Below, in pieces: positions 1 through 57,673 of a DNA stretch of 57,673 nt. The position numbers and the translations under genes are program-made. Below the pieces are notes generated by a model. It had not been told where the DNA came from. It ran no database searches and saw nothing but the letters and a program-made list of their open reading frames with translations. Numbering within the stretch: position 1 is the first letter of the stretch; every line of letters starts with the position of its first letter. The DNA lies in the NCBI GenBank assembly GCA_964484945.1, contig CAZAHB010000005.1:1-57673 (forward strand). The letters are read 5' to 3'. This DNA comes from an uncultured Armatimonadia bacterium. GTDB lineage: Bacteria > Armatimonadota > Zipacnadia > Zipacnadales > UBA5352.

Positions 1-1089
1 GGGATCGAGGCCCCAGTCACTGACGGTGCCAGCTTCGTGCGCGATGCGTCGCCTGTATCCGGGGAGGTCCTGGCGATTGGTGAGCACCAGACCTTTCGAG
101 TCGAAGACCATTACCTGCGCGGAGGCCTCCTGGAAGGAGAGCCCCTCAGCCTGCAGTGCCGCGATCACCGACGACGCCACTCCCACGCCCGACGCCCCGG
201 CGCCGAGCACCGCCACGCGCTCACCGATCAATGGCCGCTCAGCGCGCTTCAACGCCCCCAGCAGGCCGGCATGGACGACTGCTGCGGTCCCCTGGATGTC
301 GTCATTGAAGGAGGCAAGCTCGTCGCGGTATCGCTCCAGATTGTCCCAGGCGCGCTCGCGGCTGAAATCCTCCCACTGCAGGACCGCGCCCGGACAGTTC
401 CGCTTGACGCCCTCCACGAAGGCCCTGATGAAGTCCTCATATTCTTTGTCCGGAAGCCTCCGGCGGCGCAGGCCCAGGTAGATCGGGTCCTCCAGCAGGG
501 CCTCGTTGTCCGTCCCGACATCAAGGCTGATGGGGAGGCAGGCCGAGGGGTCGAAACCACCGGCGGCGACATACAGCGCGAGCTTGCCGATGGGGATGCT
601 GATTCCGCCCACGCCCTGATCGCCGATGCCCAGGATCCCCTCGTTGTCGGTACACACGATGATGCCGACCTCGTCCTCCACCCCGCAGTCGAAGATCTCG
701 TCGATGTCATCGATGTTCTCGGGCGTCAGATACAGCCCCCGGGTGGTACGGAAGATGTGGCTGAAGCGCTCCACGGCCTCGCCAACGGTGGGCGTGTAGA
801 CAATCGGTGCAAGCTCTTCGAGGTGTTCGATGAGCGTGGCATGAAACAGCGTCTCGTTCCGATCCTGCAATGAGCGGAGGTAGATGTACTGCTCGAGCGG
901 GTCCGGCTTGGAGCGCAGGTTCTCCACCACGCGCTCGATCTGCTCGGCGAGGGTGCTCACCCCCGGCGGCAGGAGCCCCTCCAGCCCCAGTGCGTGTCGC
1001 TCCTGAGGCGTAAAGGCACTGCCCTTGTTGAGCGTGGGATCGCGGAGCAGGTCGTCGCCGCGTTCAGTTACGCGTCGGACATCAGGCAT
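1..1089 (-). CDS. maeA: NAD-dependent malic enzyme, 3' end runs off the window
   Basis: Manual translation from ATG 1089 (GGGAGG RBS upstream): LLRDPTLNKGSAFT..ERHALGLEGLLPPGV, IVYTPTVGEA, VCTDNEGILGIGDQG, QWEDF, FNDDIQGT, VLGAGASG. These are malic enzyme motifs. Missing from the ORF track because no stop lies in the window. Confidence 0.93.
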   Translation of the reverse strand, partial: MPDVRRVTERGDDLLRDPTLNKGSAFTPQERHALGLEGLLPPGVSTLAEQIERVVENLRSKPDPLEQYIYLRSLQDRNETLFHATLIEHLEELAPIVYTPTVGEAVERFSHIFRTTRGLYLTPENIDDIDEIFDCGVEDEVGIIVCTDNEGILGIGDQGVGGISIPIGKLALYVAAGGFDPSACLPISLDVGTDNEALLEDPIYLGLRRRRLPDKEYEDFIRAFVEGVKRNCPGAVLQWEDFSRERAWDNLERYRDELASFNDDIQGTAAVVHAGLLGALKRAERPLIGERVAVLGAGASGVGVASSVIAALQAEGLSFQEASAQVMVFDSKGLVLTNRQDLPGYRRRIAHEAGTVSDWGLDP

Positions 1090-1121
1090 TTCGCGGGCCT
1101 CCCTCGGCAATCGGTGATTCG

Positions 1122-1151
1122 ATGATACACGAGGAAGCGCGATGACGCCAA
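1122..1151 (-). promoter_or_regulatory. possible sigma70 promoter for the malic enzyme gene
   Basis: Minus strand TTGGCG-18 nt-TATCAT about 30 nt upstream of the start codon. Confidence 0.35.
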
Positions 1152-1202
1152 CACACCCGGGCAACGCGCTACACGATGCCCGCAGTTTTTCCGTCGCAGG
1201 CC

Positions 1203-4200
1203 CTACTCCCCCTCCAGCCACTGGACGACATTGCGGAGCAACTGCTCGCACGCCTCAACCGTCAGTTCCCCTGTCGGGTTCTCGCGCTTGATGACATACC
1301 GATCCGGGGATGGTTGCACCACCAGTACCGACCCGCCCGCCTGCGCCTGGACGATGGATGGATTTCCGTTACTGTCACTCGCCAGCACGGTCCAGTCGTC
1401 ATCGATCGAGGTGATGCTGTCGTATGAGATGCACCCTCCAAGCAGACCCGCCCCATCGGCAAAGAGCGGGTGATCGGGCTTGACGACTTCCCCGAGCATC
1501 GTGGTCTCGTTGGAGAGCGTCAGAGGCAGAGGCAGGAACGCAGGCTCGTGTGTCATGTCCTGAAGCTGAATGAAGGCCACCCGCCCCCCGGCGTCAATGA
1601 AGTCCAGAAGCAGCGGCCAGTTGCTATTGAGGCCCCCAAAATCCTTATAGTGTGCCTCAGATCCAACCAGCAGCGCGTCGTAGTTCGCGAGCACCTGCGG
1701 GGTCAGCTCGGCGACTGTGGGAAGTTCCACGCCCATCTGCACCAGCGCGCCCGCGACCGGGTCGCCCTCGCCGGTCAGCAGGGCGAGCCCCTCGCCGATG
1801 GCCAGGTCCCGCGCGTGGCGGGTTCTCGCTGAAAGCGTACCCTCGGTTTCGCCGGCTGTGTAGCGCAGCTTGATCTCTCCCTGACCGTTACCGGTGAGCT
1901 GAATCGTTGGGCTCAGCGTCACTCCGCCTCCGGCCGTCCACTCGACCTCGCTGCGGTCCGCGGTCAGCCCGTCGGGCAGTGAGGTGATTTCGAGGCCGGC
2001 GGGGATCTCCTGCCGGCTCGGATTGTTCACGCGAAGCGCCAGCAACCCCGGTCCGTCCGCGGGCAGGTAGACCGTATCTGACATCCCCACGGTCGGATCA
2101 GGCGCCGGTGGCGCCGGCATCTCGGTCATCCCCCACCGCTGCATGGCACTGAGCGCGAAGGGCGTCATGCGAAGCTGCATCGCGTAGCCCTTGCCTGAGC
2201 CCGATGGATTGTGGTTGAGGATCATATCGCCCATCGTCCTGACCAGCATCTCGCGGTATATCTCCGCGTCGGTCAACTCATAGGCGTAGGCGAGCCCTTC
2301 GTAGGTTTGCGTACTCGCGCCGCTGGCCCGGTCGTCAAACTGCGGGCACTGGGCGTACTGGAAGCCGTTTTCCTCGGGGACCCACATCCGCCAGCGCAGC
2401 CAGTCCACCGAGCGGGTCAGCGCGTTCTTCACGTCCGGGTCCGGGTCAACCTGGTCGAGCATCTTCAGGCCCGTCATGACCACGCCGGTCATAAACGCCT
2501 TGCCGCCCATGTGCTTGACCTCGTGCTCACACTCGCCGATGGGATGTATGAATGTGCCGGTTCCCGGGTCCTGCCGGGCGATTGCGTTCTGGGTGAAGAG
2601 CCGGGCCGCATTGAGGTACCACGGGTGCGGAATGACGTGATAGCCGCCCAGAGAGGCGATTGTGGACCAGCCCTGGGCGCGATGGACCCACTTGTGCGTG
2701 GCACGCGCCTCCTCACGCGCGAACCAGTCGCACAGCAGCCTGCCGGCCTCCAGGTAGCGGCGGTCGCCGGTCAAACACCAGGTCGTCATAACGCCCTGGG
2801 ACCACATGTGTCCGGTGTTCCAGATGCCCGCGTGGAACCAGTACTTCGCGTCTTCGGGGCGCTCGAGGTCCCAGCCGCCCACGTGGCCGATGCAATGCGC
2901 CTTCTGCAGGCCCAGCACAGACTCATTGGGGGCGACGCTGACTGTATCCACCGACGCGGTGTGGCGCGCCGCCTCCTCCGCGCGGTCGAAGAAGCGCCAG
3001 TCACCGGAGCGGACGAACTGCAGCAATAGGCCCCACTGCAGGTCATACTCCTGGTTGGTCCAGTTGACCCAGCGCTCCCCGTGCGTGTCGCCGAAGTTCA
3101 TCCAGTCATACTCGCGCACACGCTGCCGGCGCTGCTCCAGGCGCTCGAACCCCTCATCAATCCACTCCTGGTAGTGCTCGAAGGCGCCCTCCCGCTCGGG
3201 TTCGAGATCGCCGAAGCCGCCTGACGCGCAGTAGTGCTCGGGCCAGGCCGCCAGGAGCGGCATCTGTTGCCATGCATCGGCGAGATGCTCGTTGATCGCC
3301 TGGTCCTCGCCGAGCGCGTAGAAGAGCATGTCGTAGCTGAGCGACACGCCCATCGGGACCATGTACTGCCCGTCCCGACACCAGTAGTAGTACCGCGTCC
3401 GTTCAAAGGGCGTGAGGCCTTCATCCGCGTACTGGTCGGCGGGCAGGTCGGGGAATATCTCCGCAGTGACCGTGCGGCCCTCGGCGGAGAAAGCCTTCGG
3501 ATACGTCTGCCAGAAATCGCGCAGAGCGACCGTCATCCCGCGACTGTCCGAATGCAGGCTTCCTGTCGGGGTAATGTGCCCGGAGTGCTCCTCGGACTGC
3601 CCGTCTTCGGTAACGATGTAGTGGTTCTCGTAGTCGTGCAGCACGCGCCTGGACGGCGAACTCGCGTCACCGGGAAACTGCACCGGAATGTCGAGCGACT
3701 GTATGTTCGTCATCGTCGGCGGCCGCACCGCTTCCCCCCGGTCGCCGATCAGCGTGAAGACCGTCGGCACACCCGCGAAGCCTCGAATGAAGTACATCCG
3801 GCAGCGCCAGCCCAGTGAGGTTCCTGCATCGCCCGCGAAGTGGCCCTCGGCCAGCACGACCGTGCGGACCGGGCCTTCCTCCTCCACGACCAGGCGCTCG
3901 ACCGGCGCGCCGGCGGTGGAGTAGCGGTTGCCCTTTGCATCCATCAGCACTGCACCATCGGTGGCGGAGATGCACTGCTCATCCGCAGCGAAGGTACCGT
4001 CACCGTCGATGTCGCGCCAGATGTCTCCCGGCGGCGAGAAGCTCTCGCGGGAGATGTCCGCGCGCAGCACGTCGGTGGTCACGCGCAGACCGGAGGATGT
4101 CTCCTCAACCCGAATCGGCTCGGGGACCTCCGGACGCGCCACGCCCTCGCCGTACTCCAGCACGTACTCTCCGCCCTCGTGCATGAGGCTCACGAGAAGC

Positions 4201-6410
4201 CACTTGACCGATCCGTCCGGCCACCATCCAAGCTCCGTGAAGTCCGCCGCGACCGGCTCCCCGCCCTGCAGCACGCGGCAGTGTTCGGCGTCGCGCAGGT
4301 GTCCCTCGGGGATCGGCACACCGCCCCTGACTGGCCACGTCGGGCGATCCTCGAGCGGATCGGTGACCGCAAGCTGAATCCGCGCGCGATCCACGCTGCA
4401 GCGCTCGGGGCGCGGGAATTCGGCCACGAACGTTCGCGTCTGTCCGGTCACCTGGCCCTCACCGGCACCCGCGATCACGCGGTAGCTGTAGGTGGCACCG
4501 CGCTCGAGATCCTCGAGGCGAACACGGTGGTTATATGTGGCGCGCTCCTCGCCGGCCGTCTGGTTAAGCGCATCTCCTCTGCCCCACTCGACTCGCGTCA
4601 GACACGGCATGTTCGTCAGCGCGCAGATATCGACATCGACCGCATCGCCCGACTGGGCCGGCGGGCAAAACGCCGTCACGTTCTTCAGTGACAGGCTCTG
4701 CGGCTCCAGCATTTGCTCGGTGAGCGTCAACTCCGTAATGCGAGCGTCCTGGGCGGGTCCATCAGCGATGAACTCGATCGGCGTACCCTCGTCAAGTGAC
4801 ACCTGCTCGGGCGTCGAGAACACGTGGATCAGGCCATCGTTGTCGGCGGCGACCATCGTCGCCACGGTCTCGCCATCGACGCGAAGCTGAACCTCCTCGC
4901 GGCGCTCTGCAGAGTCCTGCAGCACCACGTTAAGGTGATAGTCGCCCGCAACGGGTGACGTGACCGTCGCGGTTGCGCCCTCCTCATCGGCTACGACCGC
5001 GTGGTCCTCCAGGTGCATGCCCTCAAGGTCGGCTTCCGCGAGGTCGACGTGCAGCGCGTCCATCTCGCGAAGCTGCTCGCGCCAGTACAGCCAGGGGCTC
5101 TCCACCCAGACCCCATCGGAGAGGACCTCCGACAGAGATCCCACGCGCGGCTTGGTGCGCTGGCTTTCACCCGGGCCGCAGACGGTGAACCACTCCGTGT
5201 TGTCATTCCCGCCCCCTTTGACCTTCTGCTGGCTCAACACGTGGGCGCGGTACTCGGTGTTCCCCTCTTCATTGTGATAAAGCTGCAGGTCCATGGAGAA
5301 GTAGATCGAATTGCCGTCAATGACGCCCCGCACATCTCGATCCTTCGCAAGCACATCGGCATTTCTGATGCTCCTGCCGAACGCTCCGGCGTTGCAGGTG
5401 AGCATCATGTCGGTGCCGCGCACGTGGCCATTGTCCTGGCGGCCGGTGGAGCGGTCGTTGTCGCAGTCGAGGTAGAGGATGATCAGCGTGCCGCCCGAAT
5501 CATCGTACTCCTCCGCGAAGTCAATCCTCCATATCCAGCGATTGCCGGCCGCGTTACCGAAGTAGATCTTTCCGATGTCATTGGCGTGCTCGAACGTATC
5601 GTCTTCGTCCCCGCCCGGCTTCGTGCCGTCCTCGCCGATCAGGTGCATGCTGTCGGCGTGCTCCGATGACATGCCCAGGACTTCCTCGACCGCATCCGAG
5701 ATACCGTCACCGTCGGCGTCCGGCTCATCCGTGCTCAACTCGGCAACGGGCGCACGCTCCGGCGGAGGCCCGATGCGCGGCTTCTCCGCATCACGCCGCT
5801 CGGGCAGGACAACCGGATGAAACTCCATCGGGTCGGAATCACTGTTTTGCGGAGGTGAGACGTGAGAGAGCACCCTGAAGCGCGGTTGGCCCGGCCCTTC
5901 GCCGAGCGGGAGGTCGGCGCAGACGTACATGGTATCGCCCACCGCCATCATGCGCAGTGGGCCCTGCGCGAGGCTCTTTGTGTGCTCGGTGAGGTTGAAC
6001 TCGCCATTCGCCTGGACGTACATCAGGTCGGTGCCGCGGGCCCATTCGGCATCCTGCCGGCCCGTCGTGAGGTCGCCGTCCACATCGAGGTAGAGGATGA
6101 ATGTGTTGTTCTCGCCGACGTAATCGTCCGCGAATGTGATCTTCCACAGCCAGCGGTCCTGTGCCACATTCGCGAGGTACACATCGACGAAGTCCGGCGC
6201 TTCCTGATGGTTGTTCGATACACTCTCATCATCGTCGCCGATGACGCCGTCGTGCCATTGCAGGGCGAATTCCTCGGCATGATCCGGGGCGGCACCAAGC
6301 TCCTGCTCGACAGTGTCGGCGATGGTGTCACCGTCGGCATCAGCCTGCTGGGCCAGACAGGGCGTAATGGCCATAGCGAGGATCACAAAGGCGATAGCGA
6401 TGCGCTGCAT
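1203..6410 (-). CDS. large secreted multidomain protein (1735 aa) with exo-rhamnogalacturonan lyase (PcRGLX/YetA-like) core
   Basis: Signal peptide, two ~200-aa N-terminal repeats, an FN3-like segment (TRVEWG..NHRVRLEDLERGATYSYRV), then GVPIPEG..WWPDGSVKWLLV and YDWMNFGD..NQEYD..RAEEAARHTASVD..GHMWSQG motifs typical of this family; GGAGG RBS. Confidence 0.7.
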   Translation of the reverse strand: MQRIAIAFVILAMAITPCLAQQADADGDTIADTVEQELGAAPDHAEEFALQWHDGVIGDDDESVSNNHQEAPDFVDVYLANVAQDRWLWKITFADDYVGENNTFILYLDVDGDLTTGRQDAEWARGTDLMYVQANGEFNLTEHTKSLAQGPLRMMAVGDTMYVCADLPLGEGPGQPRFRVLSHVSPPQNSDSDPMEFHPVVLPERRDAEKPRIGPPPERAPVAELSTDEPDADGDGISDAVEEVLGMSSEHADSMHLIGEDGTKPGGDEDDTFEHANDIGKIYFGNAAGNRWIWRIDFAEEYDDSGGTLIILYLDCDNDRSTGRQDNGHVRGTDMMLTCNAGAFGRSIRNADVLAKDRDVRGVIDGNSIYFSMDLQLYHNEEGNTEYRAHVLSQQKVKGGGNDNTEWFTVCGPGESQRTKPRVGSLSEVLSDGVWVESPWLYWREQLREMDALHVDLAEADLEGMHLEDHAVVADEEGATATVTSPVAGDYHLNVVLQDSAERREEVQLRVDGETVATMVAADNDGLIHVFSTPEQVSLDEGTPIEFIADGPAQDARITELTLTEQMLEPQSLSLKNVTAFCPPAQSGDAVDVDICALTNMPCLTRVEWGRGDALNQTAGEERATYNHRVRLEDLERGATYSYRVIAGAGEGQVTGQTRTFVAEFPRPERCSVDRARIQLAVTDPLEDRPTWPVRGGVPIPEGHLRDAEHCRVLQGGEPVAADFTELGWWPDGSVKWLLVSLMHEGGEYVLEYGEGVARPEVPEPIRVEETSSGLRVTTDVLRADISRESFSPPGDIWRDIDGDGTFAADEQCISATDGAVLMDAKGNRYSTAGAPVERLVVEEEGPVRTVVLAEGHFAGDAGTSLGWRCRMYFIRGFAGVPTVFTLIGDRGEAVRPPTMTNIQSLDIPVQFPGDASSPSRRVLHDYENHYIVTEDGQSEEHSGHITPTGSLHSDSRGMTVALRDFWQTYPKAFSAEGRTVTAEIFPDLPADQYADEGLTPFERTRYYYWCRDGQYMVPMGVSLSYDMLFYALGEDQAINEHLADAWQQMPLLAAWPEHYCASGGFGDLEPEREGAFEHYQEWIDEGFERLEQRRQRVREYDWMNFGDTHGERWVNWTNQEYDLQWGLLLQFVRSGDWRFFDRAEEAARHTASVDTVSVAPNESVLGLQKAHCIGHVGGWDLERPEDAKYWFHAGIWNTGHMWSQGVMTTWCLTGDRRYLEAGRLLCDWFAREEARATHKWVHRAQGWSTIASLGGYHVIPHPWYLNAARLFTQNAIARQDPGTGTFIHPIGECEHEVKHMGGKAFMTGVVMTGLKMLDQVDPDPDVKNALTRSVDWLRWRMWVPEENGFQYAQCPQFDDRASGASTQTYEGLAYAYELTDAEIYREMLVRTMGDMILNHNPSGSGKGYAMQLRMTPFALSAMQRWGMTEMPAPPAPDPTVGMSDTVYLPADGPGLLALRVNNPSRQEIPAGLEITSLPDGLTADRSEVEWTAGGGVTLSPTIQLTGNGQGEIKLRYTAGETEGTLSARTRHARDLAIGEGLALLTGEGDPVAGALVQMGVELPTVAELTPQVLANYDALLVGSEAHYKDFGGLNSNWPLLLDFIDAGGRVAFIQLQDMTHEPAFLPLPLTLSNETTMLGEVVKPDHPLFADGAGLLGGCISYDSITSIDDDWTVLASDSNGNPSIVQAQAGGSVLVVQPSPDRYVIKRENPTGELTVEACEQLLRNVVQWLEGE
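5180..6341 (-). repeat. internal tandem domain duplication (2 copies, offset 207 aa) in the 1735-aa protein
   Basis: Aligned pairs: DADGDTIADTVEQELG/DADGDGISDAVEEVLG; RWLWKITFADDY/RWIWRIDFAEEY; ILYLDVDGDLTTGRQD/ILYLDCDNDRSTGRQD; RGTDLM/RGTDMM. Confidence 0.85.
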
Positions 6411-6538
6411 GGTAGACCTCCATGTAGTCTGGCAGGACGGTCAGGGGCATTGCTCCGGTGTAATAGACGGACGCGGCACGGCGGTCACTTCGCCGAGGAG
6501 CGTCGAAGTTCCTGCATGATTCCCACTACCCGAGGTGT

Positions 6539-6572
6539 TGCGGAGCGGGGCGAGATCCCACCCCGCTCCACA
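6539..6572 (-). terminator. strong GC-rich hairpin after the DUF1559 gene (terminator or mRNA-stabilising stem)
   Basis: TGTGGAGCGGGG...CCCCGCTCCGCA inverted repeat 15 nt after the stop; no U tract. Confidence 0.5.
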
Positions 6573-6586
6573 ATCAGCTTGACTGC

Positions 6587-7270
6587 TTACGGCCACGCAG
6601 GGTCCATGCGGAAGTCCTTCTTTGCGTAGGTCGTGGGCGGGTAGTTCGCGTGAGGTGCGCGTTGTCCACTGACCCACTTGCTGTGACCGTCACAGAAGGC
6701 GTAGTTCGATCCGCCATTATGCTGCGCATAGCGCCAGCGGAAGTTCTTGGAGCCGGAGTCGGCTTCATTGAACCACCTACCGTAGGGCAGCGTGCCCTCC
6801 TGCTCGACGAGGAGGATGACATTCGCCGGTTCGGTGATCCGGGCCAGCTTCACCGGTTGAATGTAGCAGAAGTTGTAGTTCCAGCCGTAGTCAACATCGT
6901 AGTCGATGGGCACGGAGCCGCCGCCCGCGGGCGCTCCACGGATGTAGTCGTATCTGCCGCTGGGGCACCGCAGGATCTGCTCGTTCTTCAGGTAGGGCTC
7001 TATCCGCACGAACCAGAAGGTGTCGCCCGCGGGGTCCAACAGCCGGAGGGGGTCAGAGGTATCGCTCGTGTGATCCTGCATGGGCAGCTTCTCATCGTAA
7101 TCCTGAGCATACATGAGCACACCCAGGGCGATCTGCTTCATGTTGCTGAGGCACGAGGACTGCCGCGCTTTCTCGCGCGCTCTCGCGAATACAGGAAAGA
7201 GAATTGCTGCAAGGATCGCAATGATGGCGATCACGACCAGCAATTCGATCAGGGTGAAACCGCGCTTCAT
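6587..7270 (-). CDS. DUF1559 / prepilin-type N-terminal cleavage-methylation protein with H-X9-DG motif
   Basis: [46 protein letters not shown].. and C-terminal [16 protein letters not shown]; GGAGAGG RBS before ATG 7270. Confidence 0.93.
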
Positions 7271-7311
7271 GATGATCACCTCTCCAAAGTGATGTCGCTA
7301 TTGTCTATTGT

Positions 7312-8055
7312 TTAGAGCAATGGCTCTCCGTCACCTTCCCGGGTGGCACACTTTTTCGCCACAATCATCAGCCACGGCACATGAAGAAAAGGCGACCACG
7401 TGTCTTCGGAGGTGCCGGCGAGTTCGCGGGCTCCGGCGACGCGTTCTCGCTGGCGGGCGGTCAGGGGCAGGTCAGCCAGCAGGTCCAGCGCCTCCGGCTC
7501 GGCTTCGCGCGGGATGTGCGCAAACTCCACCCAGGGCTCCAGTCCCGCCTCTTCGGCCAGTTCAGGAAGTTTCCGGCCCATGAGCGGATCGGCGCCGGCG
7601 CGCTCCAGGGCATCGAGCCAGACCACGCGGAGGCCGAGATCCGGGTGTTCGAGCATGCCCCCATAATCCGGCTCCAGCGCGACCAGCACGCCGCCTGCGC
7701 AGAGAGCCCGCGCCGCCTCGTGGATGGCCCCATGCGGCTGATCGATCCACATGAGCGCGTTCTGGAAGAAGACAAGGTCGAAGCTCCCCCCGGCGAAGGG
7801 CAGATCACGGGCATCGGCGGCGGCAGACACGTGAGACGCAGGGGCGATGTCGATGCTCACGACCTCGCCCCGCGCGCGGCGGCGAAGCTCATCTGTCACA
7901 AAGCCGTGGCCGCACCCGACCTCCAGCACGCGCTCACGGCGACCGATCCCGGCCCTCCGCAGGGCACGCGAACGCGGTCCCTGCAGCCAGTCAGCCAGAA
8001 GCCCTGACAGCTTGCGCGACGGGCGCTCGGGGCTGGCGTGCTCCTCCCCGATCAG
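7312..8055 (-). CDS. class I SAM-dependent methyltransferase (start uncertain, probably CTG at 8055)
   Basis: Motif I VLEVGCGHG, ADARDLPFAGGSFDLVF, GGVLVALEPD; no ATG/GTG/TTG between the upstream stop and motif I. Confidence 0.82.
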   Translation of the reverse strand: MIGEEHASPERPSRKLSGLLADWLQGPRSRALRRAGIGRRERVLEVGCGHGFVTDELRRRARGEVVSIDIAPASHVSAAADARDLPFAGGSFDLVFFQNALMWIDQPHGAIHEAARALCAGGVLVALEPDYGGMLEHPDLGLRVVWLDALERAGADPLMGRKLPELAEEAGLEPWVEFAHIPREAEPEALDLLADLPLTARQRERVAGARELAGTSEDTWSPFLHVPWLMIVAKKCATREGDGEPLL

Positions 8056-9863
8056 CGGCCACCTCCCGCGCAAGCGCACGCACACGCGCAGCCCGCGCAG
8101 GCGCATGCACAGCCGCCGCCTCCGCTGTAGCCGCCGCCACTGCCGCTGGATTCGGCCATCGACTCGAGGAAGTCCATGCCGACCTTGTCCACGCCTGAAA
8201 GGTCCATGACACCGCCATCCGTGATGCCAACCGAGACGGGATCCATCGTTGAGGCCATGTTGCCGGCCACGTTTTCAGACCATCCGGCGAATGATGCGGC
8301 GACATCGCCGGCGGTCGTCCGCCCTCCCACGGCCGGGCCGCTGTCGGACCGTCCGCCGAGGGCCGGGCCTGCCCACCGTGGCGAGTAGTGATAGCCGCCG
8401 GTGTGCCAGGTGTGGAAGTGGCGCCGGCGGTCGGTATCCAGCATCAGCCACCCGATGTTCTGATCGACGAAGTCGTCTCGCTTCTCGACATCGCCGATTG
8501 TGCGGGCTTCCTTCCACGCCTTGTATACGATCGATTCGTAGTACTCCTTCGTACGCTCCAGATCGAACCCCTCCATGCGCTCAACCACGCCGTCAACGAG
8601 CGCCTTTACCTCCTTGCTGAGGTCAAGGTCGGGGATCGGGGTGCCGGGTTTCTCCATAATCGCGTCAAGGAATGGCTGCTCGTATCCGCGAATGACACTG
8701 CCACTCTTCGCGGCGATCTTCCGTCGCTCACCGCGAGTCGTCCGGTACGGTTCCGCCACCTCGACGGTGAGCGGATCGTCGCGCGTCATCGCCACGAGCC
8801 CCTTCTGCAGCATTCCGAAGATGAGCAGTGTGAGCACATCGCCCAGCGCCCGCACAAGCAACACTGCAGCCTCCGGGGCGGTGAGCCCGCGCTTGATCTG
8901 ACCGCCGGGTACCGACTCGATGGGCGGGAGATAGGAGCGCTTGCTGGACTCCAGCAGGCGCTCGCCGAAGATGAACAGCAGGATCAGCACCGGGATGCCG
9001 ACCAACTCGATGGCCGGCCCCACACCATCGGGGAGCGTCCACGTTACAGGGATCGCGATCACGAGCGGGATGAAGAGGCAGGTGCCCGTGCCGGCGGTGA
9101 GGCGAAAGTACCAGATGCTGAATGCGACGAGCATCAGAATGCCGACAATGGTGCGCGCGCCGCTGCTCTCGGTCCACCACTTCCATGCCAGGTCCCAGAC
9201 GGTCTGCTTGATGACCCGATCCATCCAGTCCTTCGGGAAGGAGACGTCAACCATGTGCTCGCCGGTCATGGTGGTGGCGGGAAAGCGCCACATGACGGCC
9301 TTCTTGCTTTCCAGCTCTGCCTTCTGGGTGAACTTCTTCAGACGGTACTTCACCCGCTGAAGATCGACGGAATCGGGCAAATAGACCGCGATCAGCAGGT
9401 CAGTGGTGTCCGTGACAAAGGCCGACCCCCAGTAGGTGGGTGTGATCTGCAGAATCGCCAGCTTCGAATCGGTCGTGTCCTGATAGACCATGTCGGGCAT
9501 GGTGGCCTGGAAACGGAACGTACCGGTCTCACCGGGCTGGACAGCCGGACTAATCGGGACCTCAACGCCCGTGTCGATGTAGGTGGACGGCTTGATACCC
9601 GACAGCGGCGTCCCGTCAACCGACGCGCTCATGTTCGAAATGTCGTAGTCGTCATGCGGCAGGCCCATGTCCACTACATCGATCGGATGGGCGCCCTGGT
9701 TGCAGTGGAACTGGATCGTGTAATCAAGCGTCACGGAGGCGTCCGGGTTCGGCGTTAACTCCAGGACCATCCGCGGCACCGAGAACGAGTAGTCCTGAGC
9801 TGCCGCGGGCATCGCCAGCACGATCAGCACAGCGACCAAAAGTGTCCATCGCGCGATCCTCAC
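8052..9863 (-). CDS. DUF2207/TIGR04222-like integral membrane protein with Gly/Ser linker and Cys-Ala repeat C-terminal tail
   Basis: Signal peptide, ~210-aa extracytoplasmic beta-rich domain, 3-4 hydrophobic helices, GLTAPEAAVLL segment, cytoplasmic domain, end SSGSGGGYSGGGGCACACAGCACACACAGGGR*; GTG start overlaps the upstream stop (GTGA). Confidence 0.8.
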   Translation of the reverse strand: MRIARWTLLVAVLIVLAMPAAAQDYSFSVPRMVLELTPNPDASVTLDYTIQFHCNQGAHPIDVVDMGLPHDDYDISNMSASVDGTPLSGIKPSTYIDTGVEVPISPAVQPGETGTFRFQATMPDMVYQDTTDSKLAILQITPTYWGSAFVTDTTDLLIAVYLPDSVDLQRVKYRLKKFTQKAELESKKAVMWRFPATTMTGEHMVDVSFPKDWMDRVIKQTVWDLAWKWWTESSGARTIVGILMLVAFSIWYFRLTAGTGTCLFIPLVIAIPVTWTLPDGVGPAIELVGIPVLILLFIFGERLLESSKRSYLPPIESVPGGQIKRGLTAPEAAVLLVRALGDVLTLLIFGMLQKGLVAMTRDDPLTVEVAEPYRTTRGERRKIAAKSGSVIRGYEQPFLDAIMEKPGTPIPDLDLSKEVKALVDGVVERMEGFDLERTKEYYESIVYKAWKEARTIGDVEKRDDFVDQNIGWLMLDTDRRRHFHTWHTGGYHYSPRWAGPALGGRSDSGPAVGGRTTAGDVAASFAGWSENVAGNMASTMDPVSVGITDGGVMDLSGVDKVGMDFLESMAESSGSGGGYSGGGGCACACAGCACACACAGGGR

Positions 9864-11122
9864 TGCACCTCACCACCTTCGCGGTCATCGCTCCAGCCAT
9901 CCGGGTCCCTGGGGCAGTCTGCATTGCAGATCGGCAGGTCCGGGCAGTCCGCACACCTCGTGGGCGCCTTCAGTCGCTCGCGGTAACGCTCAAAGACATC
10001 GTGCGCCCAGATCTCGCGCCATGGCGATTCGAGGATATTCCCGGCGCTCTCAGGGCCACGCGCGGGCCAGACGGTGCCGTCGGCACTGACACGGACGGTC
10101 ACGTCCGCCGATGTCCGCGGGCCCTCGCGCACCTGCTGAGCAAGGCCCTTCGCGGAATTAAAGCGTTTCGGGGGCGCCCAGAGGTAGCGAGAGTTCGTGC
10201 GCTCGGACAGTTCGAAGAAAGTCGTCGCCACCTGCGGCAGTGCCCTGGCCGGCAGCGCGCCCGAGGCATCGCCGGCCTCATCCTCGTCCGGGCAGGCGAT
10301 GGCGAATCCGACGACGTTGGTAACACCCATCTCCAGCAGGCCCTCCGCAATGTCATCCATCTCGGCGAGGTTGCTGTCCATCAGCGGCCACTGCGCGACC
10401 GGCGCAAGCTCCAGTTCCCGGCACTGCTCCACGGCCGATTTGAACGCCTCGCAATCGCCCACACCCGCGGTCTCGTCATGCCCGTCGGGATTACTGCAGA
10501 CGTACAACATGTCGAGGTGGTCGAGGCCGGCCATCGCGCACTTCTCGATCACGTCAGCGGGAAGCCATCCCGCCAGCGCCCGCAGCCCACAGATCATGCC
10601 GATGTCCTCAGCGGCCTCCACCAGCAGCGCGAGGTGCGCCCGTTCGCCATCAGAGGCGGCCTGTATGGAAACGTGCGGCACGCCCGCATCCCACAGTGCG
10701 CGGATGATCTCACGGAAGCGCTCGGGCCTGCACTGATCGACGTCCGCGCGCAGCGGCGCTGCCAGCTGGCGCTCCCAGTGCGAGAGTTCAGGGTCGGTGA
10801 GATTCGTCACCGGGTAGTTGTCACCGGGCTTCGCGAGGTCCTCGATCATGTTGTGGACGTGGCCCAGGTCGGCGCGGACCTGATTTTCGGGAGCCCCGCT
10901 GAACTCCGAGGTGATCTCTTCGATGATCTCCTGATCGGGGCGCTCCTCCAGCACGCCGGCGGCCATCGTCACTCCGACCGGGGACAGCCACGCTGCCTCG
11001 GCGGCGTTTGCCAGCAGCAGGCCGCTGCCGTCAGGGTCCACTCGCAGATGAAAGCGCGTCGGCCACTCGCCCACCAGCATCTCATACGGCCGGATCGTCA
11101 CGTCGCTTGCGCTCTCTGACAC
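9860..11122 (-). CDS. degenerate radical SAM/SPASM paralog with PqqD/RRE-like N-terminus; lacks CxxxCxxC
   Basis: Collinear with the upstream enzyme (HLRVDPDGSGLLL, APLRAD, LWDAGVP, LAGLDHL, GNIL..W..IW) but missing the cluster-binding segment; keeps only CADCPDLPICNADC. Confidence 0.8.
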   Translation of the reverse strand: MSESASDVTIRPYEMLVGEWPTRFHLRVDPDGSGLLLANAAEAAWLSPVGVTMAAGVLEERPDQEIIEEITSEFSGAPENQVRADLGHVHNMIEDLAKPGDNYPVTNLTDPELSHWERQLAAPLRADVDQCRPERFREIIRALWDAGVPHVSIQAASDGERAHLALLVEAAEDIGMICGLRALAGWLPADVIEKCAMAGLDHLDMLYVCSNPDGHDETAGVGDCEAFKSAVEQCRELELAPVAQWPLMDSNLAEMDDIAEGLLEMGVTNVVGFAIACPDEDEAGDASGALPARALPQVATTFFELSERTNSRYLWAPPKRFNSAKGLAQQVREGPRTSADVTVRVSADGTVWPARGPESAGNILESPWREIWAHDVFERYRERLKAPTRCADCPDLPICNADCPRDPDGWSDDREGGEVQ

Positions 11123-12540
11123 CGGCTCATCACCTCATTTCTGGCCACCCGCTCCAGCGGACAGCCTCCGCCACATACCCGAAGATCCTCGCATTCGAGA
11201 CATTCGGCAGGCAGGTCAGCGTTCTCCGGCCGCTCCCGGCGGAAGCGAATCCGGGTGAAAAGCTCAGACTCCCAGATGCGATCCCAGCGGTCACGGAGGA
11301 TATTGCCGACCGGCTCGTAGTAGGACTGGCAGGGCAGGACATCCCCGTTGGGCTCCACGCAGATGGAATACTCCGCGGCGTTGCAGAATGTGAGGCCGAC
11401 GTCCACCTTCATGGGCGAAAGCTCACAGTGCCGCGTCACGGTGTACCAGATGAAGCGCATATCGCGCTCGGCGGCCCGGTCGCGCACGCTCTCGAGGACC
11501 TCGCGCAGCCTGCCGATGCTCAGCGCGGAAAGGTTTGCGGCCCCGCATCCGGCGTGGATCATCCCGTTCATCGCAAAAGTGCGCAGGCCCAGGTCGTGCA
11601 GGAAGTCAACGATCGGCTCGGCCTCGTCGGCGTTCTCCTCGATCAGCGTGGTGTTCGTGATCGTATGCAGGCCGCGCTCGACACAGTTGCGGATGCCCGC
11701 CACCGTCTCCTCGAAGGCCTCCGCGCGCACAATGCGGTTGTGAAGCTCAGCACGGTGTGAGGCGAGTGTAATCTGCACGTGATCGAGGCCCGCGTCCATG
11801 AGTCCATCGATCAGTTCGCGCTCGCGCAGGCGCCGCCCGTTGGTGTTGAGACCGCAGATCATCCCCAGGTCCTCGGCATGACGGACGATCTCCGGCAGGT
11901 CATCGCGGAGCGTCGCCTCTCCGCCGGTGAGGATCACGTAGGGGACGCCGATCGCCCACAGCCGGTCGAGGACCTCGCGCCAGCCGTCCGTGTCGAGCGC
12001 CGGCATCTCCCGCCGCTCGGGCTCATTGTAGCAGTGCGCGCAGTCGTTGTTGCAGGCGTACGTGAGCGCGAGATCGGCCTTGAGCGGGGCCTGCGCGCGG
12101 ATCGAGAGGGGCTCGGGCTGCGGGATGCCTGCTTCGCACACGCGGCATCCCTCTGAGGGGCGGCTGATCTTCGCTATCGCCGAGCGCACCCGTTCGTACT
12201 CCGCCTCCAGTCCAAAATCGCGCGCGCCCGCGAACCGGGTTCGCAGATAGACGAGGGCGCGATCGGCGGGCACATCATCCAACGCCAGCCCCGCGCATTC
12301 TGCCTGCAGCGGAGAGAGATGCAGCGTGTCGGTCCCGTTCACGATCAGCAGGCCCGTACCATCATCGTGAGTGCGCAAATGCATGCAAACGCGCCCTTCG
12401 GGGCGCTCGAAGCGCTGGTGACGCAGTGAGACGCCGTCACGCCCGTGTGACAGAGCGCCGACTCGCGCGCCCAGTCGGCCGAGGTCCTCCCGCAAGCCGG
12501 CCTTCAGACGCGCGAAGAGCCCACCGTCATCGGCTACCAC
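11098..12540 (-). CDS. radical SAM/SPASM enzyme with N-terminal PqqD/RRE-like domain
   Basis: CNNDCAHC (12031-12054), LTGGEAT, LNTNG, SPASM cysteines C..FCNAAEYSICVEPNGDVLPC..CLECEDLRVCGGGC; extra CRVC before the core. Confidence 0.92.
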   Translation of the reverse strand: MVADDGGLFARLKAGLREDLGRLGARVGALSHGRDGVSLRHQRFERPEGRVCMHLRTHDDGTGLLIVNGTDTLHLSPLQAECAGLALDDVPADRALVYLRTRFAGARDFGLEAEYERVRSAIAKISRPSEGCRVCEAGIPQPEPLSIRAQAPLKADLALTYACNNDCAHCYNEPERREMPALDTDGWREVLDRLWAIGVPYVILTGGEATLRDDLPEIVRHAEDLGMICGLNTNGRRLRERELIDGLMDAGLDHVQITLASHRAELHNRIVRAEAFEETVAGIRNCVERGLHTITNTTLIEENADEAEPIVDFLHDLGLRTFAMNGMIHAGCGAANLSALSIGRLREVLESVRDRAAERDMRFIWYTVTRHCELSPMKVDVGLTFCNAAEYSICVEPNGDVLPCQSYYEPVGNILRDRWDRIWESELFTRIRFRRERPENADLPAECLECEDLRVCGGGCPLERVARNEVMSRCQRAQAT

Positions 12541-12878
12541 TTCGGCTTCTCCTCAAGCTGATAGGAGGTGCCACAGTACGGGCACTTCACGTAGATGGCC
12601 CCTTCCTTCATCTCGATGGCATCGGAACTTAGTTGCGCACCGCACGATTCGCAGCGCAGCTTCTCAAGTTCGGTGTCGCCGGTGAAGTCAACCTTGTGGG
12701 TCACCTTCATCTCCGGGCCCCTGGAGCGGGCGAGGTAGATCATGAAACCGGCGCCGCCAAGCAGCACGATTCCGATGATGACGCGTGGAACAGTGTTGCC
12801 CTGCCCGGACCCGACAAGGAAGACCAGGCCGGCGAGGCCGAGCACGGCGCCGAGCAGATATCCGGCTGTCTTCATCAC
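12534..12878 (-). CDS. small membrane protein, two TM helices plus C-terminal zinc ribbon
   Basis: Two hydrophobic stretches then CESC..CPYC; stop overlaps the start of the radical SAM gene. Confidence 0.8.
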   Translation of the reverse strand: MMKTAGYLLGAVLGLAGLVFLVGSGQGNTVPRVIIGIVLLGGAGFMIYLARSRGPEMKVTHKVDFTGDTELEKLRCESCGAQLSSDAIEMKEGAIYVKCPYCGTSYQLEEKPKW

Positions 12879-13000
12879 GTAGCGGCACGCGGCTGCCGCG
12901 GCACCTCCTCAGAGCGTGAGCATGCGTGCGCATGGCAAGGGATAGTTCGCCCGCAGACAGCGCGAGACCTGCCTTTGGACCTGCAAAGCGCCCCGGCCGG

Positions 13001-15304
13001 CTACTCCACAACTAACTCGTGATGGCCGACGCCCCACCGGCCGATGCTGACGATAACGCGCCCGTCCTCGATGTGCCAGCGCGGGCGGGGACCGTAGCTG
13101 GATCGCTGCAACGGTGCGCCCTCCACGACGGCCGCGAATGCATCCTCAATACCGTGCACCACCACCGTGCAATCGCGCTGATCCTGCGCGCCGGGGAAGT
13201 CCCCCTGTGCCGCATCGCAATGCACGCCGACGCCGTCCGCGACCGGTTCGGTGGTGAAACGCTGCGTTCGGAATGCCCCGTCCTCGAAGTCATACGTGCG
13301 CCCGTCATCCTCATAGAGCGTCATTTCACCCGCTGCGCCGGCCCACACGTGGATGCTAAGCTCATCGAGCGGTCGCTGGCCGACATAGTCGGTCACCGGC
13401 CCCATGGGGATGATAGCACCTGCGGGGGCGAGCAGCGGCCCACCGCGCATGTCCGGCACCTCGGGAGTGCGCCAGCCGCCGCCATCGACGGGGTCACCGG
13501 TCCACACGTTGTACCACAGGCCCTCGGGGAGCCAGACTTCATCGGTGAAGCAGCCGACGAGCAGCGAATCGCCGAGCATGAACTGGTGCAGGCACTCATC
13601 GGCCTCCTGCTCGTGCGGCCAGAGCAGAGGCATCGGGCGCATGATGGGCATGCCGGTGCGGTGCGCCTTCCACGCCATGGAGTAGAGGTAGGGGATCAGG
13701 CGGTAGCGGAACTGGACGTACTGCCGGAAGACCTCCTCCATCTCCTCGCCCTGCAGCCACGGGTGGCGGAAGTAATTCCACGAGTTCAGTTGCGCCCACG
13801 GCAGCAGGCAGCCGAAATGAATGCCGTCCGCGCGGTAGGACATCATATCCACAGTGTTGAGGCCGTGCCCGGACATCGAGAGATTCAGGCACGCGACGAG
13901 CGGCTCCTCTCCCCCGCCGGTGTCGCCCGTCCAGGTGCCGGTCCAGCGCTGCACACCGGCCCACCCGTCCGGAGTGAAGGGGAAGGTGCGCTCGGGAACT
14001 GCTGAATCCCGCTCGTCCGTCTCACGGAAGCCCAGGTACATCTGCTTCGAGTACAGCAGCGGGTAGAGATTGTGCATCTGATCGTCGGTCATCCCGTTCC
14101 CCCAGAGCCGGTCGGGGTGCTCGAGGCACTGATAGGCGCCATCCTGCTTGAACCAGTGCGCGCCCTCGAAAACAAACTCCTTGAGGTGCTCGAACCACGG
14201 TTCCTCGGGCCGGGTGATGCGGTCGAGGCGGCGCTGACCCGCGCTCAGGTGCTCGTCCTGCTCATGGCCTTCGGCGAAAAACTCCTGATCCTCATCACGC
14301 GCCGCATCCGCCTCGCGGACCTCATCGTCAACGTGCCGCTCTTCTTCGTAGGAAAGATCGTAGTCATTGCACAGCCACAGCCCCGGTTTGAAGCCCATGC
14401 GCTGTGCGGCGGCGAAGAATGTGTCGCCGGTGCGGGCGTAGCCAGGCACGGGGAAGCGGTCCGGATGCCAGCACTTGTCCACCGTGGCATCGTAGTTCGT
14501 CTCCATCCAGCCCGGCTCCAGTCCAATGGCATCACAGGGGATCTCCCGGTCGCGGAAGTTCCGGCAGTCGCCGAGAAACTCGTACGCGTCAGCCTGTGTG
14601 CGGCAGATGAACCACAGCCCAAAGCCCCACTTCGGCGGCAGGAACGGCCGACCGGTCACGCGCGTGTAGCGTTCGATGATCTCCGCCGGCGACGGCCCGT
14701 AGATTACGTAAAGGTCCAGCACCTCGTTCTCGCACTCGAAGCCGAACCAGTCATCGGATGTAGCGCCGAGATCGTACCACACGCGGCGCGTGGTGTTCAT
14801 CAGCAGCCCGTAGCCGCGCGAGGAGAGCACGAAGGGGATCGGGATGTACTCCTCGACGTTGCGGATCCACAGGTCGCCCTTCGTCCCGCGGTGCTCGATG
14901 CGGTCGCGCGTCTGATCGCCGAGACCGAAGAAGCGCTCGCCTGCGGGAAGCTCGAACCGCGCGCGGAAGCCCGGGTCTGGCCCGAGTATCGGCGGCTCGG
15001 CGCTGACAAACAGCCCCTCTCCCTCGGCACCGGAGACTGCCAGCGAGCCGTCCGCCGCCACGTCCACGGTCATGAACTCACTGGCCGCGAGCGAGGCCCC
15101 CTGTCCGGTCTCCGCGCGAACCGCCACCTCGTCCCACTCGCGCCGCCACAGATCGTACCGCAGCAGCGGCGACATCGGAGGCTCATCACCCTGCCATCCC
15201 CGGATGCGCGCGATTCCCGGCGTGAGGAAGGACACGTCTACGGTCGCGTCATCTGCGGTTAGCGAAAGACCTCGGTCGGTCGTCTCTGCGTTCGAAAGCT
15301 CCAC
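13001..15304 (-). CDS. glycoside hydrolase family 31 (alpha-glucosidase/alpha-xylosidase-like)
   Basis: ERFFGLGDQ, IPFVLSSRGYG, TGRPFLPPKWGFG, FKQDG (nucleophile), WTGD (acid/base), RYRLIPYLYS, QFMLGDSLLV, LYEDDG; GGAG RBS. Confidence 0.92.
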   Translation of the reverse strand: MELSNAETTDRGLSLTADDATVDVSFLTPGIARIRGWQGDEPPMSPLLRYDLWRREWDEVAVRAETGQGASLAASEFMTVDVAADGSLAVSGAEGEGLFVSAEPPILGPDPGFRARFELPAGERFFGLGDQTRDRIEHRGTKGDLWIRNVEEYIPIPFVLSSRGYGLLMNTTRRVWYDLGATSDDWFGFECENEVLDLYVIYGPSPAEIIERYTRVTGRPFLPPKWGFGLWFICRTQADAYEFLGDCRNFRDREIPCDAIGLEPGWMETNYDATVDKCWHPDRFPVPGYARTGDTFFAAAQRMGFKPGLWLCNDYDLSYEEERHVDDEVREADAARDEDQEFFAEGHEQDEHLSAGQRRLDRITRPEEPWFEHLKEFVFEGAHWFKQDGAYQCLEHPDRLWGNGMTDDQMHNLYPLLYSKQMYLGFRETDERDSAVPERTFPFTPDGWAGVQRWTGTWTGDTGGGEEPLVACLNLSMSGHGLNTVDMMSYRADGIHFGCLLPWAQLNSWNYFRHPWLQGEEMEEVFRQYVQFRYRLIPYLYSMAWKAHRTGMPIMRPMPLLWPHEQEADECLHQFMLGDSLLVGCFTDEVWLPEGLWYNVWTGDPVDGGGWRTPEVPDMRGGPLLAPAGAIIPMGPVTDYVGQRPLDELSIHVWAGAAGEMTLYEDDGRTYDFEDGAFRTQRFTTEPVADGVGVHCDAAQGDFPGAQDQRDCTVVVHGIEDAFAAVVEGAPLQRSSYGPRPRWHIEDGRVIVSIGRWGVGHHELVVE

Positions 15305-15453
15305 TGTCAGTCACACTCCTGCGAACGACTGGTTGGTCTCAGCGTCCACTTCGCCGGTAGCGCCGAAATAGCCTCCCGACAGTTTGAGGATCATGCCACG
15401 CTCAGTTACGTGAAAACGGGAAAGCGGCGCATGGCAAACTAAGCACACAGTTA

Positions 15454-15482
15454 TTGATATTGTAACCGCTACTTAGTATGAT
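15454..15482 (+). promoter_or_regulatory. near-consensus sigma70 promoter with a palindrome-like site in the spacer
   Basis: TTGATA-17 nt-TATGAT; spacer contains GTAACCGCTAC (inverted repeat with one mismatch). Confidence 0.7.
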
Positions 15483-15770
15483 GCGTTTCTGGTAACTCCA
15501 CGACTACCCACCGCTGCAATGCTCTGCCCATTGACCACTCGCTACTTCCTCTGCGAGGGGTTGAGACAACCGGTTGTTGCTTCTGTCGCCCCCGCGCGTC
15601 CTCACGGGCAGGCTCACCCTGGTGCCTCCCGGTCTTTCGTGCTGACAAAGTGCGCCTTGCATCACATCTCAAAGAAGCCATCTTTGGGCATAACGCTGAC
15701 GCCTCCAGACGACCTGTATTTGCTTGCTGATTATCACTGCGCTGCGACGATGATCTGCCGTTACGTGATA

Positions 15771-17054
15771 AGTGCCAGACCGCATCGCGTCGAACGGGCC
15801 GATCTTTCGGTCGCCGAAAGTGATGACTTCCACGAACTCTTCGACGGCCTGAATACGATGCTGGATGCGCTGATTAACCCGCTGAATGTCGCCGCCCAAT
15901 ACATCGACCGCATATCCGAAGGGGATATTCCGGATCCGATCACGGACGATTACGATGGCGACTTCAACGAGATCAAGAACAGCATCAACATGTGCATCGG
16001 CGCCGTCAATCGCCTGATCCAGGACGCCAACATGATGGCCGACGCGGTCGCGGACAAGAAGCTGGACGTGCGGGCCGACCCGTCCCGCCATCGGGGTGAC
16101 TTCGAGCGAATTGTCCAGGGCATAAATGAGACCGTAGAGGCAATGGACCAGGCGCTGGGGCCGGTCGCAGGAGCAATCCTGCAGATCGCGGCTGCGACCG
16201 ACCAGATCTCTCAGGGCGCGCAGACGCTGGCCGAGGGCTCTGCCGAGCAGGCCAGTTCGCTGCAGGAAGTCTCCGCAAGCCTCGAGCAGATGTCGGCGAT
16301 GACCCAGCAGAATGCGGCCAACGCACAGGAAGCCGACAGCCTCTCGGACGTGGCCGCCAACACCGCGAAGAAGGGCAACGAGGCTATGGAGCGGATGTCG
16401 CAGGCCATCAACGACATCCAGCAGTCGTCGGAGGAGACCTCGAAGATCGTCAAAACCATCGATGAGATCGCCTTCCAGACGAACCTGCTGGCCCTCAACG
16501 CCGCAGTCGAGGCGGCCCGCGCCGGTGATGCCGGGAAGGGCTTTGCCGTGGTTGCAGAGGAGGTGCGCAATCTTGCGCAACGCTCGGCCGAGGCGGCCAA
16601 GAATACCGCCAACATGATCGAGGAGGCCGTCAAGAACGCCGAGAGCGGCGTCGCCATCAGCGAGGAGGTTGACGAGGCGCTCACAGAGATCGGCGAGGGC
16701 TCTCGCAGGGTGTCAGAACTCATCGCGGAGATCGCTGCTGCCAGCAATGAGCAGGCAGGCGGCATCGAGCAGGTCAACACCGCCCCCGAGCAGATGGATG
16801 AGGTCACCCAGCAGAACGCGGCCAATGCCGAAGAGTCGGCCTCGGCGGCCGAGGAGATCAGCGCGCAGACCGACGAACTGCGCAACATGGTCGAGGCCTT
16901 CACGCTGTCGGCGGACGTATCGGCCGAAACGCCCTCCGGGACTGATCTGACACTGGTCTCCGATGACGAAAAGACGTCCCAGTCGCGAGAGCCGTCCGGA
17001 GATGAGGCGATCCCGCTTGACGACGAGGATCGCCAGGCGCTCGCGAACTTCTAG
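15771..17054 (+). pseudogene. 5'-truncated methyl-accepting chemotaxis protein (HAMP repeats plus signalling domain)
   Basis: [40 protein letters not shown] signature; poly-HAMP ([28 protein letters not shown]); homology starts mid-HAMP with no RBS, TM or sensor domain; Pro in the signalling helix (VNTAPEQMD). Start coordinate approximate. Confidence 0.65.
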
Positions 17055-17147
17055 CGCATTCCCTCTGGAGCGAACGCGATAGCTCCAACGGGAAGAGGGC
17101 GTGCCCACCTGGGCCTGGGCACGCCCTCATTTCGTGTACGAGCATTG

Positions 17148-18533
17148 TCACGGCCGCGGCCGCTTCGTGAAGACATCCGGGGTGTCCCGCGGGAACCATC
17201 GGCCGCTCCAGTAGCACTTCGCGCTGTCGAAGTCGAAGCCATCCTCCTCCAGCCTCGGGTCACCGGTCTCTGACAGATAGTCCAGAAGCTCCTGCTGCAA
17301 CCTCCGGCGGATCGCGTCGTACTCCGGAACTTCCGCGACGTTCACCATCTGATCCGGATCCGTCCGAATGTCATACAACTCCTCGCCGGGCCGCCTGCCG
17401 AAGGCCAGTTCATACAGTGGCGCCACGTCCGGCAGGTCGCGATTCTCAATCATGTAGTCTTTGGTGATGCTCTGATCCACGTCCTGCCGATGATACGGAG
17501 GATCGCCCGCCGGCCAGCGGTCAGGCTCGTAGTTGAGGATGTAGAGGAACTCATCGGTTCGCAGGCACCGCATCGGGTAGCCGACGTCGCCCTGACGGCC
17601 GGTGGTGTGGCGCTCGCGCCCACAGTGGACCCGATCCCGATCGGCATCGACGCGACCGGCGTCACCGCTGCCAAGCACATCGAGGAAGCTGCGGCCGGAC
17701 ATCTCCGGCAGGGGCTCGAGCCCGGCCGCCTCCAGGAACGTGGGCGCGAAGTCGGCGAAGCTGACGAAGTCGGTGACCGTCCTGCCGCCCTCAATCTCCC
17801 CGGGCCAGGCGACCGCCAGCGGCATCCGCGTGCCGTAGTCATACAGGTTGGCCTTCGCGCGGGGGAAGGGCATCCCGTTGTCGCTGGTCACCACGATAAG
17901 CGTGTTCTCGTACTGCCCGGTCTCCTCCAGCAGGCGCAGACAGTCGGCGATCTGGTCATCGTACATCTGGCACTCGAGCAGGTAGTCGGCGATGTCTGCG
18001 CGGACGGGGTCGCTGTCCGGAAGAAATGCGGGCACCTCGACATCATCAAGCTGTATACCGGCGTGCACGCCCGAGCCTTCGACGTAGGGGCGGTGCGGAT
18101 GATAGCTGCCAACCCAGAAGCAAAACGGCTCATCGCCGTCCCCGGCCATGAAGTCACCGAAATCCTCGAAGCGCGGCCCGGCCGGGTTATTCTCGAAGCG
18201 GAACTTCGGATCGCCGGGTCCCCAGCCCTTCCAGCAATGCCCCACGCGGTAGCCCGCCTCGGCAAGTTGCTCGGGGTAGACGCGCCAGCCGGGCCAGGTG
18301 CTCCACAGGTTGCCGGTGTCCTCAAGCTCCCAGTGGTTCCGGCCGGTGAGCACCGACGCGCGCGAGGGCGTGCAGGAGGGTGAGGAGATGTACGCGTTGG
18401 TGAAGATCACGCCCTCTTCAGCGACACGGTCGAAGGCGGGTGTGCGCACGACCGGATCGCCGGCGTATCCGGTATGTGTCCACGACTGGTCGTCGGAGAT
18501 GATGAAGAGGATGTTGGGTCTGTCGGCGGGCAT
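17148..18533 (-). CDS. Cys-type sulfatase (N-sulfoglucosamine sulfohydrolase-like)
   Basis: PNILFIISDD, SCTPSRASVLTG (CxPxR), PHRPY, TSDNGMPFPRAKANLYD, ELYDIRTDP. Confidence 0.93.
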   Translation of the reverse strand: MPADRPNILFIISDDQSWTHTGYAGDPVVRTPAFDRVAEEGVIFTNAYISSPSCTPSRASVLTGRNHWELEDTGNLWSTWPGWRVYPEQLAEAGYRVGHCWKGWGPGDPKFRFENNPAGPRFEDFGDFMAGDGDEPFCFWVGSYHPHRPYVEGSGVHAGIQLDDVEVPAFLPDSDPVRADIADYLLECQMYDDQIADCLRLLEETGQYENTLIVVTSDNGMPFPRAKANLYDYGTRMPLAVAWPGEIEGGRTVTDFVSFADFAPTFLEAAGLEPLPEMSGRSFLDVLGSGDAGRVDADRDRVHCGRERHTTGRQGDVGYPMRCLRTDEFLYILNYEPDRWPAGDPPYHRQDVDQSITKDYMIENRDLPDVAPLYELAFGRRPGEELYDIRTDPDQMVNVAEVPEYDAIRRRLQQELLDYLSETGDPRLEEDGFDFDSAKCYWSGRWFPRDTPDVFTKRPRP

Positions 18534-18694
18534 GACAACGGCCTCCGATCCTCGGCGTGAGATTGCAGACAGGGCTACCTTCCTCGCAGGCGCGGTCGGA
18601 CCTCCGCTCCCAGTGCTGCCAAGGTATCAGACGCTTCGCAGCGAACCACCTGATGACCGCCGATGAGCGCGCATCGTGACATGGGAGGACCGAC

Positions 18695-20302
18695 ATGAGT
18701 TACAACATCTACTGGGGCGACATGCACACTCAGTTCAACCTCGCACACATGCGGCTGCAGGTCGATGGCGTTGATGCCGTCGCGGAGCCGCCGGAGGATC
18801 TCGCGGACTGCGAGGACTTCGTGCGCGAAGCATTTGAGGGCGCGCGAGACTATCTGGACTTCTTCCCCATCGTTTACTACCCCGCACATTCCACCCGCGA
18901 CCCCGAGCCGCGCTCCCGCTGGGACCCGGTCGGCTGGAAGGACTACTACGAGGCCGACTGGGAGATGATCTGCTCGCTGGTCAAGGAGTATCACGCGCCC
19001 GGCGATTTCGTGACCTTTGCGGGCTACGAGTGGACCGGCGACCGCACCCGCTGGGGCGACCACAATGTCTTCTACCCTTTCGATGACCCGCCGCTGGACC
19101 TGTCGCTGCACATCGACGACCTCTACGCGAATCTGCGCGAGGCCGGCGCCATCGCCATCCCCCACCACACCGCCTACGCCTTCGCCAACCGCGGGAAGGA
19201 CTGGGCGCACTACGACAGCGAGGTCTCGCCCTTCGGGGAGATCTACTCGGTGCACGGGTCCTCCGAGGGCTGCAACACGCCCTTCAGGATGTATCGCAAC
19301 GGCTCGATGGCCCCGCGGGTGTCGATGAACACCATTCAGTCCGGTCTCGATCACGGCTACCGCCTCGGCATCATCGCCTCGGGCGACAACGGCCAGGGCT
19401 TCGCCGGCAAGTGGGGCATCGGCATGATGGCCGCGCTGGCCGAGGACCTCACACGCGAGTCGCTGTGGGACGCGTTCATGCAGCGGCGCGTCTACGGCGT
19501 CACCGGGGACCGGATCAAGCTCGATTACTCCCTTGGCGATGCGCCGATGGGTTCGGTCCTGGACGGTGGCGATGAGCATACGTTGCGCGCGTCGGTGGAG
19601 TGCACGGAGGCGCTGGACCGGATCGAGGTCATCCGCAACGGGCGTGTCGCGCATACCTGCAACCACGCGGGCACGTGGGAAGCGCCCACCGAGGGCACAG
19701 TCCGCTGCAAGATCCCGTTCGAGTTCGGCTGGGGGCCAATCGAAGGCTACGGCTTCGACGTGAGCGAGAAGCAGTGGCAGGGGCGCTTCCGCATCGCCGA
19801 GGGCCGAGTGGTGTCCGTCGAGGGGGCGTTCACCCGGCATGGGAACTCGTGGGAGCAGACCGGGGACGGTGAGGTCGAGTTCGAACTGACCACCGATCCG
19901 CGGCGACACGCAGCGACGGATACCGCGCAACAGCGCCTGATCGTGGAGGTCGAGGCGCCGGCGGACGCGCTCTGCGTGCTGGAGTGCGACAACCATCGGA
20001 TCACGTTCACGCCGGCGGAGGCGATGCAGCGCAGCGGGCTGATCGTCTACGATCAGCAGTGTCGCGAGCGTATCCGCGAGCAATTCGGCGACCAGACGGG
20101 CGAATGGGACGATCTGCGCGACGCGGTCTATCATAATGCGCACATCATCAAGCGCCACATCGCGGTCCCGGAGGCTGGCTACACCGCCGAGATCGACCTT
20201 GACCAGACCGACTTTGCCCCGGGCCGCAACTACGTCTACCTGCGCGTGAGCCAGCTCAACGGCCAGTACGCGTGGTCCAGTCCAGTATGGGTGGATGTGT
20301 GA
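18695..20302 (+). CDS. DUF3604/PHP-fold metallohydrolase-like protein
   Basis: YWGDMHTQ, TFAGYEWTG, GDHNV, IPHHT, EIYSVHGSSE, GIIASGDN, RRVYGVTGDRI; GGAGG RBS. Confidence 0.75.
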   Translation: MSYNIYWGDMHTQFNLAHMRLQVDGVDAVAEPPEDLADCEDFVREAFEGARDYLDFFPIVYYPAHSTRDPEPRSRWDPVGWKDYYEADWEMICSLVKEYHAPGDFVTFAGYEWTGDRTRWGDHNVFYPFDDPPLDLSLHIDDLYANLREAGAIAIPHHTAYAFANRGKDWAHYDSEVSPFGEIYSVHGSSEGCNTPFRMYRNGSMAPRVSMNTIQSGLDHGYRLGIIASGDNGQGFAGKWGIGMMAALAEDLTRESLWDAFMQRRVYGVTGDRIKLDYSLGDAPMGSVLDGGDEHTLRASVECTEALDRIEVIRNGRVAHTCNHAGTWEAPTEGTVRCKIPFEFGWGPIEGYGFDVSEKQWQGRFRIAEGRVVSVEGAFTRHGNSWEQTGDGEVEFELTTDPRRHAATDTAQQRLIVEVEAPADALCVLECDNHRITFTPAEAMQRSGLIVYDQQCRERIREQFGDQTGEWDDLRDAVYHNAHIIKRHIAVPEAGYTAEIDLDQTDFAPGRNYVYLRVSQLNGQYAWSSPVWVDV

Positions 20303-20454
20303 ACGGCAGTCATCGGTCACACGTCGCAAGCTGCAAGCTAACGGCGAAACGGCGCCAGCGCCCAGTCGTTTGGAGGGCGCGGTCCTACGTGGCCGCCCGG
20401 CGTTATTCGCCCCGCCAACTTCGGGGCACCAGAACGAAGGAGAGGTGACCGCCC

Positions 20455-20580
20455 ATGCCTGACCTCACCTGCGTGACCTGGTGCGGCCTCTACTGCCGCC
20501 TCTGCGGGCACATGGCGCGGCTCCTCCCGTTCCGTTACGCCTTCAGGAGCGACGCATGCCCCGGTGCAGGCCTCGGCCGT
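20455..20580 (+). pseudogene. remnant of a small Cys-rich DUF3795-like protein
   Basis: Good RBS (AAGGAGAGGT) and start MPDLTCVTWCGLYCRLC..; similarity ends after CPG and the frame runs into the opposite-strand gene. Confidence 0.4.
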
Positions 20581-20595
20581 TCGCCGATCTCCGTT

Positions 20596-20650
20596 CCCCT
20601 TCCCACTCCCCCATCCCCACTCCCCCTGCCTTACTCCCCCTCATACCCCC
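20596..20650 (-). repeat. G-tract array with ACTCCCCC repeated at a 14-bp period (G-quadruplex-capable on the minus strand)
   Basis: Minus strand GGGGG tatga GGGGG agtaaggca GGGGG agt GGGG at GGGGG agt GGG aa GGGG; forward ACTCCCCC at 20605, 20619, 20633. Confidence 0.75.
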
Positions 20651-21866
20651 GCTCGCGCCAGACCGCGCGGGAGTACTCGATCTGCCGTTCGGTGGGCTCC
20701 TTCTCCCCGTCGATACTCGGCCACGGGTCACCCTCGCGCGGGTCGGGGCGCCAGTCGTCGTCCTCGTACCGCTTGCGATCCTCCTCGCGCCGGAAGTCGG
20801 GGACATCGACGGTGTTGCTGTCATCAAGCGCCGAGCGGTAGGCCAGCGGCCCTATGATCGACATCGCGACACCGCGGTACACGTCGAGGAACGGAGGTTC
20901 GCCGGTGCGGATCGCCTCCGCGAAGTGGTAGTTGGTGAAGAAGTCCCCGCCGCCGTGGCCGGTCTTCACTGCCTCCTCATGGTGCTCGGGGAAGTCCGGC
21001 CGGTAGATGATCTCCTCGGGGTGCTCGCGCTCCTGATGATACTGCTCGCGCACCACGCGCAGCATGTTCCTCTCGCCGGTGCGCAGGTTCTCCATCAGCC
21101 CCCGTGAGCCATGCACGCGCACCCACACGCCATGTCCGCGCAACCGCACCTGAACCAGCCGCACGACCGCGTCGTTGTCCATCCGCAGGGCGATCATCGA
21201 CGCACAGTCGCCGAACTTGATGACCCGCTCCATCACCGGATCGTCATCGCGACAGCGCATGATGAACCCGTTGACCTTCTCCGGCCACGTGTCGGTGATG
21301 AACATGATCGGCGCGAGCGCATGGGTGCAGTAGTACGTGGCCGGGATCCAGTTGCGCCAGTGATACATGCCCGGCGAACGGCCCATCACCACATCCGCGG
21401 GATCGGGATGGATGTACTCACCCTCCGCGTACATCACAGTCCCGACCTCGCCGGCCTGGTAGAGCCGCCGCATCTCCTGGTTGAAGACCATGTACGGGTA
21501 GTTTTCGGCGAACATATACGTAAGGCCGGTGCGCTCGACGGTGCGCACAAGCTCCACACCCTCCGCCAGCGTGAAGCAGGCGGCGGTCTCGCTCATCACG
21601 TGCATGCCCGCGTTCAGCGCCTTGATCGCGAATGGCGCGTGCTCGTGGAAGTAGTTGGCGAGGATCACCGCGTCCATGTCGTGTTCGAGGAACTTTTCGA
21701 AATCGGTGTAGGTCTCGACCCCGAACTGGTCGCCAAGCTCCTCCAGCCGCTCCTCCCACGTGTCGCAGAGCGCGACAAGCTCCATCCCAACGCGCTCACC
21801 GGTGCCACGCGCGAAGGTCTGGCCTCGACCCACGCCGACAACTCCGACCCTGATCGCATCAGACAT
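20631..21866 (-). CDS. Gfo/Idh/MocA family oxidoreductase
   Basis: IRVGVVGVGRG, DAVILANYFHEHAPFAIKAL, HVMSE, AENYPY, YCTHAL, GHGGGD. Confidence 0.92.
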   Translation of the reverse strand: MSDAIRVGVVGVGRGQTFARGTGERVGMELVALCDTWEERLEELGDQFGVETYTDFEKFLEHDMDAVILANYFHEHAPFAIKALNAGMHVMSETAACFTLAEGVELVRTVERTGLTYMFAENYPYMVFNQEMRRLYQAGEVGTVMYAEGEYIHPDPADVVMGRSPGMYHWRNWIPATYYCTHALAPIMFITDTWPEKVNGFIMRCRDDDPVMERVIKFGDCASMIALRMDNDAVVRLVQVRLRGHGVWVRVHGSRGLMENLRTGERNMLRVVREQYHQEREHPEEIIYRPDFPEHHEEAVKTGHGGGDFFTNYHFAEAIRTGEPPFLDVYRGVAMSIIGPLAYRSALDDSNTVDVPDFRREEDRKRYEDDDWRPDPREGDPWPSIDGEKEPTERQIEYSRAVWRERGYEGE

Positions 21867-21880
21867 GACAATCCTCCGCT

Positions 21881-22300
21881 CTACTCAACGAGCGATATCC
21901 CGTTGGTGTCCTGATAGAAGAGTACGACCTCCACTGGCGGTTGGGCCTCTGCGGCGATGGCGCGGGCCTCGCGCAGGCGCTCTTCGTGAAATTGCCGCTC
22001 GGCTTCGGCGCTATCGAAGCGCTCGCTGCCACCGTACGCGCCGCAATCCACGTGATCGACAATGACCAGCCGCTTCACACCATGCAGCGAGACGCCAAGC
22101 TCCAGCGCCTCGAGAATAATCTCGCGGGGACGGGGATCGATCAGCGCCTTCGAGCCGCCGCAGCCCCCGGGGGAATCGTGCCTGAAGCACTCCACACCGA
22201 AGTACGCCGCCAGCAGGTCCGACAGTTCCGCGTGAAAGCGGTAGTCCATACAGCGCACAACCATATTCTCGCACGTGCAGCCATCGTCTGATGTCTCCAA
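21881..22300 (-). CDS. beta-carbonic anhydrase-like small protein
   Basis: RCMDYRF, PGG, IVDHVDCGAYGG (Cys-x-Asp...His-x-x-Cys zinc ligands); TTG start at 22300 or ATG at 22264. Confidence 0.72.
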   Translation of the reverse strand: METSDDGCTCENMVVRCMDYRFHAELSDLLAAYFGVECFRHDSPGGCGGSKALIDPRPREIILEALELGVSLHGVKRLVIVDHVDCGAYGGSERFDSAEAERQFHEERLREARAIAAEAQPPVEVVLFYQDTNGISLVE

Positions 22301-22341
22301 CGTCTCACCCCTGCAGTCCGTCGTTGCTTTCGTCGCTGTCG

Positions 22342-24759
22342 TTACTCCTCCATGACCCATACGCGCTTGTAGATGCCGCCCTTGCCCGCCGAATCACGGA
22401 CCGCAACGGCAAGGTAGTTCCAGCCATCAAAGCGCAGATGGTCGCCGATGTCGATCGTGAAGGGCGTCTTCCAGCCGTCCTGGCCCTCCATCCTGTGATC
22501 CGCCACAATATGGCCGTTCAGCCAGATCTTCGCATCCTCGTCCACTGAGCCGAAGAAGAGCACCAGTTTCTTGCCCCTATGCTTCGGCTCGAGTTTGAAG
22601 CGGGTGCGATACCATCCGAGGCCGTTATACTGCTCCCCATGATCGGCCTCCCACTGCCGCCCGGGCTTCTGGTCCTCCCAGAACCTCGTGGTGCGGATCG
22701 AGGTCCAGCCCTCCGCGGACCTCTGCAGCACCCACCACTCTTCGCTCTCCCCCACCTCGTCAGGGTCAAAGCGGAAGTGCCACTTCTCCGGCAGCAGCTT
22801 CACAGCCTTCCGGTCACCGATGTCCCGCACGAGTTTGTATCCGGCGAAATCTCCGTACCTGGTATCGCGCCACATGGCCCAGTAGGGGTTGATCACGTTC
22901 CGCTTCCCGATAGCCATGCGGTAGTCGTGCATGCGCCTGATGGTCGCAACATCCGCGGCGAGGTCTCCGGTCTCACCGGAGTTGATGCGCTCGGTGGCGG
23001 CGATTGCGTCCGCGGTCATTTCCGCGTGGCGAAGCGCCTGCAGAAGCTGTTGGACGCGCTCGCGCACGATCTCTGGCTCGTCCAGCACCAGGCGCCGGGC
23101 CTCCATCAGTATGTCGCGGGCGGGTGCGAAGGCCTCGTCATCGTACATGAGCGGAATCGCGCGCTCACTACCGCGGCCATAGTTCTGGTAGCCAAGCTCG
23201 TACGCCCTGTCCCGCCACTTCTGCCACTCGCGCGGCCAGAATTCGTTCCAGTACTCGAAGTACTCGCGGACTTTCGGGCCAGCGGCGCCAAAGGCCGCGT
23301 AGTAATCTTCGAGTATCGCCTCGGCGGATGCATCGGTGTCCCAGTGCAGTTGGGACAGAAGGTAGTAGACGGGCCCCTGTGCGAGCCACTGGCCGGACAG
23401 TGAGTCGAAGTCGGTGCCGATCATGCCGTTCCGGGCGGCGAACTTGAAGTCCGCTGCCATTTGATGCAGCGGCGCCCGCGGGACCGTATGCAACGCGCCC
23501 AGCCAGTTCGGGCGCAGGAACAGCTTCGTCGCCTGTTTGTGCCAGGCCATCCAGTCATCCTGGAACTGCTCGCTCTGCTCGCCAGAGTTCGGATAGCCGA
23601 CCGCCGGCACAAAGCCGATGATGATGTTCGGCTCCAGCGTGGTCTCGCGCGGGGGGAAGCGGTAGCGCGAGTAGGCGTAGGCGGCAACATGCGCGTCCGC
23701 GTCCACCTCTCTGACGCGCCTGGCCAGTTCGTTGTAGAACTTCGCGTAGCGATCGGTGAGGATCACCCGCTCGCCCTTGGGCGTCTGCTCCGTGTAGCCC
23801 GGCACGTCCCACGAGGCACAGCTTTCACACTCGCAGAACCCGCCACCGTCATTCTCGCAGGCATTCAGCGTCTGGTACGCGAGGGGATTGTCCTCCCACT
23901 TTCGCTTCCACTCGGCCACAACCGCGTTCCACAGTTTCGGCTCGGAGACGCACATCTTGACGCGATCCGGCGGCCCCCACGGCCTCCGCTCCCCCTTGTA
24001 AAGCGCGAAGTACTCGGGGTGCTCATCACCGTAACGCTCCCACCAGTCGGTGAACGAGTGGCCGTAGTTTATGAACAGCGATCGGCCCATGCGCATCCTG
24101 CGCAGCCACTCGCGCTCATCTTCCTGAAGGTCCCGTACGACATCGCGATCCAGCCGACCCGTGAACTGTTCGATCCGGTTCAGGAATGTGCTGCGGATAG
24201 TATTGCGCAGCTTGCGCTGCTTGATCTGCGGGACCTCATGAACGTCGATCTCCCCCACGCTGACGGTCGGTTCATCAGGGATGACCGTGCCCGTCTCACC
24301 CGGCCACAGCCACTTCACTCCCACCTGATCCTGCAGAAAATCGTAGACGGCGTAGAGGGTGCCGACCTGGTTGTGCCAGCTGTACGGATCATCCCGATCG
24401 CCCGGCCCAAGCCGATCGCCGCCGACGATGAAGAGGTCCCCGTCGGCGGTCACGATGCGAATTGCCTCCGGCTCAATGGCTTCTACATCGATCCCGGCTG
24501 CCGCCGCGGCATCACAGGGCCCGACGTAGATCACGTGCGCGATCTCGGACGGACAGTCGTTCTCCGTGACGAGAGGGATATCCGCCCCCGATACCGCCTG
24601 CAAGTGCTGCTGAAGCTCCTCTGCAGGAAAGCGATGGATCTGCATGGCGTCCTCAGGCACGACGATAACGCAGTTCGACGCGCCGTCTACGGTCAGGTCT
24701 ATCGCAACCGCGGGGAGTGCACACATCACCGCGAGAACGATGGCGACTTTCGTTCGCAT
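22342..24759 (-). CDS. secreted DUF4838 domain protein with C-terminal GH2-type sugar-binding domain
   Basis: Signal peptide; GTLYAVYDFL, GVKWLWPG, GHSF, HPEYFAL, KMCVSEP, NDGGGFCEC, AYSRY; C-terminus YNGLGWYRTRF, LFFGSVDEDAKIWLNG, GGIYKRVW. Confidence 0.85.
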   Translation of the reverse strand: MRTKVAIVLAVMCALPAVAIDLTVDGASNCVIVVPEDAMQIHRFPAEELQQHLQAVSGADIPLVTENDCPSEIAHVIYVGPCDAAAAAGIDVEAIEPEAIRIVTADGDLFIVGGDRLGPGDRDDPYSWHNQVGTLYAVYDFLQDQVGVKWLWPGETGTVIPDEPTVSVGEIDVHEVPQIKQRKLRNTIRSTFLNRIEQFTGRLDRDVVRDLQEDEREWLRRMRMGRSLFINYGHSFTDWWERYGDEHPEYFALYKGERRPWGPPDRVKMCVSEPKLWNAVVAEWKRKWEDNPLAYQTLNACENDGGGFCECESCASWDVPGYTEQTPKGERVILTDRYAKFYNELARRVREVDADAHVAAYAYSRYRFPPRETTLEPNIIIGFVPAVGYPNSGEQSEQFQDDWMAWHKQATKLFLRPNWLGALHTVPRAPLHQMAADFKFAARNGMIGTDFDSLSGQWLAQGPVYYLLSQLHWDTDASAEAILEDYYAAFGAAGPKVREYFEYWNEFWPREWQKWRDRAYELGYQNYGRGSERAIPLMYDDEAFAPARDILMEARRLVLDEPEIVRERVQQLLQALRHAEMTADAIAATERINSGETGDLAADVATIRRMHDYRMAIGKRNVINPYWAMWRDTRYGDFAGYKLVRDIGDRKAVKLLPEKWHFRFDPDEVGESEEWWVLQRSAEGWTSIRTTRFWEDQKPGRQWEADHGEQYNGLGWYRTRFKLEPKHRGKKLVLFFGSVDEDAKIWLNGHIVADHRMEGQDGWKTPFTIDIGDHLRFDGWNYLAVAVRDSAGKGGIYKRVWVMEE

Positions 24760-24921
24760 GGCAACGACCTCCGGCAGGTCGGGCTGTTAGCGACATGCCA
24801 ATTCAACGCGGGAGCCATCGGGCCCTGCATGGAAGGCCCTCTGACGCCGCCGGCGAATTGTTCTCTGTCAATCATACTCCGACAAGAGCCAAGTGAGAGC
24901 GCGACGATTACGAGGGATAAC

Positions 24922-25443
24922 GTGGATACCGGCAGCGAGATGATCCTCGAGATGCTCCGGCGGAGCTACTTCGCCGCCGACGGCCTTTGGTTCGTTATGC
25001 TCGAGGAGGAAGACGGCCTCGAGCACGCCATGGACATAGACGAGCGCGTATGGCGGGTGATGCCGAAGATTCAGGCGCGAAAGGCGCGAGAGTTGATGGG
25101 CGTGGAGGATCATACACCGGCGGCGCTGGTCCGCTGCATGGCGCTCAAGTTCGCCGCCGAGGGGCACCGGTATGATCTGTCCGTGGAGAACCAGAACGCC
25201 GCGTCACTCGTCATTTCAAAGTGCCCGTGGCGCGAGATCCTCGAGGACAGCGGTCGCGAGCACCTGGGCCCTCAGATCGCCGACCGGATCTGTGCGACGG
25301 AGGCAGCGGTGTGGGCCGAGGAGTTCTCCCCTGAGGTGGGCCCTCCCGTTGAGGCCGAGTTGGTTGAGGCGATCTGTCACGGAGACGAGCACTGTCGCGT
25401 CGTGTTTCGCACGAGGACCGAGGAAGTGACCGATGATGAGTGA
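24922..25443 (+). CDS. DUF6125-like (V4R/ATC-hydrolase-fold) protein
   Basis: YFAADGLWF, DERVWRVMPKIQARKAR, KCPW, C..E..W, AICHGDEHCRVVF; GAGGG RBS before GTG; it is the real 3' part of track ORF 23461..25443. Confidence 0.7.
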   Translation: MDTGSEMILEMLRRSYFAADGLWFVMLEEEDGLEHAMDIDERVWRVMPKIQARKARELMGVEDHTPAALVRCMALKFAAEGHRYDLSVENQNAASLVISKCPWREILEDSGREHLGPQIADRICATEAAVWAEEFSPEVGPPVEAELVEAICHGDEHCRVVFRTRTEEVTDDE

Positions 25444-26701
25444 GGTAGAAATGCCGAAAGAACCGCTGACTGTCCTGATCAAACCTGCGGGCCCTGACTG
25501 CAACCTGGCCTGCAGGTACTGCTTCTATTCCGGGAAGAGCGATGAACTGTATCCGGACTCACCGAAGCACCGCATGTCCGATGAGACGCTGAGAGAGTTG
25601 GTTCGCAAGTACATGAACTACCATGAGCGGGTGGTTCCCTTCGCCTGGCAGGGGGGGGAGCCGACGCTGATGGGGCTGGACTTTTATAAGCGGGCCGTGG
25701 AGTACCAGCAGCTTTACGGGCGCTCCGGCCAATCGGTGTCGAACTCGCTGCAGACGAATGCGGTGGTTCTCGACGATTCTGATTGGGCGCGATTTCTTCA
25801 CGAGTATCAATTCCTGGTGGGCGCGAGCATAGACGGCCCGCAGGAGGTCCATGACGCGTTCCGCGTGGACCATGCCGGAAACGCTTCGCACGCGAAGGTC
25901 GTCGCTGCGATTGATACCTTGCTTGAACATGACGTTGAGGTCAATATTCTCGCAATGGTGCAGCCAGAGAACGTGCATCAGCCCCGGGAGACCTATGAAT
26001 ACCTGCTGGGGCTCGGGGTCGATTTCCTGCAGTTCATTCCTCTGGCGGAACGCAACCCGTGCGGCCCGGGCCTGACCGACTTTACGATCAGCCCTGAGGA
26101 TTACGGGCGGTTCTTGTGCGAAGTCTTCGACATGTGGGCCGCCGAGGAGCCGCGCCAGGCATATGTGCGGATGTTCGATGACACCCTGGCGGTGCTGATG
26201 GGTCACGACCATCCAACCTGCATGTTCAGCGCCCACTGCGGCCCGTACTTCGTGGTAGAGCATAACGGAGATATCTACGCGTGCGATTTCTTCGTAGAGG
26301 AGCAGTGGAAGTACGGTAACATCCACGATCTGCGGTTCCACCACATCCCGCGTCTGGAGCGATACAGTACGTTCCGCGCGCGGAAGACCGCCGGACTCGA
26401 TGAGTGCGCGGAGTGCAGGTGGTTTGGGTTGTGCCACGGGGGGTGCCCGAAGTACCGGGTGATGCTCGGCGACGCGGCGCAGCCGACCTACTTCTGTAAG
26501 TCGTACCGAATGTTCTTCGAGCATGCGTACGATACGCTGCAGGAGATGGCCGAAGAGCTTCTCGCCGAGCAGGAGGAATCGCAACAGGCGTCGGACGCTG
26601 CGAACGTAATCACGCCCTCGCAGTTCCCCGAGCATGTGGGCCGGAACGATCCGTGCCCGTGTGGTAGCGGGAGGAAGTACAAGGACTGCTGCATGCCATG
26701 A
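25433..26701 (+). CDS. anaerobic sulfatase maturase (anSME-type radical SAM/SPASM) with C-terminal SEC-C motif
   Basis: LIKPAGPDCNLACRYCFY, FAWQGGEPTLMG, SLQTNA, VEHNGDIYACDFFV, CAEC..LCHGGCPKYR, YFCKSY, GRNDPCPCGSGRKYKDCC. Confidence 0.93.
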   Translation: MMSEVEMPKEPLTVLIKPAGPDCNLACRYCFYSGKSDELYPDSPKHRMSDETLRELVRKYMNYHERVVPFAWQGGEPTLMGLDFYKRAVEYQQLYGRSGQSVSNSLQTNAVVLDDSDWARFLHEYQFLVGASIDGPQEVHDAFRVDHAGNASHAKVVAAIDTLLEHDVEVNILAMVQPENVHQPRETYEYLLGLGVDFLQFIPLAERNPCGPGLTDFTISPEDYGRFLCEVFDMWAAEEPRQAYVRMFDDTLAVLMGHDHPTCMFSAHCGPYFVVEHNGDIYACDFFVEEQWKYGNIHDLRFHHIPRLERYSTFRARKTAGLDECAECRWFGLCHGGCPKYRVMLGDAAQPTYFCKSYRMFFEHAYDTLQEMAEELLAEQEESQQASDAANVITPSQFPEHVGRNDPCPCGSGRKYKDCCMP

Positions 26702-26729
26702 GGAAGCGTTTCTGACATTATCCGAATGA

Positions 26730-26757
26730 AAGGGCGCCGGCTGAAACCGGCGCCCTT
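26730..26757. terminator. hairpin between convergent genes (bidirectional terminator)
   Basis: Perfect 11-bp stem AAGGGCGCCGG-ctgaaa-CCGGCGCCCTT. Confidence 0.75.
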
Positions 26758-26787
26758 AATGAATCCGGTTTATCCGGTCGGGTCAGA

Positions 26788-28437
26788 TCAGAGGCCACCG
26801 AAGAGGCCCCAGACAGTGCCCAGAGCCCACAGTATGTTGCGCGTGCGGTTCCAGTCAAACCCGCGATCCTCGAAGGGGATGAAGATGATGTCGCCTTCCT
26901 GTAGCGGCATATCCTCCGGAGCCACGCCCTCGTCGGCCTGGCCCATGTTTCGGGTAAAGAACTCGGTCTCCCCCAGTTCGTTGGTGCGCAGCACAGTCAC
27001 CTTGTTCATCTCGCCCGCCGAGAAGTTGGCGTAGGAGGAGACGACATCGAGCAATGTCAGATCCGTGGTGAGCGGGATCGCGCCCTGTCGTGAGGCCGCC
27101 CCCATCAGGTAGACCGTGTTGATTTCGGGCACGACGACCACGTCATCGGGTGCAAGTGAGATATTCTCTTCGAGGTCACCATCCATCATGGCTTCAACGT
27201 TCACGGTGACGGCCTCGTCCTCGCGATAGACGTGAACCGTATCTAACTTGGCCATTTCAGTCGGCCCCGCCGCGGTCAGCAGTCGGAGCACGTCGCGCTG
27301 CTGGCGTTCACGAATGTCTATGACGCCCGGTCGTTCGACGGCCCCGAGCACGAGCACGGTCTCCGGCTGTGCCGGGGGTACCAGCAGCACGTCACCGGGG
27401 TTCATGGTGAGGTTATAGCTCATCTGCCCTTCCATGATGAGGGCCTGCAGATCGACGGGTATCGATCCCTCGGCCGTGATGACCTGTGAGCGACTGAGAT
27501 CGGCCTCGGGCGTGGCGCTGCCGACTCGAGCGAGCGCCTCGACTACGGTGACAGGCTCGGTGACCTGCAGCGACTGCGGCATCCGCACCTCACCCAGCAC
27601 AGATATCTTCCCGGCCTCCCGCACGACCACCACGTCGCCGGGTTGCAGGACCTTGTTCTGCGTCAGATCCCCCTCCTCCAGCAGGCGGTTGAGGTTGACT
27701 TGAATGACCTGTTCGCCGGGACGGATGATCATCGCCGAGCTACGGTCTGCCCCTTCGGCGAGCCCTCCCCCGATACTTGAGATGGCCTGAAGCAGCGTGA
27801 CCCGCCGACCGAGAGGCAACACGCTCTCCCCCGGCTGCTGCACTTCGCCAAGCACCGCAATGCGGTCCTCCAGACGCGGAACATAGATGGCGTCCCCGTA
27901 GCTGAGGGGGACGAACGCGTCAAGCTCCCTGCCGGTGCGCAGACCGCTGAGGTTGACTGTCATCGGCTGATCGCCGGTGCGGGTGAGGCGAACGTTGCGC
28001 AGATCCGCGACTTCCGTCGGACCGGCAGACGCAACCGCATCGGCGATGGTTGCGCCGTAGGGAAGCACCATCGGGCCGACCTGCTGTACCTGCCCGGTGA
28101 CGTAGACCTTCCGCTCGGACGCCAACTCATCGAGAGCCACCGTGACCATCGGGCGCTTGATCAGACGCTGCAGTTCGGTCCCAATGGAATCCTCGATCTC
28201 CGACAGCTTCATGCCGCCGACCTCCACGTTCCCGATGACCGGCATCGAGAGCGTACCAGTTGGGCCGACGCGGAACTTGCCGCTAAGCTGTTGTTCGCCG
28301 AAGACGGTAACTGAGAGGACGTCGCCGGTGGAGGCGGTGTACCCGGCCAGAGGTTGGGCGAGGGCCGGGAGGGCACCTGCGAGGAGTGCGAGGATAGCTG
28401 TTGCCGCAATGAAAGCTCGTATTCGCGTGATCATCAC
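26788..28437 (-). CDS. polysaccharide export protein (Wza/Poly_export plus multiple SLBB domains)
   Basis: Signal peptide; GDVLSVTVFGEQQLSGKFRVGPTGTLSMPVIG; repeated xVLGEV..PG..T+++AI.. units ending LxPGD+++VP. Confidence 0.9.
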   Translation of the reverse strand: MMITRIRAFIAATAILALLAGALPALAQPLAGYTASTGDVLSVTVFGEQQLSGKFRVGPTGTLSMPVIGNVEVGGMKLSEIEDSIGTELQRLIKRPMVTVALDELASERKVYVTGQVQQVGPMVLPYGATIADAVASAGPTEVADLRNVRLTRTGDQPMTVNLSGLRTGRELDAFVPLSYGDAIYVPRLEDRIAVLGEVQQPGESVLPLGRRVTLLQAISSIGGGLAEGADRSSAMIIRPGEQVIQVNLNRLLEEGDLTQNKVLQPGDVVVVREAGKISVLGEVRMPQSLQVTEPVTVVEALARVGSATPEADLSRSQVITAEGSIPVDLQALIMEGQMSYNLTMNPGDVLLVPPAQPETVLVLGAVERPGVIDIRERQQRDVLRLLTAAGPTEMAKLDTVHVYREDEAVTVNVEAMMDGDLEENISLAPDDVVVVPEINTVYLMGAASRQGAIPLTTDLTLLDVVSSYANFSAGEMNKVTVLRTNELGETEFFTRNMGQADEGVAPEDMPLQEGDIIFIPFEDRGFDWNRTRNILWALGTVWGLFGGL

Positions 28438-28444
28438 GCCACTG

Positions 28445-28473
28445 ATTGTACGCCTGCCCGCCCGCAGTGTCAA
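28445..28473 (-). promoter_or_regulatory. consensus sigma70 promoter, probably giving a leaderless mRNA
   Basis: TTGACA-17 nt-TACAAT, then 7 nt, then the GTG start at 28437; no SD sequence. Confidence 0.8.
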
Positions 28474-28494
28474 GAACAAGGCCTCTTGCCGCCC

Positions 28495-29181
28495 TCAGTT
28501 TCGTGAGAAAGGGGTCTCTTCGTCTCGCTCGGTCATACCAAGGGCCTCGAGTTTCCTCCGCGCGGCAGCCATCACGCGGTAGTGACGTATCTCCTGGCGG
28601 AGCATCGGGAGCACCTCGGTGAGCCGCTCCCCGGGGCTTTGCATCTCCAGGATCTCCTGTTGTTGTGACAGCTCCATCTGGAGGTTGGCAGCGATGGCCC
28701 AGGAGAGGGACGCCGGATCCTCCGGCACGTCCACATTGGTGTTCTCAGCCCCGATCGTCCGGCGCACGAGGCTCATCAACTCGCGCAACTCCGAGCGCGC
28801 AACATCGGCTCCAACCGCGCTCTGACCGTCATCCCGCGGTCGATCGTCAATCAACTCCACGTCGGCGCGCACCACAGGCATTGCGCTGAGGATCGCCCGA
28901 ATCCGGAACCGCGGTCCGCCTACTGCCAGCACCATTGAGGATCCGTCCGGCAGTTCCGCACACTCAGATATGCGCGCGATGGTGCCGACGTCATGCGGGA
29001 TTCCCGGACCGCCGACTTCCTTCCCCGCGCGCAGAAGCGCCACGCCGAAATAGCCCTCGTCGTCCGAGACTTCCTCAAGCATTCTCTGATAGCGCTCTTC
29101 GTGAATGTACAGAGTCGTCGGTGCTCCGGGGAAAAGCACCGAGTTCAGGGGCATGACAGGCAGGTCCTCGATAATTCCCAT
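28495..29181 (-). CDS. LON peptidase N-terminal substrate-binding domain protein
   Basis: LPVMPLNSVLFPG..LYIHEERYQRML, FGVALLR, VGTIARI, GGPRFRI, QQEILE; AGGAGG upstream of ATG 29181. Confidence 0.88.
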   Translation of the reverse strand: MGIIEDLPVMPLNSVLFPGAPTTLYIHEERYQRMLEEVSDDEGYFGVALLRAGKEVGGPGIPHDVGTIARISECAELPDGSSMVLAVGGPRFRIRAILSAMPVVRADVELIDDRPRDDGQSAVGADVARSELRELMSLVRRTIGAENTNVDVPEDPASLSWAIAANLQMELSQQQEILEMQSPGERLTEVLPMLRQEIRHYRVMAAARRKLEALGMTERDEETPFSRN

Positions 29182-29532
29182 CCCTTCCGCTGCACCTCCT
29201 GGTGTATGGTGTCTTAAACTTACGAGACAGCCGCGGGTTCTCCTGCACGATTTGCGCAGATTGTCTCGACCGATGATGGTGCCGGCAGAAGAGATCGGCC
29301 AGTTTCGCCCCGACTCGCCTTGATCGCCCCCTCTATTCTCGCGTGCTTCGCAGGCCGACCGGCGAGGACGAACCGCCGCGGGACACACTGACACAGTAGC
29401 CACCTCATCGCATTGTGCCTTATGCCAGAACTTCTTCTCTCCCGGACAGGAGATTCACCCCCACATGTGGAATTGAATCAGCGTACTACGGGCTGTAGTT
29501 GACCGATGCCGGATCAGCAGGAGCCGACTGCC

Positions 29533-30732
29533 ATGAGTAAGCACCCATCCGATGAGGCGCTCGAACGCGCGAATGATCACATCTTCTCCATGGGCCTTGG
29601 CGATGTCGCGGCGCAGATGAGCCGCCTGAACATGCGCTATGGGCTGGCGAAGATGCACTATGTGCTGCACGAACTGGGCCACGAGCCGGACGCGACATTC
29701 ATCGGCACTCCCGACCTTACCGTCACCCGCAACGAGCAGCGCTGGAACGCGGGCGTGGGCTACGGCGGAAAGATCACCTGGGGCCCGGGCGACCGCGATG
29801 TGGTCTTCCTCGACGTCAAGCCCAACTGCTGCGGTATGCTCGTGGGCGGGCTTGCCGACCCGCCGGAGCTTGCGGAAGTAGGGGCGCGGCTGGACGCGAT
29901 GCTCGATGACAGGGCCGAACTCGACGGGGTCCCGATCAACTGGGACATCGGCACCGGTAACCATTTCGTGGATGTGTTGCGCGTCGAGCCGGTTGACGCG
30001 GAGGCCGATCTCCCCCCGTGGTGCTTCGTGCTGCATTTTTCGGGTGGCGAATTGCGGGGCGATAACCCGCTCGGGATGGGGCTTTACTGGCATAGCAGCG
30101 CGGAGCTTCAGAGGCGGATGGAGGTTTTCGAGACGCCGTGGGGGCCGTGTCGAACGCTGCTGGGTGACGATGCGCGCGAGTACCGGGATTTCTTCCAGCG
30201 CGCCGACGAGTTCATCCTGAAGCGCCGCCTGATGGCCGCGGAGCGGCTCTTCGAGGACTTCTCTGTCATCGCGAACCTCCACCACCAGGGCCTCACCGGG
30301 CTCAACTCGGTGGTGCTGGGCTGCCAGGACACTTCAGGCGGGGGCATCATGCCGGTGATGCTGCGCGAGGACACGCCCGGTTACCTGTTCCACGCGCTGC
30401 CGAATCTCACTGACGCGACCATCAATGTGCTCGGCTGGCGCGAGCGGGCGGAGGAGCATGGGGTGCTGGAGCATCTGCGGGGCGCGAACGTGATTCCCCA
30501 TGGTGCGGGCTACATGCTGCCGGGCGTCTCGCGAGTGCTGGACGTGCATACGTACAACGGGCGCCGCTACTACGAGGTGGAAACACACGATCACGGTGTG
30601 CGGATCATGCTCGGCACCCCGCGCGATCTTACCTATGCCTACCGCGGCCGCCGGGTGATCCTTTCGAGCGTGGAGTATTCCCTCGGCGAGATAGCGGCGC
30701 GGCTGATGCCGGTGTATGTGCTGAAGGCATAG
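29533..30732 (+). CDS. divergent RtcB-family (GTP/Mn-dependent RNA ligase-like) protein
   Basis: RtcB motifs in order: TPD, NCCGM, GTGNHFVD, LHFSG, NLHHQ, PHGAG, C-terminal RLMPVYVLKA*; GGAG RBS before ATG 29533. Confidence 0.7.
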   Translation: MSKHPSDEALERANDHIFSMGLGDVAAQMSRLNMRYGLAKMHYVLHELGHEPDATFIGTPDLTVTRNEQRWNAGVGYGGKITWGPGDRDVVFLDVKPNCCGMLVGGLADPPELAEVGARLDAMLDDRAELDGVPINWDIGTGNHFVDVLRVEPVDAEADLPPWCFVLHFSGGELRGDNPLGMGLYWHSSAELQRRMEVFETPWGPCRTLLGDDAREYRDFFQRADEFILKRRLMAAERLFEDFSVIANLHHQGLTGLNSVVLGCQDTSGGGIMPVMLREDTPGYLFHALPNLTDATINVLGWRERAEEHGVLEHLRGANVIPHGAGYMLPGVSRVLDVHTYNGRRYYEVETHDHGVRIMLGTPRDLTYAYRGRRVILSSVEYSLGEIAARLMPVYVLKA

Positions 30733-30733
30733 G

Positions 30734-30757
30734 CCCACACTCAATCATTGATGTGGG
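30734..30757 (+). terminator. hairpin immediately after the RtcB-like gene
   Basis: CCCACA-c-TCAATcATTGA-TGTGGG inverted repeat; no clear U tract. Confidence 0.4.
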
Positions 30758-30936
30758 GCACGCTTCCAGCCTGCCATCGTTCAGGAGGGGCGGGGCTCCC
30801 GTCCGCTGCCGTGTAGCGGGCGTGAGGGTGAGACGGCGTCAGCCGGATCAGCTTCCCTGCCCGCCCGTCGTTGTCGTTCCGGCGATCTGCAACAACATCC
30901 GCGCCCACACCATCCCCCCTCTCGCTCCACTTCCAG

Positions 30937-30986
30937 TGCTGCCGTTTGCTGCCGTGCGCTGTCCTTTGCTGACGTCTGCTGGCGTG
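30937..30986. repeat. five degenerate 10-bp tandem repeats (TGCTGNCGTN)
   Basis: tgctgccgtt tgctgccgtg cgctgtcctt tgctgacgtc tgctggcgtg, starting 4 nt downstream of the 30990 stop. Confidence 0.75.
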
Positions 30987-30989
30987 ACC

Positions 30990-31631
30990 TCACCGGAACA
31001 CCCTGTACTTCGCCGGGTTGAGCCCCGCCTCGCGCATCAGGTGGGCCGCCTGCCGGCGCCAGTTCTCGGCGATCTCGGCCCGTTCCTCCTCAGTCTCGGC
31101 TTCCGCATCGGCCCGGATCAGCCCCTCGATCTGCTCCCACTCCGGGTTATTCGCGATCGCCCACACCGCGATCTGCGATACCGGATGGGGCGGGTGCATC
31201 CTTCCCACCTGCTCGGAAAGCGCCGCCATGCGTGGCTCCGGACAGCAGACCGGGTTCATCCGATCGTATCGTGTCGGCGCGGGAAGACCGTGATTCGTGC
31301 AGGCGGTCGGGATCGTCACGTACTCCACGTGGCTGCGCGAGAGGTCGATCGGCACCCAGCCGAGAGTCGTCATGCCCTGCCGGTCCTCGCGCTGTGCCCA
31401 GAACTGTGTCCCCGGCGCCACGAATATTTTCTGCGGGCCGAAGGGTGTCCGCCGGATGCGACCCTTGACCGACCTGTCGCCATTTCCGTAGAACGTCGCA
31501 TCGATCTTGCCGCTCCCGAGCGCATCGAGCAGGTCCACCGGCTCCGGCTCGATCTCGGCCTCTGCCGGGAGCGCCACGAGTATCCCCAGCGCACCGATCG
31601 CCATCAATGTAAGTACCAGTCGCCTCTTCAT
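30990..31631 (-). CDS. secreted hypothetical protein (ACTN..P / QIAVW motifs)
   Basis: GGAGGT RBS, signal peptide MKRRLVLTLMAIGALGILVALPAEA, GC-typical codon pattern. Confidence 0.8.
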   Translation of the reverse strand: MKRRLVLTLMAIGALGILVALPAEAEIEPEPVDLLDALGSGKIDATFYGNGDRSVKGRIRRTPFGPQKIFVAPGTQFWAQREDRQGMTTLGWVPIDLSRSHVEYVTIPTACTNHGLPAPTRYDRMNPVCCPEPRMAALSEQVGRMHPPHPVSQIAVWAIANNPEWEQIEGLIRADAEAETEEERAEIAENWRRQAAHLMREAGLNPAKYRVFR

Positions 31632-31810
31632 CGTGCCCACCTCCGCGCATCGATGCGTCATCAACTGGTACATTTGACGCCCGAGCCCCCCGGACAGTTT
31701 CATGGCCATATCCGAAAAGAGCCCGTGACGTGCAAAGGAACGCTCCACGCATTCGGCGAAGAGGCCCTCGGATGTCTGCCAGACCGGGTGAGACGCTACG
31801 GAGGCTTACC

Positions 31811-33025
31811 ATGACACATGAAGTGCTGCGCTCAGTAATCATCATGGCACTCATCATCAACGCACCGGCTATTGCATACACCGCCGACCTCACCGAGGAC
31901 GATGTCATCCTGAAGATCGAGTTCGAAAGCTGGGGCGAGGCGCGCGGGCTGCAGCCGATCGGGCGCGAAAATGCCTCGGGTGACGTCGCGATGGCAATGG
32001 CCTCCGATGCCTGCGCCGCGGGTGGACTGAAGCTCGCGGCAGGCGAGTACACGCTGCTGTTCTCGGACTACGCACCTGCCGGCGACCAGGATGCCTTCTT
32101 CGTGGAGATCGACGGTGAGCGCACGCGACTGAAGGGTCACATCGGCTCCTGGGGTACGATCGTGCATCCGTTCCATGTAGAAGAGGACGGCACGGTCACA
32201 ATCCTGATCCTGGGCCAGGAGGCGGGCATGACGCTGGACCGGATGGCAGTGGTGCGCGGCTCACACGATGCGGGAGACATCTCCTTTGCAGACGTGCCCG
32301 GCGAGACGACCGGCGAGAGCGTCGGCCTCGACGAGGTTGAGCGCCTCAGCACATCCTGCCGACTTGCCGAGGTCCCGTCCGATCCCGCGACCCCGGATGA
32401 GCGCACCGTCTATCGCGAAGACTTTGAGACGGAGTGCGGCGGGGTGTCGGGCGAGCATCGATGGATGGACGGTCCCTTCGGACAGGCACTTGTACTCGAC
32501 ATGCCCGACGGACAATTCACGATCGACGCGAGCGACCTGTCCATCGGAGAGCAGGGGACCGTCGAGTGGTGGGCCAGGCCCCGCGAGGCCGCACACGTCT
32601 GGTGGGACCAGGGCTGGCATTACTTCATTCACGCCGAACCCGCTCAGCCGGGCGGCACCCAACTTGACGTGCAGCTTCTGCGCAGCTACCTGAGCCTGTA
32701 CGCCTCGCCCGATGGCACTCCCTACGGGATGACCGAGGGCCTGCACGAACGGGCACAGATGGGCACCGGGAATCTCAGCATCCATGACTGGCATCATATG
32801 CTCGTCTCGTGGGACTTCACCGGGGACCGGCAGTACCTGTGGGTGATGGTTGACGGCGTCGGCATGGAGAGCTTCTTCCCGCGCGCGTTTGAGCCCGGCG
32901 CATTCTCCCGGATCGAATTCGCCAACACGCCGTCCGACTGGGAGATCCCGTATCTGCCCATGGACGGGGCGATCGACGCAATCCGCATCAGGGACGTCTC
33001 GGTGGCAGGCAGGTTGGCGGAGTAG
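31811..33025 (+). CDS. secreted protein with C-terminal LamG/concanavalin-like jelly-roll domain
   Basis: Signal peptide; GPFGQAL, QGTVEWW, DWHHMLVSWD, DGAIDAIRI are LamG-like. Confidence 0.65.
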   Translation: MTHEVLRSVIIMALIINAPAIAYTADLTEDDVILKIEFESWGEARGLQPIGRENASGDVAMAMASDACAAGGLKLAAGEYTLLFSDYAPAGDQDAFFVEIDGERTRLKGHIGSWGTIVHPFHVEEDGTVTILILGQEAGMTLDRMAVVRGSHDAGDISFADVPGETTGESVGLDEVERLSTSCRLAEVPSDPATPDERTVYREDFETECGGVSGEHRWMDGPFGQALVLDMPDGQFTIDASDLSIGEQGTVEWWARPREAAHVWWDQGWHYFIHAEPAQPGGTQLDVQLLRSYLSLYASPDGTPYGMTEGLHERAQMGTGNLSIHDWHHMLVSWDFTGDRQYLWVMVDGVGMESFFPRAFEPGAFSRIEFANTPSDWEIPYLPMDGAIDAIRIRDVSVAGRLAE

Positions 33026-33072
33026 CGACGAGCGACTAGCGACGGGCGACGGGCGACGGCAAACGGCGGACG
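33024..33072. repeat. about seven degenerate 7-bp tandem repeats (RGCGACG)
   Basis: agcgacg agcgact agcgacg ggcgacg ggcgacg gcaaacg gcggacg between the stop at 33025 and the next RBS. Confidence 0.75.
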
Positions 33073-33088
33073 ACGTGGAGGCCGATCC

Positions 33089-34498
33089 ATGCGAAAACCC
33101 ATCCTGGCAATTATCCTGACACTGCTGGCCTCGCCATGCCTCGCGCTGGATGAGGCGCTGGTCGATCAGGCAACCGAGGCCATGCGAACCGCGACCACGT
33201 ATCTCGTGGAGGAGGTCGCGGTCGGCGGCGGATACGGCGGCTCCTACCTCGCGGACCTCTCCGACCAGTGGGGCGAGGGCCATATCACGAAGACAATGAA
33301 CTGGGTGCAGCCGCCCGGCTCGCCGAGCACCGGTGAGGCATTCCTGCGCGAGTGGGAGGCGACTGGTGACCGGCTGTTCCTCGATGCCGCGAAGGCCAAC
33401 GCGGAATCGCTGGTCTGGGGACAGCTTGAGTGCGGCGGTTGGACCTACACCATTGACTTTTCGCGCAGGGGCGAGGAGCGCTACTTCTATCGCCACAACG
33501 TTGGCAGCGACGACGAGGCGCTGACATCGGGCCGCAACCGGGCGACGATGGACGATAATGTAACGCAGGCCGCCACGCGACTGCTGATCGGCGTCGATCA
33601 GGCGCTGGAGGCGGTCGGGGAACCCCACGCGGAGATTCACGATGCCGCCATGGCCGCGCTGGACTTTTTGATCGAGGCGCAGGCAGACGGTGGAGGCTGG
33701 CCGCAGTGGTATCCGCTCGATGGGCGCAGCTATCATGACTTCATGACCTTCAACGACAACACGATCCGCGACTGCTGCCGGACCATGATGCACGCGTGGC
33801 GAGCATACGGCGAGCAGCGCTTCTATGACTCGGTGGTCGCCTGCGGCGACTTCATTATCAAGGCCCAGCTTCCGGAGCCTCAGGCGGCATGGGCCCAGCA
33901 GTATGATGCGGATCTCAAGCCGGGGTGGGCGCGGCGGTTCGAACCAGCGTGTATCTGCACCGCGGAGAGTTACGGCGTTATGCGGCTGCTGATCGAGATC
34001 GCCGCATTCACAGGCGATGAGCGCTACCTCAAGCCACTGCCCCCCGCAATCGAGTGGTTCGAGAACAACCAGCTTCCGGACGGCCGGCGGGCGCGTTTCT
34101 ACGAGTTGAAAACCAACCGCCCCCTGTACTTCTACAAGGACACGTATCGGCTCACATACGATGACAGCAATCCCCCCACGCATTACGGGTTCAAAGGCAC
34201 CTACTACAACCCGGAGTTCGCCAAACGGCTGCAGAATATCCTCGAGGCTGGCTTCGACAACTGGGTGGACACCGCACAGAGCACGGATGAGCACACCCGC
34301 GAGGAACAGATCGCTCGAGCCAAGTCGCTGGAGGATGAAGTGCGCAAGATCCTCAACTCGCGCACGCCGAACGGCGTGTGGCTCAGCAAGGGCGGCTACG
34401 GCCCGGACGTACCGCACTTGAACATGCGCACCATGCAGCGAAATCTGCAGACGCTCGCGGCGTACGTGGGGAATGCGAAGGGCTTCCCCGGAAGGTGA
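33089..34498 (+). CDS. pectate lyase, PL10 (PelA-type alpha/alpha) family
   Basis: Signal peptide; TMDDNVT, GGWPQWYP, TFNDNT, WAQQYD, PGWARRFEP, WFE..ARFYEL. Confidence 0.85.
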   Translation: MRKPILAIILTLLASPCLALDEALVDQATEAMRTATTYLVEEVAVGGGYGGSYLADLSDQWGEGHITKTMNWVQPPGSPSTGEAFLREWEATGDRLFLDAAKANAESLVWGQLECGGWTYTIDFSRRGEERYFYRHNVGSDDEALTSGRNRATMDDNVTQAATRLLIGVDQALEAVGEPHAEIHDAAMAALDFLIEAQADGGGWPQWYPLDGRSYHDFMTFNDNTIRDCCRTMMHAWRAYGEQRFYDSVVACGDFIIKAQLPEPQAAWAQQYDADLKPGWARRFEPACICTAESYGVMRLLIEIAAFTGDERYLKPLPPAIEWFENNQLPDGRRARFYELKTNRPLYFYKDTYRLTYDDSNPPTHYGFKGTYYNPEFAKRLQNILEAGFDNWVDTAQSTDEHTREEQIARAKSLEDEVRKILNSRTPNGVWLSKGGYGPDVPHLNMRTMQRNLQTLAAYVGNAKGFPGR

Positions 34499-34547
34499 AC
34501 GGACACGGAGGCGTTGCCGTCTGGAGGGGCCGACGCGCAGGGAGATC

Positions 34548-35630
34548 ATGATGACCACCACACCCGATAACCACCGTATCCTCGTCCTCGACGGGCACGG
34601 AAAGGGACATGTCGTCGGGCGCGAGACGCCTCAGGCGCGCGAGGGCTATGTGCTCGTGCGCACGCGGGCGTCGATGTTCAGCCAGGGCACACAGCTGCGC
34701 TCCGCGTTCCTCTACCGCGAGGAGCCGAACGAGGGCATGGAGCCCAGACCCCTGGGCTACCAGTGTGCCGGCGACATTGTCGCACTCGGGCCCGGTGTGG
34801 ACAGTCGCGAGATCGGCCAGCGCGTCGCATGTATGTCCGGACGCGAGCGCTACGAGGGCGTCGGCGCGTACCACGCGGACTACGTCGCGGTGGGCGTGAA
34901 CCTCACCGAGCCGATCCCGGATGACGTGAGCTACGCGGAGGCGGCGTCAGCCCACCTCGGCGCGACAGCCATGCATGCGATCCGCCGGGGCGAGCTTCAG
35001 CTTAGCGAGAACGTGCTGGTCGTGGGGCTGGGCGTGATGGGGCAGTTCGTGACGCGCTTTGCGCGCATGTCGGGCGCGCGCGTGGTCGGATGGGATCCGC
35101 TTGGCATCCGACGCGAGGGCGCAGAGAGGGGAGGCGCGGGGCTGACCCTCGACCCGACCGCGGGCGATCCGGTCTCCCCCACCGGTGACTTCACGCTCGG
35201 ACGCGGGATGGACTGCGCGTTCATCGCCTTCGGCGGCGACTCGGATGAGACATTCCAGCAGGTCGTGGACAGCATGAAGGTCTCGCCCGACACCCACCAG
35301 ATGGGTCGGATCGTTATCGTCGGCGGCTTCAGCTTCCACCACCAGTGGGCGGCGGCGATGGGGAATCTTGACGTGCGTAGCGCAGCGCGCACCGGCCCGG
35401 GCTTTTTGGACCCGGCCTACGAGGAGGGGCGCGAGTATCCCCCGGTCTTCGTGCAATGGACGACAGAGCGGAATCTGCACGAGTGCCTGCGGCTGATGGA
35501 CGAGGGCCGACTTGATGTGGGCGCGTTCACCTCGCACACCTTCGCCATGTCCGACGCGCCGGAAGCGATCGACACGATCGTCGAGCATACCGACGAGACG
35601 ATCGGCGTGGTGCTCGACCACGATCGGTGA
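34548..35630 (+). CDS. MDR (zinc-binding alcohol dehydrogenase-like) oxidoreductase
   Basis: SQGT, PLGYQCAG, HADY, VLVVGLGVMG, RLIVVG-like, FTSHTF; GYQ in place of GHE suggests no catalytic Zn; GGGAG RBS. Confidence 0.85.
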   Translation: MMTTTPDNHRILVLDGHGKGHVVGRETPQAREGYVLVRTRASMFSQGTQLRSAFLYREEPNEGMEPRPLGYQCAGDIVALGPGVDSREIGQRVACMSGRERYEGVGAYHADYVAVGVNLTEPIPDDVSYAEAASAHLGATAMHAIRRGELQLSENVLVVGLGVMGQFVTRFARMSGARVVGWDPLGIRREGAERGGAGLTLDPTAGDPVSPTGDFTLGRGMDCAFIAFGGDSDETFQQVVDSMKVSPDTHQMGRIVIVGGFSFHHQWAAAMGNLDVRSAARTGPGFLDPAYEEGREYPPVFVQWTTERNLHECLRLMDEGRLDVGAFTSHTFAMSDAPEAIDTIVEHTDETIGVVLDHDR

Positions 35631-35684
35631 TTCGATCAAGGGCGTGGGAGCCAGGAGTGTCGCGCGGTCGAAGAAGCAGGCCGT

Positions 35685-36092
35685 TCAGCCGAAGTCCTCT
35701 TCTGAGACAGGGCGGCGTTCGCCGGTGCGCAGTTCGTGGATCTTGCGCAGTTCGGTGCGGGCGCGCTCGTAGGAGGAATCGATCGAGAGGGCACGGTGCA
35801 GGGCGCGCTCGCCCTCATAATACTCTCCGAGCTTGCGGAGGATCATGCCGAGATTGCACCAGTTGCGCGCACTGCCAGGCTTGAGGTCAACGGCTTTTCC
35901 AGCGGCAATATGCGCCTCGCGAAGGTTGTCGAGCTTGTAGCGCGCACCGGCCAGCACCGACCAGGCTGAGGCATCTTCCGGGTACTCCTGAAGCCAGGGC
36001 TCGAGCAGCTCGATGGCCAGCAATGGCTGGTTTCGGCGAACGTACTTCTTCGCCAGGTCGATGGGGCTTTCCGTCGGCTCTGATACGGGCAT
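35685..36092 (-). CDS. tetratricopeptide repeat protein
   Basis: AWSVLAGARYKL, KAVDLKPGSARNWCNLGMILRKLGEY, RALSIDSSY. Confidence 0.85.
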   Translation of the reverse strand: MPVSEPTESPIDLAKKYVRRNQPLLAIELLEPWLQEYPEDASAWSVLAGARYKLDNLREAHIAAGKAVDLKPGSARNWCNLGMILRKLGEYYEGERALHRALSIDSSYERARTELRKIHELRTGERRPVSEEDFG

Positions 36093-36173
36093 GTGGCCTC
36101 TCCCGGCTTCACTGCTGCGCCGGACGCCGGCGTCCGGCGCAGCGTTTTTGTGTATCATGCAAATTGCAGGCCG

Positions 36174-37037
36174 TCAGCGGCAGATGATCAGTGTGCCTTC
36201 CTTTTCTGGCTGGAAGGCGGAACGTATCCAGATATTGATGTCACATTCACAGGCATACTGCAGCGCCTCGCGCTGGATCACCTGCGGGCAGTCCTCCATG
36301 GCCAGAAGCTCATCTGCGGTGATCTTGCCCAGTTTGCAGGCGTGCTCGCCATGGACATTCGGATCGCAGTCATAGACCCCGTCCACGTCGGTGAACATCG
36401 TGCACGAATCCTGATCCAGAGCATTCGCGAGGGCGACTGCAGTCAGATTCGAGCCGCCGCGCCCGAGGATCGAGACTTCGTCGCGGCCACCACTGTGGTC
36501 AGGATAGTAGCCCTGGAAACCGGCCACCACCGGTACGATCCCGGCTTCGACCAGCTCTGCGACGTGCTGCTCGTCAACGCGCTCGATCTCGGCGTCAACC
36601 GGTCCGCCCTTCGTGACGATACCGGCCTCCCGTCCGGTCATGGACCTGGCAGGGCAGCCTCGCTCCTCAAGGCTCATCGCAAGCGCGGAGTTGGCGCGAA
36701 GCTCTCCCGACATCAGCAGCCGGGCGTACTCGCGACGGGGCGGGTCGGAGCTGATGGCGGCGGCGAGGTGATCGAGCTTGTCAGTTGCCCAGTCGAACGC
36801 CGATACAACGATGACGGGGACATGACCGGCCTCTTTGAGCGGGATGATGAAGTCCCGCGCGACCTGTGAAAGACGCCGCGCTCGCGCGTCATTTCGCCTC
36901 TGCGCGAGCGTGCGATAGATGTCATTGACTTTATTCATGCGATGCAGTTCCTCGAGCAGGCGGTCCTCATTGGGACCGAATCGATTCTTTCCCTGCATGG
37001 AGGTACCGCCGAATTTCATAACTGGAATCTCAGCCAT
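36174..37037 (-). CDS. aspartate kinase-like protein, kinase domain only (no ACT domains)
   Basis: VMKFGGTS, VIVVSA, LLMSGE, VPVVAGFQG, ILGRGGSNLTAVALA, FTDVDGVYDCDP; ends at NIWIRSAFQPEKEGTLI. Confidence 0.85.
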   Translation of the reverse strand: MAEIPVMKFGGTSMQGKNRFGPNEDRLLEELHRMNKVNDIYRTLAQRRNDARARRLSQVARDFIIPLKEAGHVPVIVVSAFDWATDKLDHLAAAISSDPPRREYARLLMSGELRANSALAMSLEERGCPARSMTGREAGIVTKGGPVDAEIERVDEQHVAELVEAGIVPVVAGFQGYYPDHSGGRDEVSILGRGGSNLTAVALANALDQDSCTMFTDVDGVYDCDPNVHGEHACKLGKITADELLAMEDCPQVIQREALQYACECDINIWIRSAFQPEKEGTLIICR

Positions 37038-37131
37038 GCTGTTCACTCCGATTTGAGCACATGGGATTGACTGTTGTGCTGGATTGACGGCGCCCGGTTA
37101 CCGGGTGCCGTGGCTTATTGAGTGAATGGTT

Positions 37132-37160
37132 ATCCTACATCATGCACGTCGCACTGTAAA
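37132..37160 (-). promoter_or_regulatory. sigma70 promoter for the aspartokinase-like gene
   Basis: TTTACA-17 nt-TAGGAT, about 90 nt upstream of the ATG. Confidence 0.65.
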
Positions 37161-37170
37161 CCCACGCGAC

Positions 37171-37190
37171 AAACCCGCCTCAAGCGGGGG
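37171..37190 (-). terminator. probable intrinsic terminator after the GH106-like gene
   Basis: CCCGCT-tga-GGCGGG followed by TTTG on the minus strand. Confidence 0.45.
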
Positions 37191-37235
37191 CACGTTCCCG
37201 GAGAGCCACACGATATGTTCGGCGCATCACGCACA

Positions 37236-40010
37236 TTAGAGGATCGACACGCCCCCGTCCTGGCTGTCGCGCAGCACACGCACCGGCCCGATCAGACCCG
37301 CGCGTGGTTCATCCCGCATCCAGTCCAGCGTGCGCTCGTAGTATGCGTTGAACCACCCGCGCTCGCGGGCCATCTGCACGATTTCCTCGCGGGCAGCCTG
37401 GTTCGCGAGCGTCGTCGTGACCTCGACGAACAGATCGTTTATGCCGGGCATGACCAGTCCGGTGATCTCCACGATGTGAGGTGGCCAGACGCTCTCACCC
37501 AGTTCCTCCTCGTTCAGCCACGCGCGAGCGATCTCCCCCACCTCACCGAGATCCAAAAACAGCCGCTTCTCCACGTCGCCGGGCGGCACGTACAAATCTA
37601 TGTCGTAGCCTGCCGTCCCCGCGAAATCAGGCATGCCCAGTTCCTCAAGCGGGCGAAGGGAGAAGTCAGAGGGGATCTCGTCGGGAACGTGGGTCGCTTC
37701 GCGGATCTCGATGTCACCCGCTGCATTGATAACGAACTGCCGCACCACTTCGATCGACTGCGCGCGCACTTCCGTGGCTACCCGAACCAGCGACGGCTCC
37801 TCGTCAGTTTCCGGCACCTCGCCTGTCAGCGGACGCGTCGTTATCAGCGCCGCCTCGCCTGCGCGAAAGGTCAGCGTGAACGAGGTGGGGTCGGAGACCT
37901 CTTCGTGTGTTGCCAGTACACGTGTGACGCCTGATATGGTATCCCAGTGTTCGACGACACGCGGCTCTTCGCTGATGAGCATCAGTTGCGCGTCCAGTTC
38001 CGCGTCGCCCTCGTTGTGCAGCAGGTGAACGCCCACCTCGTCCGCGACGCGGCTCGCAAGCGCCAGTTCGCCCTCCGCGGTGTCAACCTGCAGTTCGTAG
38101 CGTCCGGTAACCAACAGCAGCAACTCGGCCAGGCGCCCGATCTCGTCCTCGGGGACCACCAGACAGCTTCCCTCGGCCGCCTCGGCCTCGGTGAAGCGCG
38201 CGCCACCACCCGGGCCGAAGAACGCTTCCGCAATACCGTCCAGCGGGAACGTCATCGTCATACCAAGGCCCCGCGGGTCGTCGCCCCCCATCTCGTTTGT
38301 TCGGGTTCGATCCATGGTCACGGCTTCGTCGAGTGCACGGGCCCGAACCTGCTCGAAGGCGTCAGTGGCGTCGAAATTCGCGGCCATTGACGGCGGCTCG
38401 CCACAAAACGCGATCCTCCCTCCGCTCCGGCGCAGCGCGCCGAGTGCTTCAAGAGCGTCAACGGGCATGACGGGCGTCTCGGGGACGATAACGGCACCGT
38501 AAAGCTGACCGGGTGTGGCCAGATAACCGTCCGAGACCTCGCCCGCGGCAAGTGTCTTCGCGTCGATGAAGTCGAATGCGACCTGCTGCGAGTTCAGGGC
38601 GTCGGTCACTGCCCGGAGCGAGTCCCATGCGGCCTGCCTCGCCTCTTCGCCCACCCACGTGGCCTCAATCGGGTAGTAGACCGCCACATCCACCATCGGC
38701 TCACTGTTTCGCACCGCCGCGCTCATCACGGCGCAGTGGTCGGCGAATGTCGCGAAGCCGTCCCAGAGGGGATTGCCCTCCCCGAGATGGCTCATGGTAC
38801 CGATCCAGTGGCCCCCGTCAGTGTGAGAATACAGCGCCATCGGGCACATGTAGTTGATCCCGCGCAGGAACTGGTAGTCGGCGACCCACCGCATCTGCTC
38901 GGGTGTGAGCGAGTACCCATAGACCGCGAACGTCTCGCTGAGCGTGAGGTTGCGCCAGTCGCTGCCATCATCTTCGTCATATCCGCGGTGAGCAAGTGCC
39001 GATGTTGCAAACTGCGGGAAGCCGAAGTTGTCCTGTCCCGGGAAGATCTGGCGCCAGATCGCGTCAATGCCGGGGGCGTGCAGTGAGCCGGCGGTTTTGA
39101 AGAACTGCCCGAAGCCGCGCCGGTGATCGGGCAGATTGTCCTCGCCGCCAACGTGACCGGTGTGGATCAGGTCATGGTCCGCGCACCACTGATTGATCGG
39201 CTCGAAGTAGCTTTCCTGAAAAAGGTCGGTCCACAGTTCGTTGAACTCACACCGAACCGCGGCGATGTCTTCCTCGCTGAAATGCTCGCTGAGGGTGAAG
39301 CCGAGAGCGTGATCGGAGAACAACACGGGCAGCCATGGCCTCAGGTCGAAGCCGCGCCGGGCCTCAAACTCTTCAAGCATGCGCCCGGTCCATGGAATCC
39401 GATTGGAACCGACCTCGCCCGGGACCGATGTCTCGTCGGTGAAGATGCCGGGCACGGTGCCGCCGAAGTGCTCCCCGACCGCCTCCGCGTAGCGCTCGTG
39501 GGTAAGCTCGATGAACCGTTGCGTCGCGTCGGGGTTGAGATGATCCACGGCCTCGTCCACATCGTTGAGCGTGAACAGCAGATTTCGCTGCCCCACCGGG
39601 ACCTCAGCAACGATCTCACCCTCGCCCCCAATCCCGAGCACCTTGCTGCGAAACTCATCGTGGCCGTCGAGGACCTTCCCCCGGGCGTTGCCGCTGGGCC
39701 ATCCTCCCTCATCATACAGCCACGCGAACAACCCCAACTCATCGGCCTCCTCAACTGCCACCCGGATCAACTCGAAATACTCGTTCGACAGGTATGGTGG
39801 TTCGATGCCGCTGATGAAGTCGCCCAGACGGAAGTCCTCACCCATGGGATGCAGAAAGAACCCACCGCAACCGTGATCAGCCATCTGCTGGATCTGATCG
39901 CGGATGCGTTCGAGGGTCAGCGGACCCTTCATCAACCAGAACATAGCCGGGCGGCAGTCTGCGGGGGGAGTTTGCAGGAGATCGATAAGGTGAGAGCCCT
40001 GGTCGGACAT
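37236..40010 (-). CDS. GH106 (alpha-L-rhamnosidase-like) glycoside hydrolase with C-terminal beta-sandwich
   Basis: RPAMFW, GGFFLHP, AWLYDEGGWPSG, GIFTDE, TGHVGGE, PGID, SETFAVYG, FLRGIN; FLDLGEV..RAWLN..GLIGPV; GGGAG RBS at ATG 40010. Confidence 0.8.
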   Translation of the reverse strand: MSDQGSHLIDLLQTPPADCRPAMFWLMKGPLTLERIRDQIQQMADHGCGGFFLHPMGEDFRLGDFISGIEPPYLSNEYFELIRVAVEEADELGLFAWLYDEGGWPSGNARGKVLDGHDEFRSKVLGIGGEGEIVAEVPVGQRNLLFTLNDVDEAVDHLNPDATQRFIELTHERYAEAVGEHFGGTVPGIFTDETSVPGEVGSNRIPWTGRMLEEFEARRGFDLRPWLPVLFSDHALGFTLSEHFSEEDIAAVRCEFNELWTDLFQESYFEPINQWCADHDLIHTGHVGGEDNLPDHRRGFGQFFKTAGSLHAPGIDAIWRQIFPGQDNFGFPQFATSALAHRGYDEDDGSDWRNLTLSETFAVYGYSLTPEQMRWVADYQFLRGINYMCPMALYSHTDGGHWIGTMSHLGEGNPLWDGFATFADHCAVMSAAVRNSEPMVDVAVYYPIEATWVGEEARQAAWDSLRAVTDALNSQQVAFDFIDAKTLAAGEVSDGYLATPGQLYGAVIVPETPVMPVDALEALGALRRSGGRIAFCGEPPSMAANFDATDAFEQVRARALDEAVTMDRTRTNEMGGDDPRGLGMTMTFPLDGIAEAFFGPGGGARFTEAEAAEGSCLVVPEDEIGRLAELLLLVTGRYELQVDTAEGELALASRVADEVGVHLLHNEGDAELDAQLMLISEEPRVVEHWDTISGVTRVLATHEEVSDPTSFTLTFRAGEAALITTRPLTGEVPETDEEPSLVRVATEVRAQSIEVVRQFVINAAGDIEIREATHVPDEIPSDFSLRPLEELGMPDFAGTAGYDIDLYVPPGDVEKRLFLDLGEVGEIARAWLNEEELGESVWPPHIVEITGLVMPGINDLFVEVTTTLANQAAREEIVQMARERGWFNAYYERTLDWMRDEPRAGLIGPVRVLRDSQDGGVSIL

Positions 40011-40170
40011 CGGCGTCACTCCCGTGCTGCGTGGATGGCTCGTATCACAGGCCTGTTGAAGCAGTTCGCGCCTCTCGGCAGCATTTCCTCCAACCACCGC
40101 CGAGATGAAGGTCTGTCGGTTGCTGGAGGTGAAAGTTCTGGCCCCATACCCCTGTGCGCAGGAGAGACCG

Positions 40171-41391
40171 GTGAGCGACGCCAGAGTCCGCGTGATGCAC
40201 GTGCTCCCCCACGCCGCCGCCGGTGGTGCCACGTTGCAGGCGATGGAGCTTGCGCGACGCATTGACCCTGACCGATGCAGTGTCACCATCGCGCTTGGCC
40301 CGGAAGCCGGGGGCGAAGGGGACGCCCGTCAGCAGATGCGTGAGCGGGACCTGGACCTGGTGGTGCTCCCGCACATGCGGCGCGAGCCGAACCTGCGCAG
40401 CGACGCTCGGGCGCTCATCGAACTGGCAGCACTCGTACACCGCAAGCGCCCACATATTCTGCATACCCACGGCTCGAAGTCGAAGCTGCTGGGCCCTGCG
40501 GCAGCGGCTCTGGGCCAGGTCCCCGTTCGCATCGCGCATATCTGGGGGTGGGAGTGGATGCCGACCACGAACTGTGCTCAGCGCTGGGCGTGCGAGTGGG
40601 AGGCGCGGATGACCGCCCACAGCTATGACGCGCTCATCGCCTGCTCGGCGGCCATGCGCGAGCAGGGACTCGCCCGCGGAGTGGGCGAGGCGCACCAGTA
40701 CGAGGTCGTGTTGCCCTCGGTGGATCTTGCGCGGTTCAATCCCGACGACCGCGCCGGGGCTCGCGCTGAGGTCCGGGCGGAACTTGGGCTCCCGATAGAC
40801 GCGCCGGTCGTTACCTCCGTGATGCGCCTGGCGCGACAGAAGGCCCCCGGGGATCTTCTCGAAGCGGCTGCGCTGCTCTCGGCGCGACTACCGCAGCTTC
40901 GCTGGGTGATCGTCGGCGGCGGGCCACTTGAAAAGCAGGTTCACGCGATGGTGGATGACCTGGAACTGGGCGATCGCGTAACGCTCACCGGCCCCCGACG
41001 CGATGTCGCCAGATTTCTTAATGCGGCCGATGTATTCGCGCTTGCGTCGCACTGGGAGCCTTTCGGCATCGTCTACCTGGAAGCCTCGGCGGTGGGCCTC
41101 CCCGTCATCGGCACGCGGGTTGACGGCGCCCCGGAGGCGGTTGCCGACGGGACAACCGGCCTGCTGGTGGACCCCGGAAACACACGGGAGCTTGCGCGCA
41201 CAATCGAGCGTGTGGCGACCGACGAGGGACTGTCGCAGCGCCTTGGCGAAGCCGGACTGGCCCATGCGCGCGAGTTCGGTCACGAGCGATTTGTCGCACA
41301 GATAGAGGACATCTACGGCCGTTTGCTGGCAAAGAAGCTCCCTCAGGGCAGGTCGCCGTCGAACACAACGTCCTCCCACACCGCCCCGTAG
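40171..41391 (+). CDS. glycosyltransferase family 4
   Basis: ILHTHGSKS, MRLARQKAP, DVFALASHWEPFGIVYLEASAVGLPVIGT; AGGAG RBS before GTG. Confidence 0.92.
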   Translation: MSDARVRVMHVLPHAAAGGATLQAMELARRIDPDRCSVTIALGPEAGGEGDARQQMRERDLDLVVLPHMRREPNLRSDARALIELAALVHRKRPHILHTHGSKSKLLGPAAAALGQVPVRIAHIWGWEWMPTTNCAQRWACEWEARMTAHSYDALIACSAAMREQGLARGVGEAHQYEVVLPSVDLARFNPDDRAGARAEVRAELGLPIDAPVVTSVMRLARQKAPGDLLEAAALLSARLPQLRWVIVGGGPLEKQVHAMVDDLELGDRVTLTGPRRDVARFLNAADVFALASHWEPFGIVYLEASAVGLPVIGTRVDGAPEAVADGTTGLLVDPGNTRELARTIERVATDEGLSQRLGEAGLAHAREFGHERFVAQIEDIYGRLLAKKLPQGRSPSNTTSSHTAP

Positions 41392-42527
41392 GAGCGGACC
41401 ATCGCCCCGATCTCGTGCCTCTCTTCGACCACACCGCGCCCCGTCCGGCCCATCTGACGGGCGCGCCGTGGTGATCCGAGGATCTGCGCCATCGCCGCAG
41501 CGAAAGCGTCTCCGTCGCCGTGAACAACCAGTCCTGTCACGCCGTCCTCGACGGCCGATGCCGCCGGGGGAGTTACGACCACCGGTCGCGCTGATGCCAT
41601 CGCCTCCAGCACCGCCGCGGGATCTCCCTCCCGCCGGGAGGCCAGTGCGAAGAGGTCACAGGCGGTCAGCAGGTCGGCAACATCCTCGCGCCACCCGAGC
41701 AACTGGACGTTCTCGTGCAGCCCGAGGCTGTCCACCAGGTCCTCCAACTCTCCGCGCCCCCCGTCGACGCCCTCAGGCGCTTCGCCTGCGATCAACAGGA
41801 GAACGTCAGGTTGCGACTCGACTACGGTCGCCAGCGCCCTGATGAGTGTGTCGAAACCCTTGCGGTGGACCAGGATGCCGACACTCAGGATCACCGCTCG
41901 ACCGGGCGCGATGTCCAGTCGGTTCCGAGCGGCTTTCCGATCAGAATCGCCCCTGAAGGCCTCGATGTCCACCGCGTTCGGTATGATGGTGGATTTGCGC
42001 AGCAGGCGGTCTTCATCGGCCCGTCCCGCGAAGTCGTTCGGCGTCAGCGGGATTATGCGGTCCGAGCAGAGGTCGGCGAGCCGAACCAGAATCCGGGGAA
42101 GGCGCTCCCGGATCCGAACGTTCCAGATGACCGGAATGCCGGCCAGTCTTCCGCCCGGCCCTGCCTGCACCGCCGCCCGCGTCTGGTTGCAGTGCAGCAG
42201 CTCGATGTGCGAGCGCCGCAGCCATCGCGCAACCGTCCATCCGTACCTCGCCAGAGCCAGCGCCCCCCGCACTTTCATGACGGGCCCGGCGCCTGTCAGG
42301 CCGCCACCGTACGTGCTCAATGGCGGAGGGGGCGCGAGAATCTCGACGGGACAGTCGATCTCACGCAGAAGCTCCGCCAGCGCTCCCTCCCGAGGGAGCA
42401 GCGCGACAGGCTCAAACCGATCGCGATCAATACGCGCGATGATGTCGCGCAGCGCCAAACCCGCGCCCGCGGAGAGCGCATAGGCATCATAGAACGCGAT
42501 CCTGACCGGCCCGTCTCCCCCCGGCAT
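41343..42527 (-). CDS. glycosyltransferase family 4
   Basis: LLHCN, IIPNAVD, VGILVHRKG, DLFALASRREGDPAAVLEAMASARPVV. Confidence 0.92.
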   Translation of the reverse strand: MPGGDGPVRIAFYDAYALSAGAGLALRDIIARIDRDRFEPVALLPREGALAELLREIDCPVEILAPPPPLSTYGGGLTGAGPVMKVRGALALARYGWTVARWLRRSHIELLHCNQTRAAVQAGPGGRLAGIPVIWNVRIRERLPRILVRLADLCSDRIIPLTPNDFAGRADEDRLLRKSTIIPNAVDIEAFRGDSDRKAARNRLDIAPGRAVILSVGILVHRKGFDTLIRALATVVESQPDVLLLIAGEAPEGVDGGRGELEDLVDSLGLHENVQLLGWREDVADLLTACDLFALASRREGDPAAVLEAMASARPVVVTPPAASAVEDGVTGLVVHGDGDAFAAAMAQILGSPRRARQMGRTGRGVVEERHEIGAMVRSYGAVWEDVVFDGDLP

Positions 42528-44143
42528 CAGAGATATCCCAAACCGCGCAGGTCACGCTCAACGGCCTCCGACTGCTCGTCGGTGTATCCATCGGCCCCGG
42601 TCCGGACGGGAAGTGACGCATCCTCTCGCCGCACGCGCTCCCCGTCACGCAGCATCTCCGAGAGCACGCGTCCGTCCATGTACGACGGGACCGGCACATC
42701 CATCAGATGCAGCAGGGTCGGCGCTATGTCCTCGATGCGCGCGCCGGAGGCAGTGAAGCCACCGCGTATCTTCGGCCCCGACAGCGCCAGCATGCCATGG
42801 AGCCGATGTGTGCCCTCGCGTACCGCCGGCGCAAATACGGCTCCGCGGCGGTCCTCGGCCAGCGGACCGGAGAGGGTGAAGTCAGTGAGAATCTCGTGGC
42901 GGTAGTCGAGCGGCACGGCCAGTAGATCGGGCGCCTCGTGCGAGAACGGGCCGTGGTAGATCTCGCGGGCGCGAAGTGGTGCGGACATCACGCGCTGACC
43001 GGTCTCCGGATCCTCCAGCGCCAACAGGCGCTCGGCTATCTCGTCGGCAATGTCCGCGCGATTCGCCTCTGTGACCATTCCCGAATCGAAGCGCCCGGCG
43101 TGGTTGAGCGAGATGCTGCCGTAGTCGCTCCAGCAGAACGCGGCGGTGCGCTCCCAGTCGATGCCTCCGGTCAGCATCTGGGAGATCATACGCCTGCGGG
43201 TGTTCGCGAGGCGACCGCGGAGACGCCGGCGGAGTGCGGCGGGCAGTAGCGTAGCGCCTGCTCTGAGAAGCGATCGCGTGATGCGACGGACAGGGCCTGG
43301 GCGACGCGGTTGCAGCCAGCCCTGCTCGGCAAGCCAGTGGCCGAGGTTGATTCCGCCCTCGGTCGGGCCCGCCCCGTGATCGGACACCAGCATCACGGTC
43401 GTGTCCGGACCGGCGACCTCGTCGACCAGCATCCCGATCTGCCTGTCCACGAGCCGCCAGGTGTGCAGCAGCAGGTCATCGACGGTCCGACCATCGCGGC
43501 CGACGGCGTTGCGGGTGCGGAAGAACCAGTGCTGCACCTGGTCGGTTGATACGAAGCAGAGCGCGAGCACGTCGACCGGGCGTGTTCGCGCGAGGTAGCG
43601 GGCCATCGCCCCGACCTTCTCGATGCGCTCCTCAAGTCGCTTGAGCGGGTAGCCGTCGGGGCCCGGGACGAGGGATTTGTCGAAGTACCCGTCGAACCGC
43701 CTGTTCAGTTCCTCAAAGAGGCCCCGGGGATACGCGATATCCGGGCCAAATGCAGGCGCATCGAGCCCCGAGAGGCAGAAGCCGTTAACACTCGCAGGTG
43801 GCCAGGTCCACGGGATGTTGAGCATCCCCACGCGGATACCGCGGGCCGAGAGGTGCTCGAAGATGGTGGGAAGCGCGACCGAGCCTCCGTTGAGGAAACG
43901 AGGAGCATAGTCGCGCGCGATCCGCATGAATGCGAAGGCACCGTGCTTGCCGGGGTTGCAGCCGGTCAGCATCGAGGACCAGGCGACAGGTGTCAGCGGA
44001 GGATGCGTGGACCGCAATCGGGCGCGGGCCCCACCGGCGAGCAGGTCAGCGATCGCCGGCAGTTCACCCGCGCGCAGCCACGGATCGATCAGGTCGAAGG
44101 TCCCCCCGTCGAGACCGACCACCAGGAGAGGGGGGGCGGTCAT
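42527..44143 (-). CDS. alkaline phosphatase superfamily phosphodiesterase/phosphotransferase (COG3379-like), intact active site
   Basis: [62 protein letters not shown]. Confidence 0.9.
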
Positions 44144-45033
44144 TGCCCGGCCCCCGGATTTTGCGCCCGCACGAATGCCCGGCCCGAATCCTCTTTCGTG
44201 TCGAGCACCTCGAAGTAATCCGCGATCAACTCCAGGACTGCGTCAGTGGAGGCGAATGCGTGCAGGTGGGTCTCCGTGGCGTCGGCTCCGCCCGCACCGC
44301 CCAGCGCGTGCAGTGTTGACCCGAAGACACCCGCCAGCCCGCCACTGTTGGAAGTCGTCAAGCCCTGGAGGAGGCCAAGAGTGGCGCCGGGCTTAAGTAC
44401 GCGCGCGGCCTGCTCAAGGACCTCCCGGGGGCTGCGCGCATGATCGAGCGCACCCATCATGATTGCCACATCGAAGGTCTGATCCGAGAATGGCAGGTGT
44501 TCCCCCACACACTGCAGGAACGTGACCTCCCGCTCCGGGCGGGGCATCGCCTCGGGAATGTCGCCGGCAGGCGCAAGACCGCCTGGAAGCGGATCGACGC
44601 CGATGTACGTCATGGCAGCAGGCAGCAGGTCAGCCACGTGTCCGGTGCCGGCCCCGATGTCCAGGAGGACCCGGGCATCGTCTGAGAGCGCGCAGAATTC
44701 GATGAAGCGGCGATGCATCCTCAGAGCAGTCTCCCGCCGCTCGGCAGCTTTCTCGGGGTCGCCCCAGGCCCTCCGCCGCCAACTGATGAAACGGTGCATC
44801 GTCGCCGCCCACTCCTGCCACCTCTCATCGGAGGCCGAGAGGTTCGAGGCGAGATCAGGGGGCATGATACGCGCGATGTCGTCGTACACCGGATACCACC
44901 GGCCGCAGTCGGGGCAGCCGAGATTCCCTTCGACCACCTCTTCCCCACTATCCTCCTCGACCCCCAGAACAAGGGGGCTGCCTCCGCAGACGGGACACTG
45001 TAGCCGCTCCAGAAGCACGTCTGGCAGCATCAC
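44140..45033 (-). CDS. Trm112-like zinc finger fused to a SAM-dependent methyltransferase
   Basis: [23 protein letters not shown], then [27 protein letters not shown]. Confidence 0.88.
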
Positions 45034-45052
45034 CTGTCACCTACTCCAGATG

Positions 45053-46701
45053 CTATTCCATATACCCGAGTGACCGCAGGCGCTCCTTCACTGTCCTGTC
45101 TCCCGGGCTTGTGGTGCGATGGTTGTCATCAACTCGCGGTTTCTCCGACACCCGCGCAACATCCTTCGCTGCTTCGTCAGTCAGCAGCGGCGTCATCACC
45201 AGACCGTCGAAATATTCGGGAATCGGCTGACCGAGCAGATGCAGCGCAGTGGGGGCGATGTCGTAAATCGATCGCTTCACCCGCATCCCCGCCGACCGAA
45301 AACTGGGACCGGAGGCGACCAGCGTGCCGTCAGGATGATGGGCGCCGAACGGAAGTTGCGGTGGATTGTCCCGCGCAATCACCGTCCCGTCCGAGGCGAT
45401 TACGCTCTCGATCCGTCGGCCGTGTCGCCAGTGGACCAGCAGATCGGGCATCAAATCCGCTGATGAACCGGCGAACTGATCATCACCTCGCGTCACATCG
45501 GCAACGACTCGCTCACCGGTATCGGCATCGCGCAACTCCAGCAGGCCGCGCTCAAGTTCGGACAGCAGAGCATCGCGTTCGGCGCCCGCCGACACTCGGC
45601 CTTCCGGCCACACCCCCTCGGTGTTGACGAAGATGTGTCCGGTCTCCGTCCGGCCCGCGTGCGCGGCCAGTCAATCTCAAGCCCCTTTGCTCCCTGTTGC
45701 GCCCGGCTCTGCAGAGCTGGAAAGCGCGCGCGCAGCCATGACTTCAACCGGCGCCCGGCATGCCTGCGGAGCCACTCAAAGCCCGCCGCGAGTGCTCTGT
45801 CTGCCGCCCTGTGCGGGGCTGAGCGCGCGCGCGGCACGATGTAGCCCTCGTGCACCAGCCACGGTCGCAACAGCACCTGTCCCCCGGAGTTGGGCGCCTG
45901 GCCGTGATCGGAGACGATCAGGATATCGGCCTCGTCACCCGCCTCTGCGAGCACCTCGCCGAGAGCGCTGTCAAGGGCCTCATACACGCCCAGGAGAGCC
46001 TCGCGCCATCGCGCCGCTTCGAGCGGATCGTGGTCCGAAGCCGATTCGTCGAGCAGGTGCCAGCACCAGTGTTGCAGTGAGTCGGTCTCAGTCACGACAC
46101 ACCAGAGCAGATCCGGCCGCTCACGCTGCATGATCCGCCGGGCAAGGTCGAGTTTGACCCGGATCCCGCGCCGCGCGATGCGCGCGACTTCGCCGAATCT
46201 GCCCGCGGCGGCATAGCGGCGCACGTCGGGGTGTATGGGATAGTCGCCGACGGTATCGGTTATCCACCGCGCCAACTCCGGCGGGTGAGTGAACCCTGTG
46301 CTCTCAGGCGACGGGCAGAGCCAGCCTGCCACCATCACACCCGGGACCTGCTCGGCGGGATATGAGACGGGGAGATTCAGCGCTGCGACGCGCACCTCGG
46401 CCTCGGAGAGAATGCGCCAGATGCTCGGCGCGCGACGTGCACGAGCGTCGATCTGCGCGAACTGATAGCTGCCACGGACGGGGTTCGTGAAGTGGAGTAT
46501 CCCGTGGCGACCGGGATTGACGCCCGTCACCATCGACGTCCAGGCCGACGCGCTCTGATAGTTCGGCGTGGATCTCAGCACCCCGGCGCATCCGCGCTCA
46601 ACGAGCCCCGCGAGGACCGGCATCCGCTCATCGCCGATCAGCCGCTCGAAAAGCGACGGCGGCAGGCCGTCAACGCCGATCACAATCAGGGGGGCACTCA
46701 C
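45053..46701 (-). pseudogene. second COG3379-like AlkP protein, split by a 1-nt frameshift at 45651/45652
   Basis: Track ORFs 45493..46701 and 45053..45613 join if one T is inserted: IDWPRTRA-[T]GG(W)-TETGHIFVNTEG; motifs GVDG, QSASAW, SDHG, GAHH intact. Confidence 0.85.
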
Positions 46702-48365
46702 AGTTCGTAATCGGTGCCGCGCAGGCCCGATTCAACTGCTTCGGACGCCGCCTGAACGCGCTCGGGATCCTCAATGATGCGCGGAAGATCTCGCTGCAGC
46801 ACGCGGACCGGCACCTCCCGAATCATGCGCTCCGTCATCGCCTGCTGGAGGACATGGCCGTCGAAGTAGCCGGGCACGCGCTCGCCGCGCAGATACATGA
46901 TCGTGGCCGCGACATCCTCGACGCGGGCGCCCTCGATGCGCGTTCCGCGCCGGAGTCCGCCGCCGGCGGCGGTGAAGATTCCACTCGGAGCGGGGGCGCC
47001 CGAGGGTATCCTGCCGCCTGACGGCCTCGCCACCTGCACACGCCCGTTCCGACCGGTGGCGGTGAGGCCCTGCACAGTCCCGCTCTGCTCCCAGCGGGTC
47101 ACCAGGTGGGGGATGCGGTCGAGGTAGGGACCGTCGCAGACCTCCTCCCGCGGCTTCGCCCACGCAAGCGGCCTGCGGCCTGTGGCCGGGTCGATCGCCG
47201 TGCGCAGAGCCGACATGATCTGGAGCGTGAGACGATCCGAAACACCGTTGCCCACAATGCCCATCGGGAATGTGTCCTCGTGATTGATATACAGGTCGCC
47301 CTCCGGCGACGGAATGACATAGCTGTGAGCGTAGTCAATCCGTGGATCTCCACTATCCGACGGGCCCTCCGGCGTCCGCTCAGGCGCTGACATCAACTCC
47401 GCCAGAGGTCCGGGGAGGACCTCCCGAAGCACGTGGCGCATATCCGCCAGCCACCCGTCAACGCCGGCGGAAAGATTATGCAGGGCCCCTCGAGTCGAGG
47501 AACGTGTGCTGAGCAGATCAAGGTGCGAGAGCAATTCCGGCAGGCACAGCACGGCGCGATTGTTGATCCCCATGCCGTAGGGTGAGACGATCATCAGGTG
47601 GTCATCCGGACCGAGCAGGTCGATCAGGCGGGCGATGTGGGCGTCGAGTTGATGGTGGACGCGGGAGATGAGCTGTCCCCACGTGTTGTAGAGTTCCTCG
47701 TCGAAGTCGATGTGCTTGCTGTCGATGAGATGCCAGTACCAGCGCAGTACGCGGTCGAGTTCAGTGAAGTTAACGGCGAACAGGTCCCAGCGGCGCTCAT
47801 CGAGCAGTTCGAGGGCGAGGGCGGTTCGACTCCGCATCGCCTCCACGGCCAACTCGAAGCCCTGCTCGTACCGGCCGGATGTCGCATCCGGCCCGAGGCG
47901 CACTTCGTGCGTACCGTCTCCCAGCCGTCGCCTTGCTATCGCCGCGACGTCCTCGGGATGCGCGAAACCTTCATGTTCGACTGAGGGTGCGAGCCAGCCG
48001 GCGACAGTGGCCCACTCTGCCTCACGGGCAGGGAACGTCACAGGCACACACACGGTCCCGACCGTCTGGCCGCGAGCGGTGAGCATCTGCGGGAGCGTGG
48101 GAGCGCGGAGCATCCGGGAGTTCGCCGCCCACCAGCGGTAGCTGTCGGGCATGAGATTGCGCAGCGACCAGACACCGTGCTTCCCGGGGTTGACACCGGT
48201 CAGAAGATTCGACCACGCCGAGCATGGGTCGCAGTTCACCGACGACTCGAGGCGCCCGTGAACCCCGTGCCTCATCAACGCACGGAGCGTGGGCATCTGC
48301 CCGGCCGCGCTCAGACGCTCTATCAGTTCCGGTGTCGCCCCGTCAATTCCAATCAGAAGAAGCAT
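46698..48365 (-). CDS. third COG3379-like AlkP paralog, catalytic residues lost
   Basis: IGIDGA and SAWSNLLTGVNPGKHG kept; nucleophile position is Pro; SDHG changed to SPYG; D..QH changed to DRVLR; late His absent. Confidence 0.85.
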   Translation of the reverse strand: MLLLIGIDGATPELIERLSAAGQMPTLRALMRHGVHGRLESSVNCDPCSAWSNLLTGVNPGKHGVWSLRNLMPDSYRWWAANSRMLRAPTLPQMLTARGQTVGTVCVPVTFPAREAEWATVAGWLAPSVEHEGFAHPEDVAAIARRRLGDGTHEVRLGPDATSGRYEQGFELAVEAMRSRTALALELLDERRWDLFAVNFTELDRVLRWYWHLIDSKHIDFDEELYNTWGQLISRVHHQLDAHIARLIDLLGPDDHLMIVSPYGMGINNRAVLCLPELLSHLDLLSTRSSTRGALHNLSAGVDGWLADMRHVLREVLPGPLAELMSAPERTPEGPSDSGDPRIDYAHSYVIPSPEGDLYINHEDTFPMGIVGNGVSDRLTLQIMSALRTAIDPATGRRPLAWAKPREEVCDGPYLDRIPHLVTRWEQSGTVQGLTATGRNGRVQVARPSGGRIPSGAPAPSGIFTAAGGGLRRGTRIEGARVEDVAATIMYLRGERVPGYFDGHVLQQAMTERMIREVPVRVLQRDLPRIIEDPERVQAASEAVESGLRGTDYEL

Positions 48366-48438
48366 GGCCTCACACACGCGCCCATCGCGCGGCCCTCCGC
48401 TGTTGCTGCAATTTGGTACCGTGATGATAGTGTCATTA

Positions 48439-50475
48439 TTACGTTTCCGGTGTGTAATACCGGCCCGAACTGTGCCGGCCTCCGACTGCGATGAGCCCCA
48501 GTGGTTCAGTCCCGCGCTGCTGAACGAGCTTCACGACCGCGCGAGCGTCCTCGGCATTCGTCTCCCCCATGCGCACGAGCACCACCACCCGGCCGCCCGC
48601 GGCCAGAAGAGGCGAAGCGGCCATGACGCCGCTGTCCGACGGAGGGACTGCGATGACCAGTTCGGCCTCGATCGATTCGAGCAGAGCTTCCACGACTCCC
48701 GGTTCCGTTGTGGGCGCCAGCAGCACGCTCAGACCGCTCTCGTCGGCCCGTTCTCCCGCGTCACCGGGCCCCACGACGACCGAGGGCGCCTCAGTCGCGT
48801 GCTGCAGATCTTCCGCGACCTCCCGGGCCGGGTGTGGAGTGTTGCAGGAGGCCATCACGCAGATGTCCGGCAGGCCGTTGACCGCTCCCACGCCCCGCAC
48901 ATGCGCCAGGATGGCTCGCAGAGCCTCCGCGCGTTGCGGGCCATCGCCTTCCGACTGCTCTGCCAGCACGCCGAGCAGCGGGAGCCCGAGTGCCTCCGCG
49001 GCCTGCCGCCCGTCATGCAGACGGTCGTCGAGTTGCTCGGCCAGACCGACCGCCAGGAGCCCGAGCAGGGTCCCGGCGGCAACGCCTGCTACGACCGCCA
49101 GCGCCTGCTTCGGCCGCGCCGGCTCATCCGGGCGGATCGCGTGTGTCACCAGCCGCGCGGCCGGGGTCTTCGCGCGCTCGGAGATCTCGTACTCCTGCTG
49201 CTTCTCCTTCAAAGCCAGGTAGAACCGCTCGAGCAGTTCGATCTCGCGCTCCAGCTTCAGCAGCGCCACCTGTTCATCCGGGAGCCCCGCCAACTCCTCC
49301 TCGACCCGCGACGCCGCGGCCTCCAGTACTCGCGCCGCGTGCTCCGCCGCCATCTGCTCGCCCTCGGCCACCAGCATCTGCTGCATGATCTCCTGCGTGA
49401 CCGGATTGATCGCCTCCTGGCGCGAGTCCACCACTTCAACCGCGGTGGAGCGCAGCCGGGCCCGAAGCTCCTCGACTCGGGCAGCCGCCCGCCGCACGGG
49501 CATGCTGTCGGCGGCGTACTCCTCCAGCAGGCTCACCCGCTCCGCCTCCGCCGTTGCAAGCTCGCTTTGCAACTGTGCGATCTCCGGATTGCGTCGGGTC
49601 ACCGTGGGGGCATTCACCCGCTCATCGAGATCAGCAAGCTTCGCCTCAAGCTCATCACGCAGCGCCCGGCGGGCATTCAACCTCGAACGCGCGACCGCCG
49701 CCTGCTCGTTGAGGCTGACGAGAAGTTCAACCTGCTGTCGAGCCGTCTCGTCCAGAGCCACGGTTCCGATGCGTTCGCCAAATCGCCTGAGACGCTCCTC
49801 CGACTCGGCCAGTCGCGCCTCCACATCGGCAAGTTGATCGTCCACGTAGGTGCGCGCCCGGCGCGTGGTCGCCCGCGCATCGGCGAGACTCCGGCCGAGA
49901 TACGCCAGCACCAGTGCGTTCACGAAATCCCGAGCCCGCTGTGGATCGGGTGCCTCGCAGCGGACTTCGATCACTTCGGATTCCTCGACGGGCGCAACTA
50001 CCAGCGTCTCCAGCATGTCCTCCCACGGATCAGGCCACTGTGCCGGGGGCGGCTGCCGTGGCAGGCCCTCAACGATGCCGGGCAGCTCTTCGAGCAGTTC
50101 ATCCGTCAGCCCCATGCGCAGCAAACGATCGAGCACCTCGGGGCGGTCGTGCATCAGCCCCCACGCGCCTTCGAGGCTCGGGCGGCTGTCGATGATCTGC
50201 ACCTGGGTCGCCAGATCGTTTCCGCCGAGCGCGGATACCGGTTCGCCCAGCATCGACAGGACCGGGGCGGCCGCAGAAAGCACGGCCGACCGGGGATCAG
50301 CGTCAGACGCCATGACAAGCTCCGCTTGCGCCTCGTACACTGGTGTGCCGAACAGCGCATACGCGGTGGCGGCTACAGCGCACACGCCCACGACCGCAAT
50401 CAGCACCCACCTGCGTCGCTTCAGGACTCGCAGGTGGTCGCGAAGCGTCATCGGTTTCAGTTCATTTGATGTCAT
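48439..50475 (-). CDS. GumC/Wzc-like polysaccharide co-polymerase with degenerate tyrosine-kinase domain
   Basis: LRDHLRVLKRRRW, TPVYEAQA, long coiled coil, A..PDEPARPK, second TM, DDRLH..ALGLPLLG, Walker motifs absent. Confidence 0.88.
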   Translation of the reverse strand: MTSNELKPMTLRDHLRVLKRRRWVLIAVVGVCAVAATAYALFGTPVYEAQAELVMASDADPRSAVLSAAAPVLSMLGEPVSALGGNDLATQVQIIDSRPSLEGAWGLMHDRPEVLDRLLRMGLTDELLEELPGIVEGLPRQPPPAQWPDPWEDMLETLVVAPVEESEVIEVRCEAPDPQRARDFVNALVLAYLGRSLADARATTRRARTYVDDQLADVEARLAESEERLRRFGERIGTVALDETARQQVELLVSLNEQAAVARSRLNARRALRDELEAKLADLDERVNAPTVTRRNPEIAQLQSELATAEAERVSLLEEYAADSMPVRRAAARVEELRARLRSTAVEVVDSRQEAINPVTQEIMQQMLVAEGEQMAAEHAARVLEAAASRVEEELAGLPDEQVALLKLEREIELLERFYLALKEKQQEYEISERAKTPAARLVTHAIRPDEPARPKQALAVVAGVAAGTLLGLLAVGLAEQLDDRLHDGRQAAEALGLPLLGVLAEQSEGDGPQRAEALRAILAHVRGVGAVNGLPDICVMASCNTPHPAREVAEDLQHATEAPSVVVGPGDAGERADESGLSVLLAPTTEPGVVEALLESIEAELVIAVPPSDSGVMAASPLLAAGGRVVVLVRMGETNAEDARAVVKLVQQRGTEPLGLIAVGGRHSSGRYYTPET

Positions 50476-50481
50476 GGTCTG

Positions 50482-51897
50482 TCAGAATGCGATGCGCAAC
50501 AGGCCCGAGACGCCCAGCAGCAAACGCGACAGTTCGTCGCGCGTCATCGACGTATCCCGCGGCACGTAGATGACGTCCCCGGGCGCCAGCGCCGGATTCT
50601 CCGCCCCCTCCTCTCCCCGGAGGAGTCGCTGTGCATCGACCCGTGTCATCGCCACGCCGCTTTCGGTCTCACGCCACAACACGGTCCGCTCGGGATGGGC
50701 CTGCTCCTGATCCCAGCCACCCGCGGCGGCGATCGCGTCCATGATCGTCATCTCCGGCTCCAGCGGCATCGGCCCGGGATCCGCGACCATACCCACCACC
50801 GCCACCCGCTCGACCGCCCGAGGCAGCACAAGTGTGTCGCCGTCGCGCAACTGCGGATCTTCAGCGTCCGTGTGTGCCTGCAACAGCGGCTCGAGATCCA
50901 GCCGGCTCGATGTTCCGTCCGCGCGCATCAGCAAGGCCGCCCCCGGCAGGGCATCGTCGTCAATGTCCTGCGCAAGCGCGAGGGCGTCGGACACCCGATC
51001 GCCCGGATCGAAATCGTACTTCCCCGGCTTCGCGAAGGCCCCAACGAGCGAAACGCGGCGGCTGGCCCGGGGGACGATCAGCATATCTCCCGGCCGCAGG
51101 AGTGGGTTGGCGCTCCGCGCCCCGCGCTCGGTGAGCGCCTCGAGGTCAAGCTGCTCGCTGTTTCCGTCCCTGCGCACGACGCGCCCTGTGAGGGCCGCGT
51201 CATCCAGCAGTCCTCCCGCGGTTGCCAGCGCATCCGCAGCCCGATCGCCCTCCTCGACAGGGTGGCGACCGGGGCTCTTCACCCGCCCGATCACGGTCAC
51301 CAGGTACTGGCCGCTGACCAGCAACGTCTCCCCCGGTTCGATCCGAACCGCCGCGTCCGGTCCCTCGCCATTCAGGGCGGCGAGCACATCGACCTGCTGC
51401 TGGTCTCCGGCCTCGTCGATGAGCAGCGCAGCGCGCGGTGCCGCCGTCGGGGCCAGCCCTTTCGCGAGCGCGATCGCCTCGCCGACGCTTACGGCCTCCC
51501 GGACATCCACCGCGCCGGGCGCCTGGACCGCTCCGAGCACGTACACCGGCTCCACGTGGCGGCTGATGAGTCGAACCGAGACCTGCGGCTCGCGCAGTTC
51601 GCGACTCAGAGCCTCCCTGATCTGCTCCGCAACCGCCTCGACGGTGCGTTGTTCGACGGTGAGATCCCCGGCCACCGGCACGTTGATGCGCCCGTCGGGC
51701 CGGACAGTCGCGGCCTCGATGCTGAAATCGGGATGGTAGAGCACCTGAACCGAGACAACGTCCCCCACCCCGAGCCGGTATGGCTCGCGATCGGCCTCAA
51801 CGGCTGATCCGGCCAGTGCCATCAGCACCAGAGCGGCCAGCGCAAGGCTTCCATGCTTCATTCGGTGGAAAATCACGTTCGCGGACGATTCACTCAT
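50482..51897 (-). CDS. second polysaccharide export protein (Wza/Poly_export plus SLBB repeats)
   Basis: YRLGVGDVVSVQV, VRPDGRINVPVAG, repeated V.G.V..PG / DALA.AGG / LRPGD units. Confidence 0.9.
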   Translation of the reverse strand: MSESSANVIFHRMKHGSLALAALVLMALAGSAVEADREPYRLGVGDVVSVQVLYHPDFSIEAATVRPDGRINVPVAGDLTVEQRTVEAVAEQIREALSRELREPQVSVRLISRHVEPVYVLGAVQAPGAVDVREAVSVGEAIALAKGLAPTAAPRAALLIDEAGDQQQVDVLAALNGEGPDAAVRIEPGETLLVSGQYLVTVIGRVKSPGRHPVEEGDRAADALATAGGLLDDAALTGRVVRRDGNSEQLDLEALTERGARSANPLLRPGDMLIVPRASRRVSLVGAFAKPGKYDFDPGDRVSDALALAQDIDDDALPGAALLMRADGTSSRLDLEPLLQAHTDAEDPQLRDGDTLVLPRAVERVAVVGMVADPGPMPLEPEMTIMDAIAAAGGWDQEQAHPERTVLWRETESGVAMTRVDAQRLLRGEEGAENPALAPGDVIYVPRDTSMTRDELSRLLLGVSGLLRIAF

Positions 51898-51934
51898 GCT
51901 GCGCGTCCCCCATTCGAAGCCACCTGCAGGCAGG

Positions 51935-51963
51935 AGTATAACCAACGGCCTCCGGCGGGGCAA
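51935..51963 (-). promoter_or_regulatory. sigma70 promoter for the wza-wzc-AlkP operon
   Basis: TTGCCC-17 nt-TATACT. Confidence 0.6.
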
Positions 51964-51969
51964 GCGGGG

Positions 51970-52419
51970 TCAGATGTTCAGAACATGGATGGCGAGGTTG
52001 GCGCTCCAGCCAACTGCAAGAACAATCAGCATCCACCGCGCCCCCGATGCGCCGCTGAGCCAGCGCGGGACCGGCCGCCTGCCCTTCACCAGCGCGATCA
52101 TCGCGTTTGCGGCCAGCACCCACGTTCCCGCATACAGGCCCGGCCCGAGCACGTGCGCTCGAAGCGCCGCGAGCACCTGGCCGCGGGCCATAAGCGCGAA
52201 GGATGTTGTCAACCCGCAGGCCGGGCAGGGCAGGCCGGTGAGCCATCGGAAAAGGCAGGGGATGACAAGGATCTGCTCATGCGTTCCGTAACCGGACGGT
52301 CGTGGATGCAGCAGCCACGCGGCGACAAGTACGCCGGCCGTCAACACCACCACCAGGCCGGCCTCGGTGCGGTCGCCTCGCGCGGTATTCACGCGCGACG
52401 CCTCCCGGCCTGTATTCAT
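51970..52419 (-). CDS. DUF2752 membrane protein
   Basis: PCLFRWLTGLPCPACGLTTSF signature between TM helices; AGGAG RBS before ATG 52419. Confidence 0.88.
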   Translation of the reverse strand: MNTGREASRVNTARGDRTEAGLVVVLTAGVLVAAWLLHPRPSGYGTHEQILVIPCLFRWLTGLPCPACGLTTSFALMARGQVLAALRAHVLGPGLYAGTWVLAANAMIALVKGRRPVPRWLSGASGARWMLIVLAVGWSANLAIHVLNI

Positions 52420-52471
52420 CGGCTCCTGTGCGCTCATCAACAGGGATGATACCACTACGCCTGGTACGCTG

Positions 52472-54151
52472 TCATCCGCTCTCGCGCGCCCAGACCTCGA
52501 TCCACCCGAACGGATACAGCAGGTCCTGCGGCAGTGGGAGGTCTTCACGCCCGCCCCAGGCATCGGAGCGGAAGTCCGAGACCTTCTCGTAGCCCAGGTC
52601 GCCGAGGGTCTCCATGAACGCCTCGGCCTCTTCGTCCCCGGCGGCGAGGCGCACACCGACCTCCACCCCCGTCACGACCACAGCATCCGGTGTGCGGTTG
52701 CGCACTGCCTGGCTGTCCACTCCCAGGACCGCGAGGTCGCGTACCGGGTCGCGGTAGGCCGCCCACAACGGGTTGTCGCGGAGGGCTTTCCCACCGTTGC
52801 AGAAATCGACCGGCGGATGGTAGAACCATGGCTCCGTGATCAGCCCGACCGATCCATCCTCCGGCACATGCTCTTCCACGGTTGCAAGCGCGCTTGCTCG
52901 CGCGTCGGTGGTAACCAGCTCATCCAGTAACCGCCAGTCCATCACCCCCGCAGAAAGGGCGGATCCCACCATCAGCACCGCGATGGCGCCGGCAAGCCCC
53001 CATATCCGCCATCGGGACTGCACTCCCGCAAGCAGGTCCTCCGAGACGACGCCACCGGCGAGGACAGCCACCACCGGCAGAAGAGGCACGGCGTAGCGGG
53101 CGTATCTCACCTCGGTGCCGGAAATCATGGCGAATGTGACGACGCCGAACGCAAACAGTACCCACACGGCTCGCCGCCGCATCGCAATCCCGGCTGCGAG
53201 GCCGACCGCGGCCGCCGCCGGCATGATGTACCCGGTCCCCAGGAGCAGGTTTCGCGCATGGAAGGCCGCGCCGCTCGGATACAGCGCCTGCATCGCCGGG
53301 TCGTCGCCGGTGCGCATGTGCTGCATCTCGAAAGAGATGTCCCGCCACGCATTGGGCCAGTCGATAAATGTGTAGGGGGAGGTCAGCGCAAATGCCACCA
53401 GTGCCACACCCGCCAGCGCCGGAAGGAACGTCCACCCCGGCTCTCTCCCGGTACCGCGCTCGCGAATATAGACGACCACCCACGCTACAACGGGCGCGAT
53501 CAGCGCCGCGCCGCCACCGTACTTCACACTCGCCGCAAGACCCGCAGCCGCGCCGGCCCACAATACGTTACGCCAGTTCAACTCCTCGATCATCGCGACC
53601 GCGAAGTAGCAGGTCAGCGCGGTGAAAAACGCCCCCGCCACATCGACCGTCCCGTAGTGTGACTGCAGCACGTGCAGCGGAGCCAGTGCCAGCAGAAGCG
53701 CCGCCGCCAGCCCCTCTCCGTGGTCCCAGATCCGACGGGCCGTCGCATAGGCGACCGCAACTGTGCCCACCGCGAGCACCACTGTCACCACCCGGGCGTC
53801 AAGCGTCCAGCCGGCAAGCACCTCGGGAAGCACCGGGCCTCCCGGCGCGGCCGTGGCGACCGCAGCAAAGAGCGTCGGATTGGCAATAGCGCTTGCCGCG
53901 GCGACGAGATACAGGTAGAGACTCCCGTAGTTAAAAAAGTGCGGGTTCGGATCTCCCAGGGCCAGGCCTAACGCTCCGCGGAGTGAATGGAGTTCATCTG
54001 GATGATAGGAGAAAAGATGGGTGTCATCCGGCAGTCCCCACGTAAGGCCGATCAACCGAAGCGCCAGCGCGATCCCCAGCACCGCCGCCAGGGCGGCCAT
54101 TCGGCGCAGTTCTCTTCCGGGGTCGTCGGCCTGCATCTCCGCTTCCGCCAT
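52472..54151 (-). CDS. GT-C fold glycosyltransferase (GT39/PMT-ArnT-like)
   Basis: HPDE acidic motif after TM1, PHFFNYGSLYLY, SHYGTVD, ASVKY, multiple TM helices, RYARYAVP. Confidence 0.85.
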   Translation of the reverse strand: MAEAEMQADDPGRELRRMAALAAVLGIALALRLIGLTWGLPDDTHLFSYHPDELHSLRGALGLALGDPNPHFFNYGSLYLYLVAAASAIANPTLFAAVATAAPGGPVLPEVLAGWTLDARVVTVVLAVGTVAVAYATARRIWDHGEGLAAALLLALAPLHVLQSHYGTVDVAGAFFTALTCYFAVAMIEELNWRNVLWAGAAAGLAASVKYGGGAALIAPVVAWVVVYIRERGTGREPGWTFLPALAGVALVAFALTSPYTFIDWPNAWRDISFEMQHMRTGDDPAMQALYPSGAAFHARNLLLGTGYIMPAAAAVGLAAGIAMRRRAVWVLFAFGVVTFAMISGTEVRYARYAVPLLPVVAVLAGGVVSEDLLAGVQSRWRIWGLAGAIAVLMVGSALSAGVMDWRLLDELVTTDARASALATVEEHVPEDGSVGLITEPWFYHPPVDFCNGGKALRDNPLWAAYRDPVRDLAVLGVDSQAVRNRTPDAVVVTGVEVGVRLAAGDEEAEAFMETLGDLGYEKVSDFRSDAWGGREDLPLPQDLLYPFGWIEVWARESG

Positions 54152-54223
54152 CGTGGCCTCCCATGAGAGAGGCGGCGCCGCGCGTGAACGCAGAGCGCCG
54201 CCGAGGTGTTTGCGTCACTGTGA

Positions 54224-57200
54224 TCAGCCGGCCGAATGCATGATCGTGTAGTGTGAGGCGGGGCCCCAGTTGCCGGCGCCATCGATAGCCCGAACGTGGA
54301 GGAACCACAGCCCGGTCTCCAGGCCCTCGAAGGTCTTCGCTGCGCTCTCACCCACAACCTTCGCACCGGGAACCGTGGCGGGCTCCTGGTCGAGCGTGTA
54401 GCTGTATCCGGCAATTCCGGTGGTGTCGGTTGCCTTCCAGCGGAAGACCGGCTTGACCGTGCCCACACTGCCGATCATGACGTTGTCGAAGTTCGCGGTC
54501 GCGCCCTTCTTGTTGTCGCGCTTGTTACGGTCCCCGACGATCACGGCTGTCACATCCAGCGATCCGCGCCGCTGATGGCGCTTGAGCAAGGGAGCGATGT
54601 TCACCGACGCGTGATGCCACTTTCCGTCGGCGCGCACACCCGGCACCCGCCCGATGGTTCCGTCGCCCCGATCGGTCATGCCGATGGCCCACCAGCGTCC
54701 CCGCATGTGTACCAGCAGATCGAGCTTCACGCCGGGATCGAAGCGGTAGTCAAAGGCTATGACCGGGAAGCGGTCGGCCGCAAAGCCGCGAGAGGTCACA
54801 AGCGCCTGCATGTGCCCACCGTCCTGCTGCTGGGTGAGCTTGACGCTCGCCTCGCCACTGGCGGCGGTGCTGGTGTCGCGCTCCACCTTCGCTCCTTCAC
54901 CGCCACCGCGATTCGACCAGCCATCAAGCCCGCTCTCGAATGTCTGAGTCAGATGTGAGCGGTGAGTGCTGCAGTCGATCTCAGCGATCTGCGGCGGCTG
55001 CTTATCGCTGGCATAGTCCATCGTCCAGCTCCACGACGGCAGCTCACCCACGGGGTTGCCCGCGTAATCGCCGGCGGCCTTCAGTTGGACATCGACCGTC
55101 GCACCATCGTCGAACACAGTTGGCTTCGGCGACGTGTTCTCGCAGTTCCACACCAGCCGCCCGCGGTCGGACAGATACGTCAGGCCGCCGTTGGAGACCG
55201 AGTAATCCTTCCCTCCGACGCCAAGTACCACGCTTGATGGATCGATGCCCGCAAGCCCCTCGTCCTGAAGCTCCAGCACCACCTGCGATGTCGCGGTTTT
55301 GGCGCCGTCTGCGGGGGCAGCCTGCGCGGCGGTTGGTGACGAACTGTCAATCAGCAGCCGCCGGTGCGCGGTCTCCGACCAGTGCCCGGCCGAGTCGCGA
55401 GCGCGCACATGCAGCCAGCCGTCAACTTCGCCCTTCTCGGAGTACGCGGTGTCCGAATCTGTGGTTGCCAGCTTCTCCGGAAGCTCCGTGGACGGGCTTT
55501 CGTTGATCGCCCAGTTCACGCCACCAATTCCGGTGATGTCATCGACATCCCAGGCGATTCGCAGCGGCGTGGCGCCACTGCATATCGGCACGAGTTCAAA
55601 GTCGTCGATGTGGTAGCTCTGCCCGGGCGCGTTGGACGTCCAGCCGCTGTCCGCGATCCACATCTGCAGCACCTTGTACCCGGGTGCGCGCGGGTTGTCG
55701 CGACGAAGCATCTCGTAGAGGTTGAACTCAGCGGTGTGCCACCGGTTGTCGGCCTGCACGTCCGGAATCTCGCCGATGCGCTCGTAGCTACTGTCGGTGT
55801 CGGTGAAGCGGATGCTCTTGCGCGCACCGTTGACGTGAACCATGAGGTCTGCACGGAGGCGCTCGGGGATCCTGTACGCGAACCGCACGATCCGGTACCG
55901 CCCGGCGTCGAATGCGGTCTTGCGGATATACGCGCCGAAGCTCCCCCCGTTGATCGGATTGAAGAGCTTCAGGGACTGGTCGCCCGTCGCCGCCGTCGTC
56001 GGGTCGAGGCTCACGACCGCCCCGCCCTCCGCGCCCCAGTTGCTCCACTCGCCAGTCTCGTGTTCGAAGTCGTTTGCGATGACGGGCACGTCGCCCACCA
56101 CAATCTTCGGGGCGGGCGGCGCGGCCTGATCTACGTCCGGTCCAACGCGGAAGGCCCAACTCTGCGCGGCCAGCGAATTCTGGTTGCGGTCTGCAAGCGC
56201 CAGAAGCTTGACCTGCAGCGTCCCGCCTGACGGGAAGGTCTGCTCAAGCTGCCCGACATCAAGCGCCAGGACCTCGTGGCCGGGATCAAAGCTGACAGCA
56301 TCGTCTGCCACAGTCAGTTCCCGCTCGCCCACCGCGAGCTTCACGCTCGCGGGATCGACGCCGATGCCGTCTCCGTCGCTGAGGTGTATTCGTACCGGGC
56401 CCTCGGCAAGCTGGCCGCCCTCAGGCTCAATCCGCTCAACTCTGGGGGCAGCCGTGTCGCGCCGGACCGGCATGTGCTCGACCTCGCCCCACGTGCCATC
56501 GGCGAGCTTCGGCGCTGCATGCACCCACCAGACACCATCTTCCTCCACGGTGAACGTGGCGGAGCCGTCCTCGGACGTGACTTCGGCCGGTGGCTTCCAG
56601 ACCGGACTGCGGTTGAAGTTGATAGCCCAGCCGTCCGCGTTAACGCCCGATGCTGCCTTAGCGGCAACCTGCAGGTCGCCACCGGCGGGCTTGACCAGCC
56701 CCAGGTTGTCCATGCAGACTGTCACACCCGCATGGTTGCCCCCGAAGCCTGCGTCCAGGTAGTCTTCACTGGACATGTTGCCGATGAACAGGTCGCTGGC
56801 GATCAGCTTCGCGTCACTTCCCAATGCGCGCTCGGCGTGTCCGAGCAGGTCGAACTCGGCGTGGTGCCAGTTGCCGTCGGCTTCCACGTCAGCGATCCGA
56901 CCCAGCAGCGTACGTCCCCCGGCCGCCTTTTCCAGCCCGGAGAAGATGACCTCGCAGGGCTCATCGTCGATCGTGAGATGCAGGTTGACCCTGGCCTCGG
57001 GATCGAGGCGGTAATCGAAGGTCAGCTTCGGCAGTTCGCGAAGATCGAACCGTCCCTCGCTCAGGTTAGCGGCGAAGCTACCCCCGGCGTAGGTATTAAT
57101 CAGCTTGGCGCAGTGTCCTGAGCCGTCGGCGCCGGGTGTCGCGAGCGTCACTGTTGCTCCCTGGTCGCCGTCACGAGTGGACACGCCGCCCAGATCCGTC

Positions 57201-57673
57201 TCGAAATCCGTGAAGAGCGCCGGATGGGTTGAACTCGAGAGTGTCGCGTGTCGCGGGTGAACCTCGTGTTCGGTGCGCACGGCAAGGTGATGGAGGGGCG
57301 CCGGATCGCGCGGAATCTGCTCGTGCTCGTAATAGACCTTGATGCGCGAGATGATCAGGCCGTTGTCACGGGCCCAGATCGCCACGCGGCCACCGTCCAG
57401 CGGCTCCGGATCGGTCGCCTCGGCCACCAGCGTGTCGTCGACCCAGAATCGCAGCGTGTCACCGGATTTGCGCACACGCAGCATCCACCACTTCCGATGG
57501 AACTCATACGTGGATGGGTAGCCGTCCTCGAAGATGGGCAGCAGAGCCTCCGGGTCGCGATTCTCGGTGAGGATCTCGTTGCCCTTCATGATGCGGGTCG
57601 AGCTGTTGAGTTCGCCACCGTAGATGAACGAGTACCCGCTGGAGAGGTTCGCGCCATCCCCGCAGATGGTAAT
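54224..57673 (-). CDS. large repetitive extracellular protein (CBM-like jelly-roll plus Ig-like modules), 5' end outside the window
   Basis: Frame open to the window edge; three ~377-aa modules starting LFTDFETDLGG, IANDFEHETGEW, LTQTFESGLDGW, each with F.Y(R) and ADxxWH motifs. Confidence 0.85.
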   Translation of the reverse strand: MTICGDGANLSSGYSFIYGGELNSSTRIMKGNEILTENRDPEALLPIFEDGYPSTYEFHRKWWMLRVRKSGDTLRFWVDDTLVAEATDPEPLDGGRVAIWARDNGLIISRIKVYYEHEQIPRDPAPLHHLAVRTEHEVHPRHATLSSSTHPALFTDFETDLGGVSTRDGDQGATVTLATPGADGSGHCAKLINTYAGGSFAANLSEGRFDLRELPKLTFDYRLDPEARVNLHLTIDDEPCEVIFSGLEKAAGGRTLLGRIADVEADGNWHHAEFDLLGHAERALGSDAKLIASDLFIGNMSSEDYLDAGFGGNHAGVTVCMDNLGLVKPAGGDLQVAAKAASGVNADGWAINFNRSPVWKPPAEVTSEDGSATFTVEEDGVWWVHAAPKLADGTWGEVEHMPVRRDTAAPRVERIEPEGGQLAEGPVRIHLSDGDGIGVDPASVKLAVGERELTVADDAVSFDPGHEVLALDVGQLEQTFPSGGTLQVKLLALADRNQNSLAAQSWAFRVGPDVDQAAPPAPKIVVGDVPVIANDFEHETGEWSNWGAEGGAVVSLDPTTAATGDQSLKLFNPINGGSFGAYIRKTAFDAGRYRIVRFAYRIPERLRADLMVHVNGARKSIRFTDTDSSYERIGEIPDVQADNRWHTAEFNLYEMLRRDNPRAPGYKVLQMWIADSGWTSNAPGQSYHIDDFELVPICSGATPLRIAWDVDDITGIGGVNWAINESPSTELPEKLATTDSDTAYSEKGEVDGWLHVRARDSAGHWSETAHRRLLIDSSSPTAAQAAPADGAKTATSQVVLELQDEGLAGIDPSSVVLGVGGKDYSVSNGGLTYLSDRGRLVWNCENTSPKPTVFDDGATVDVQLKAAGDYAGNPVGELPSWSWTMDYASDKQPPQIAEIDCSTHRSHLTQTFESGLDGWSNRGGGEGAKVERDTSTAASGEASVKLTQQQDGGHMQALVTSRGFAADRFPVIAFDYRFDPGVKLDLLVHMRGRWWAIGMTDRGDGTIGRVPGVRADGKWHHASVNIAPLLKRHQRRGSLDVTAVIVGDRNKRDNKKGATANFDNVMIGSVGTVKPVFRWKATDTTGIAGYSYTLDQEPATVPGAKVVGESAAKTFEGLETGLWFLHVRAIDGAGNWGPASHYTIMHSAG

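Follow-up and report, generated by a model that had tools for sequence, protein, structure and literature searches.

Positions 7312–12878 on the minus strand of a 57,673-nt stretch of DNA, the whole of which is referred to here as the window, carry a cassette of five genes. This five-gene set is conserved across many uncultured bacterial phyla; the system was detected in Armatimonadota, Chloroflexota, Planctomycetota, Sumerlaeota, Cloacimonadota and candidate phyla. No paper describing the cassette was found in the literature searched. The genes and the features within them are as follows.

12534..12878, minus strand: small membrane protein of 114 aa, first gene of the cassette (ORF)
11098..12540, minus strand: active radical SAM (rSAM)/SPASM enzyme of 480 aa with an N-terminal RRE-like domain (PF04055, SPASM)
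12166..12408, minus strand: RRE-like (PqqD-type winged helix) region of the active rSAM, approximately residues 45–125 (family-level evidence)
12031..12054, minus strand: CX3CX2C cluster motif of the active rSAM, C163/C167/C170, YACNNDCAHCY (translation and alignment with the paralog)
11164..11385, minus strand: SPASM domain of the active rSAM with the full Cys set (PF13186; Cys pattern from the translation)
9860..11122, minus strand: catalytically dead paralog of 420 aa, with an RRE-like N-terminus, an rSAM barrel without CX3CX2C and a SPASM remnant
10832..11098, minus strand: RRE-like fold of the dead paralog, residues 9–97, four beta strands followed by three helices
8052..9863, minus strand: 603-aa membrane protein (ORF; at least 499 homolog clusters)
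8253..8318, minus strand: conserved amphipathic helix GDVAASFAGW.EN, residues 516–537 (alignment, AF2 model)
8148..8207, minus strand: conserved motif DLSGVDKV...LES(M)AES, 13–32 residues before the tail (conservation profile)
8055..8111, minus strand: tail CACACAGCACACACAGGGR, residues 585–603, the proposed core or substrate (homolog alignment)
7312..8055, minus strand: class I SAM-dependent methyltransferase, approximately 247 aa from CTG 8055 (the longest ORF begins at ATG 8106)

The junctions, read directly from the sequence, indicated translational coupling of the five genes. The stop codon of the first gene (TAG, 12536–12534) overlaps the rSAM start (GTG, 12540) by 7 nt, and the rSAM stop (TGA, 11100–11098) lies 25 nt into the paralog ORF starting at GTG 11122, for which there is an alternative GTGA start at 11101. 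The junction of the paralog and the tail gene is the GTGA at 9863–9860. The tail gene ends with CGC TGA at 8054–8052; in the methyltransferase frame, a GGAGGT within the GGGR codons of the tail stands 5 nt ahead of the CTG at 8055. Initiation of the methyltransferase at this CTGA is possible and plausible but unproven, further in-frame starts being present at TTG 8073, GTG 8079 and 8085, and ATG 8106.

The active rSAM matched PF04055 at 4.1e-28 and the SPASM family PF13186 at 1.3e-10 over residues 386–450, with the Cys pattern C386...C394...G-x4-C405 followed by C446xxC449x5C455x3C459. In the profile search, no component of the cassette scored above any NCBIfam cut-off. The best matches of the window rSAM were NirJ2, AhbD, PqqE, StsB and SkfB at approximately 100–115 bits, and the best scores to named maturase families, for the window and subfamily 2 enzymes together, were approximately 100–138 bits against cut-offs of 265–850; all NCBIfam scores of the rSAMs of this system were three- to fivefold below the cut-offs. 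SkfB (6efn, 3.7e-19) was the best PDB match by sequence, followed by PqqE (6c8v), and was also the best match by fold. SkfB is a Cys-to-C-alpha thioether synthase, that is, a RiPP maturase. At the N-terminus, Pfam PqqD matched 18 of 41 orthologous rSAMs (best 2.8e-7), with no other family matching more than two, and the best PDB match of the N-terminal profile was the lasso-peptide RRE protein TfuB1 (6jx3_B, E 0.012). The N-terminus of the window rSAM gave no PqqD match in the profile search; the RRE assignment rests on the family level, where the presence of this peptide-binding domain is supported.

The dead paralog aligned with the active rSAM over its full length (26% identity, E 1e-33), with the CX3CX2C stretch deleted, and this motif was found in none of 119 members of the dead-paralog family. 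SPASM was its sole Pfam call (4e-6); the remnant retains only CxxCx5Cx3C, in which C390, C393, C399 and C403 are nearly invariant. In the AF2 model (pLDDT 86.9), the best Foldseek matches were SkfB and SuiB, nearly full length at 403–489 columns. DSSP of this model predicted a wHTH-like beta-beta-beta-beta-alpha-alpha-alpha fold at the N-terminus, a region that aligns with the N-terminus of the active enzyme and weakly matched PqqD (E 0.086).

Translation of the 114-aa protein revealed two N-terminal hydrophobic helices, a C-terminal CxxC...CxxC zinc ribbon and a terminal PKW; Pfam zinc-ribbon matches were all sub-threshold. Its orthologs in subfamily 2 were 42–47% identical (E 1e-26 to 1e-28). 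The methyltransferase matched Methyltransf_11 at 4e-17, with no NCBIfam above cut-off and only weak similarity to DVU_1556, BioC and UbiE, and its subfamily 2 orthologs showed 32–42% identity.

The 603-aa protein belongs to a family represented by 708 sequences at 50% identity. It consists of a signal-peptide-like N-terminus, a beta-sandwich (residues 27–210), TM helices (234–308), an alpha/beta domain (329–485), a disordered Gly-rich linker and the (Cys-Ala)n tail (AF2 pLDDT 83). The body is well conserved, including the exported domain and the TM helices, and the N-domain resembles the beta-sandwiches of the M1-aminopeptidase N-domain and OST1. No Pfam or NCBIfam family matched this protein, and DUF2207 and TIGR04222 were not detected even at E<=10 (Pfam) or E<=1 (NCBIfam). 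Among 65 relatives, TIGR04222 matched weakly in five (best 1.4e-4) and DUF2207_C in one (0.028). The overall layout, an exported N-domain, TM helices and a Cys-bearing C-terminus, is similar to that of TIGR04222/DUF2207 proteins, but the tail is invariant rather than of variable low complexity and is predicted to be cytoplasmic rather than periplasmic, so that the architecture speaks neither for nor against membership.

A preliminary description, made without database searches, had read the locus as five minus-strand genes with overlapping stop and start codons, and this held against the ORF list of the window, except that the CTGA start is no more than plausible. Its calls of an intact radical SAM/SPASM enzyme (CX3CX2C, PF04055 and SPASM), an inactive paralog and a SAM methyltransferase also held. 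The Zn-ribbon membrane protein held on its CxxC pairs and helices with sub-threshold Pfam support, and the PqqD/RRE-like N-terminus held for the family but not for the window copy alone. The description of the 603-aa protein as DUF2207/TIGR04222-like failed as stated, the profile scans supporting at best a remote resemblance.

The tail comprises the last 19 residues of the protein, in which Cys and Ala alternate, with seven Cys, and across several phyla no other segment of the protein is as strongly conserved. It was almost unchanged in 118 of 120 homologs, whose identity reached as low as 41%; columns C587–G602 were invariant, the Ala positions as much as the Cys. Eighty-four identical tails were encoded by 81 distinct DNA sequences with all synonymous codons in use, and this saturation indicates selection at the protein level on every Cys, Ala and Gly. 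Tandem paralogs had bodies only 47–55% identical with the same invariant 17-residue tail core, and at several tandem loci one copy was shorter by one Cys-Ala unit. In a second, larger subfamily (subfamily 2; 30–37% identity), the tail is permuted to CACACACAGCACACAGGGR, with the Gly position moved, and the type of tail tracked the enzyme clade. Within the window, the tail was the sole CxCxC-type motif inside a long ORF, the other regex match spanning stop codons. No free precursor peptide gene was present in the cassette and no other Cys-rich ORF in the window; since the cassette genes overlap, there is no room for a separate precursor gene.

Two further segments are conserved ahead of the tail. 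In the helix GDVAASFAGW.EN, residues T516, D520, V521, S524, F525, G527, W528 and E530 were near-invariant; the AF2 model placed the helix at 518–537, and the same segment was present in tandem short paralogs. In the motif DLSGVDKV...LES(M)AES, D559 was invariant and L555, G557 and V561 were at least 90% conserved. This motif could possibly be an in-cis 'leader-like' recognition sequence, a role that is inferred.

We compared the gene neighbourhoods of the subfamily of the window protein (subfamily 1) and of subfamily 2, the tail genes of the latter being located by a family-agnostic DNA pattern. All 120 matches of this pattern lay at an ORF C-terminus, followed by R-stop, and the ORFs with enough upstream DNA matched the tail family; two short ORFs (L158 and L175) had no family match. 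In subfamily 1, the dead paralog was followed by the tailed protein in 61 of 62 informative loci, the active rSAM and the upstream Zn-ribbon protein adjoined the dead paralog in 50 of 56, and the methyltransferase lay downstream in 48 of 52. The exceptions were six loci without an adjacent active rSAM and one (L066) without the tail protein. In subfamily 2, the tail gene had an rSAM within 4 kb downstream at 71 of 77 loci, with a median of 60 nt between the two, and the Zn-ribbon protein upstream at 59 of 63; the methyltransferase was present at only 25 of 40. Among the six subfamily 2 loci without a same-strand rSAM within 4 kb downstream, five had no rSAM in the fetched flank and one (L155) had an rSAM on the opposite strand. 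Common to the two subfamilies are an RRE-rSAM-SPASM enzyme in active form, a paralog without the cluster, a class I methyltransferase and a membrane protein with a zinc ribbon. The same five components occur in two gene orders, each with a different kind of dead rSAM paralog. The genes flanking the cassette vary between phyla. The gene content, synteny, tail invariance and domain identities of the cassette were shown directly.

The preliminary description would have been refuted if homologous rSAM pairs mostly occurred without the Cys-tail protein, or if tailed proteins occurred without rSAMs; both tests came out in its favour, at 61 of 62 subfamily 1 loci and 71 of 77 subfamily 2 loci, respectively. 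Its statement that no free precursor peptide exists is supported by the overlapping genes and the restriction of CxCxC to the tail, and its proposal that the tail of the 603-aa protein is the target of the two rSAM proteins is strongly supported by the comparison, with no modification shown.

The linkage bears on the possibility that these genes are mere neighbours without a shared function, the rSAM being, for instance, of the anSME or haem type and the tail a neutral low-complexity end. A sulfatase gene lies at 17148–18533 of the window, sulfatases flank the cassette at loci L001 and L003, and NirJ2 and AhbD were the top NCBIfam matches by score. However, sulfatases occurred in only 4 of 80 subfamily 1 loci and 0 of 120 subfamily 2 loci, the NCBIfam scores fell well under the cut-offs as given above, and the linkage (61/62 and 71/77) and the strict protein-level selection on the tail all but exclude this explanation. 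An anaerobic sulfatase-maturing system was likewise rejected, given these sulfatase counts and a tail without C/S-x-P/A-x-R.

We propose that the five genes form one maturation system, the substrate of which is the membrane protein's own C-terminal tail, and that this tail is modified in cis in the manner of a RiPP, probably by thioether cross-links and methylation; we assign this reading a probability of approximately 0.6. The substrate assignment draws support from the conservation of the tail above all other segments, from linkage in both directions, from the family-level evidence for an RRE and from the closest solved relatives, which are RiPP maturases. Topology, substrate, chemistry and accessory roles are inferred, and chemistry and function are untested. 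The signal-peptide-like N-terminus, the one or three TM segments (depending on the paralog) and the K/R-rich YLPP segment after the last TM (K+R 5.7 versus D+E 1.3) are compatible with a cytoplasmic tail, a location claimed previously that is inferred from hydropathy, charge and the AF2 model only and has not been shown.

There is no chemical evidence of any tail modification. Since CxCxC patterns are characteristic of metal-thiolate sites too, the tail might serve as a ligand instead of being a substrate. In this alternative, which we consider unlikely, it would bind metal or Fe-S as a metallothionein-like ligand or carrier arm, the rSAM pair and methyltransferase would build or modify a cluster, metalloid or small molecule on or beside it, and the membrane protein would be a scaffold. 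In its favour are the seven Cys with strict C-x-C spacing after a flexible Gly linker, the weak matches of the methyltransferases to arsenite/ArsM-type and BioC/UbiE small-molecule enzymes rather than to known peptide methyltransferases, and a cross-phylum invariance more like that of a cofactor site than of a natural-product core. In addition, NirJ/AhbD-type non-peptide rSAMs scored as high as peptide maturases. For the maturation reading, too, the HMM and PDB neighbours do not tell thioether formation apart from C-C cross-links, epimerisation and further types of rSAM chemistry. Against the ligand alternative, the RRE-type domain on both rSAM paralogs points to peptide binding, simple thiolate ligation needs no Ala as invariant as the Cys, and the cassette loci share no conserved metal transporter or chaperone.

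A further alternative is that the 580-residue body is a giant leader and that the modified tail is cleaved and released as a RiPP or as a diffusible cofactor like PQQ or mycofactocin. PqqE and MftC-type enzymes were among the nearest HMM neighbours, and the invariant core recalls the cofactor precursors PqqA and MftA. C-terminal core peptides on large proteins are also known from the borosins. This is very unlikely, however: neither gene order includes a conserved protease, exporter or additional tailoring enzyme, a conserved body with an exported domain and TM helices is hard to explain for a mere leader, and the invariant GGGR that closes the tail has no conserved cleavage motif ahead of its Gly run.

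Like the sactipeptide and ranthipeptide maturases (SkfB, AlbA, StsB and CteB), which are RRE-rSAM-SPASM enzymes making Cys thioether cross-links, the active rSAM of the cassette combines an N-terminal RRE, a CX3CX2C barrel and SPASM/twitch auxiliary clusters with a presumed Cys-rich target, and AlbA aligned with subfamily 2 enzymes from the RRE onward. Those systems act on leader-core peptides of 30–60 aa with a hypervariable core, whereas the substrate presumed here is the end of an integral membrane protein of 600 aa and its core does not vary between phyla. The scores lie far under every family cut-off, the dead paralog, the methyltransferase and the Zn-ribbon membrane protein are obligatory partners, and there is no protease or exporter. 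PqqE/PqqD-PqqA and MftC/MftB-MftA likewise pair a SPASM rSAM and PqqD-type RRE with a highly conserved C-terminal motif, and both maturases were among the top HMM neighbours. The cassette differs from them in lacking pqqB/C/D/F and mft genes, in having a large membrane protein as the substrate candidate, in a presumed target of Cys/Ala rather than Glu/Tyr or Val-Tyr, and in having a dead rSAM paralog in place of stand-alone PqqD or MftB. The pairing of an active rSAM/SPASM enzyme with a paralog lacking the SAM cluster recalls the GeoRSP (TIGR04303/TIGR04304) and TIGR04347 pseudo-SAM/SPASM systems, and the dead paralog weakly matched TIGR04347 (2e-7) and TIGR04304 (2e-3). Membership was rejected: in the TIGR04304/TIGR04347 tests the paralog reached 30.5 bits where 525 are required and 17 bits where 300 are required, and its scores lay 10–20-fold under the cut-offs. 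Those systems also have other partners and no tailed membrane protein.

The earlier statement that no characterised example exists needs qualifying. Among rSAM/SPASM enzymes, QhpD introduces Cys thioethers into QhpC and anSME forms formylglycine in sulfatases, and in both cases, as proposed here, the modified polypeptide remains a functional protein. QhpC is, however, a small soluble subunit, sulfatases are soluble and carry a C/S-x-P/A-x-R motif, and both systems lack a dead paralog and a methyltransferase and have no membrane protein as substrate. MNIO enzymes have been proposed to modify, in RiPP fashion, the Cys-containing low-complexity tails of TIGR04222 membrane proteins (PMC12452194), which are likewise multi-domain. 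Here the enzyme is an rSAM rather than an MNIO/DUF692 protein, and MbnB_TglH_ChrH/DUF692 was absent from all loci with called genes and Pfam labels. The tails of TIGR04222 proteins vary, are rich in Ser and Gly and have a predicted periplasmic location (PMC12452194), whereas the cassette tail is an invariant (CA)n predicted to be cytoplasmic. In that study, a third of the genomes carrying TIGR04222 genes had no MNIO genes (PMC12452194); the tail–enzyme linkage in the cassette is much tighter.

In the maturation reading that we prefer, the beta-sandwich domain would lie outside, and the C-terminal domain, Gly-rich linker and (Cys-Ala)n-GGGR tail would lie in the cytoplasm. The active RRE-rSAM-SPASM enzyme would cooperate with its cluster-deficient paralog, which keeps the RRE and is probably a substrate-holding partner, and the pair would bind the conserved segment upstream of the tail. 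Chemistry initiated by the 5'-deoxyadenosyl radical would then act on the alternating Cys and Ala residues, most likely forming sactionine- or ranthionine-type thioether cross-links from the Cys sulfur to an Ala carbon; the choice among thioether formation, epimerisation and methylation raised by the preliminary description remains a guess. The class I methyltransferase would subsequently methylate leftover thiols or the C-terminal carboxylate, and the two-TM zinc-ribbon protein may tether or organise the complex at the membrane. Rather than leaving as a diffusible peptide, the product would remain part of the membrane protein, a fixed element with a structural, metal-binding or redox role.

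A bolder version, to which we give slightly less than even credence, is that an active/dead rSAM heterodimer converts the cytoplasmic (Cys-Ala)n-GGGR tail into a cross-linked, methylated, membrane-tethered element. If true, an integral membrane protein would here for the first time be matured by RiPP-type radical SAM chemistry, and the tail element could be a thioether ladder or a protein-derived metal or redox cofactor.

Open reading frame (ORF) calls on the window located five genes on the minus strand, and the positions proposed for them in a preliminary description, made from the sequence alone, all held:

12878-12534, minus strand: gene 1, Zn-ribbon membrane protein, 114 aa
12540-11098, minus strand: gene 2, active radical SAM (rSAM) enzyme, 480 aa
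11122-9860, minus strand: gene 3, dead rSAM paralog, 420 aa
9863-8052, minus strand: gene 4, tail protein, 603 aa
8106 or 8055 to 7312, minus strand: gene 5, methyltransferase, 264 or 247 aa

As read from the sequence, genes 1 and 2 overlap by 7 nt (GTGGTAG) and genes 3 and 4 share GTGA. Genes 2 and 3 overlap by 25 nt, or by a 4-nt GTGA with the alternative start at 11101. The tail gene ends with CGC TGA, where a CTG lies in the methyltransferase frame 5 nt past GGAGGT, a Shine-Dalgarno-like sequence made by the Gly codons of the tail. Further in-frame starts are present at TTG 8073, GTG 8079/8085 and ATG 8106, since an NTG arises wherever the last base of an Ala codon meets the TG of a Cys codon, and the true methyltransferase start thus remains uncertain. 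The tail is encoded by TGY-GCN repeats, so that the +2 frame is rich in NTG codons (8055-8111 in the window and equivalent regions elsewhere) and gene callers therefore add spurious N-terminal extensions to the methyltransferase, such as that from ATG 8106 in the window or the 59-nt overlap in the homologous locus L003; the GGGR codons double as a ribosome-binding site, GGAGG, for the next gene. A scan of window positions 6900-13400 detected no promoters or terminators above shuffled sequences. The closest homologs of the cassette proteins were found in Armatimonadota metagenome-assembled genomes (MAGs), and the flanking genes of the window were not conserved with the cassette:

1203-6410: 1735-aa secreted protein with a PcRGLX-like domain
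6587-7279: prepilin-type N-methylation/DUF1559 protein
13001-15304: GH31 glycosidase
15519-17054: methyl-accepting chemotaxis protein

The 603-aa tail protein matched no Pfam or NCBIfam model at all, and its homologs form at least 499 clusters at 90 % identity (708 representatives at 50 % identity). Among the 120 best homologs, which extend down to 41 % identity, 118 have the C-terminus G(n)-CACA(CA)GCACACACAGGGR, and the columns from C587 to G602 were invariant, compared with a mean column identity of 42 %. Since this region overlaps the methyltransferase start, its conservation might instead reside in DNA or RNA. This possibility was ruled out: the 84 tails from fetched loci were encoded by 81 distinct DNA sequences, which together use every synonymous codon for Cys, Ala, Gly and Arg as well as all three stop codons. 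These results indicate selection on each amino acid, Ala included, rather than on a nucleic-acid element. More distant relatives of 30-37 % identity and approximately 520-590 aa (subfamily 2) carry the permuted tail CACACACAGCACACAGGGR, which is equal in length and keeps the seven Cys, with the internal Gly moved by one CA unit. Subfamily 2, with at least 1296 clusters, exceeds in size the relatives with the window-type tail (subfamily 1).

We then analysed the linkage of the tail protein to the rSAM genes. A scan with a dead-paralog profile, using one genome per GTDB species, detected relatives in at least 393 genomes, the best 80 of which belong to Armatimonadota (Zipacnadia, WS1), Chloroflexota, Sumerlaeota and Planctomycetota. 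The five genes are found in identical order, between unrelated flanks, in a Planctomycetaceae MAG and one other lineage. Counting only subfamily 1 loci whose flanking DNA was long enough, a tail-family gene that carries the tail motif lay downstream of the dead paralog in 61 of 62, the methyltransferase lay downstream in 48 of 52, and the active rSAM and Zn-ribbon genes lay upstream in 50 of 56. In one Thermoguttaceae MAG locus (L066), the Zn-ribbon, rSAM and dead-paralog genes are present without an adjacent tail gene, an unrelated low-complexity 594-aa ORF occupying its place (4286-6070); six loci (L039, L067, L071, L074, L077 and L083) have the dead paralog and tail protein with no adjacent active rSAM or Zn-ribbon gene.

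Chloroflexota loci encode two tandem tail proteins, whose bodies are 47-55 % identical and which have in common an invariant 17-residue tail core (L054, L055, L058, L059, L060, L068, L072, L073, L076, L078, L082 and L084); in several of these loci, one copy has one Cys-Ala unit fewer. The shorter paralog has one long hydrophobic stretch instead of three transmembrane (TM) helices and lacks DLSGVDKV, a conserved motif shortly before the tail in the 603-aa protein, while the invariant tail core is kept. In Chloroflexota, extra genes separate the active rSAM from the dead paralog (L054 8477-9818; L073 6734-9783; L060 3563-5829; L057 6234-8294). They encode a protein of approximately 230 aa with a weak match to the MetH activation domain (Met_synt_B12) and a Cys motif at its C-terminus, as well as a polytopic membrane protein resembling LiaF; in some of the loci they also include a Ser/Thr protein kinase anchored by a C-terminal TM segment.

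For subfamily 2, a search with a DNA pattern for the permuted tail that presupposes no protein family retrieved at least 120 metagenome contigs. All 120 matches form the C-terminal end of an ORF and precede an Arg-stop, and the ORFs with enough upstream DNA belong to the tail family; two short ORFs (L158 and L175) gave no family match. In 71 of 77 loci, the orthologous rSAM gene (product 38-43 % identical to that of the window, E 1e-113 to 1e-123) followed the tail gene on the same strand, with a median distance of 60 nt; it was absent from this position in the remaining six. The neighbourhood check proposed in the preliminary description was thus favourable in both subfamilies. The Zn-ribbon gene preceded the tail gene in 59 of 63 loci, and the methyltransferase was present in 25 of 40. 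A gene of approximately 390 aa usually situated between the rSAM and methyltransferase genes proved to be an rSAM paralog, approximately 30 % identical to the window rSAM, with an RRE-like N-terminus but neither CX3CX2C nor SPASM cysteines in all 18 examined (L115, L116, L123, L126, L134 and 13 others). As this dead paralog is nearer to the active enzyme than to the dead paralog of the window, activity was possibly lost twice, or the two forms diverged early. Subfamily 2 therefore carries the same components, indicating a five-component system with an active/dead rSAM pair conserved in two gene orders.

Gene 2 contains a radical SAM domain (PF04055, 4e-28) and a SPASM domain (1e-10). No NCBIfam model came near its cut-off; the best matches, at approximately 100-115 bits, were NirJ2, AhbD, PqqE, StsB, SkfB and the mycofactocin maturase, and the closest solved relatives by sequence were the sactisynthase SkfB (3.7e-19) and then PqqE. 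An N-terminal PqqD-like peptide-recognition domain (RRE) had been proposed for the intact rSAM enzyme. The active enzyme of the window gave no match in a PqqD search, the dead paralog gave only a weak match at the detection limit (E 0.086), and a full-length dead-paralog profile was uninformative against the PDB. Detection of the RRE required an N-terminal profile and a family-wide scan: Pfam PqqD was matched by 18 of 41 orthologous rSAM N-termini (best 2.8e-7), compared with at most two for any other family, and the top PDB match of the N-terminal profile was the lasso-peptide RRE protein TfuB1 (E 0.012), aligned over the expected region. The RRE assignment thus held at the family level, single window sequences being at or below detection.

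Gene 3 is a full-length paralog of gene 2 (26 % identity, E 1e-33). A deletion removes its CX3CX2C stretch, and of the SPASM cysteines only CxxCx5Cx3C is left, the first ones having been lost. CX3CX2C was found in none of 119 family members, which indicates that inactivation is ancestral and maintained. In the AF2 model (pLDDT 86.9), the N-terminal unit consists of four strands and three helices, and the best structural matches were SkfB and SuiB over 403-489 columns, covering the entire RRE-barrel-SPASM architecture.

Gene 5 was identified by domain search as a class I methyltransferase, for which the PDB yielded only uncharacterised or small-molecule methyltransferases. Gene 1 encodes two hydrophobic helices and a CxxC...CxxC ribbon. 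The roles of both proteins are inferred solely from their constancy. The Zn-ribbon C-terminus ...CPYCG..Y...E.PKW is conserved in both subfamilies (window 12534-12560; L089 9579-10007; L090 9576-10007).

In the AF2 model of the tail protein (pLDDT 83), a hydrophobic N-terminal helix that ends in AAAQ is followed by a beta-sandwich (27-210) and by helices at 234-308. An alpha/beta domain (329-485) and a conserved helix (518-537) come next, and the tail is disordered. Hydropathy indicates approximately three TM segments in the window protein, whereas the short paralogs and subfamily 2 show only one stretch, 25-40 residues long; in all cases a K/R-rich ...YLPP segment follows the TM stretch (mean K+R 5.7 versus D+E 1.3). 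Given an exported N-domain and an odd number of TM segments, the C-terminal domain and tail would lie in the cytoplasm, where Fe-S/SAM enzymes operate; this location is inferred from hydropathy, charge and the model. In Foldseek, the exported domain alone was matched, to a generic beta-sandwich, and no functional lead emerged. Some tail-family proteins are much longer (P0488, 927 aa; P0250, 948 aa; P0094, 711 aa; P0312, P0314 and P0322, approximately 770 aa), and P0488 has N-terminal PF06439 (DUF1080) and PF13385 (laminin-G-like) domains. These domains hint at a possible role of the exported part in binding glycans or other ligands outside the cell.

RRE-dependent radical SAM enzymes make small peptide natural products and peptide-derived cofactors, and rSAM/SPASM enzymes also act on proteins, as in QhpD/QhpC and anSME. 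By its defining features, the window enzyme qualifies as an RRE-dependent rSAM/SPASM maturase in all but one respect, the lack of a separate precursor peptide, and it belongs to none of the curated maturase families. Conceptually, the nearest precedent we found concerns TIGR04222 membrane proteins, whose Cys-containing periplasmic tails have been proposed to be modified by MNIO enzymes (PMC12452194); that case differs in its enzyme class, its variable tail and its looser linkage. The tail protein itself had been labelled DUF2207/TIGR04222-like; this failed as profile membership, only faint matches being obtained. No description of the cassette was found in the open-access literature searched, although absence there is no proof. 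Sulfatase genes occur near the cassette of the window and those of its closest relatives (window 17148-18533; L001 319-1677; L003 3166-4653; also L005, L007 and L009). An anSME-type link to sulfatases was rejected, as they occur in only 4 of 80 subfamily 1 and 0 of 120 subfamily 2 loci, and the tail contains no sulfatase motif. This proximity is not general and therefore appears to reflect local synteny rather than a functional link.

Taken together, we favour, at a probability of about 0.6, a RiPP-like maturation system that acts on the cytoplasmic tail of a membrane protein. The comparative evidence for the tail as substrate, as originally proposed, is strong; the chemistry is untested and the topology inferred. 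In this model, the active rSAM would act on the alternating Cys/Ala residues, with the dead paralog assisting by binding the substrate. Thioether cross-linking would be the most likely chemistry, because the closest characterised relatives are sactisynthases and the invariant Ala would be accounted for if these residues served as acceptors; reactions of the PqqE/MftC type, or others, are still possible. No conserved protease or exporter was found in the cassettes and the tail is invariant across phyla, so the inferred product is more likely a fixed structural, metal-binding or redox element than a released antibiotic-type peptide.

These observations suggest that RRE-rSAM machinery serves in several poorly studied phyla to modify a conserved membrane protein at its C-terminus. 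The system is widespread, with dead-paralog relatives in at least 393 species-level genomes and subfamily 2 larger still. The target motif of 19 residues is essentially identical everywhere and offers a clean experimental handle, and the regulatory logic of an obligatory dead paralog in two different forms is of interest. If correct, this reading would provide new seed families for genome annotation, useful because none of the five components now reaches an NCBIfam cut-off, a function for a large family of ‘hypothetical proteins’, and a new post-translational modification of proteins.

What the first reader, a model, noticed from the sequence alone, without database searches (positions are those of the whole stretch)
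8052..8160. CACACAG-CACACACAG-GGR C-terminal tail is selected at the protein level
Seen: the protein ends SSGSGGGYSGGGG-CACACAGCACACACAGGGR*, with seven Cys alternating with Ala. The codons vary synonymously (TGT GCA TGC GCC TGC GCG GGC TGC GCG TGT GCG TGC GCT TGC GCG), so this is not a slipped DNA microsatellite. Inference: a core peptide on a flexible linker. Alternating Cys-Ala places all thiols on one face of an extended strand, suited to serial crosslinking or binding a metal or Fe-S cluster. The terminal GGGR could be a recognition or cleavage signal.
Basis: partly seen in the sequence, partly recalled or inferred. Interest (0 to 1): 0.8.

Follow-up and report, generated by a model that had tools for sequence, protein, structure and literature searches.

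The report
Conserved Cys-Ala tail paired with radical SAM enzyme
A membrane protein ends in a Cys-Ala repeat that is almost identical in bacteria from at least nine phyla and nearly always sits beside a peptide-modifying radical SAM enzyme, which points to an undescribed protein modification system whose chemistry is unknown.

Summary

The tail is under strong protein-level selection:
- It is the most conserved part of the protein (0.97 column identity, against 0.5-0.76 elsewhere).
- It occurs in every C-terminally complete homologue, down to about 30% identity.
- It was also found by a query that lacked the tail.
- It is encoded by 120 different DNA strings that vary synonymously at every codon.
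- The general form is (CA)2-5-G/S-(CA)3-4-GGGR.

The same motif occurs on a second scaffold that shows no homology outside the motif: ~320-aa single-pass membrane proteins of Firmicutes, including Hungatella hathewayi.

In every arrangement the motif gene lies next to an orthologous enzyme with a PqqD-like recognition domain, a radical SAM (rSAM) core and a SPASM domain. The window cluster also holds a catalytically dead paralogue of that enzyme, a methyltransferase and a membrane zinc-ribbon protein. The tail is predicted to be disordered and cytoplasmic.

Best reading: the tail is a tethered RiPP-like (ribosomally made, post-translationally modified peptide-like) core that the enzyme modifies. 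The chemistry was not determined; Cys thioether cross-links are my leading guess. No Pfam model, NCBIfam model or paper covers it.

The parts
8052..8111 (-). Core motif C585-R603, (CA)3-G-(CA)4-GGGR, plus the TGA stop codon
   Evidence: Translation and codons. Invariant columns C587-G602 in a 79-sequence alignment. Mean column identity is 0.97, the highest of any segment.
8112..8150 (-). Gly/Ser-rich flexible linker S572-G584 (SSGSGGGYSGGGG)
   Evidence: AF2 pLDDT is below 50 for residues 571-603. Composition is conserved but the sequence varies among homologues.
8181..8204 (-). Conserved DLSGVDKV motif (D554-V561) upstream of the linker; a possible leader-like recognition element (inference)
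   Evidence: D559 is invariant; L555, G557 and V561 are at least 90% conserved. The distant subfamily carries a different motif, VTNPxP, at this position.
8271..8327 (-). Conserved GGRTxxGDVAASFAGWxEN segment (G513-N531) inside an otherwise poorly modelled region
   Evidence: V521 and F525 are invariant; T516, D520, S524, G527, W528 and E530 are at least 90% conserved.
8052..9863 (-). Gene for the 603-aa motif-bearing membrane protein. Layout: signal peptide 1-22, beta-sandwich ectodomain 27-210, three TM helices 234-308, cytoplasmic winged-helix plus helical domain 329-485, disordered C-terminal region
   Evidence: ORF. Hydropathy and K/R distribution. AF2 model with mean pLDDT 83.5. No Pfam or NCBIfam family.
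9860..11122 (-). Pseudo-radical-SAM/SPASM paralogue (420 aa). It keeps the N-terminal RRE-like region and a CxxCx5CxxxC motif but lacks CxxxCxxC
   Evidence: SPASM hit only. 26% identical to the rSAM over its full length, with the cluster motif deleted. 50 of 51 orthologues lack CxxxCxxC; the single exception looks like an ORF-extension artefact.
11098..12540 (-). RRE-radical SAM-SPASM enzyme (480 aa); CNNDCAHC at C163-C170; eight invariant Cys at positions 372-460
   Evidence: Pfam Radical_SAM 4e-28 and SPASM 1e-10. Sequence. Invariant columns. 13 of 49 orthologues hit PqqD. AF2 pLDDT 86.3 with an N-terminal beta-sheet plus three helices. Foldseek top hits are SkfB, SuiB, CteB, PqqE and anSME.
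12534..12878 (-). Membrane zinc-ribbon protein (114 aa): two hydrophobic segments, then CxxC...CxxC
   Evidence: Translation. Weak zinc-ribbon Pfam hits. Conserved at the head of the cluster in many loci and 35-46% identical in the distant subfamily.
7312..8106 (-). Class I SAM-dependent methyltransferase (264 aa as the ORF is called). Every possible start codon lies inside the (CA)n coding region
   Evidence: Methyltransf_11 4e-17. Below every NCBIfam cut-off. Present downstream of the motif gene in 55 of 86 loci, with another 8 behind a tandem paralogue.

Best explanation
The (CA)3-G-(CA)4-GGGR tail is a tethered, RiPP-like core peptide. It hangs on a disordered Gly/Ser linker at the cytoplasmic end of a three-pass membrane protein. 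The adjacent RRE-radical SAM-SPASM enzyme (11098..12540) modifies it after translation. In this lineage three further genes probably assist: a catalytically dead paralogue (9860..11122) that likely acts as a substrate-binding partner, a membrane zinc-ribbon protein, and a SAM methyltransferase that probably finishes the product. Because the motif is nearly invariant, the product is more likely a permanent functional group on the protein (a cross-linked, redox-active or metal-binding element) than a diffusible natural product.

Shown: the motif and its conservation; the genomic coupling on two scaffolds that share no detectable homology outside the motif and in three gene orders; the enzyme's domain architecture.

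Predicted, not measured: the cytoplasmic topology.

Inferred: that the tail is the substrate.

Guess on chemistry (about 0.3 on its own): the enzyme forms Cys-S to carbon thioether links of the sactionine or ranthionine type onto neighbouring Ala or Gly residues. The alternatives are per-residue conversion of Cys (to formylglycine or thio-oxazole) or epimerisation of Ala.
For: Conservation:
- All 119 complete proteins among the 120 best homologues (41-77% identity) carry the motif.
- A HMMER scan of 1.84 billion representatives with a tail-less 570-aa query gave 680 hits. Of the 150 listed, 111 end in (CA)n-G/S-(CA)m-GGGR. The rest are fragments, frameshifted calls or near-variants.
- The tail is the most conserved segment of the protein, and its codons vary synonymously.

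Coupling to the enzyme:
- 59 of 64 long-type genes with enough upstream sequence have an rSAM/SPASM gene directly upstream on the same strand.
- In the reverse test, three of three rSAM orthologues sit in the same cluster.
- A distant subfamily with (CA)4-G-(CA)3 keeps the zinc-ribbon protein, the rSAM (40-44% identity) and a methyltransferase in a different order. One member uses a TylF-type methyltransferase that gave no BLAST match to the window enzyme.
- The short-type proteins match the window protein only over the 25-residue motif (hhalign). They form a two-gene cassette with an rSAM that is 30-34% identical.

Enzyme type:
- It has CxxxCxxC, a full SPASM domain and a PqqD-like N-terminal domain.
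- Its closest solved structures are peptide maturases: SkfB, SuiB and CteB.

Accessibility:
- A signal peptide plus three TM helices, and K/R enrichment after TM3, place the C-terminus in the cytoplasm.
Against: - No modification has been observed; everything rests on comparative genomics and models.
- Four of 64 loci have no rSAM gene within the sequence held (L014, L077, L080, L089).
- The regions preceding the motif differ among the three protein types. A single conserved leader for the RRE is therefore not evident, and recognition may rest on the core itself.
- The internal Gly shifts position (3+4, 4+3, 2+4, 5+3). This fits poorly with one fixed cross-link topology.
- CxC spacing is also typical of metal-thiolate proteins.
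- Similarity to characterised maturases is generic. Every NCBIfam score is far below its cut-off, so it says nothing about chemistry.
Confidence: 0.65

Rival explanations
1. The tail is an unmodified metal- or iron-sulfur-binding element, like metallothionein-type CxC thiolate ligands. The neighbouring rSAM either acts on a different substrate or exchanges electrons or clusters with the tail.
For: Six to eight thiols at i, i+2 spacing lie on one face of an extended strand. The number of CA units varies from 2+4 to 5+3, which a metal-binding array tolerates more easily than a fixed cross-link pattern. The tail is flexible and cytoplasmic.
Against: - The Ala positions of the last block (CACACACAGGGR) are as invariant as the Cys positions in the sequences inspected from several phyla and both scaffolds. 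A pure ligand array does not explain this.
- The enzyme carries a peptide-recognition (PqqD-like) domain and resembles peptide maturases.
- In the Firmicutes loci examined the cassette is only the enzyme plus the motif protein, so no other candidate substrate gene travels with it.
Confidence: 0.15
2. The tail is a sacrificial scaffold. A small cofactor or natural product is built on it and then cleaved off, as with PqqA for PQQ or MftA for mycofactocin. GGGR or the Gly linker would be the cleavage site.
For: An invariant core is typical of cofactor precursors. An rSAM/SPASM enzyme with an RRE is the first enzyme in the PQQ and mycofactocin pathways (established knowledge). PqqE and MftC are among the similar families.
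Against: - No peptidase gene appeared next to the cassette in the arrangements whose genes were listed.
- Using a 320-600-aa membrane protein once per product molecule would be very costly.
- In the short type the motif is internal.
Confidence: 0.08
3. The repeat is a low-complexity or slippage artefact of GC-rich DNA with no specific function.
For: The DNA is GC-rich (about 64%), and TGC-GCG units look microsatellite-like at first sight.
Against: - Codons vary synonymously at every position across 120 distinct DNAs, including Firmicutes loci.
- The motif is the most conserved segment of the protein.
- A tail-less query recovers it across the family.
- It occurs on a second scaffold that shows no homology outside the motif.
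Confidence: 0.01

Closest known systems
Sactipeptide and ranthipeptide systems (SkfA/SkfB, SCIFF CteA/CteB, subtilosin AlbA)
   Same: Both pair an RRE-rSAM-SPASM (or twitch) enzyme with a Gly-preceded, Cys-rich core encoded next to it. SkfB and CteB are among the best structural and sequence matches for the window enzyme.
   Different: In the known systems the substrate is a free 40-60-aa precursor peptide with a leader, and the product is usually exported. Here the core is part of a 320-600-aa membrane protein, is invariant rather than variable, and has strict Cys-Ala alternation. The enzyme scores far below the family cut-offs: StsB 102 vs 625, SkfB 96 vs 300, AlbA 62 vs 850.
Anaerobic sulfatase-maturing enzymes (anSME/AtsB) acting on sulfatases
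   Same: An rSAM/SPASM enzyme modifies a Cys in a full-length protein rather than in a small peptide. anSMEcpe is among the structural matches.
   Different: The anSME target is a single C/S-x-P/A-x-R site and the enzyme has no RRE (established knowledge). Here the target has six to eight Cys in a CA repeat and the enzyme has an RRE.
NCBIfam Cys-rich rSAM target systems (ACGX-repeat system TIGR04340, FibroRumin system TIGR04133/TIGR04135)
   Same: Both are repetitive, Cys-rich targets encoded beside an rSAM/SPASM enzyme.
   Different: All scores are far below the cut-offs: TIGR04340 63.7 vs 400, TIGR04133 78.2 vs 425, and TIGR04135 10.6 vs 45 for the tail itself. The repeat unit also differs (CA, not ACGX).
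rSAM plus SPASM-only or pseudo-rSAM pairs (GeoRSP system TIGR04303/TIGR04304; TIGR04347 pseudo-SAM/SPASM)
   Same: An active rSAM/SPASM enzyme is paired with a paralogue that lacks the SAM cluster.
   Different: Scores are below the cut-offs: 101.8 vs 400, 17 vs 300 and 30.5 vs 525. The pseudo-enzyme is dispensable here: it is absent from the short-type and distant long-type cassettes.
DUF2207 membrane proteins
   Same: The overall layout matches: an N-terminal beta-sandwich ectodomain, TM helices and a Gly-rich C-terminal region. Support is limited to a faint PF09972 hit for one short-type protein (E 0.024) and one precomputed PF09972 hit (P0507).
   Different: The window protein has no DUF2207 hit, even at E up to 10 for its C-terminal half. 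The held literature on DUF2207 does not mention a CA motif or an rSAM link.

Membership tests
Radical SAM/SPASM peptide-modifying maturases (superfamily; applies to the neighbouring enzyme 11098..12540) | CxxxCxxC motif that binds the SAM-cleaving [4Fe-4S] cluster | tested here: met
   C163-N-N-D-C167-A-H-C170. These Cys are invariant in 49 orthologues. The motif is present in 46 of 46 locus orthologues. Pfam Radical_SAM 4e-28.
Radical SAM/SPASM peptide-modifying maturases (superfamily; applies to the neighbouring enzyme 11098..12540) | C-terminal SPASM domain with Cys for auxiliary clusters | tested here: met
   PF13186 1.3e-10. Invariant Cys at 372, 386, 394, 404, 447, 450, 456 and 460.
Radical SAM/SPASM peptide-modifying maturases (superfamily; applies to the neighbouring enzyme 11098..12540) | RiPP recognition element (PqqD-like domain) | tested here: met
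   13 of 49 orthologues hit PF05402, best E 9e-7. The AF2 model shows strands 38-75 followed by three helices 77-125. Alignment to SuiB spans 462 columns, which suggests it includes SuiB's N-terminal domain. The window protein itself does not reach significance against PF05402.
Radical SAM/SPASM peptide-modifying maturases (superfamily; applies to the neighbouring enzyme 11098..12540) | Demonstrated modification of the adjacent peptide or protein | not testable with these tools
   Requires mass spectrometry or an enzyme assay.
Sactipeptide / ranthipeptide (SCIFF-type) RiPP | Small stand-alone precursor peptide with leader and core | tested here: not met
   The motif is part of a 603-aa membrane protein or of ~320-aa membrane proteins.
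Sactipeptide / ranthipeptide (SCIFF-type) RiPP | Maturase scores above the curated family cut-off | tested here: not met
   StsB 101.8 vs 625, SkfB 95.9 vs 300, AlbA 61.9 vs 850.
Sactipeptide / ranthipeptide (SCIFF-type) RiPP | Cys-S to C-alpha, C-beta or C-gamma thioether in the product | not testable with these tools
   No product data exist.
ACGX-repeat rSAM system (TIGR04340) | Enzyme above the TIGR04340 cut-off and an ACGX repeat in the target | tested here: not met
   63.7 bits vs cut-off 400. The repeat unit is CA, not ACGX.
anSME-sulfatase maturation | C/S-x-P/A-x-R target motif in a sulfatase domain | tested here: not met
   The tail contains no such motif and the protein has no Sulfatase domain. 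The sulfatase gene at 17148..18533 is not part of the conserved cluster.
DUF2207 (PF09972 / PF20990) | Significant match to the Pfam models | tested here: not met
   No hit for the window protein. Only a sub-threshold hit for one short-type protein (15.3 vs 24.4 bits).
FibroRumin Cys-rich RiPP (TIGR04135) | Target peptide above the cut-off | tested here: not met
   10.6 bits vs 45, E 0.4.
GeoRSP system (TIGR04303/TIGR04304) | Both proteins above the curated cut-offs | tested here: not met
   101.8 vs 400 and 17 vs 300.

The most novel reading that the evidence does not exclude
The rSAM enzyme converts the (CA)n-G-(CA)m-GGGR segment into a new protein-derived prosthetic group. This could be a ladder of thioether cross-links or an array of modified thiols that binds metal or carries electrons. 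It would be built into the cytoplasmic face of DUF2207-like membrane proteins. That would make it a widespread, previously unrecognised class of post-translationally generated cofactor, present from Armatimonadota to human-gut Firmicutes, possibly involving new rSAM chemistry on Cys-Ala pairs.
Probability: 0.25. Interest if true: 0.9.

Novelty: new variant of a known kind. Interest (0 to 1): 0.8.

Why it matters
rSAM/SPASM maturases are a major source of new protein and peptide chemistry, but nearly all known substrates are small free peptides. This system differs in several ways:
- The core is invariant and tethered to a membrane protein.
- It is found in at least nine phyla, and the short-type search alone returned 3,324 proteins. 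Carriers include the cultured gut bacterium Hungatella hathewayi, where the protein WP_006779027.1 is annotated only as 'hypothetical protein'.
- No Pfam model, NCBIfam model or paper in the held library covers it.

The system gives enzymologists a clean test case. The minimal version is a two-gene cassette, and a 12-19-residue synthetic peptide could serve as substrate. It could also give a first functional handle on DUF2207-like membrane proteins, whose role is essentially unknown.

Tried and rejected
- Pfam and NCBIfam scans of the tail protein, of its C-terminal half and of the tail peptide alone gave nothing above noise. Scans of short-type proteins gave the same result.
- Literature searches found no relevant paper. 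The terms were the peptide string, 'DUF2207' with 'radical SAM', 'ACGX', 'SPASM' with 'Armatimonadota', and 'CACAC' with 'radical SAM'. Hits for GCACACAG were DNA primers.
- Foldseek on the tail-protein model matched only the ectodomain beta-sandwich, to M1 aminopeptidase N-domains and OST subunits. This says nothing about the tail.
- A PDB sequence search found nothing for the pseudo-enzyme and only generic methyltransferases for the methyltransferase.
- The promoter and terminator scan of the cluster was uninformative.
- I considered a link between the nearby sulfatase gene (17148..18533) and anSME-type chemistry. I rejected it because the sulfatase is not part of the conserved cluster and the tail lacks the CxPxR motif.
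- I considered whether the hydrophobic stretch 334-352 is a fourth TM helix, which would put the tail outside the cell. I rejected this because AF2 models it confidently as a helix of a winged-helix domain followed by a beta-hairpin, and it contains Arg and Asp.
- The slippage or microsatellite explanation is rejected.
Full report
**1. The observation**

The 603-aa ORF at 8052..9863 on the minus strand ends ...FLESMAESSGSGGGYSGGGG-CACACAG-CACACACAGGGR*. The core C585-R603 occupies 8055..8111. A degenerate DNA pattern for just (CA)3GGG matches the window once and none of 100 shuffles.

**2. Is the motif selected at the protein level?**

Four lines of evidence say yes.

- *Close homologues.* Of the 120 best homologues (41-77% identity, mostly Armatimonadota MAGs), 119 are C-terminally complete and all 119 carry the motif. 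Of these, 74 have (CA)3-G-(CA)4-GGGR, 42 have (CA)2-G-(CA)4-GGGR and 3 end in GGGE.
- *A tail-less query.* That search pre-selects candidates by shared words, so I repeated it with a 570-aa query lacking the tail, using a full HMMER scan of 1.84 billion representatives. It returned 680 hits. Of the 150 listed, 111 end in (CA)n-G/S-(CA)m-GGGR with n=2-5 and m=3-4. The other 39 are fragments, frameshifted gene calls or near-variants such as ...SCACAGGGR. I saw no clearly full-length homologue with a different C-terminus. A distant subfamily (about 30-35% identity) has the Gly shifted, giving (CA)4-G-(CA)3-GGGR.
- *Conservation within the protein.* In a 79-sequence alignment the tail has mean column identity 0.97, against 0.49-0.76 for every other segment.
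The 121 motif copies are encoded by 120 different 69-nt strings. Both Cys codons are used about equally, and all four Ala and all four Gly codons appear at every position. The final Arg and the stop codon were outside the search pattern, yet Arg is present in 119/121 copies (all six codons) and a stop follows in 115/121.

Slippage or low complexity is therefore excluded.

**3. Where the motif occurs**

By record titles, the hits come from Chloroflexota, Planctomycetota, Armatimonadota, Hydrogenedentota, Myxococcota, Nitrospirota, Elusimicrobiota, Sumerlaeota and Bacillota. The Bacillota include Lachnospiraceae, Ruminococcaceae and Hungatella hathewayi WAL-18680.

The Firmicutes copies, plus a few others (L022, L109), sit on a different protein. 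It is about 310-390 aa with an N-terminal anchor, an ectodomain, one TM helix and a basic Gly/Tyr/His-rich stretch. The motif follows and is internal...GGG-CACACAG (or CAC[AV]S(S))-CACACACAGGGR-AGC[ST]xKDFY....

Profile comparison of the window family with one such protein aligns only the 25 motif residues (probability 98.9%). The search with this short-type protein returned 3,324 hits with E <= 0.001.

The element shared by both short and long forms is CACACA-GGGR, preceded by further CA units. The first block tolerates A-to-V and G-to-S/SS changes; the last block does not.

The sources call these proteins 'hypothetical protein', for example WP_006779027.1 of H. hathewayi.

**4. Gene neighbourhood**

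In the window the genes are co-directional, and most overlap or abut:

| Coordinates (- strand) | Product |
|---|---|
| 12534..12878 | Zinc-ribbon membrane protein, 114 aa |
| 11098..12540 | rSAM/SPASM enzyme, 480 aa |
| 9860..11122 | SPASM-only paralogue, 420 aa |
| 8052..9863 | Motif protein, 603 aa |
| 7312..8106 | Class I methyltransferase, 264 aa |

A tblastn search of these proteins against the 120 motif loci shows the same order across phyla.

- Of 64 long-type genes with at least 1.5 kb of upstream sequence held, 59 have an rSAM/SPASM-family gene directly upstream on the same strand. One more lies behind a tandem paralogue, and four have none.
- The methyltransferase follows in 55 of 86 loci, with 8 more behind a paralogue.
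- In the reverse test, three rSAM orthologues chosen without reference to the motif all lie in the same cluster. Two show the motif; the third contig ends too early.
- Seven loci, from MAGs labelled Hydrogenedentota, Elusimicrobiota, Brocadiia, Nitrospiraceae and Pseudomonadota, have only the active rSAM.
- The distant (CA)4-G-(CA)3 subfamily has a different order: zinc-ribbon, motif protein, rSAM, methyltransferase, or motif protein, TylF-type methyltransferase, rSAM. Its zinc-ribbon protein is 35-46% identical and its rSAM 40-44% identical to the window proteins. Methyltransferases of more than one type therefore appear in these clusters.
- In Firmicutes the system is a two-gene cassette, rSAM (457-476 aa) plus motif protein, found in either order.

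The minimal conserved unit is thus the rSAM plus a motif-bearing membrane protein.

**5. The enzymes**

The 480-aa protein has the CxxxCxxC motif (C163, C167, C170) and eight invariant Cys between positions 372 and 460. That is enough to ligate two auxiliary clusters, although cluster ligation is an inference.

Thirteen of 49 orthologues hit Pfam PqqD, with best E 9e-7. The AF2 model (pLDDT 86.3) shows an N-terminal beta-sheet followed by three helices, the RRE fold. Foldseek ranks SkfB, SuiB (462 aligned columns), BlsE, CteB, PqqE, DesII and anSME highest. By sequence, the best solved relatives are SkfB and PqqE. Every NCBIfam family scores far below its cut-off, so this is an uncurated clade.

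The 420-aa protein is a full-length paralogue (26% identity, E 1e-33). It keeps the RRE-like N-terminus and a terminal CxxCx5CxxxC motif but has lost the SAM-cluster motif. The loss is conserved: 50 of 51 orthologues lack the motif, and the one exception looks like an ORF-extension artefact.

**6. The motif protein**

The AF2 model (pLDDT 83.5) and hydropathy give this layout:

| Residues | Feature |
|---|---|
| 1-22 | Signal peptide |
| 27-210 | Beta-sandwich ectodomain |
| 234-256, 261-275, 282-308 | Three TM helices |
| 329-485 | Winged-helix-like and helical domain |
| 571-603 | Disordered region that includes the tail |

The TM2-TM3 loop has no Lys or Arg, while the 26 residues after TM3 have five. 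This fits a cytoplasmic C-terminus. In the short type the segment after the last TM helix is rich in Arg, Gly and Tyr, which points the same way. Topology remains a prediction.

**7. Interpretation**

Several observations point the same way:
- an invariant Cys-rich segment on a flexible linker;
- a cytoplasmic location;
- a neighbouring enzyme whose architecture (RRE, rSAM, SPASM) is that of peptide maturases;
- linkage that persists across two scaffolds sharing no detectable homology outside the motif and three gene orders.

Together they make 'tethered core peptide modified by the rSAM' the best explanation (confidence 0.65).

The chemistry is not determined. I favour Cys-derived thioether links onto neighbouring Ala or Gly carbons, for two reasons. 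The Ala positions are as invariant as the Cys positions, and the nearest characterised enzymes (SkfB, CteB) make such bonds. The variable position of the internal Gly argues against one rigid topology, however. Per-residue conversions or epimerisation therefore remain open.

The rivals are an unmodified metal or cluster ligand array (0.15), a sacrificial scaffold for a released cofactor (0.08) and an artefact (0.01).

**8. Comparison with known systems**

The system works like a sactipeptide or ranthipeptide, or anSME-type, maturation system. It fails the membership tests for each specific family: curated cut-offs, precursor type and target motif. The motif proteins have no Pfam or NCBIfam model. 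The motif string appears in no paper of the held library. I rate it a new variant of a known kind: rSAM/SPASM post-translational modification, but of a membrane-protein tail with an invariant Cys-Ala core.

**9. Limits**

- MAG taxonomic labels may include mis-binned contigs.
- No experimental data exist.

Noticed in passing
window 8052..8106 (- strand): The methyltransferase ORF starts inside the (CA)n coding region. Its ATG at 8106 is formed by the Ala-Cys codon pair GCA-TGC read in another frame, and the only other possible starts (GTG, GTG, TTG) also lie within the motif. This gives an overlap of up to 55 nt. In closely related Armatimonadota loci (L028, L052, L065, L101) the methyltransferase alignment also reaches residues 3-6. 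In other phyla the alignment starts later (residue ~17-41) and begins about 50-200 nt downstream of the motif.
   Followed up: partly
window 9860..9863, 11098..11122, 12534..12540: Each gene of the zinc-ribbon, rSAM, pseudo-rSAM, motif-protein series overlaps the next, by 7, 25 and 4 nt. This suggests translational coupling within one operon.
   Followed up: no
L006, L018, L032, L038, L062, L067, L093, L097 (Anaerolineales / Chloroflexota): These loci carry two tandem copies of the long-type gene. Both copies carry the motif in L018, L032, L038 and L067. In the other four loci the second copy is cut off at the locus edge.
   Followed up: partly
window 11098..12540, residues C132 and C135 of the rSAM: A conserved CxxC pair (C132 is at least 90% conserved) lies in the linker between the RRE-like domain and the rSAM core. 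Its role is unknown; it could be an extra metal site.
   Followed up: no
window 6587..7279 (- strand); L028 1..1764: A DUF1559 / H-X9-DG prepilin-like gene follows the cluster. The closest relative (L028, Armatimonadota) has three tandem copies there. The gene is not conserved with the cluster in other phyla.
   Followed up: partly
L121 1341..2546: In one Firmicutes contig, a separate 401-aa protein with a DUF2207_C domain lies about 2 kb upstream of the rSAM / motif-protein cassette.
   Followed up: no
P0160, P0007, P0146, P0145 (homologues): Rare motif variants exist: Trp replacing one Cys (CAGWACACACAGGGR), Ala to Val (CACACVCAGGGR), GGGR changed to CGGR, and a very short ...SCACAGGGR. I did not check whether these are sequencing errors or real.
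   Followed up: no
L126 9805..12348: In this long-read contig, gene calling split the motif gene and fused part of it to the methyltransferase, apparently through frameshifts. The motif is still present, as CACACAGCACACACAGGGV*.
   Followed up: partly
window 1203..6410, 13001..15304, 17148..18533: The flanking genes encode a 1735-aa PcRGLX-like protein, a GH31 glycosidase and a sulfatase. This is a carbohydrate-degradation context that is not conserved with the cluster elsewhere.
   Followed up: partly

Follow-up and report, generated by a model that had tools for sequence, protein, structure and literature searches.

In an uncultured Armatimonadia bacterium, we found a full-length paralog of a radical SAM/SPASM enzyme, encoded right next to that enzyme, that has lost the catalytic cluster motif, and its orthologs in several phyla lack the motif as well. 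The paralog lies within the stretch of DNA that we analyzed (the window), which comprises 57,673 nucleotides of contig CAZAHB010000005.1 from assembly GCA_964484945.1. This cluster-less protein, which we will call the pseudo-rSAM, has 420 amino acids and is encoded at 9860..11122 on the reverse (-) strand, as are all of the features described below. It probably serves as a recognition or scaffold subunit, itself non-catalytic, in a heteromeric maturase, and the likely substrate is the Cys-Ala tail of a membrane protein that is encoded just downstream.

Sequence comparison confirms that the pseudo-rSAM is paralogous to the adjacent enzyme along its full length, as the original prediction held. 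In particular, BLASTP of the pseudo-rSAM against the active enzyme (480 amino acids) gave a single collinear alignment of residues 1-404 with residues 30-461 (26% identity, E = 5e-38, 131 bits). The active enzyme (11098..12540) matches PF04055 (4.1e-28) and PF13186 (1.3e-10), and no NCBIfam model matches it at the model's cut-off. In addition to the cluster motif CNNDCAHC (C163, C167, and C170; nt 12031-12054) and GGE, it has eight cysteines in the SPASM domain, and both an RRE-like N-domain and a CPxC linker motif are present. In BLASTP and in the ortholog alignment, its 30-residue loop LALTYACNNDCAHCYNEPERREMPALDTDG is replaced in the pseudo-rSAM by just eight residues, VDQCRPER (residues 128-135; nt 10718-10741); this net deletion of 22 residues removes CX3CX2C. 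The lone cysteine of VDQCRPER is not conserved within the pseudo-rSAM family. Where the active enzyme has the SAM-binding GGE site (LTGGEAT), the pseudo-rSAM aligns with IQAASDG (10646..10666), which is variable across its family, and the SAM-binding motif NTNG is replaced by RALAG. The first SPASM cysteines are also gone (FCNAAEYSICVEPNGDVLPC in the active enzyme and TSADVTVRVSADGTVWPARG in the pseudo-rSAM). The loop deletion, the loss of GGE, and the loss of these cysteines are thus as predicted. What is kept is CX2CX5CX3C, which appears as CADCPDLPICNADC (C390, C393, C399, and C403; 9914..9955). This remnant of the SPASM auxiliary-cluster ligands presumably comprises, going by published SPASM structures, three of the ligands of one auxiliary cluster and a single ligand of the other. 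With this block alone, the pseudo-rSAM does not have the full cysteine complement for two auxiliary [4Fe-4S] clusters. Among curated models, the SPASM model PF13186 matches the pseudo-rSAM (27.4 bits vs. a cut-off of 21.5), another SPASM model (TIGR04085) falls just under its cut-off (25.2 vs. 27), and PF04055 (Radical_SAM) gave no match in Pfam at E <= 0.01.

The frame is open over all 420 codons, and start/stop overlaps indicate translational coupling on both sides, again as predicted. The stop codon overlaps the start of the membrane-protein gene by 4 nt (GTGA at 9863-9860). The start codon is ambiguous: GTG at 11122 would overlap the upstream stop codon by 25 nt, and the alternative GTG at 11101 would overlap it by 4 nt (GTGA).

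Both the alignment and the AF2 model of the pseudo-rSAM (pLDDT 86.5, pTM 0.87) agree with the prediction that the RRE-like N-terminus, the barrel, and the final cysteine motif remain. In the model, the N-domain (residues ~9-97; 10832..11098) has four short beta strands and then three helices (E9-17, E20-28, E34-38, E41-46, H48-58, H63-73, and H79-97), a topology that fits the winged-helix fold of an RRE, and it carries the family motif PTRFHLRVDPDGxGLLLANA. PF05402 (PqqD) matches the pseudo-rSAM weakly (E = 0.062, 14.1 bits vs. a cut-off of 23.4); precomputed results include this model for P0121, which is a fusion protein, and it is also recorded for an active homolog (P0138). Given the predicted fold and these weak scores, we describe the domain as RRE-like (PqqD-like). 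Residues 125-277 are modeled as the alternating strands and helices of the barrel (pLDDT >90), and AF2 and Foldseek together suggest that the pseudo-rSAM has the partial (beta/alpha)6 TIM-barrel fold of the radical SAM superfamily. Its best Foldseek matches were SkfB, SuiB, viperin, PqqE, and anSME (E = 1e-9 to 1e-7). A sequence-profile search of the PDB with the family alignment gave marginal matches only (BlsE, 0.0037; PqqE, 0.11).

The loss of the catalytic motifs is conserved. We identified about 200 orthologs of the pseudo-rSAM at 35-83% identity, from MAGs of Armatimonadota, Chloroflexota, Sumerlaeota, and Planctomycetota, and none of them has the cluster motif. Among database sequences, CX3CX2C is present in 0 of 120 pseudo-rSAM orthologs versus 119 of 119 active homologs, and it was not found in the pseudo-rSAM orthologs of the 85 loci that we fetched. 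All 23 of the orthologs that we sampled have a 22-column gap at the cluster loop. Across the pseudo-rSAM family, cysteine was present at 0% at the three cluster columns and also at the four upstream SPASM positions, which are invariant cysteines in the active family. We also searched exhaustively for relatives of the pseudo-rSAM among 1.84 billion representative sequences, which gave 87 matches at E < 1e-30. None of the full-length matches above 145 bits had CX3CX2C at the radical SAM position; the motif first appeared at the expected position in a match at 141 bits and 28% identity.

Phylogenetic and selection analyses also argue against decay. In a midpoint-rooted tree, the pseudo-rSAM clade was monophyletic in 30 of 30 bootstraps, and these sequence comparisons indicate a single origin by duplication of the adjacent enzyme. 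(Under such a root, the two cassettes without a pseudo-rSAM that are described below, L084 and L085, could be either ancestral or secondary losses.) Across 28 ortholog pairs, dN/dS was 0.07-0.35 for the pseudo-rSAM and 0.03-0.34 for its active neighbor, and when divergence from the window was compared between the pseudo-rSAM and the active enzyme, the median ratio was 1.09. The pseudo-rSAM is under purifying selection on par with the active enzyme. Random disruptions, which the original prediction had named, along with a retained CxxxCxxC, as evidence that would count against it, are rare: L021, with the shift in the 3' part of its gene, is the only frameshifted copy among the pseudo-bearing loci, and the copy in L083 lacks the SPASM remnant and is joined to the membrane protein. 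Because the loss is conserved, disruptions are rare, and dN/dS is low, the pseudo-rSAM is maintained rather than decaying, as had been proposed.

The pseudo-rSAM is the third gene in a strictly conserved and translationally coupled cassette of five, which encodes, in order, a zinc-ribbon protein, the rSAM/SPASM enzyme, the pseudo-rSAM, the membrane protein, and a methyltransferase. The first gene (12534..12878) overlaps the start of the rSAM gene by 7 nt. Its product of 114 amino acids has two TM helices, and its CxxC...CxxC zinc ribbon lies in the cytoplasm; the C-terminus (...CPYCGTSYQxEExPKW) is almost invariant. The last gene (7312..8106) encodes a class I SAM-dependent methyltransferase (Pfam Methyltransf_11, 4e-17) and was found in 56 of the 59 loci with enough flanking sequence; at its start, it overlaps the end of the membrane-protein gene that codes for the tail, although the exact start codon is uncertain. 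The same five genes occur together amid unrelated flanks in several phyla, and the cassette is present in MAGs of Armatimonadota, Chloroflexota, Sumerlaeota, and Planctomycetota and in Nitrospirota-like MAGs. The window sequence itself was detected solely in DNA runs from lake-water metagenomes.

The active enzyme is encoded directly upstream of the pseudo-rSAM in 57 of 63 loci, with 4 others in which it is close by, and the membrane-protein gene is downstream of the pseudo-rSAM in 60 of 64 loci, with a 4-nt stop/start overlap in 33. The two paralogs thus co-occur, with L040 and L076 as exceptions: these have the pseudo-rSAM and the membrane-protein gene without an adjacent active enzyme, at the level of the locus. 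Conversely, L084 and L085 have the cassette, including the identical tail, but not the pseudo-rSAM. This suggests that the active enzyme can work alone and that the pseudo-rSAM is an accessory. In many contigs from NCBI, JGI, and Logan, the active enzyme and the pseudo-rSAM are fused in frame into a protein of 901 amino acids, and split forms (467 + 433 amino acids) fall in the same 90% cluster as the fusion. L055 is a fusion locus. A fusion of the pseudo-rSAM to the membrane protein (948 amino acids) occurs in two assemblies. We considered L021 as another such fusion but rejected it because its pseudo-rSAM gene is frameshifted, and we left it out of the count. The adjacency, the overlaps, and the 901-residue fusion give indirect support to the original proposal of a non-catalytic partner.

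The membrane protein, which is the candidate substrate, has 603 amino acids (8052..9863) and matches no Pfam family, even at E <= 10, and no NCBIfam family. Its layout comprises a signal peptide, a beta-sandwich ectodomain, three TM helices, a cytoplasmic alpha/beta domain, a Gly/Ser linker, and the Cys-Ala tail (AF2 pLDDT 82.9). The ectodomain is similar to Ost1/ribophorin I and also to the N-domain of M1 aminopeptidases. The tail, CACACAGCACACACAGGGR, comprises residues 585-603 (8055..8111); the invariant end of the protein is CACAGCACACACAGGGR. All 69 complete orthologous loci share the same final 17 residues, even though these are encoded by 69 different DNA versions, whose differences are all synonymous. 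The tail is also kept in 115 of 120 database homologs of the membrane protein. AF2 models the tail as disordered, after a Gly linker, and the predicted topology puts it in the cytoplasm. A conserved leader-like segment (LxGVDKV...LESMAESSGS) and the Gly linker precede the tail. As a peptide, the leader-like segment plus the tail would be DLSGVDKVGMDFLESMAESSGSGGG...CACACAGCACACACAGGGR. In the literature, we found the tail motif as a peptide in no paper; the two matches were DNA primers.

The pseudo-rSAM goes back to a single duplication of the upstream enzyme, and the copy then lost the SAM-cleaving [4Fe-4S] site, every recognizable SAM-binding motif, and one of the auxiliary-cluster sites. 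The fold, the putative RRE-like peptide-binding N-domain, and the four-cysteine remnant were kept. The pseudo-rSAM may pair with the active enzyme and hold the substrate on a recognition or scaffolding surface while the active subunit performs radical chemistry. The substrate is most likely the disordered, cytoplasmic, and invariant (Cys-Ala)n tail of the downstream membrane protein. The methyltransferase would then complete the modification, and the zinc-ribbon membrane protein probably anchors or organizes the complex at the membrane; the zinc-ribbon protein could instead be the substrate. Our guess is that the chemistry would be thioether-type or another Cys-directed cross-linking. We infer the physical heterodimer, the use of the RRE, the identity of the substrate, and the type of chemistry. 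The cassettes without a pseudo-rSAM and the loci without an adjacent active enzyme are a counterpoint to this explanation.

The original prediction listed three kinds of partner: a scaffold, a second recognition element, or an electron-transfer subunit. These are not fully separable, but recognition or scaffolding fits best because the RRE-like domain is relatively more conserved in the pseudo-rSAM (0.48 vs. 0.39 in the active enzyme) and because the L083/P0423 lineage lacks the entire cysteine-bearing C-terminal region while keeping the RRE-like domain and the barrel.

Another explanation, which we consider unlikely, is that the pseudo-rSAM has become a second tailoring enzyme with a non-radical activity on the same substrate (such as a lyase, a cyclase, or hydrolytic trimming). 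Strong purifying selection over the entire protein would fit with this, as would the family-specific invariant charged residues in the strands and loops of the barrel, which has invariant polar residues that are specific to the family at D173, D201, H215, D223, R312, R336, and R344. The family's motifs (AEDIGMIxGLR, GLDHL...H, GALPARxLPQ, RYLWAPP, and GPRT) point in the same direction, and a new active site would be an equally good reading of the invariant barrel residues. However, relative to the active paralog, conservation fell the most in the barrel (0.45 vs. 0.60), and the pseudo-rSAM does not match any non-rSAM enzyme family. Also, the closest curated families of pseudo-rSAM proteins are likewise thought to be partners.

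It is similarly improbable that the pseudo-rSAM is an electron-transfer protein or Fe-S carrier, with CX2CX5CX3C binding one [4Fe-4S] cluster or another metal and either relaying electrons to the active subunit or re-oxidizing an intermediate. Each of the four cysteines is 93-97% conserved, as compared to 0% for all of the other cluster ligands, and the entire motif is kept in 114 of 120 orthologs. The segment has low confidence in the AF2 model (pLDDT 58-61), as expected if its folding depends on a metal. On the other hand, the motif is a mere fragment of two former cluster sites, and the active subunit already has the full set of eight SPASM cysteines. Furthermore, the L083/P0423 lineage does without the C-terminal cysteine region, and P0100 is missing two of the four cysteines. 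The motif could also mean a redox role besides scaffolding or instead of it.

We think it very unlikely that the pseudo-rSAM is a regulatory decoy that competes for the tail or sequesters the enzyme and so times or limits the modification. A decoy might well keep a conserved recognition domain without catalytic capacity, and there are cassettes that lack the pseudo-rSAM (L084 and L085), but translational coupling and the tolerated in-frame fusion point to stoichiometric cooperation and not to antagonism. Finally, although all of the catalytic motifs are lost and one copy (L021) is frameshifted, a decaying pseudogene or an annotation artifact is refuted by an open frame that persists in nearly every locus with a pseudo-rSAM and in 120 database orthologs with identities as low as 35%, by the dN/dS values, by the confident AF2 fold, and by the family-specific invariant motifs.

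More broadly, the cassette might be an undescribed, multi-phylum maturation system in which a heteromer of the rSAM enzyme and the pseudo-rSAM, held at the membrane by the zinc-ribbon protein, puts a new modification on the invariant (Cys-Ala)n tail, although we give this broader claim only limited credence. The tail might gain a ladder of cross-links derived from Cys, or else a structure that binds metal or resembles a cofactor, and this product would then be methylated. The tail would be a RiPP-like core peptide in cis within a 600-residue protein, and the dead paralog would be its dedicated recognition subunit. With this cassette, a membrane protein may undergo a new kind of post-translational modification, and the pseudo-rSAM family could reveal what a cluster-less paralog contributes, be it recognition, processivity, or redox support. 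This is a tractable case because the dead copy adjoins its parent enzyme; because fused, split, and pseudo-less cassettes can be compared; and because the probable substrate, a short tail, is constant across phyla. We rejected the idea that the cassette is a defense system, as PADLOC models gave just generic similarity to viperin and to methyltransferases. Neither rSAM-like protein has a curated model of its own, and the membrane protein has no family in Pfam or NCBIfam. Our literature searches turned up no account of this system, no work on rSAM systems from Armatimonadota, and nothing relevant on non-catalytic rSAM paralogs.

Databases already contain annotated pseudo-radical SAM proteins, but a function has yet to be assigned to any of them (PMC10352776). 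Among these, TIGR04150 (IPR026418; GG-Bacteroidales) is homologous to rSAM enzymes, lacks the cluster, and is found together with an active rSAM and a precursor peptide; it is hypothesized to be a partner of the rSAM, and its function has not been demonstrated experimentally (PMC10352776). TIGR04150 differs from the window's family in its phyla and in its substrate, which is a small exported GG-leader peptide instead of the tail of a 600-residue membrane protein (our candidate). We did not find a small GG peptide or a transporter (PCAT exporter) in the cassette, and TIGR04150 gave no NCBIfam match to the pseudo-rSAM at E <= 0.01. The best NCBIfam match, TIGR04347 (pseudo_SAM_Halo), is also a cluster-less radical SAM/SPASM-like protein, but the match covers residues 137-270 only, at 30.5 bits versus a cut-off of 525, which indicates a different family. 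Thus, pseudo-rSAM partners are already curated, and judging from these scores, the window's family belongs to neither TIGR04150 nor TIGR04347.

The GeoRSP system (TIGR04303 and TIGR04304) also has an active rSAM/SPASM enzyme beside a SPASM-containing partner that is not an rSAM. However, the GeoRSP models match weakly here (17 bits vs. a cut-off of 300, and 101.8 vs. 400), and the GeoRSP partner is a short SPASM-only protein, whereas the window's pseudo-rSAM retains the RRE-like domain and the entire barrel. The RRE-bearing RiPP maturases SkfB, SuiB, and PqqE (with PqqD) share the partial TIM barrel and the C-terminal Cys-rich extension, and their N-terminal RRE corresponds to the RRE-like domain here, but they are catalytic, they have CX3CX2C, and their sequence similarity to the pseudo-rSAM is marginal. 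For PqqE, recognition falls to a separate protein without catalytic activity (PqqD), but PqqD is an RRE alone and not an entire dead enzyme. Dph1-Dph2, from eukaryotic diphthamide synthesis, belongs to an unrelated fold family (non-canonical rSAM), its target is eEF2, and Dph2 still binds a cluster. Nevertheless, it resembles the arrangement that we propose in that it is a heterodimer of two paralogous, radical SAM-type subunits whose roles are asymmetric: the cluster of Dph1 is catalytic and that of Dph2 is possibly regulatory (PMC10669111).

The 420-codon ORF at 9860-11122 (-), whose product is the cluster-less radical SAM (rSAM) paralog that we call pseudo-rSAM, is one of five ORFs with overlapping start and stop codons on the minus strand (12878-7312). 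The gene just upstream (11098-12540, -) encodes a standard radical SAM/SPASM enzyme, as judged by its domain matches (PF04055, 4.1e-28; PF13186, 1.3e-10), with the cluster motif CNNDCAHC. The two proteins align end to end (residues 1-404 of pseudo-rSAM with 30-461 of the active enzyme; 26% identity, E = 5e-38). For pseudo-rSAM, a Pfam search gave a match to SPASM alone (27.4 bits) and no match to Radical_SAM. The CX3CX2C loop is reduced from 30 residues in the active enzyme to 8 in pseudo-rSAM, QAASDG stands at the position of GGE, and the first SPASM cysteines are gone; CADCPDLPICNADC is still present. The stop codon overlaps the GTG of the next gene by 4 nt; at the other end, the overlap with the upstream stop is 25 nt if translation begins at GTG 11122 and 4 nt if it begins at GTG 11101. 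The original prediction described the alignment, the motif losses, the retained cysteine block, and the overlaps correctly throughout.

The loss is conserved. A word-indexed search returned 217 relatives of pseudo-rSAM; the 120 listed show 46-83% identity, have about 420-440 amino acids, and are chiefly from MAGs of Armatimonadota. A genome scan found 308 loci that encode such relatives, and the 80 that we fetched are from Armatimonadota (Zipacnadia and WS1), Sumerlaeota, Chloroflexota (Anaerolineae, Promineifilaceae, and Ardenticatenaceae), and one Thermoguttaceae MAG. (Every sequence compared is from a metagenome-assembled genome, and the window itself is from a lake-water metagenome.) All 23 orthologs sampled share a 22-column gap at the cluster loop, and CX3CX2C is found in 0 of 120 orthologs, whereas all 119 active-enzyme homologs have it; CX2CX5CX3C is kept in 114 of the 120. 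When 1.84 billion representatives were searched exhaustively with HMMER, no full-length match above 145 bits had CX3CX2C at the radical SAM position; the highest-scoring protein that does have it there reached 141 bits and 28% identity and is thus an active paralog. For 28 ortholog pairs (Nei-Gojobori method), dN/dS was in the purifying range both for the pseudo gene (0.07-0.35) and for its active neighbor in the same genomes (0.03-0.34); these values are approximate because dS is near saturation in several pairs. Divergence from the window copy is about equal for the two genes (median ratio 1.09). When both families were placed in a neighbor-joining tree, all 30 bootstraps grouped the pseudo proteins in a single clade, so the cluster was lost once and the loss has been inherited since.

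The AF2 model of pseudo-rSAM (pLDDT 86.5 and pTM 0.87, from 102 sequences) folds residues 9-97 into an N-terminal domain with four short strands and three helices, and residues 125-315 into a strand/helix barrel; the linker (108-117) is predicted poorly, and the C-terminal region has lower confidence near the four cysteines. Its top PDB matches are SkfB (E = 1.8e-9 over 396 columns) and SuiB, which are both RiPP maturases that bear a RiPP recognition element (RRE), followed by viperin, PqqE, and anSME. The N-terminal domain matches the PqqD profile weakly (14.1 bits), and PF05402 is recorded for a natural fusion of the active enzyme with pseudo-rSAM and for one active homolog. The consensus of the active family includes the invariant C163, C167, and C170 and eight invariant SPASM cysteines; at these positions the pseudo family has 0% cysteine, except for the CX2CX5CX3C block (93-97%). 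Across 61 matched loci, constraint has shifted between the domains: the mean pairwise identity of the RRE-like domain is 0.48 for the pseudo protein versus 0.39 for the active enzyme, and that of the barrel is 0.45 versus 0.60. The active family also has CPxC in the linker between the RRE-like domain and the barrel (residues 132-135; 12136-12147, -, in the window), with cysteine in 98% and 80% of members, which may form an additional metal or redox site; the pseudo family has 0% cysteine at these two positions and a conserved PGDNYP(I/V)TN instead.

Pseudo-rSAM is probably a non-catalytic subunit that is paired with the active enzyme and adds a surface for recognition or scaffolding, mainly through its RRE-like domain. 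In place of the SAM motifs, the pseudo family has other conserved motifs (PGDNYP, AEDIGMIxGLR, GALPARxLPQ, RYLWAPP, and GPRT), but we consider it unlikely that the barrel has a new non-radical activity. An Fe-S electron relay via the four retained cysteines seems similarly improbable as the main role, and it may coexist with a non-catalytic subunit. A regulatory decoy is more doubtful still. The idea of a decaying pseudogene is refuted by the conserved loss, the dN/dS values, and the single clade, and deserves almost no credence; the gene is maintained, as had been proposed.

The pseudo gene lies in a cassette whose gene order is identical across loci and whose flanking genes differ: a zinc-ribbon protein of about 113 amino acids with two TM helices, the rSAM/SPASM enzyme, pseudo-rSAM, a membrane protein of about 600 amino acids, and a class I methyltransferase. 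Where the flanks extend far enough to be scored, the pseudo gene has the active enzyme immediately upstream at 57 of 63 loci (4 others have it nearby) and the membrane gene downstream at 60 of 64; 56 of 59 loci encode the methyltransferase and 55 of 58 the small protein. At 33 loci, the pseudo stop overlaps the membrane-gene start by 4 nt. Two loci (L040 and L076) have no adjacent active enzyme, and the pseudo gene of L021 is frameshifted. Three loci from Chloroflexota or Armatimonadota (L038, L063, and L070) have 0.8-2.3 kb of extra DNA between the active rSAM and pseudo genes, and L070 encodes two membrane-protein paralogs in tandem (7206-8951 and 8992-10878). In the window, the genes around the cassette look unrelated to it: they encode a 1735-aa secreted protein (1203-6410, -), a DUF1559/H-X9-DG prepilin-type protein (6587-7279, -), a large, putatively glycoside-hydrolase-like protein (13001-15304, -), a protein that by eye resembles a methyl-accepting chemotaxis receptor (15519-17054, +), and a putatively sulfatase-like protein that contains CTPSR (17148-18533, -). 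The small cassette protein (12534-12878, -; 114 amino acids) combines two TM helices with a zinc ribbon (CxxC...CxxC) on the cytoplasmic side; it could tether the maturase to the membrane or could itself be an alternative substrate. Its nearly invariant C-terminus, YQxEExPKW, has a Lys-Trp end that we take to be reminiscent of Lys-Trp cross-linked peptides.

The 603-aa membrane protein (8052-9863, -) matches no Pfam or NCBIfam family and is "hypothetical" in all sources. Its AF2 model (pLDDT 82.9) begins with a signal peptide and a beta-sandwich ectodomain. Three TM helices, a Lys/Arg-rich loop, and a well-folded alpha/beta domain follow, and the chain ends with a Gly/Ser linker and the C-terminal tail CACACAGCACACACAGGGR (8055-8111, -), both disordered. 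In Foldseek searches, the predicted ectodomain (residues 27-210) was similar to Ost1/ribophorin I, from oligosaccharyltransferase, and to the N-domain of M1 aminopeptidases (E of about 1e-8 to 1e-7). Since the N-terminus is outside and there are three TM helices, the C-terminal part, both domain and tail, is placed in the cytoplasm, where it would be within reach of the rSAM proteins and the methyltransferase. The last 17 residues, CACAGCACACACAGGGR, are identical in all 69 complete loci, which span several phyla, although elsewhere the protein drops to 35-40% identity. No two of these 69 tails have the same DNA sequence, and every codon varies synonymously; 115 of 120 database homologs have the same ending. 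A conserved segment (LxGVDKV...LESMAESSGS) lies 25-30 residues ahead of the tail; the two look like a leader joined to a core peptide. The longest methyltransferase ORF begins within the tail-coding end (8052-8106, -, an overlap of up to 55 nt), so in the window the invariant codons are partly dual-coding; alternative in-frame GTG or TTG starts overlap by 20-34 nt.

Some loci have fused or missing pseudo genes. L055 (831-3539; database protein P0121) encodes a natural in-frame rSAM-pseudo fusion of 901/902 amino acids. The 901-aa form is found in many NCBI, JGI, and Logan contigs, so covalent linkage is tolerated, which argues for a complex; the 90% cluster of this fusion also includes split 467-aa and 433-aa forms. 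In two assemblies, a 948-aa protein (L083, 417-3332; P0423) joins the membrane protein to a pseudo-rSAM that lacks the cysteine-bearing C-terminus; what was the signal peptide would be a TM anchor, and the pseudo domain would be cytoplasmic. (The Enterobacteriaceae label of the L083 MAG looks like a binning or labelling error.) Four-gene cassettes in a Nitrospiraceae bin (L084, 5893-9853) and an unclassified bin (L085, 2789-6941) encode the small protein, active rSAM, membrane protein, and methyltransferase, with an identical tail and no pseudo gene. Thus, the pseudo subunit is a lineage-specific addition or loss and not a universal requirement.

Overall, the prediction that pseudo-rSAM is a partner is supported. 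Paired with the active enzyme, it would supply a recognition or scaffold surface, chiefly by its RRE-like domain, and would keep the membrane protein's tail in place while its Cys-Ala repeats undergo radical chemistry; the small zinc-ribbon protein is a less likely candidate for the held substrate. Methylation would follow. For RRE-bearing rSAM/SPASM enzymes that act on Cys-rich cores, such as sactipeptide and ranthipeptide maturases, the commonest outcome is thioether-type cross-linking of cysteines.

Our literature searches turned up no account of the five-gene cassette or the tail motif, and the cassette is apparently an undescribed system for membrane-protein maturation. Curated cluster-less rSAM homologs that adjoin active rSAM enzymes include TIGR04150/IPR026418 and TIGR04347, and the SPASM-only partner of GeoRSP is a further case. 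According to the literature, IPR026418 has no demonstrated function and is hypothesized to act in partnership with the rSAM (PMC10352776). The window protein does not belong to these families: among NCBIfam models, TIGR04150 did not match, and the scores for TIGR04347 (30.5 bits, cut-off 525) and the GeoRSP partner (17 bits, cut-off 300) are far too low. Pseudo-rSAM is an independent duplication of its own neighbor and represents a new, independently evolved family. By analogy, it may be functionally akin to the split recognition of PqqD and PqqE, and its pairing with the active enzyme may be akin to the asymmetric Dph1-Dph2 pair (PMC10669111).
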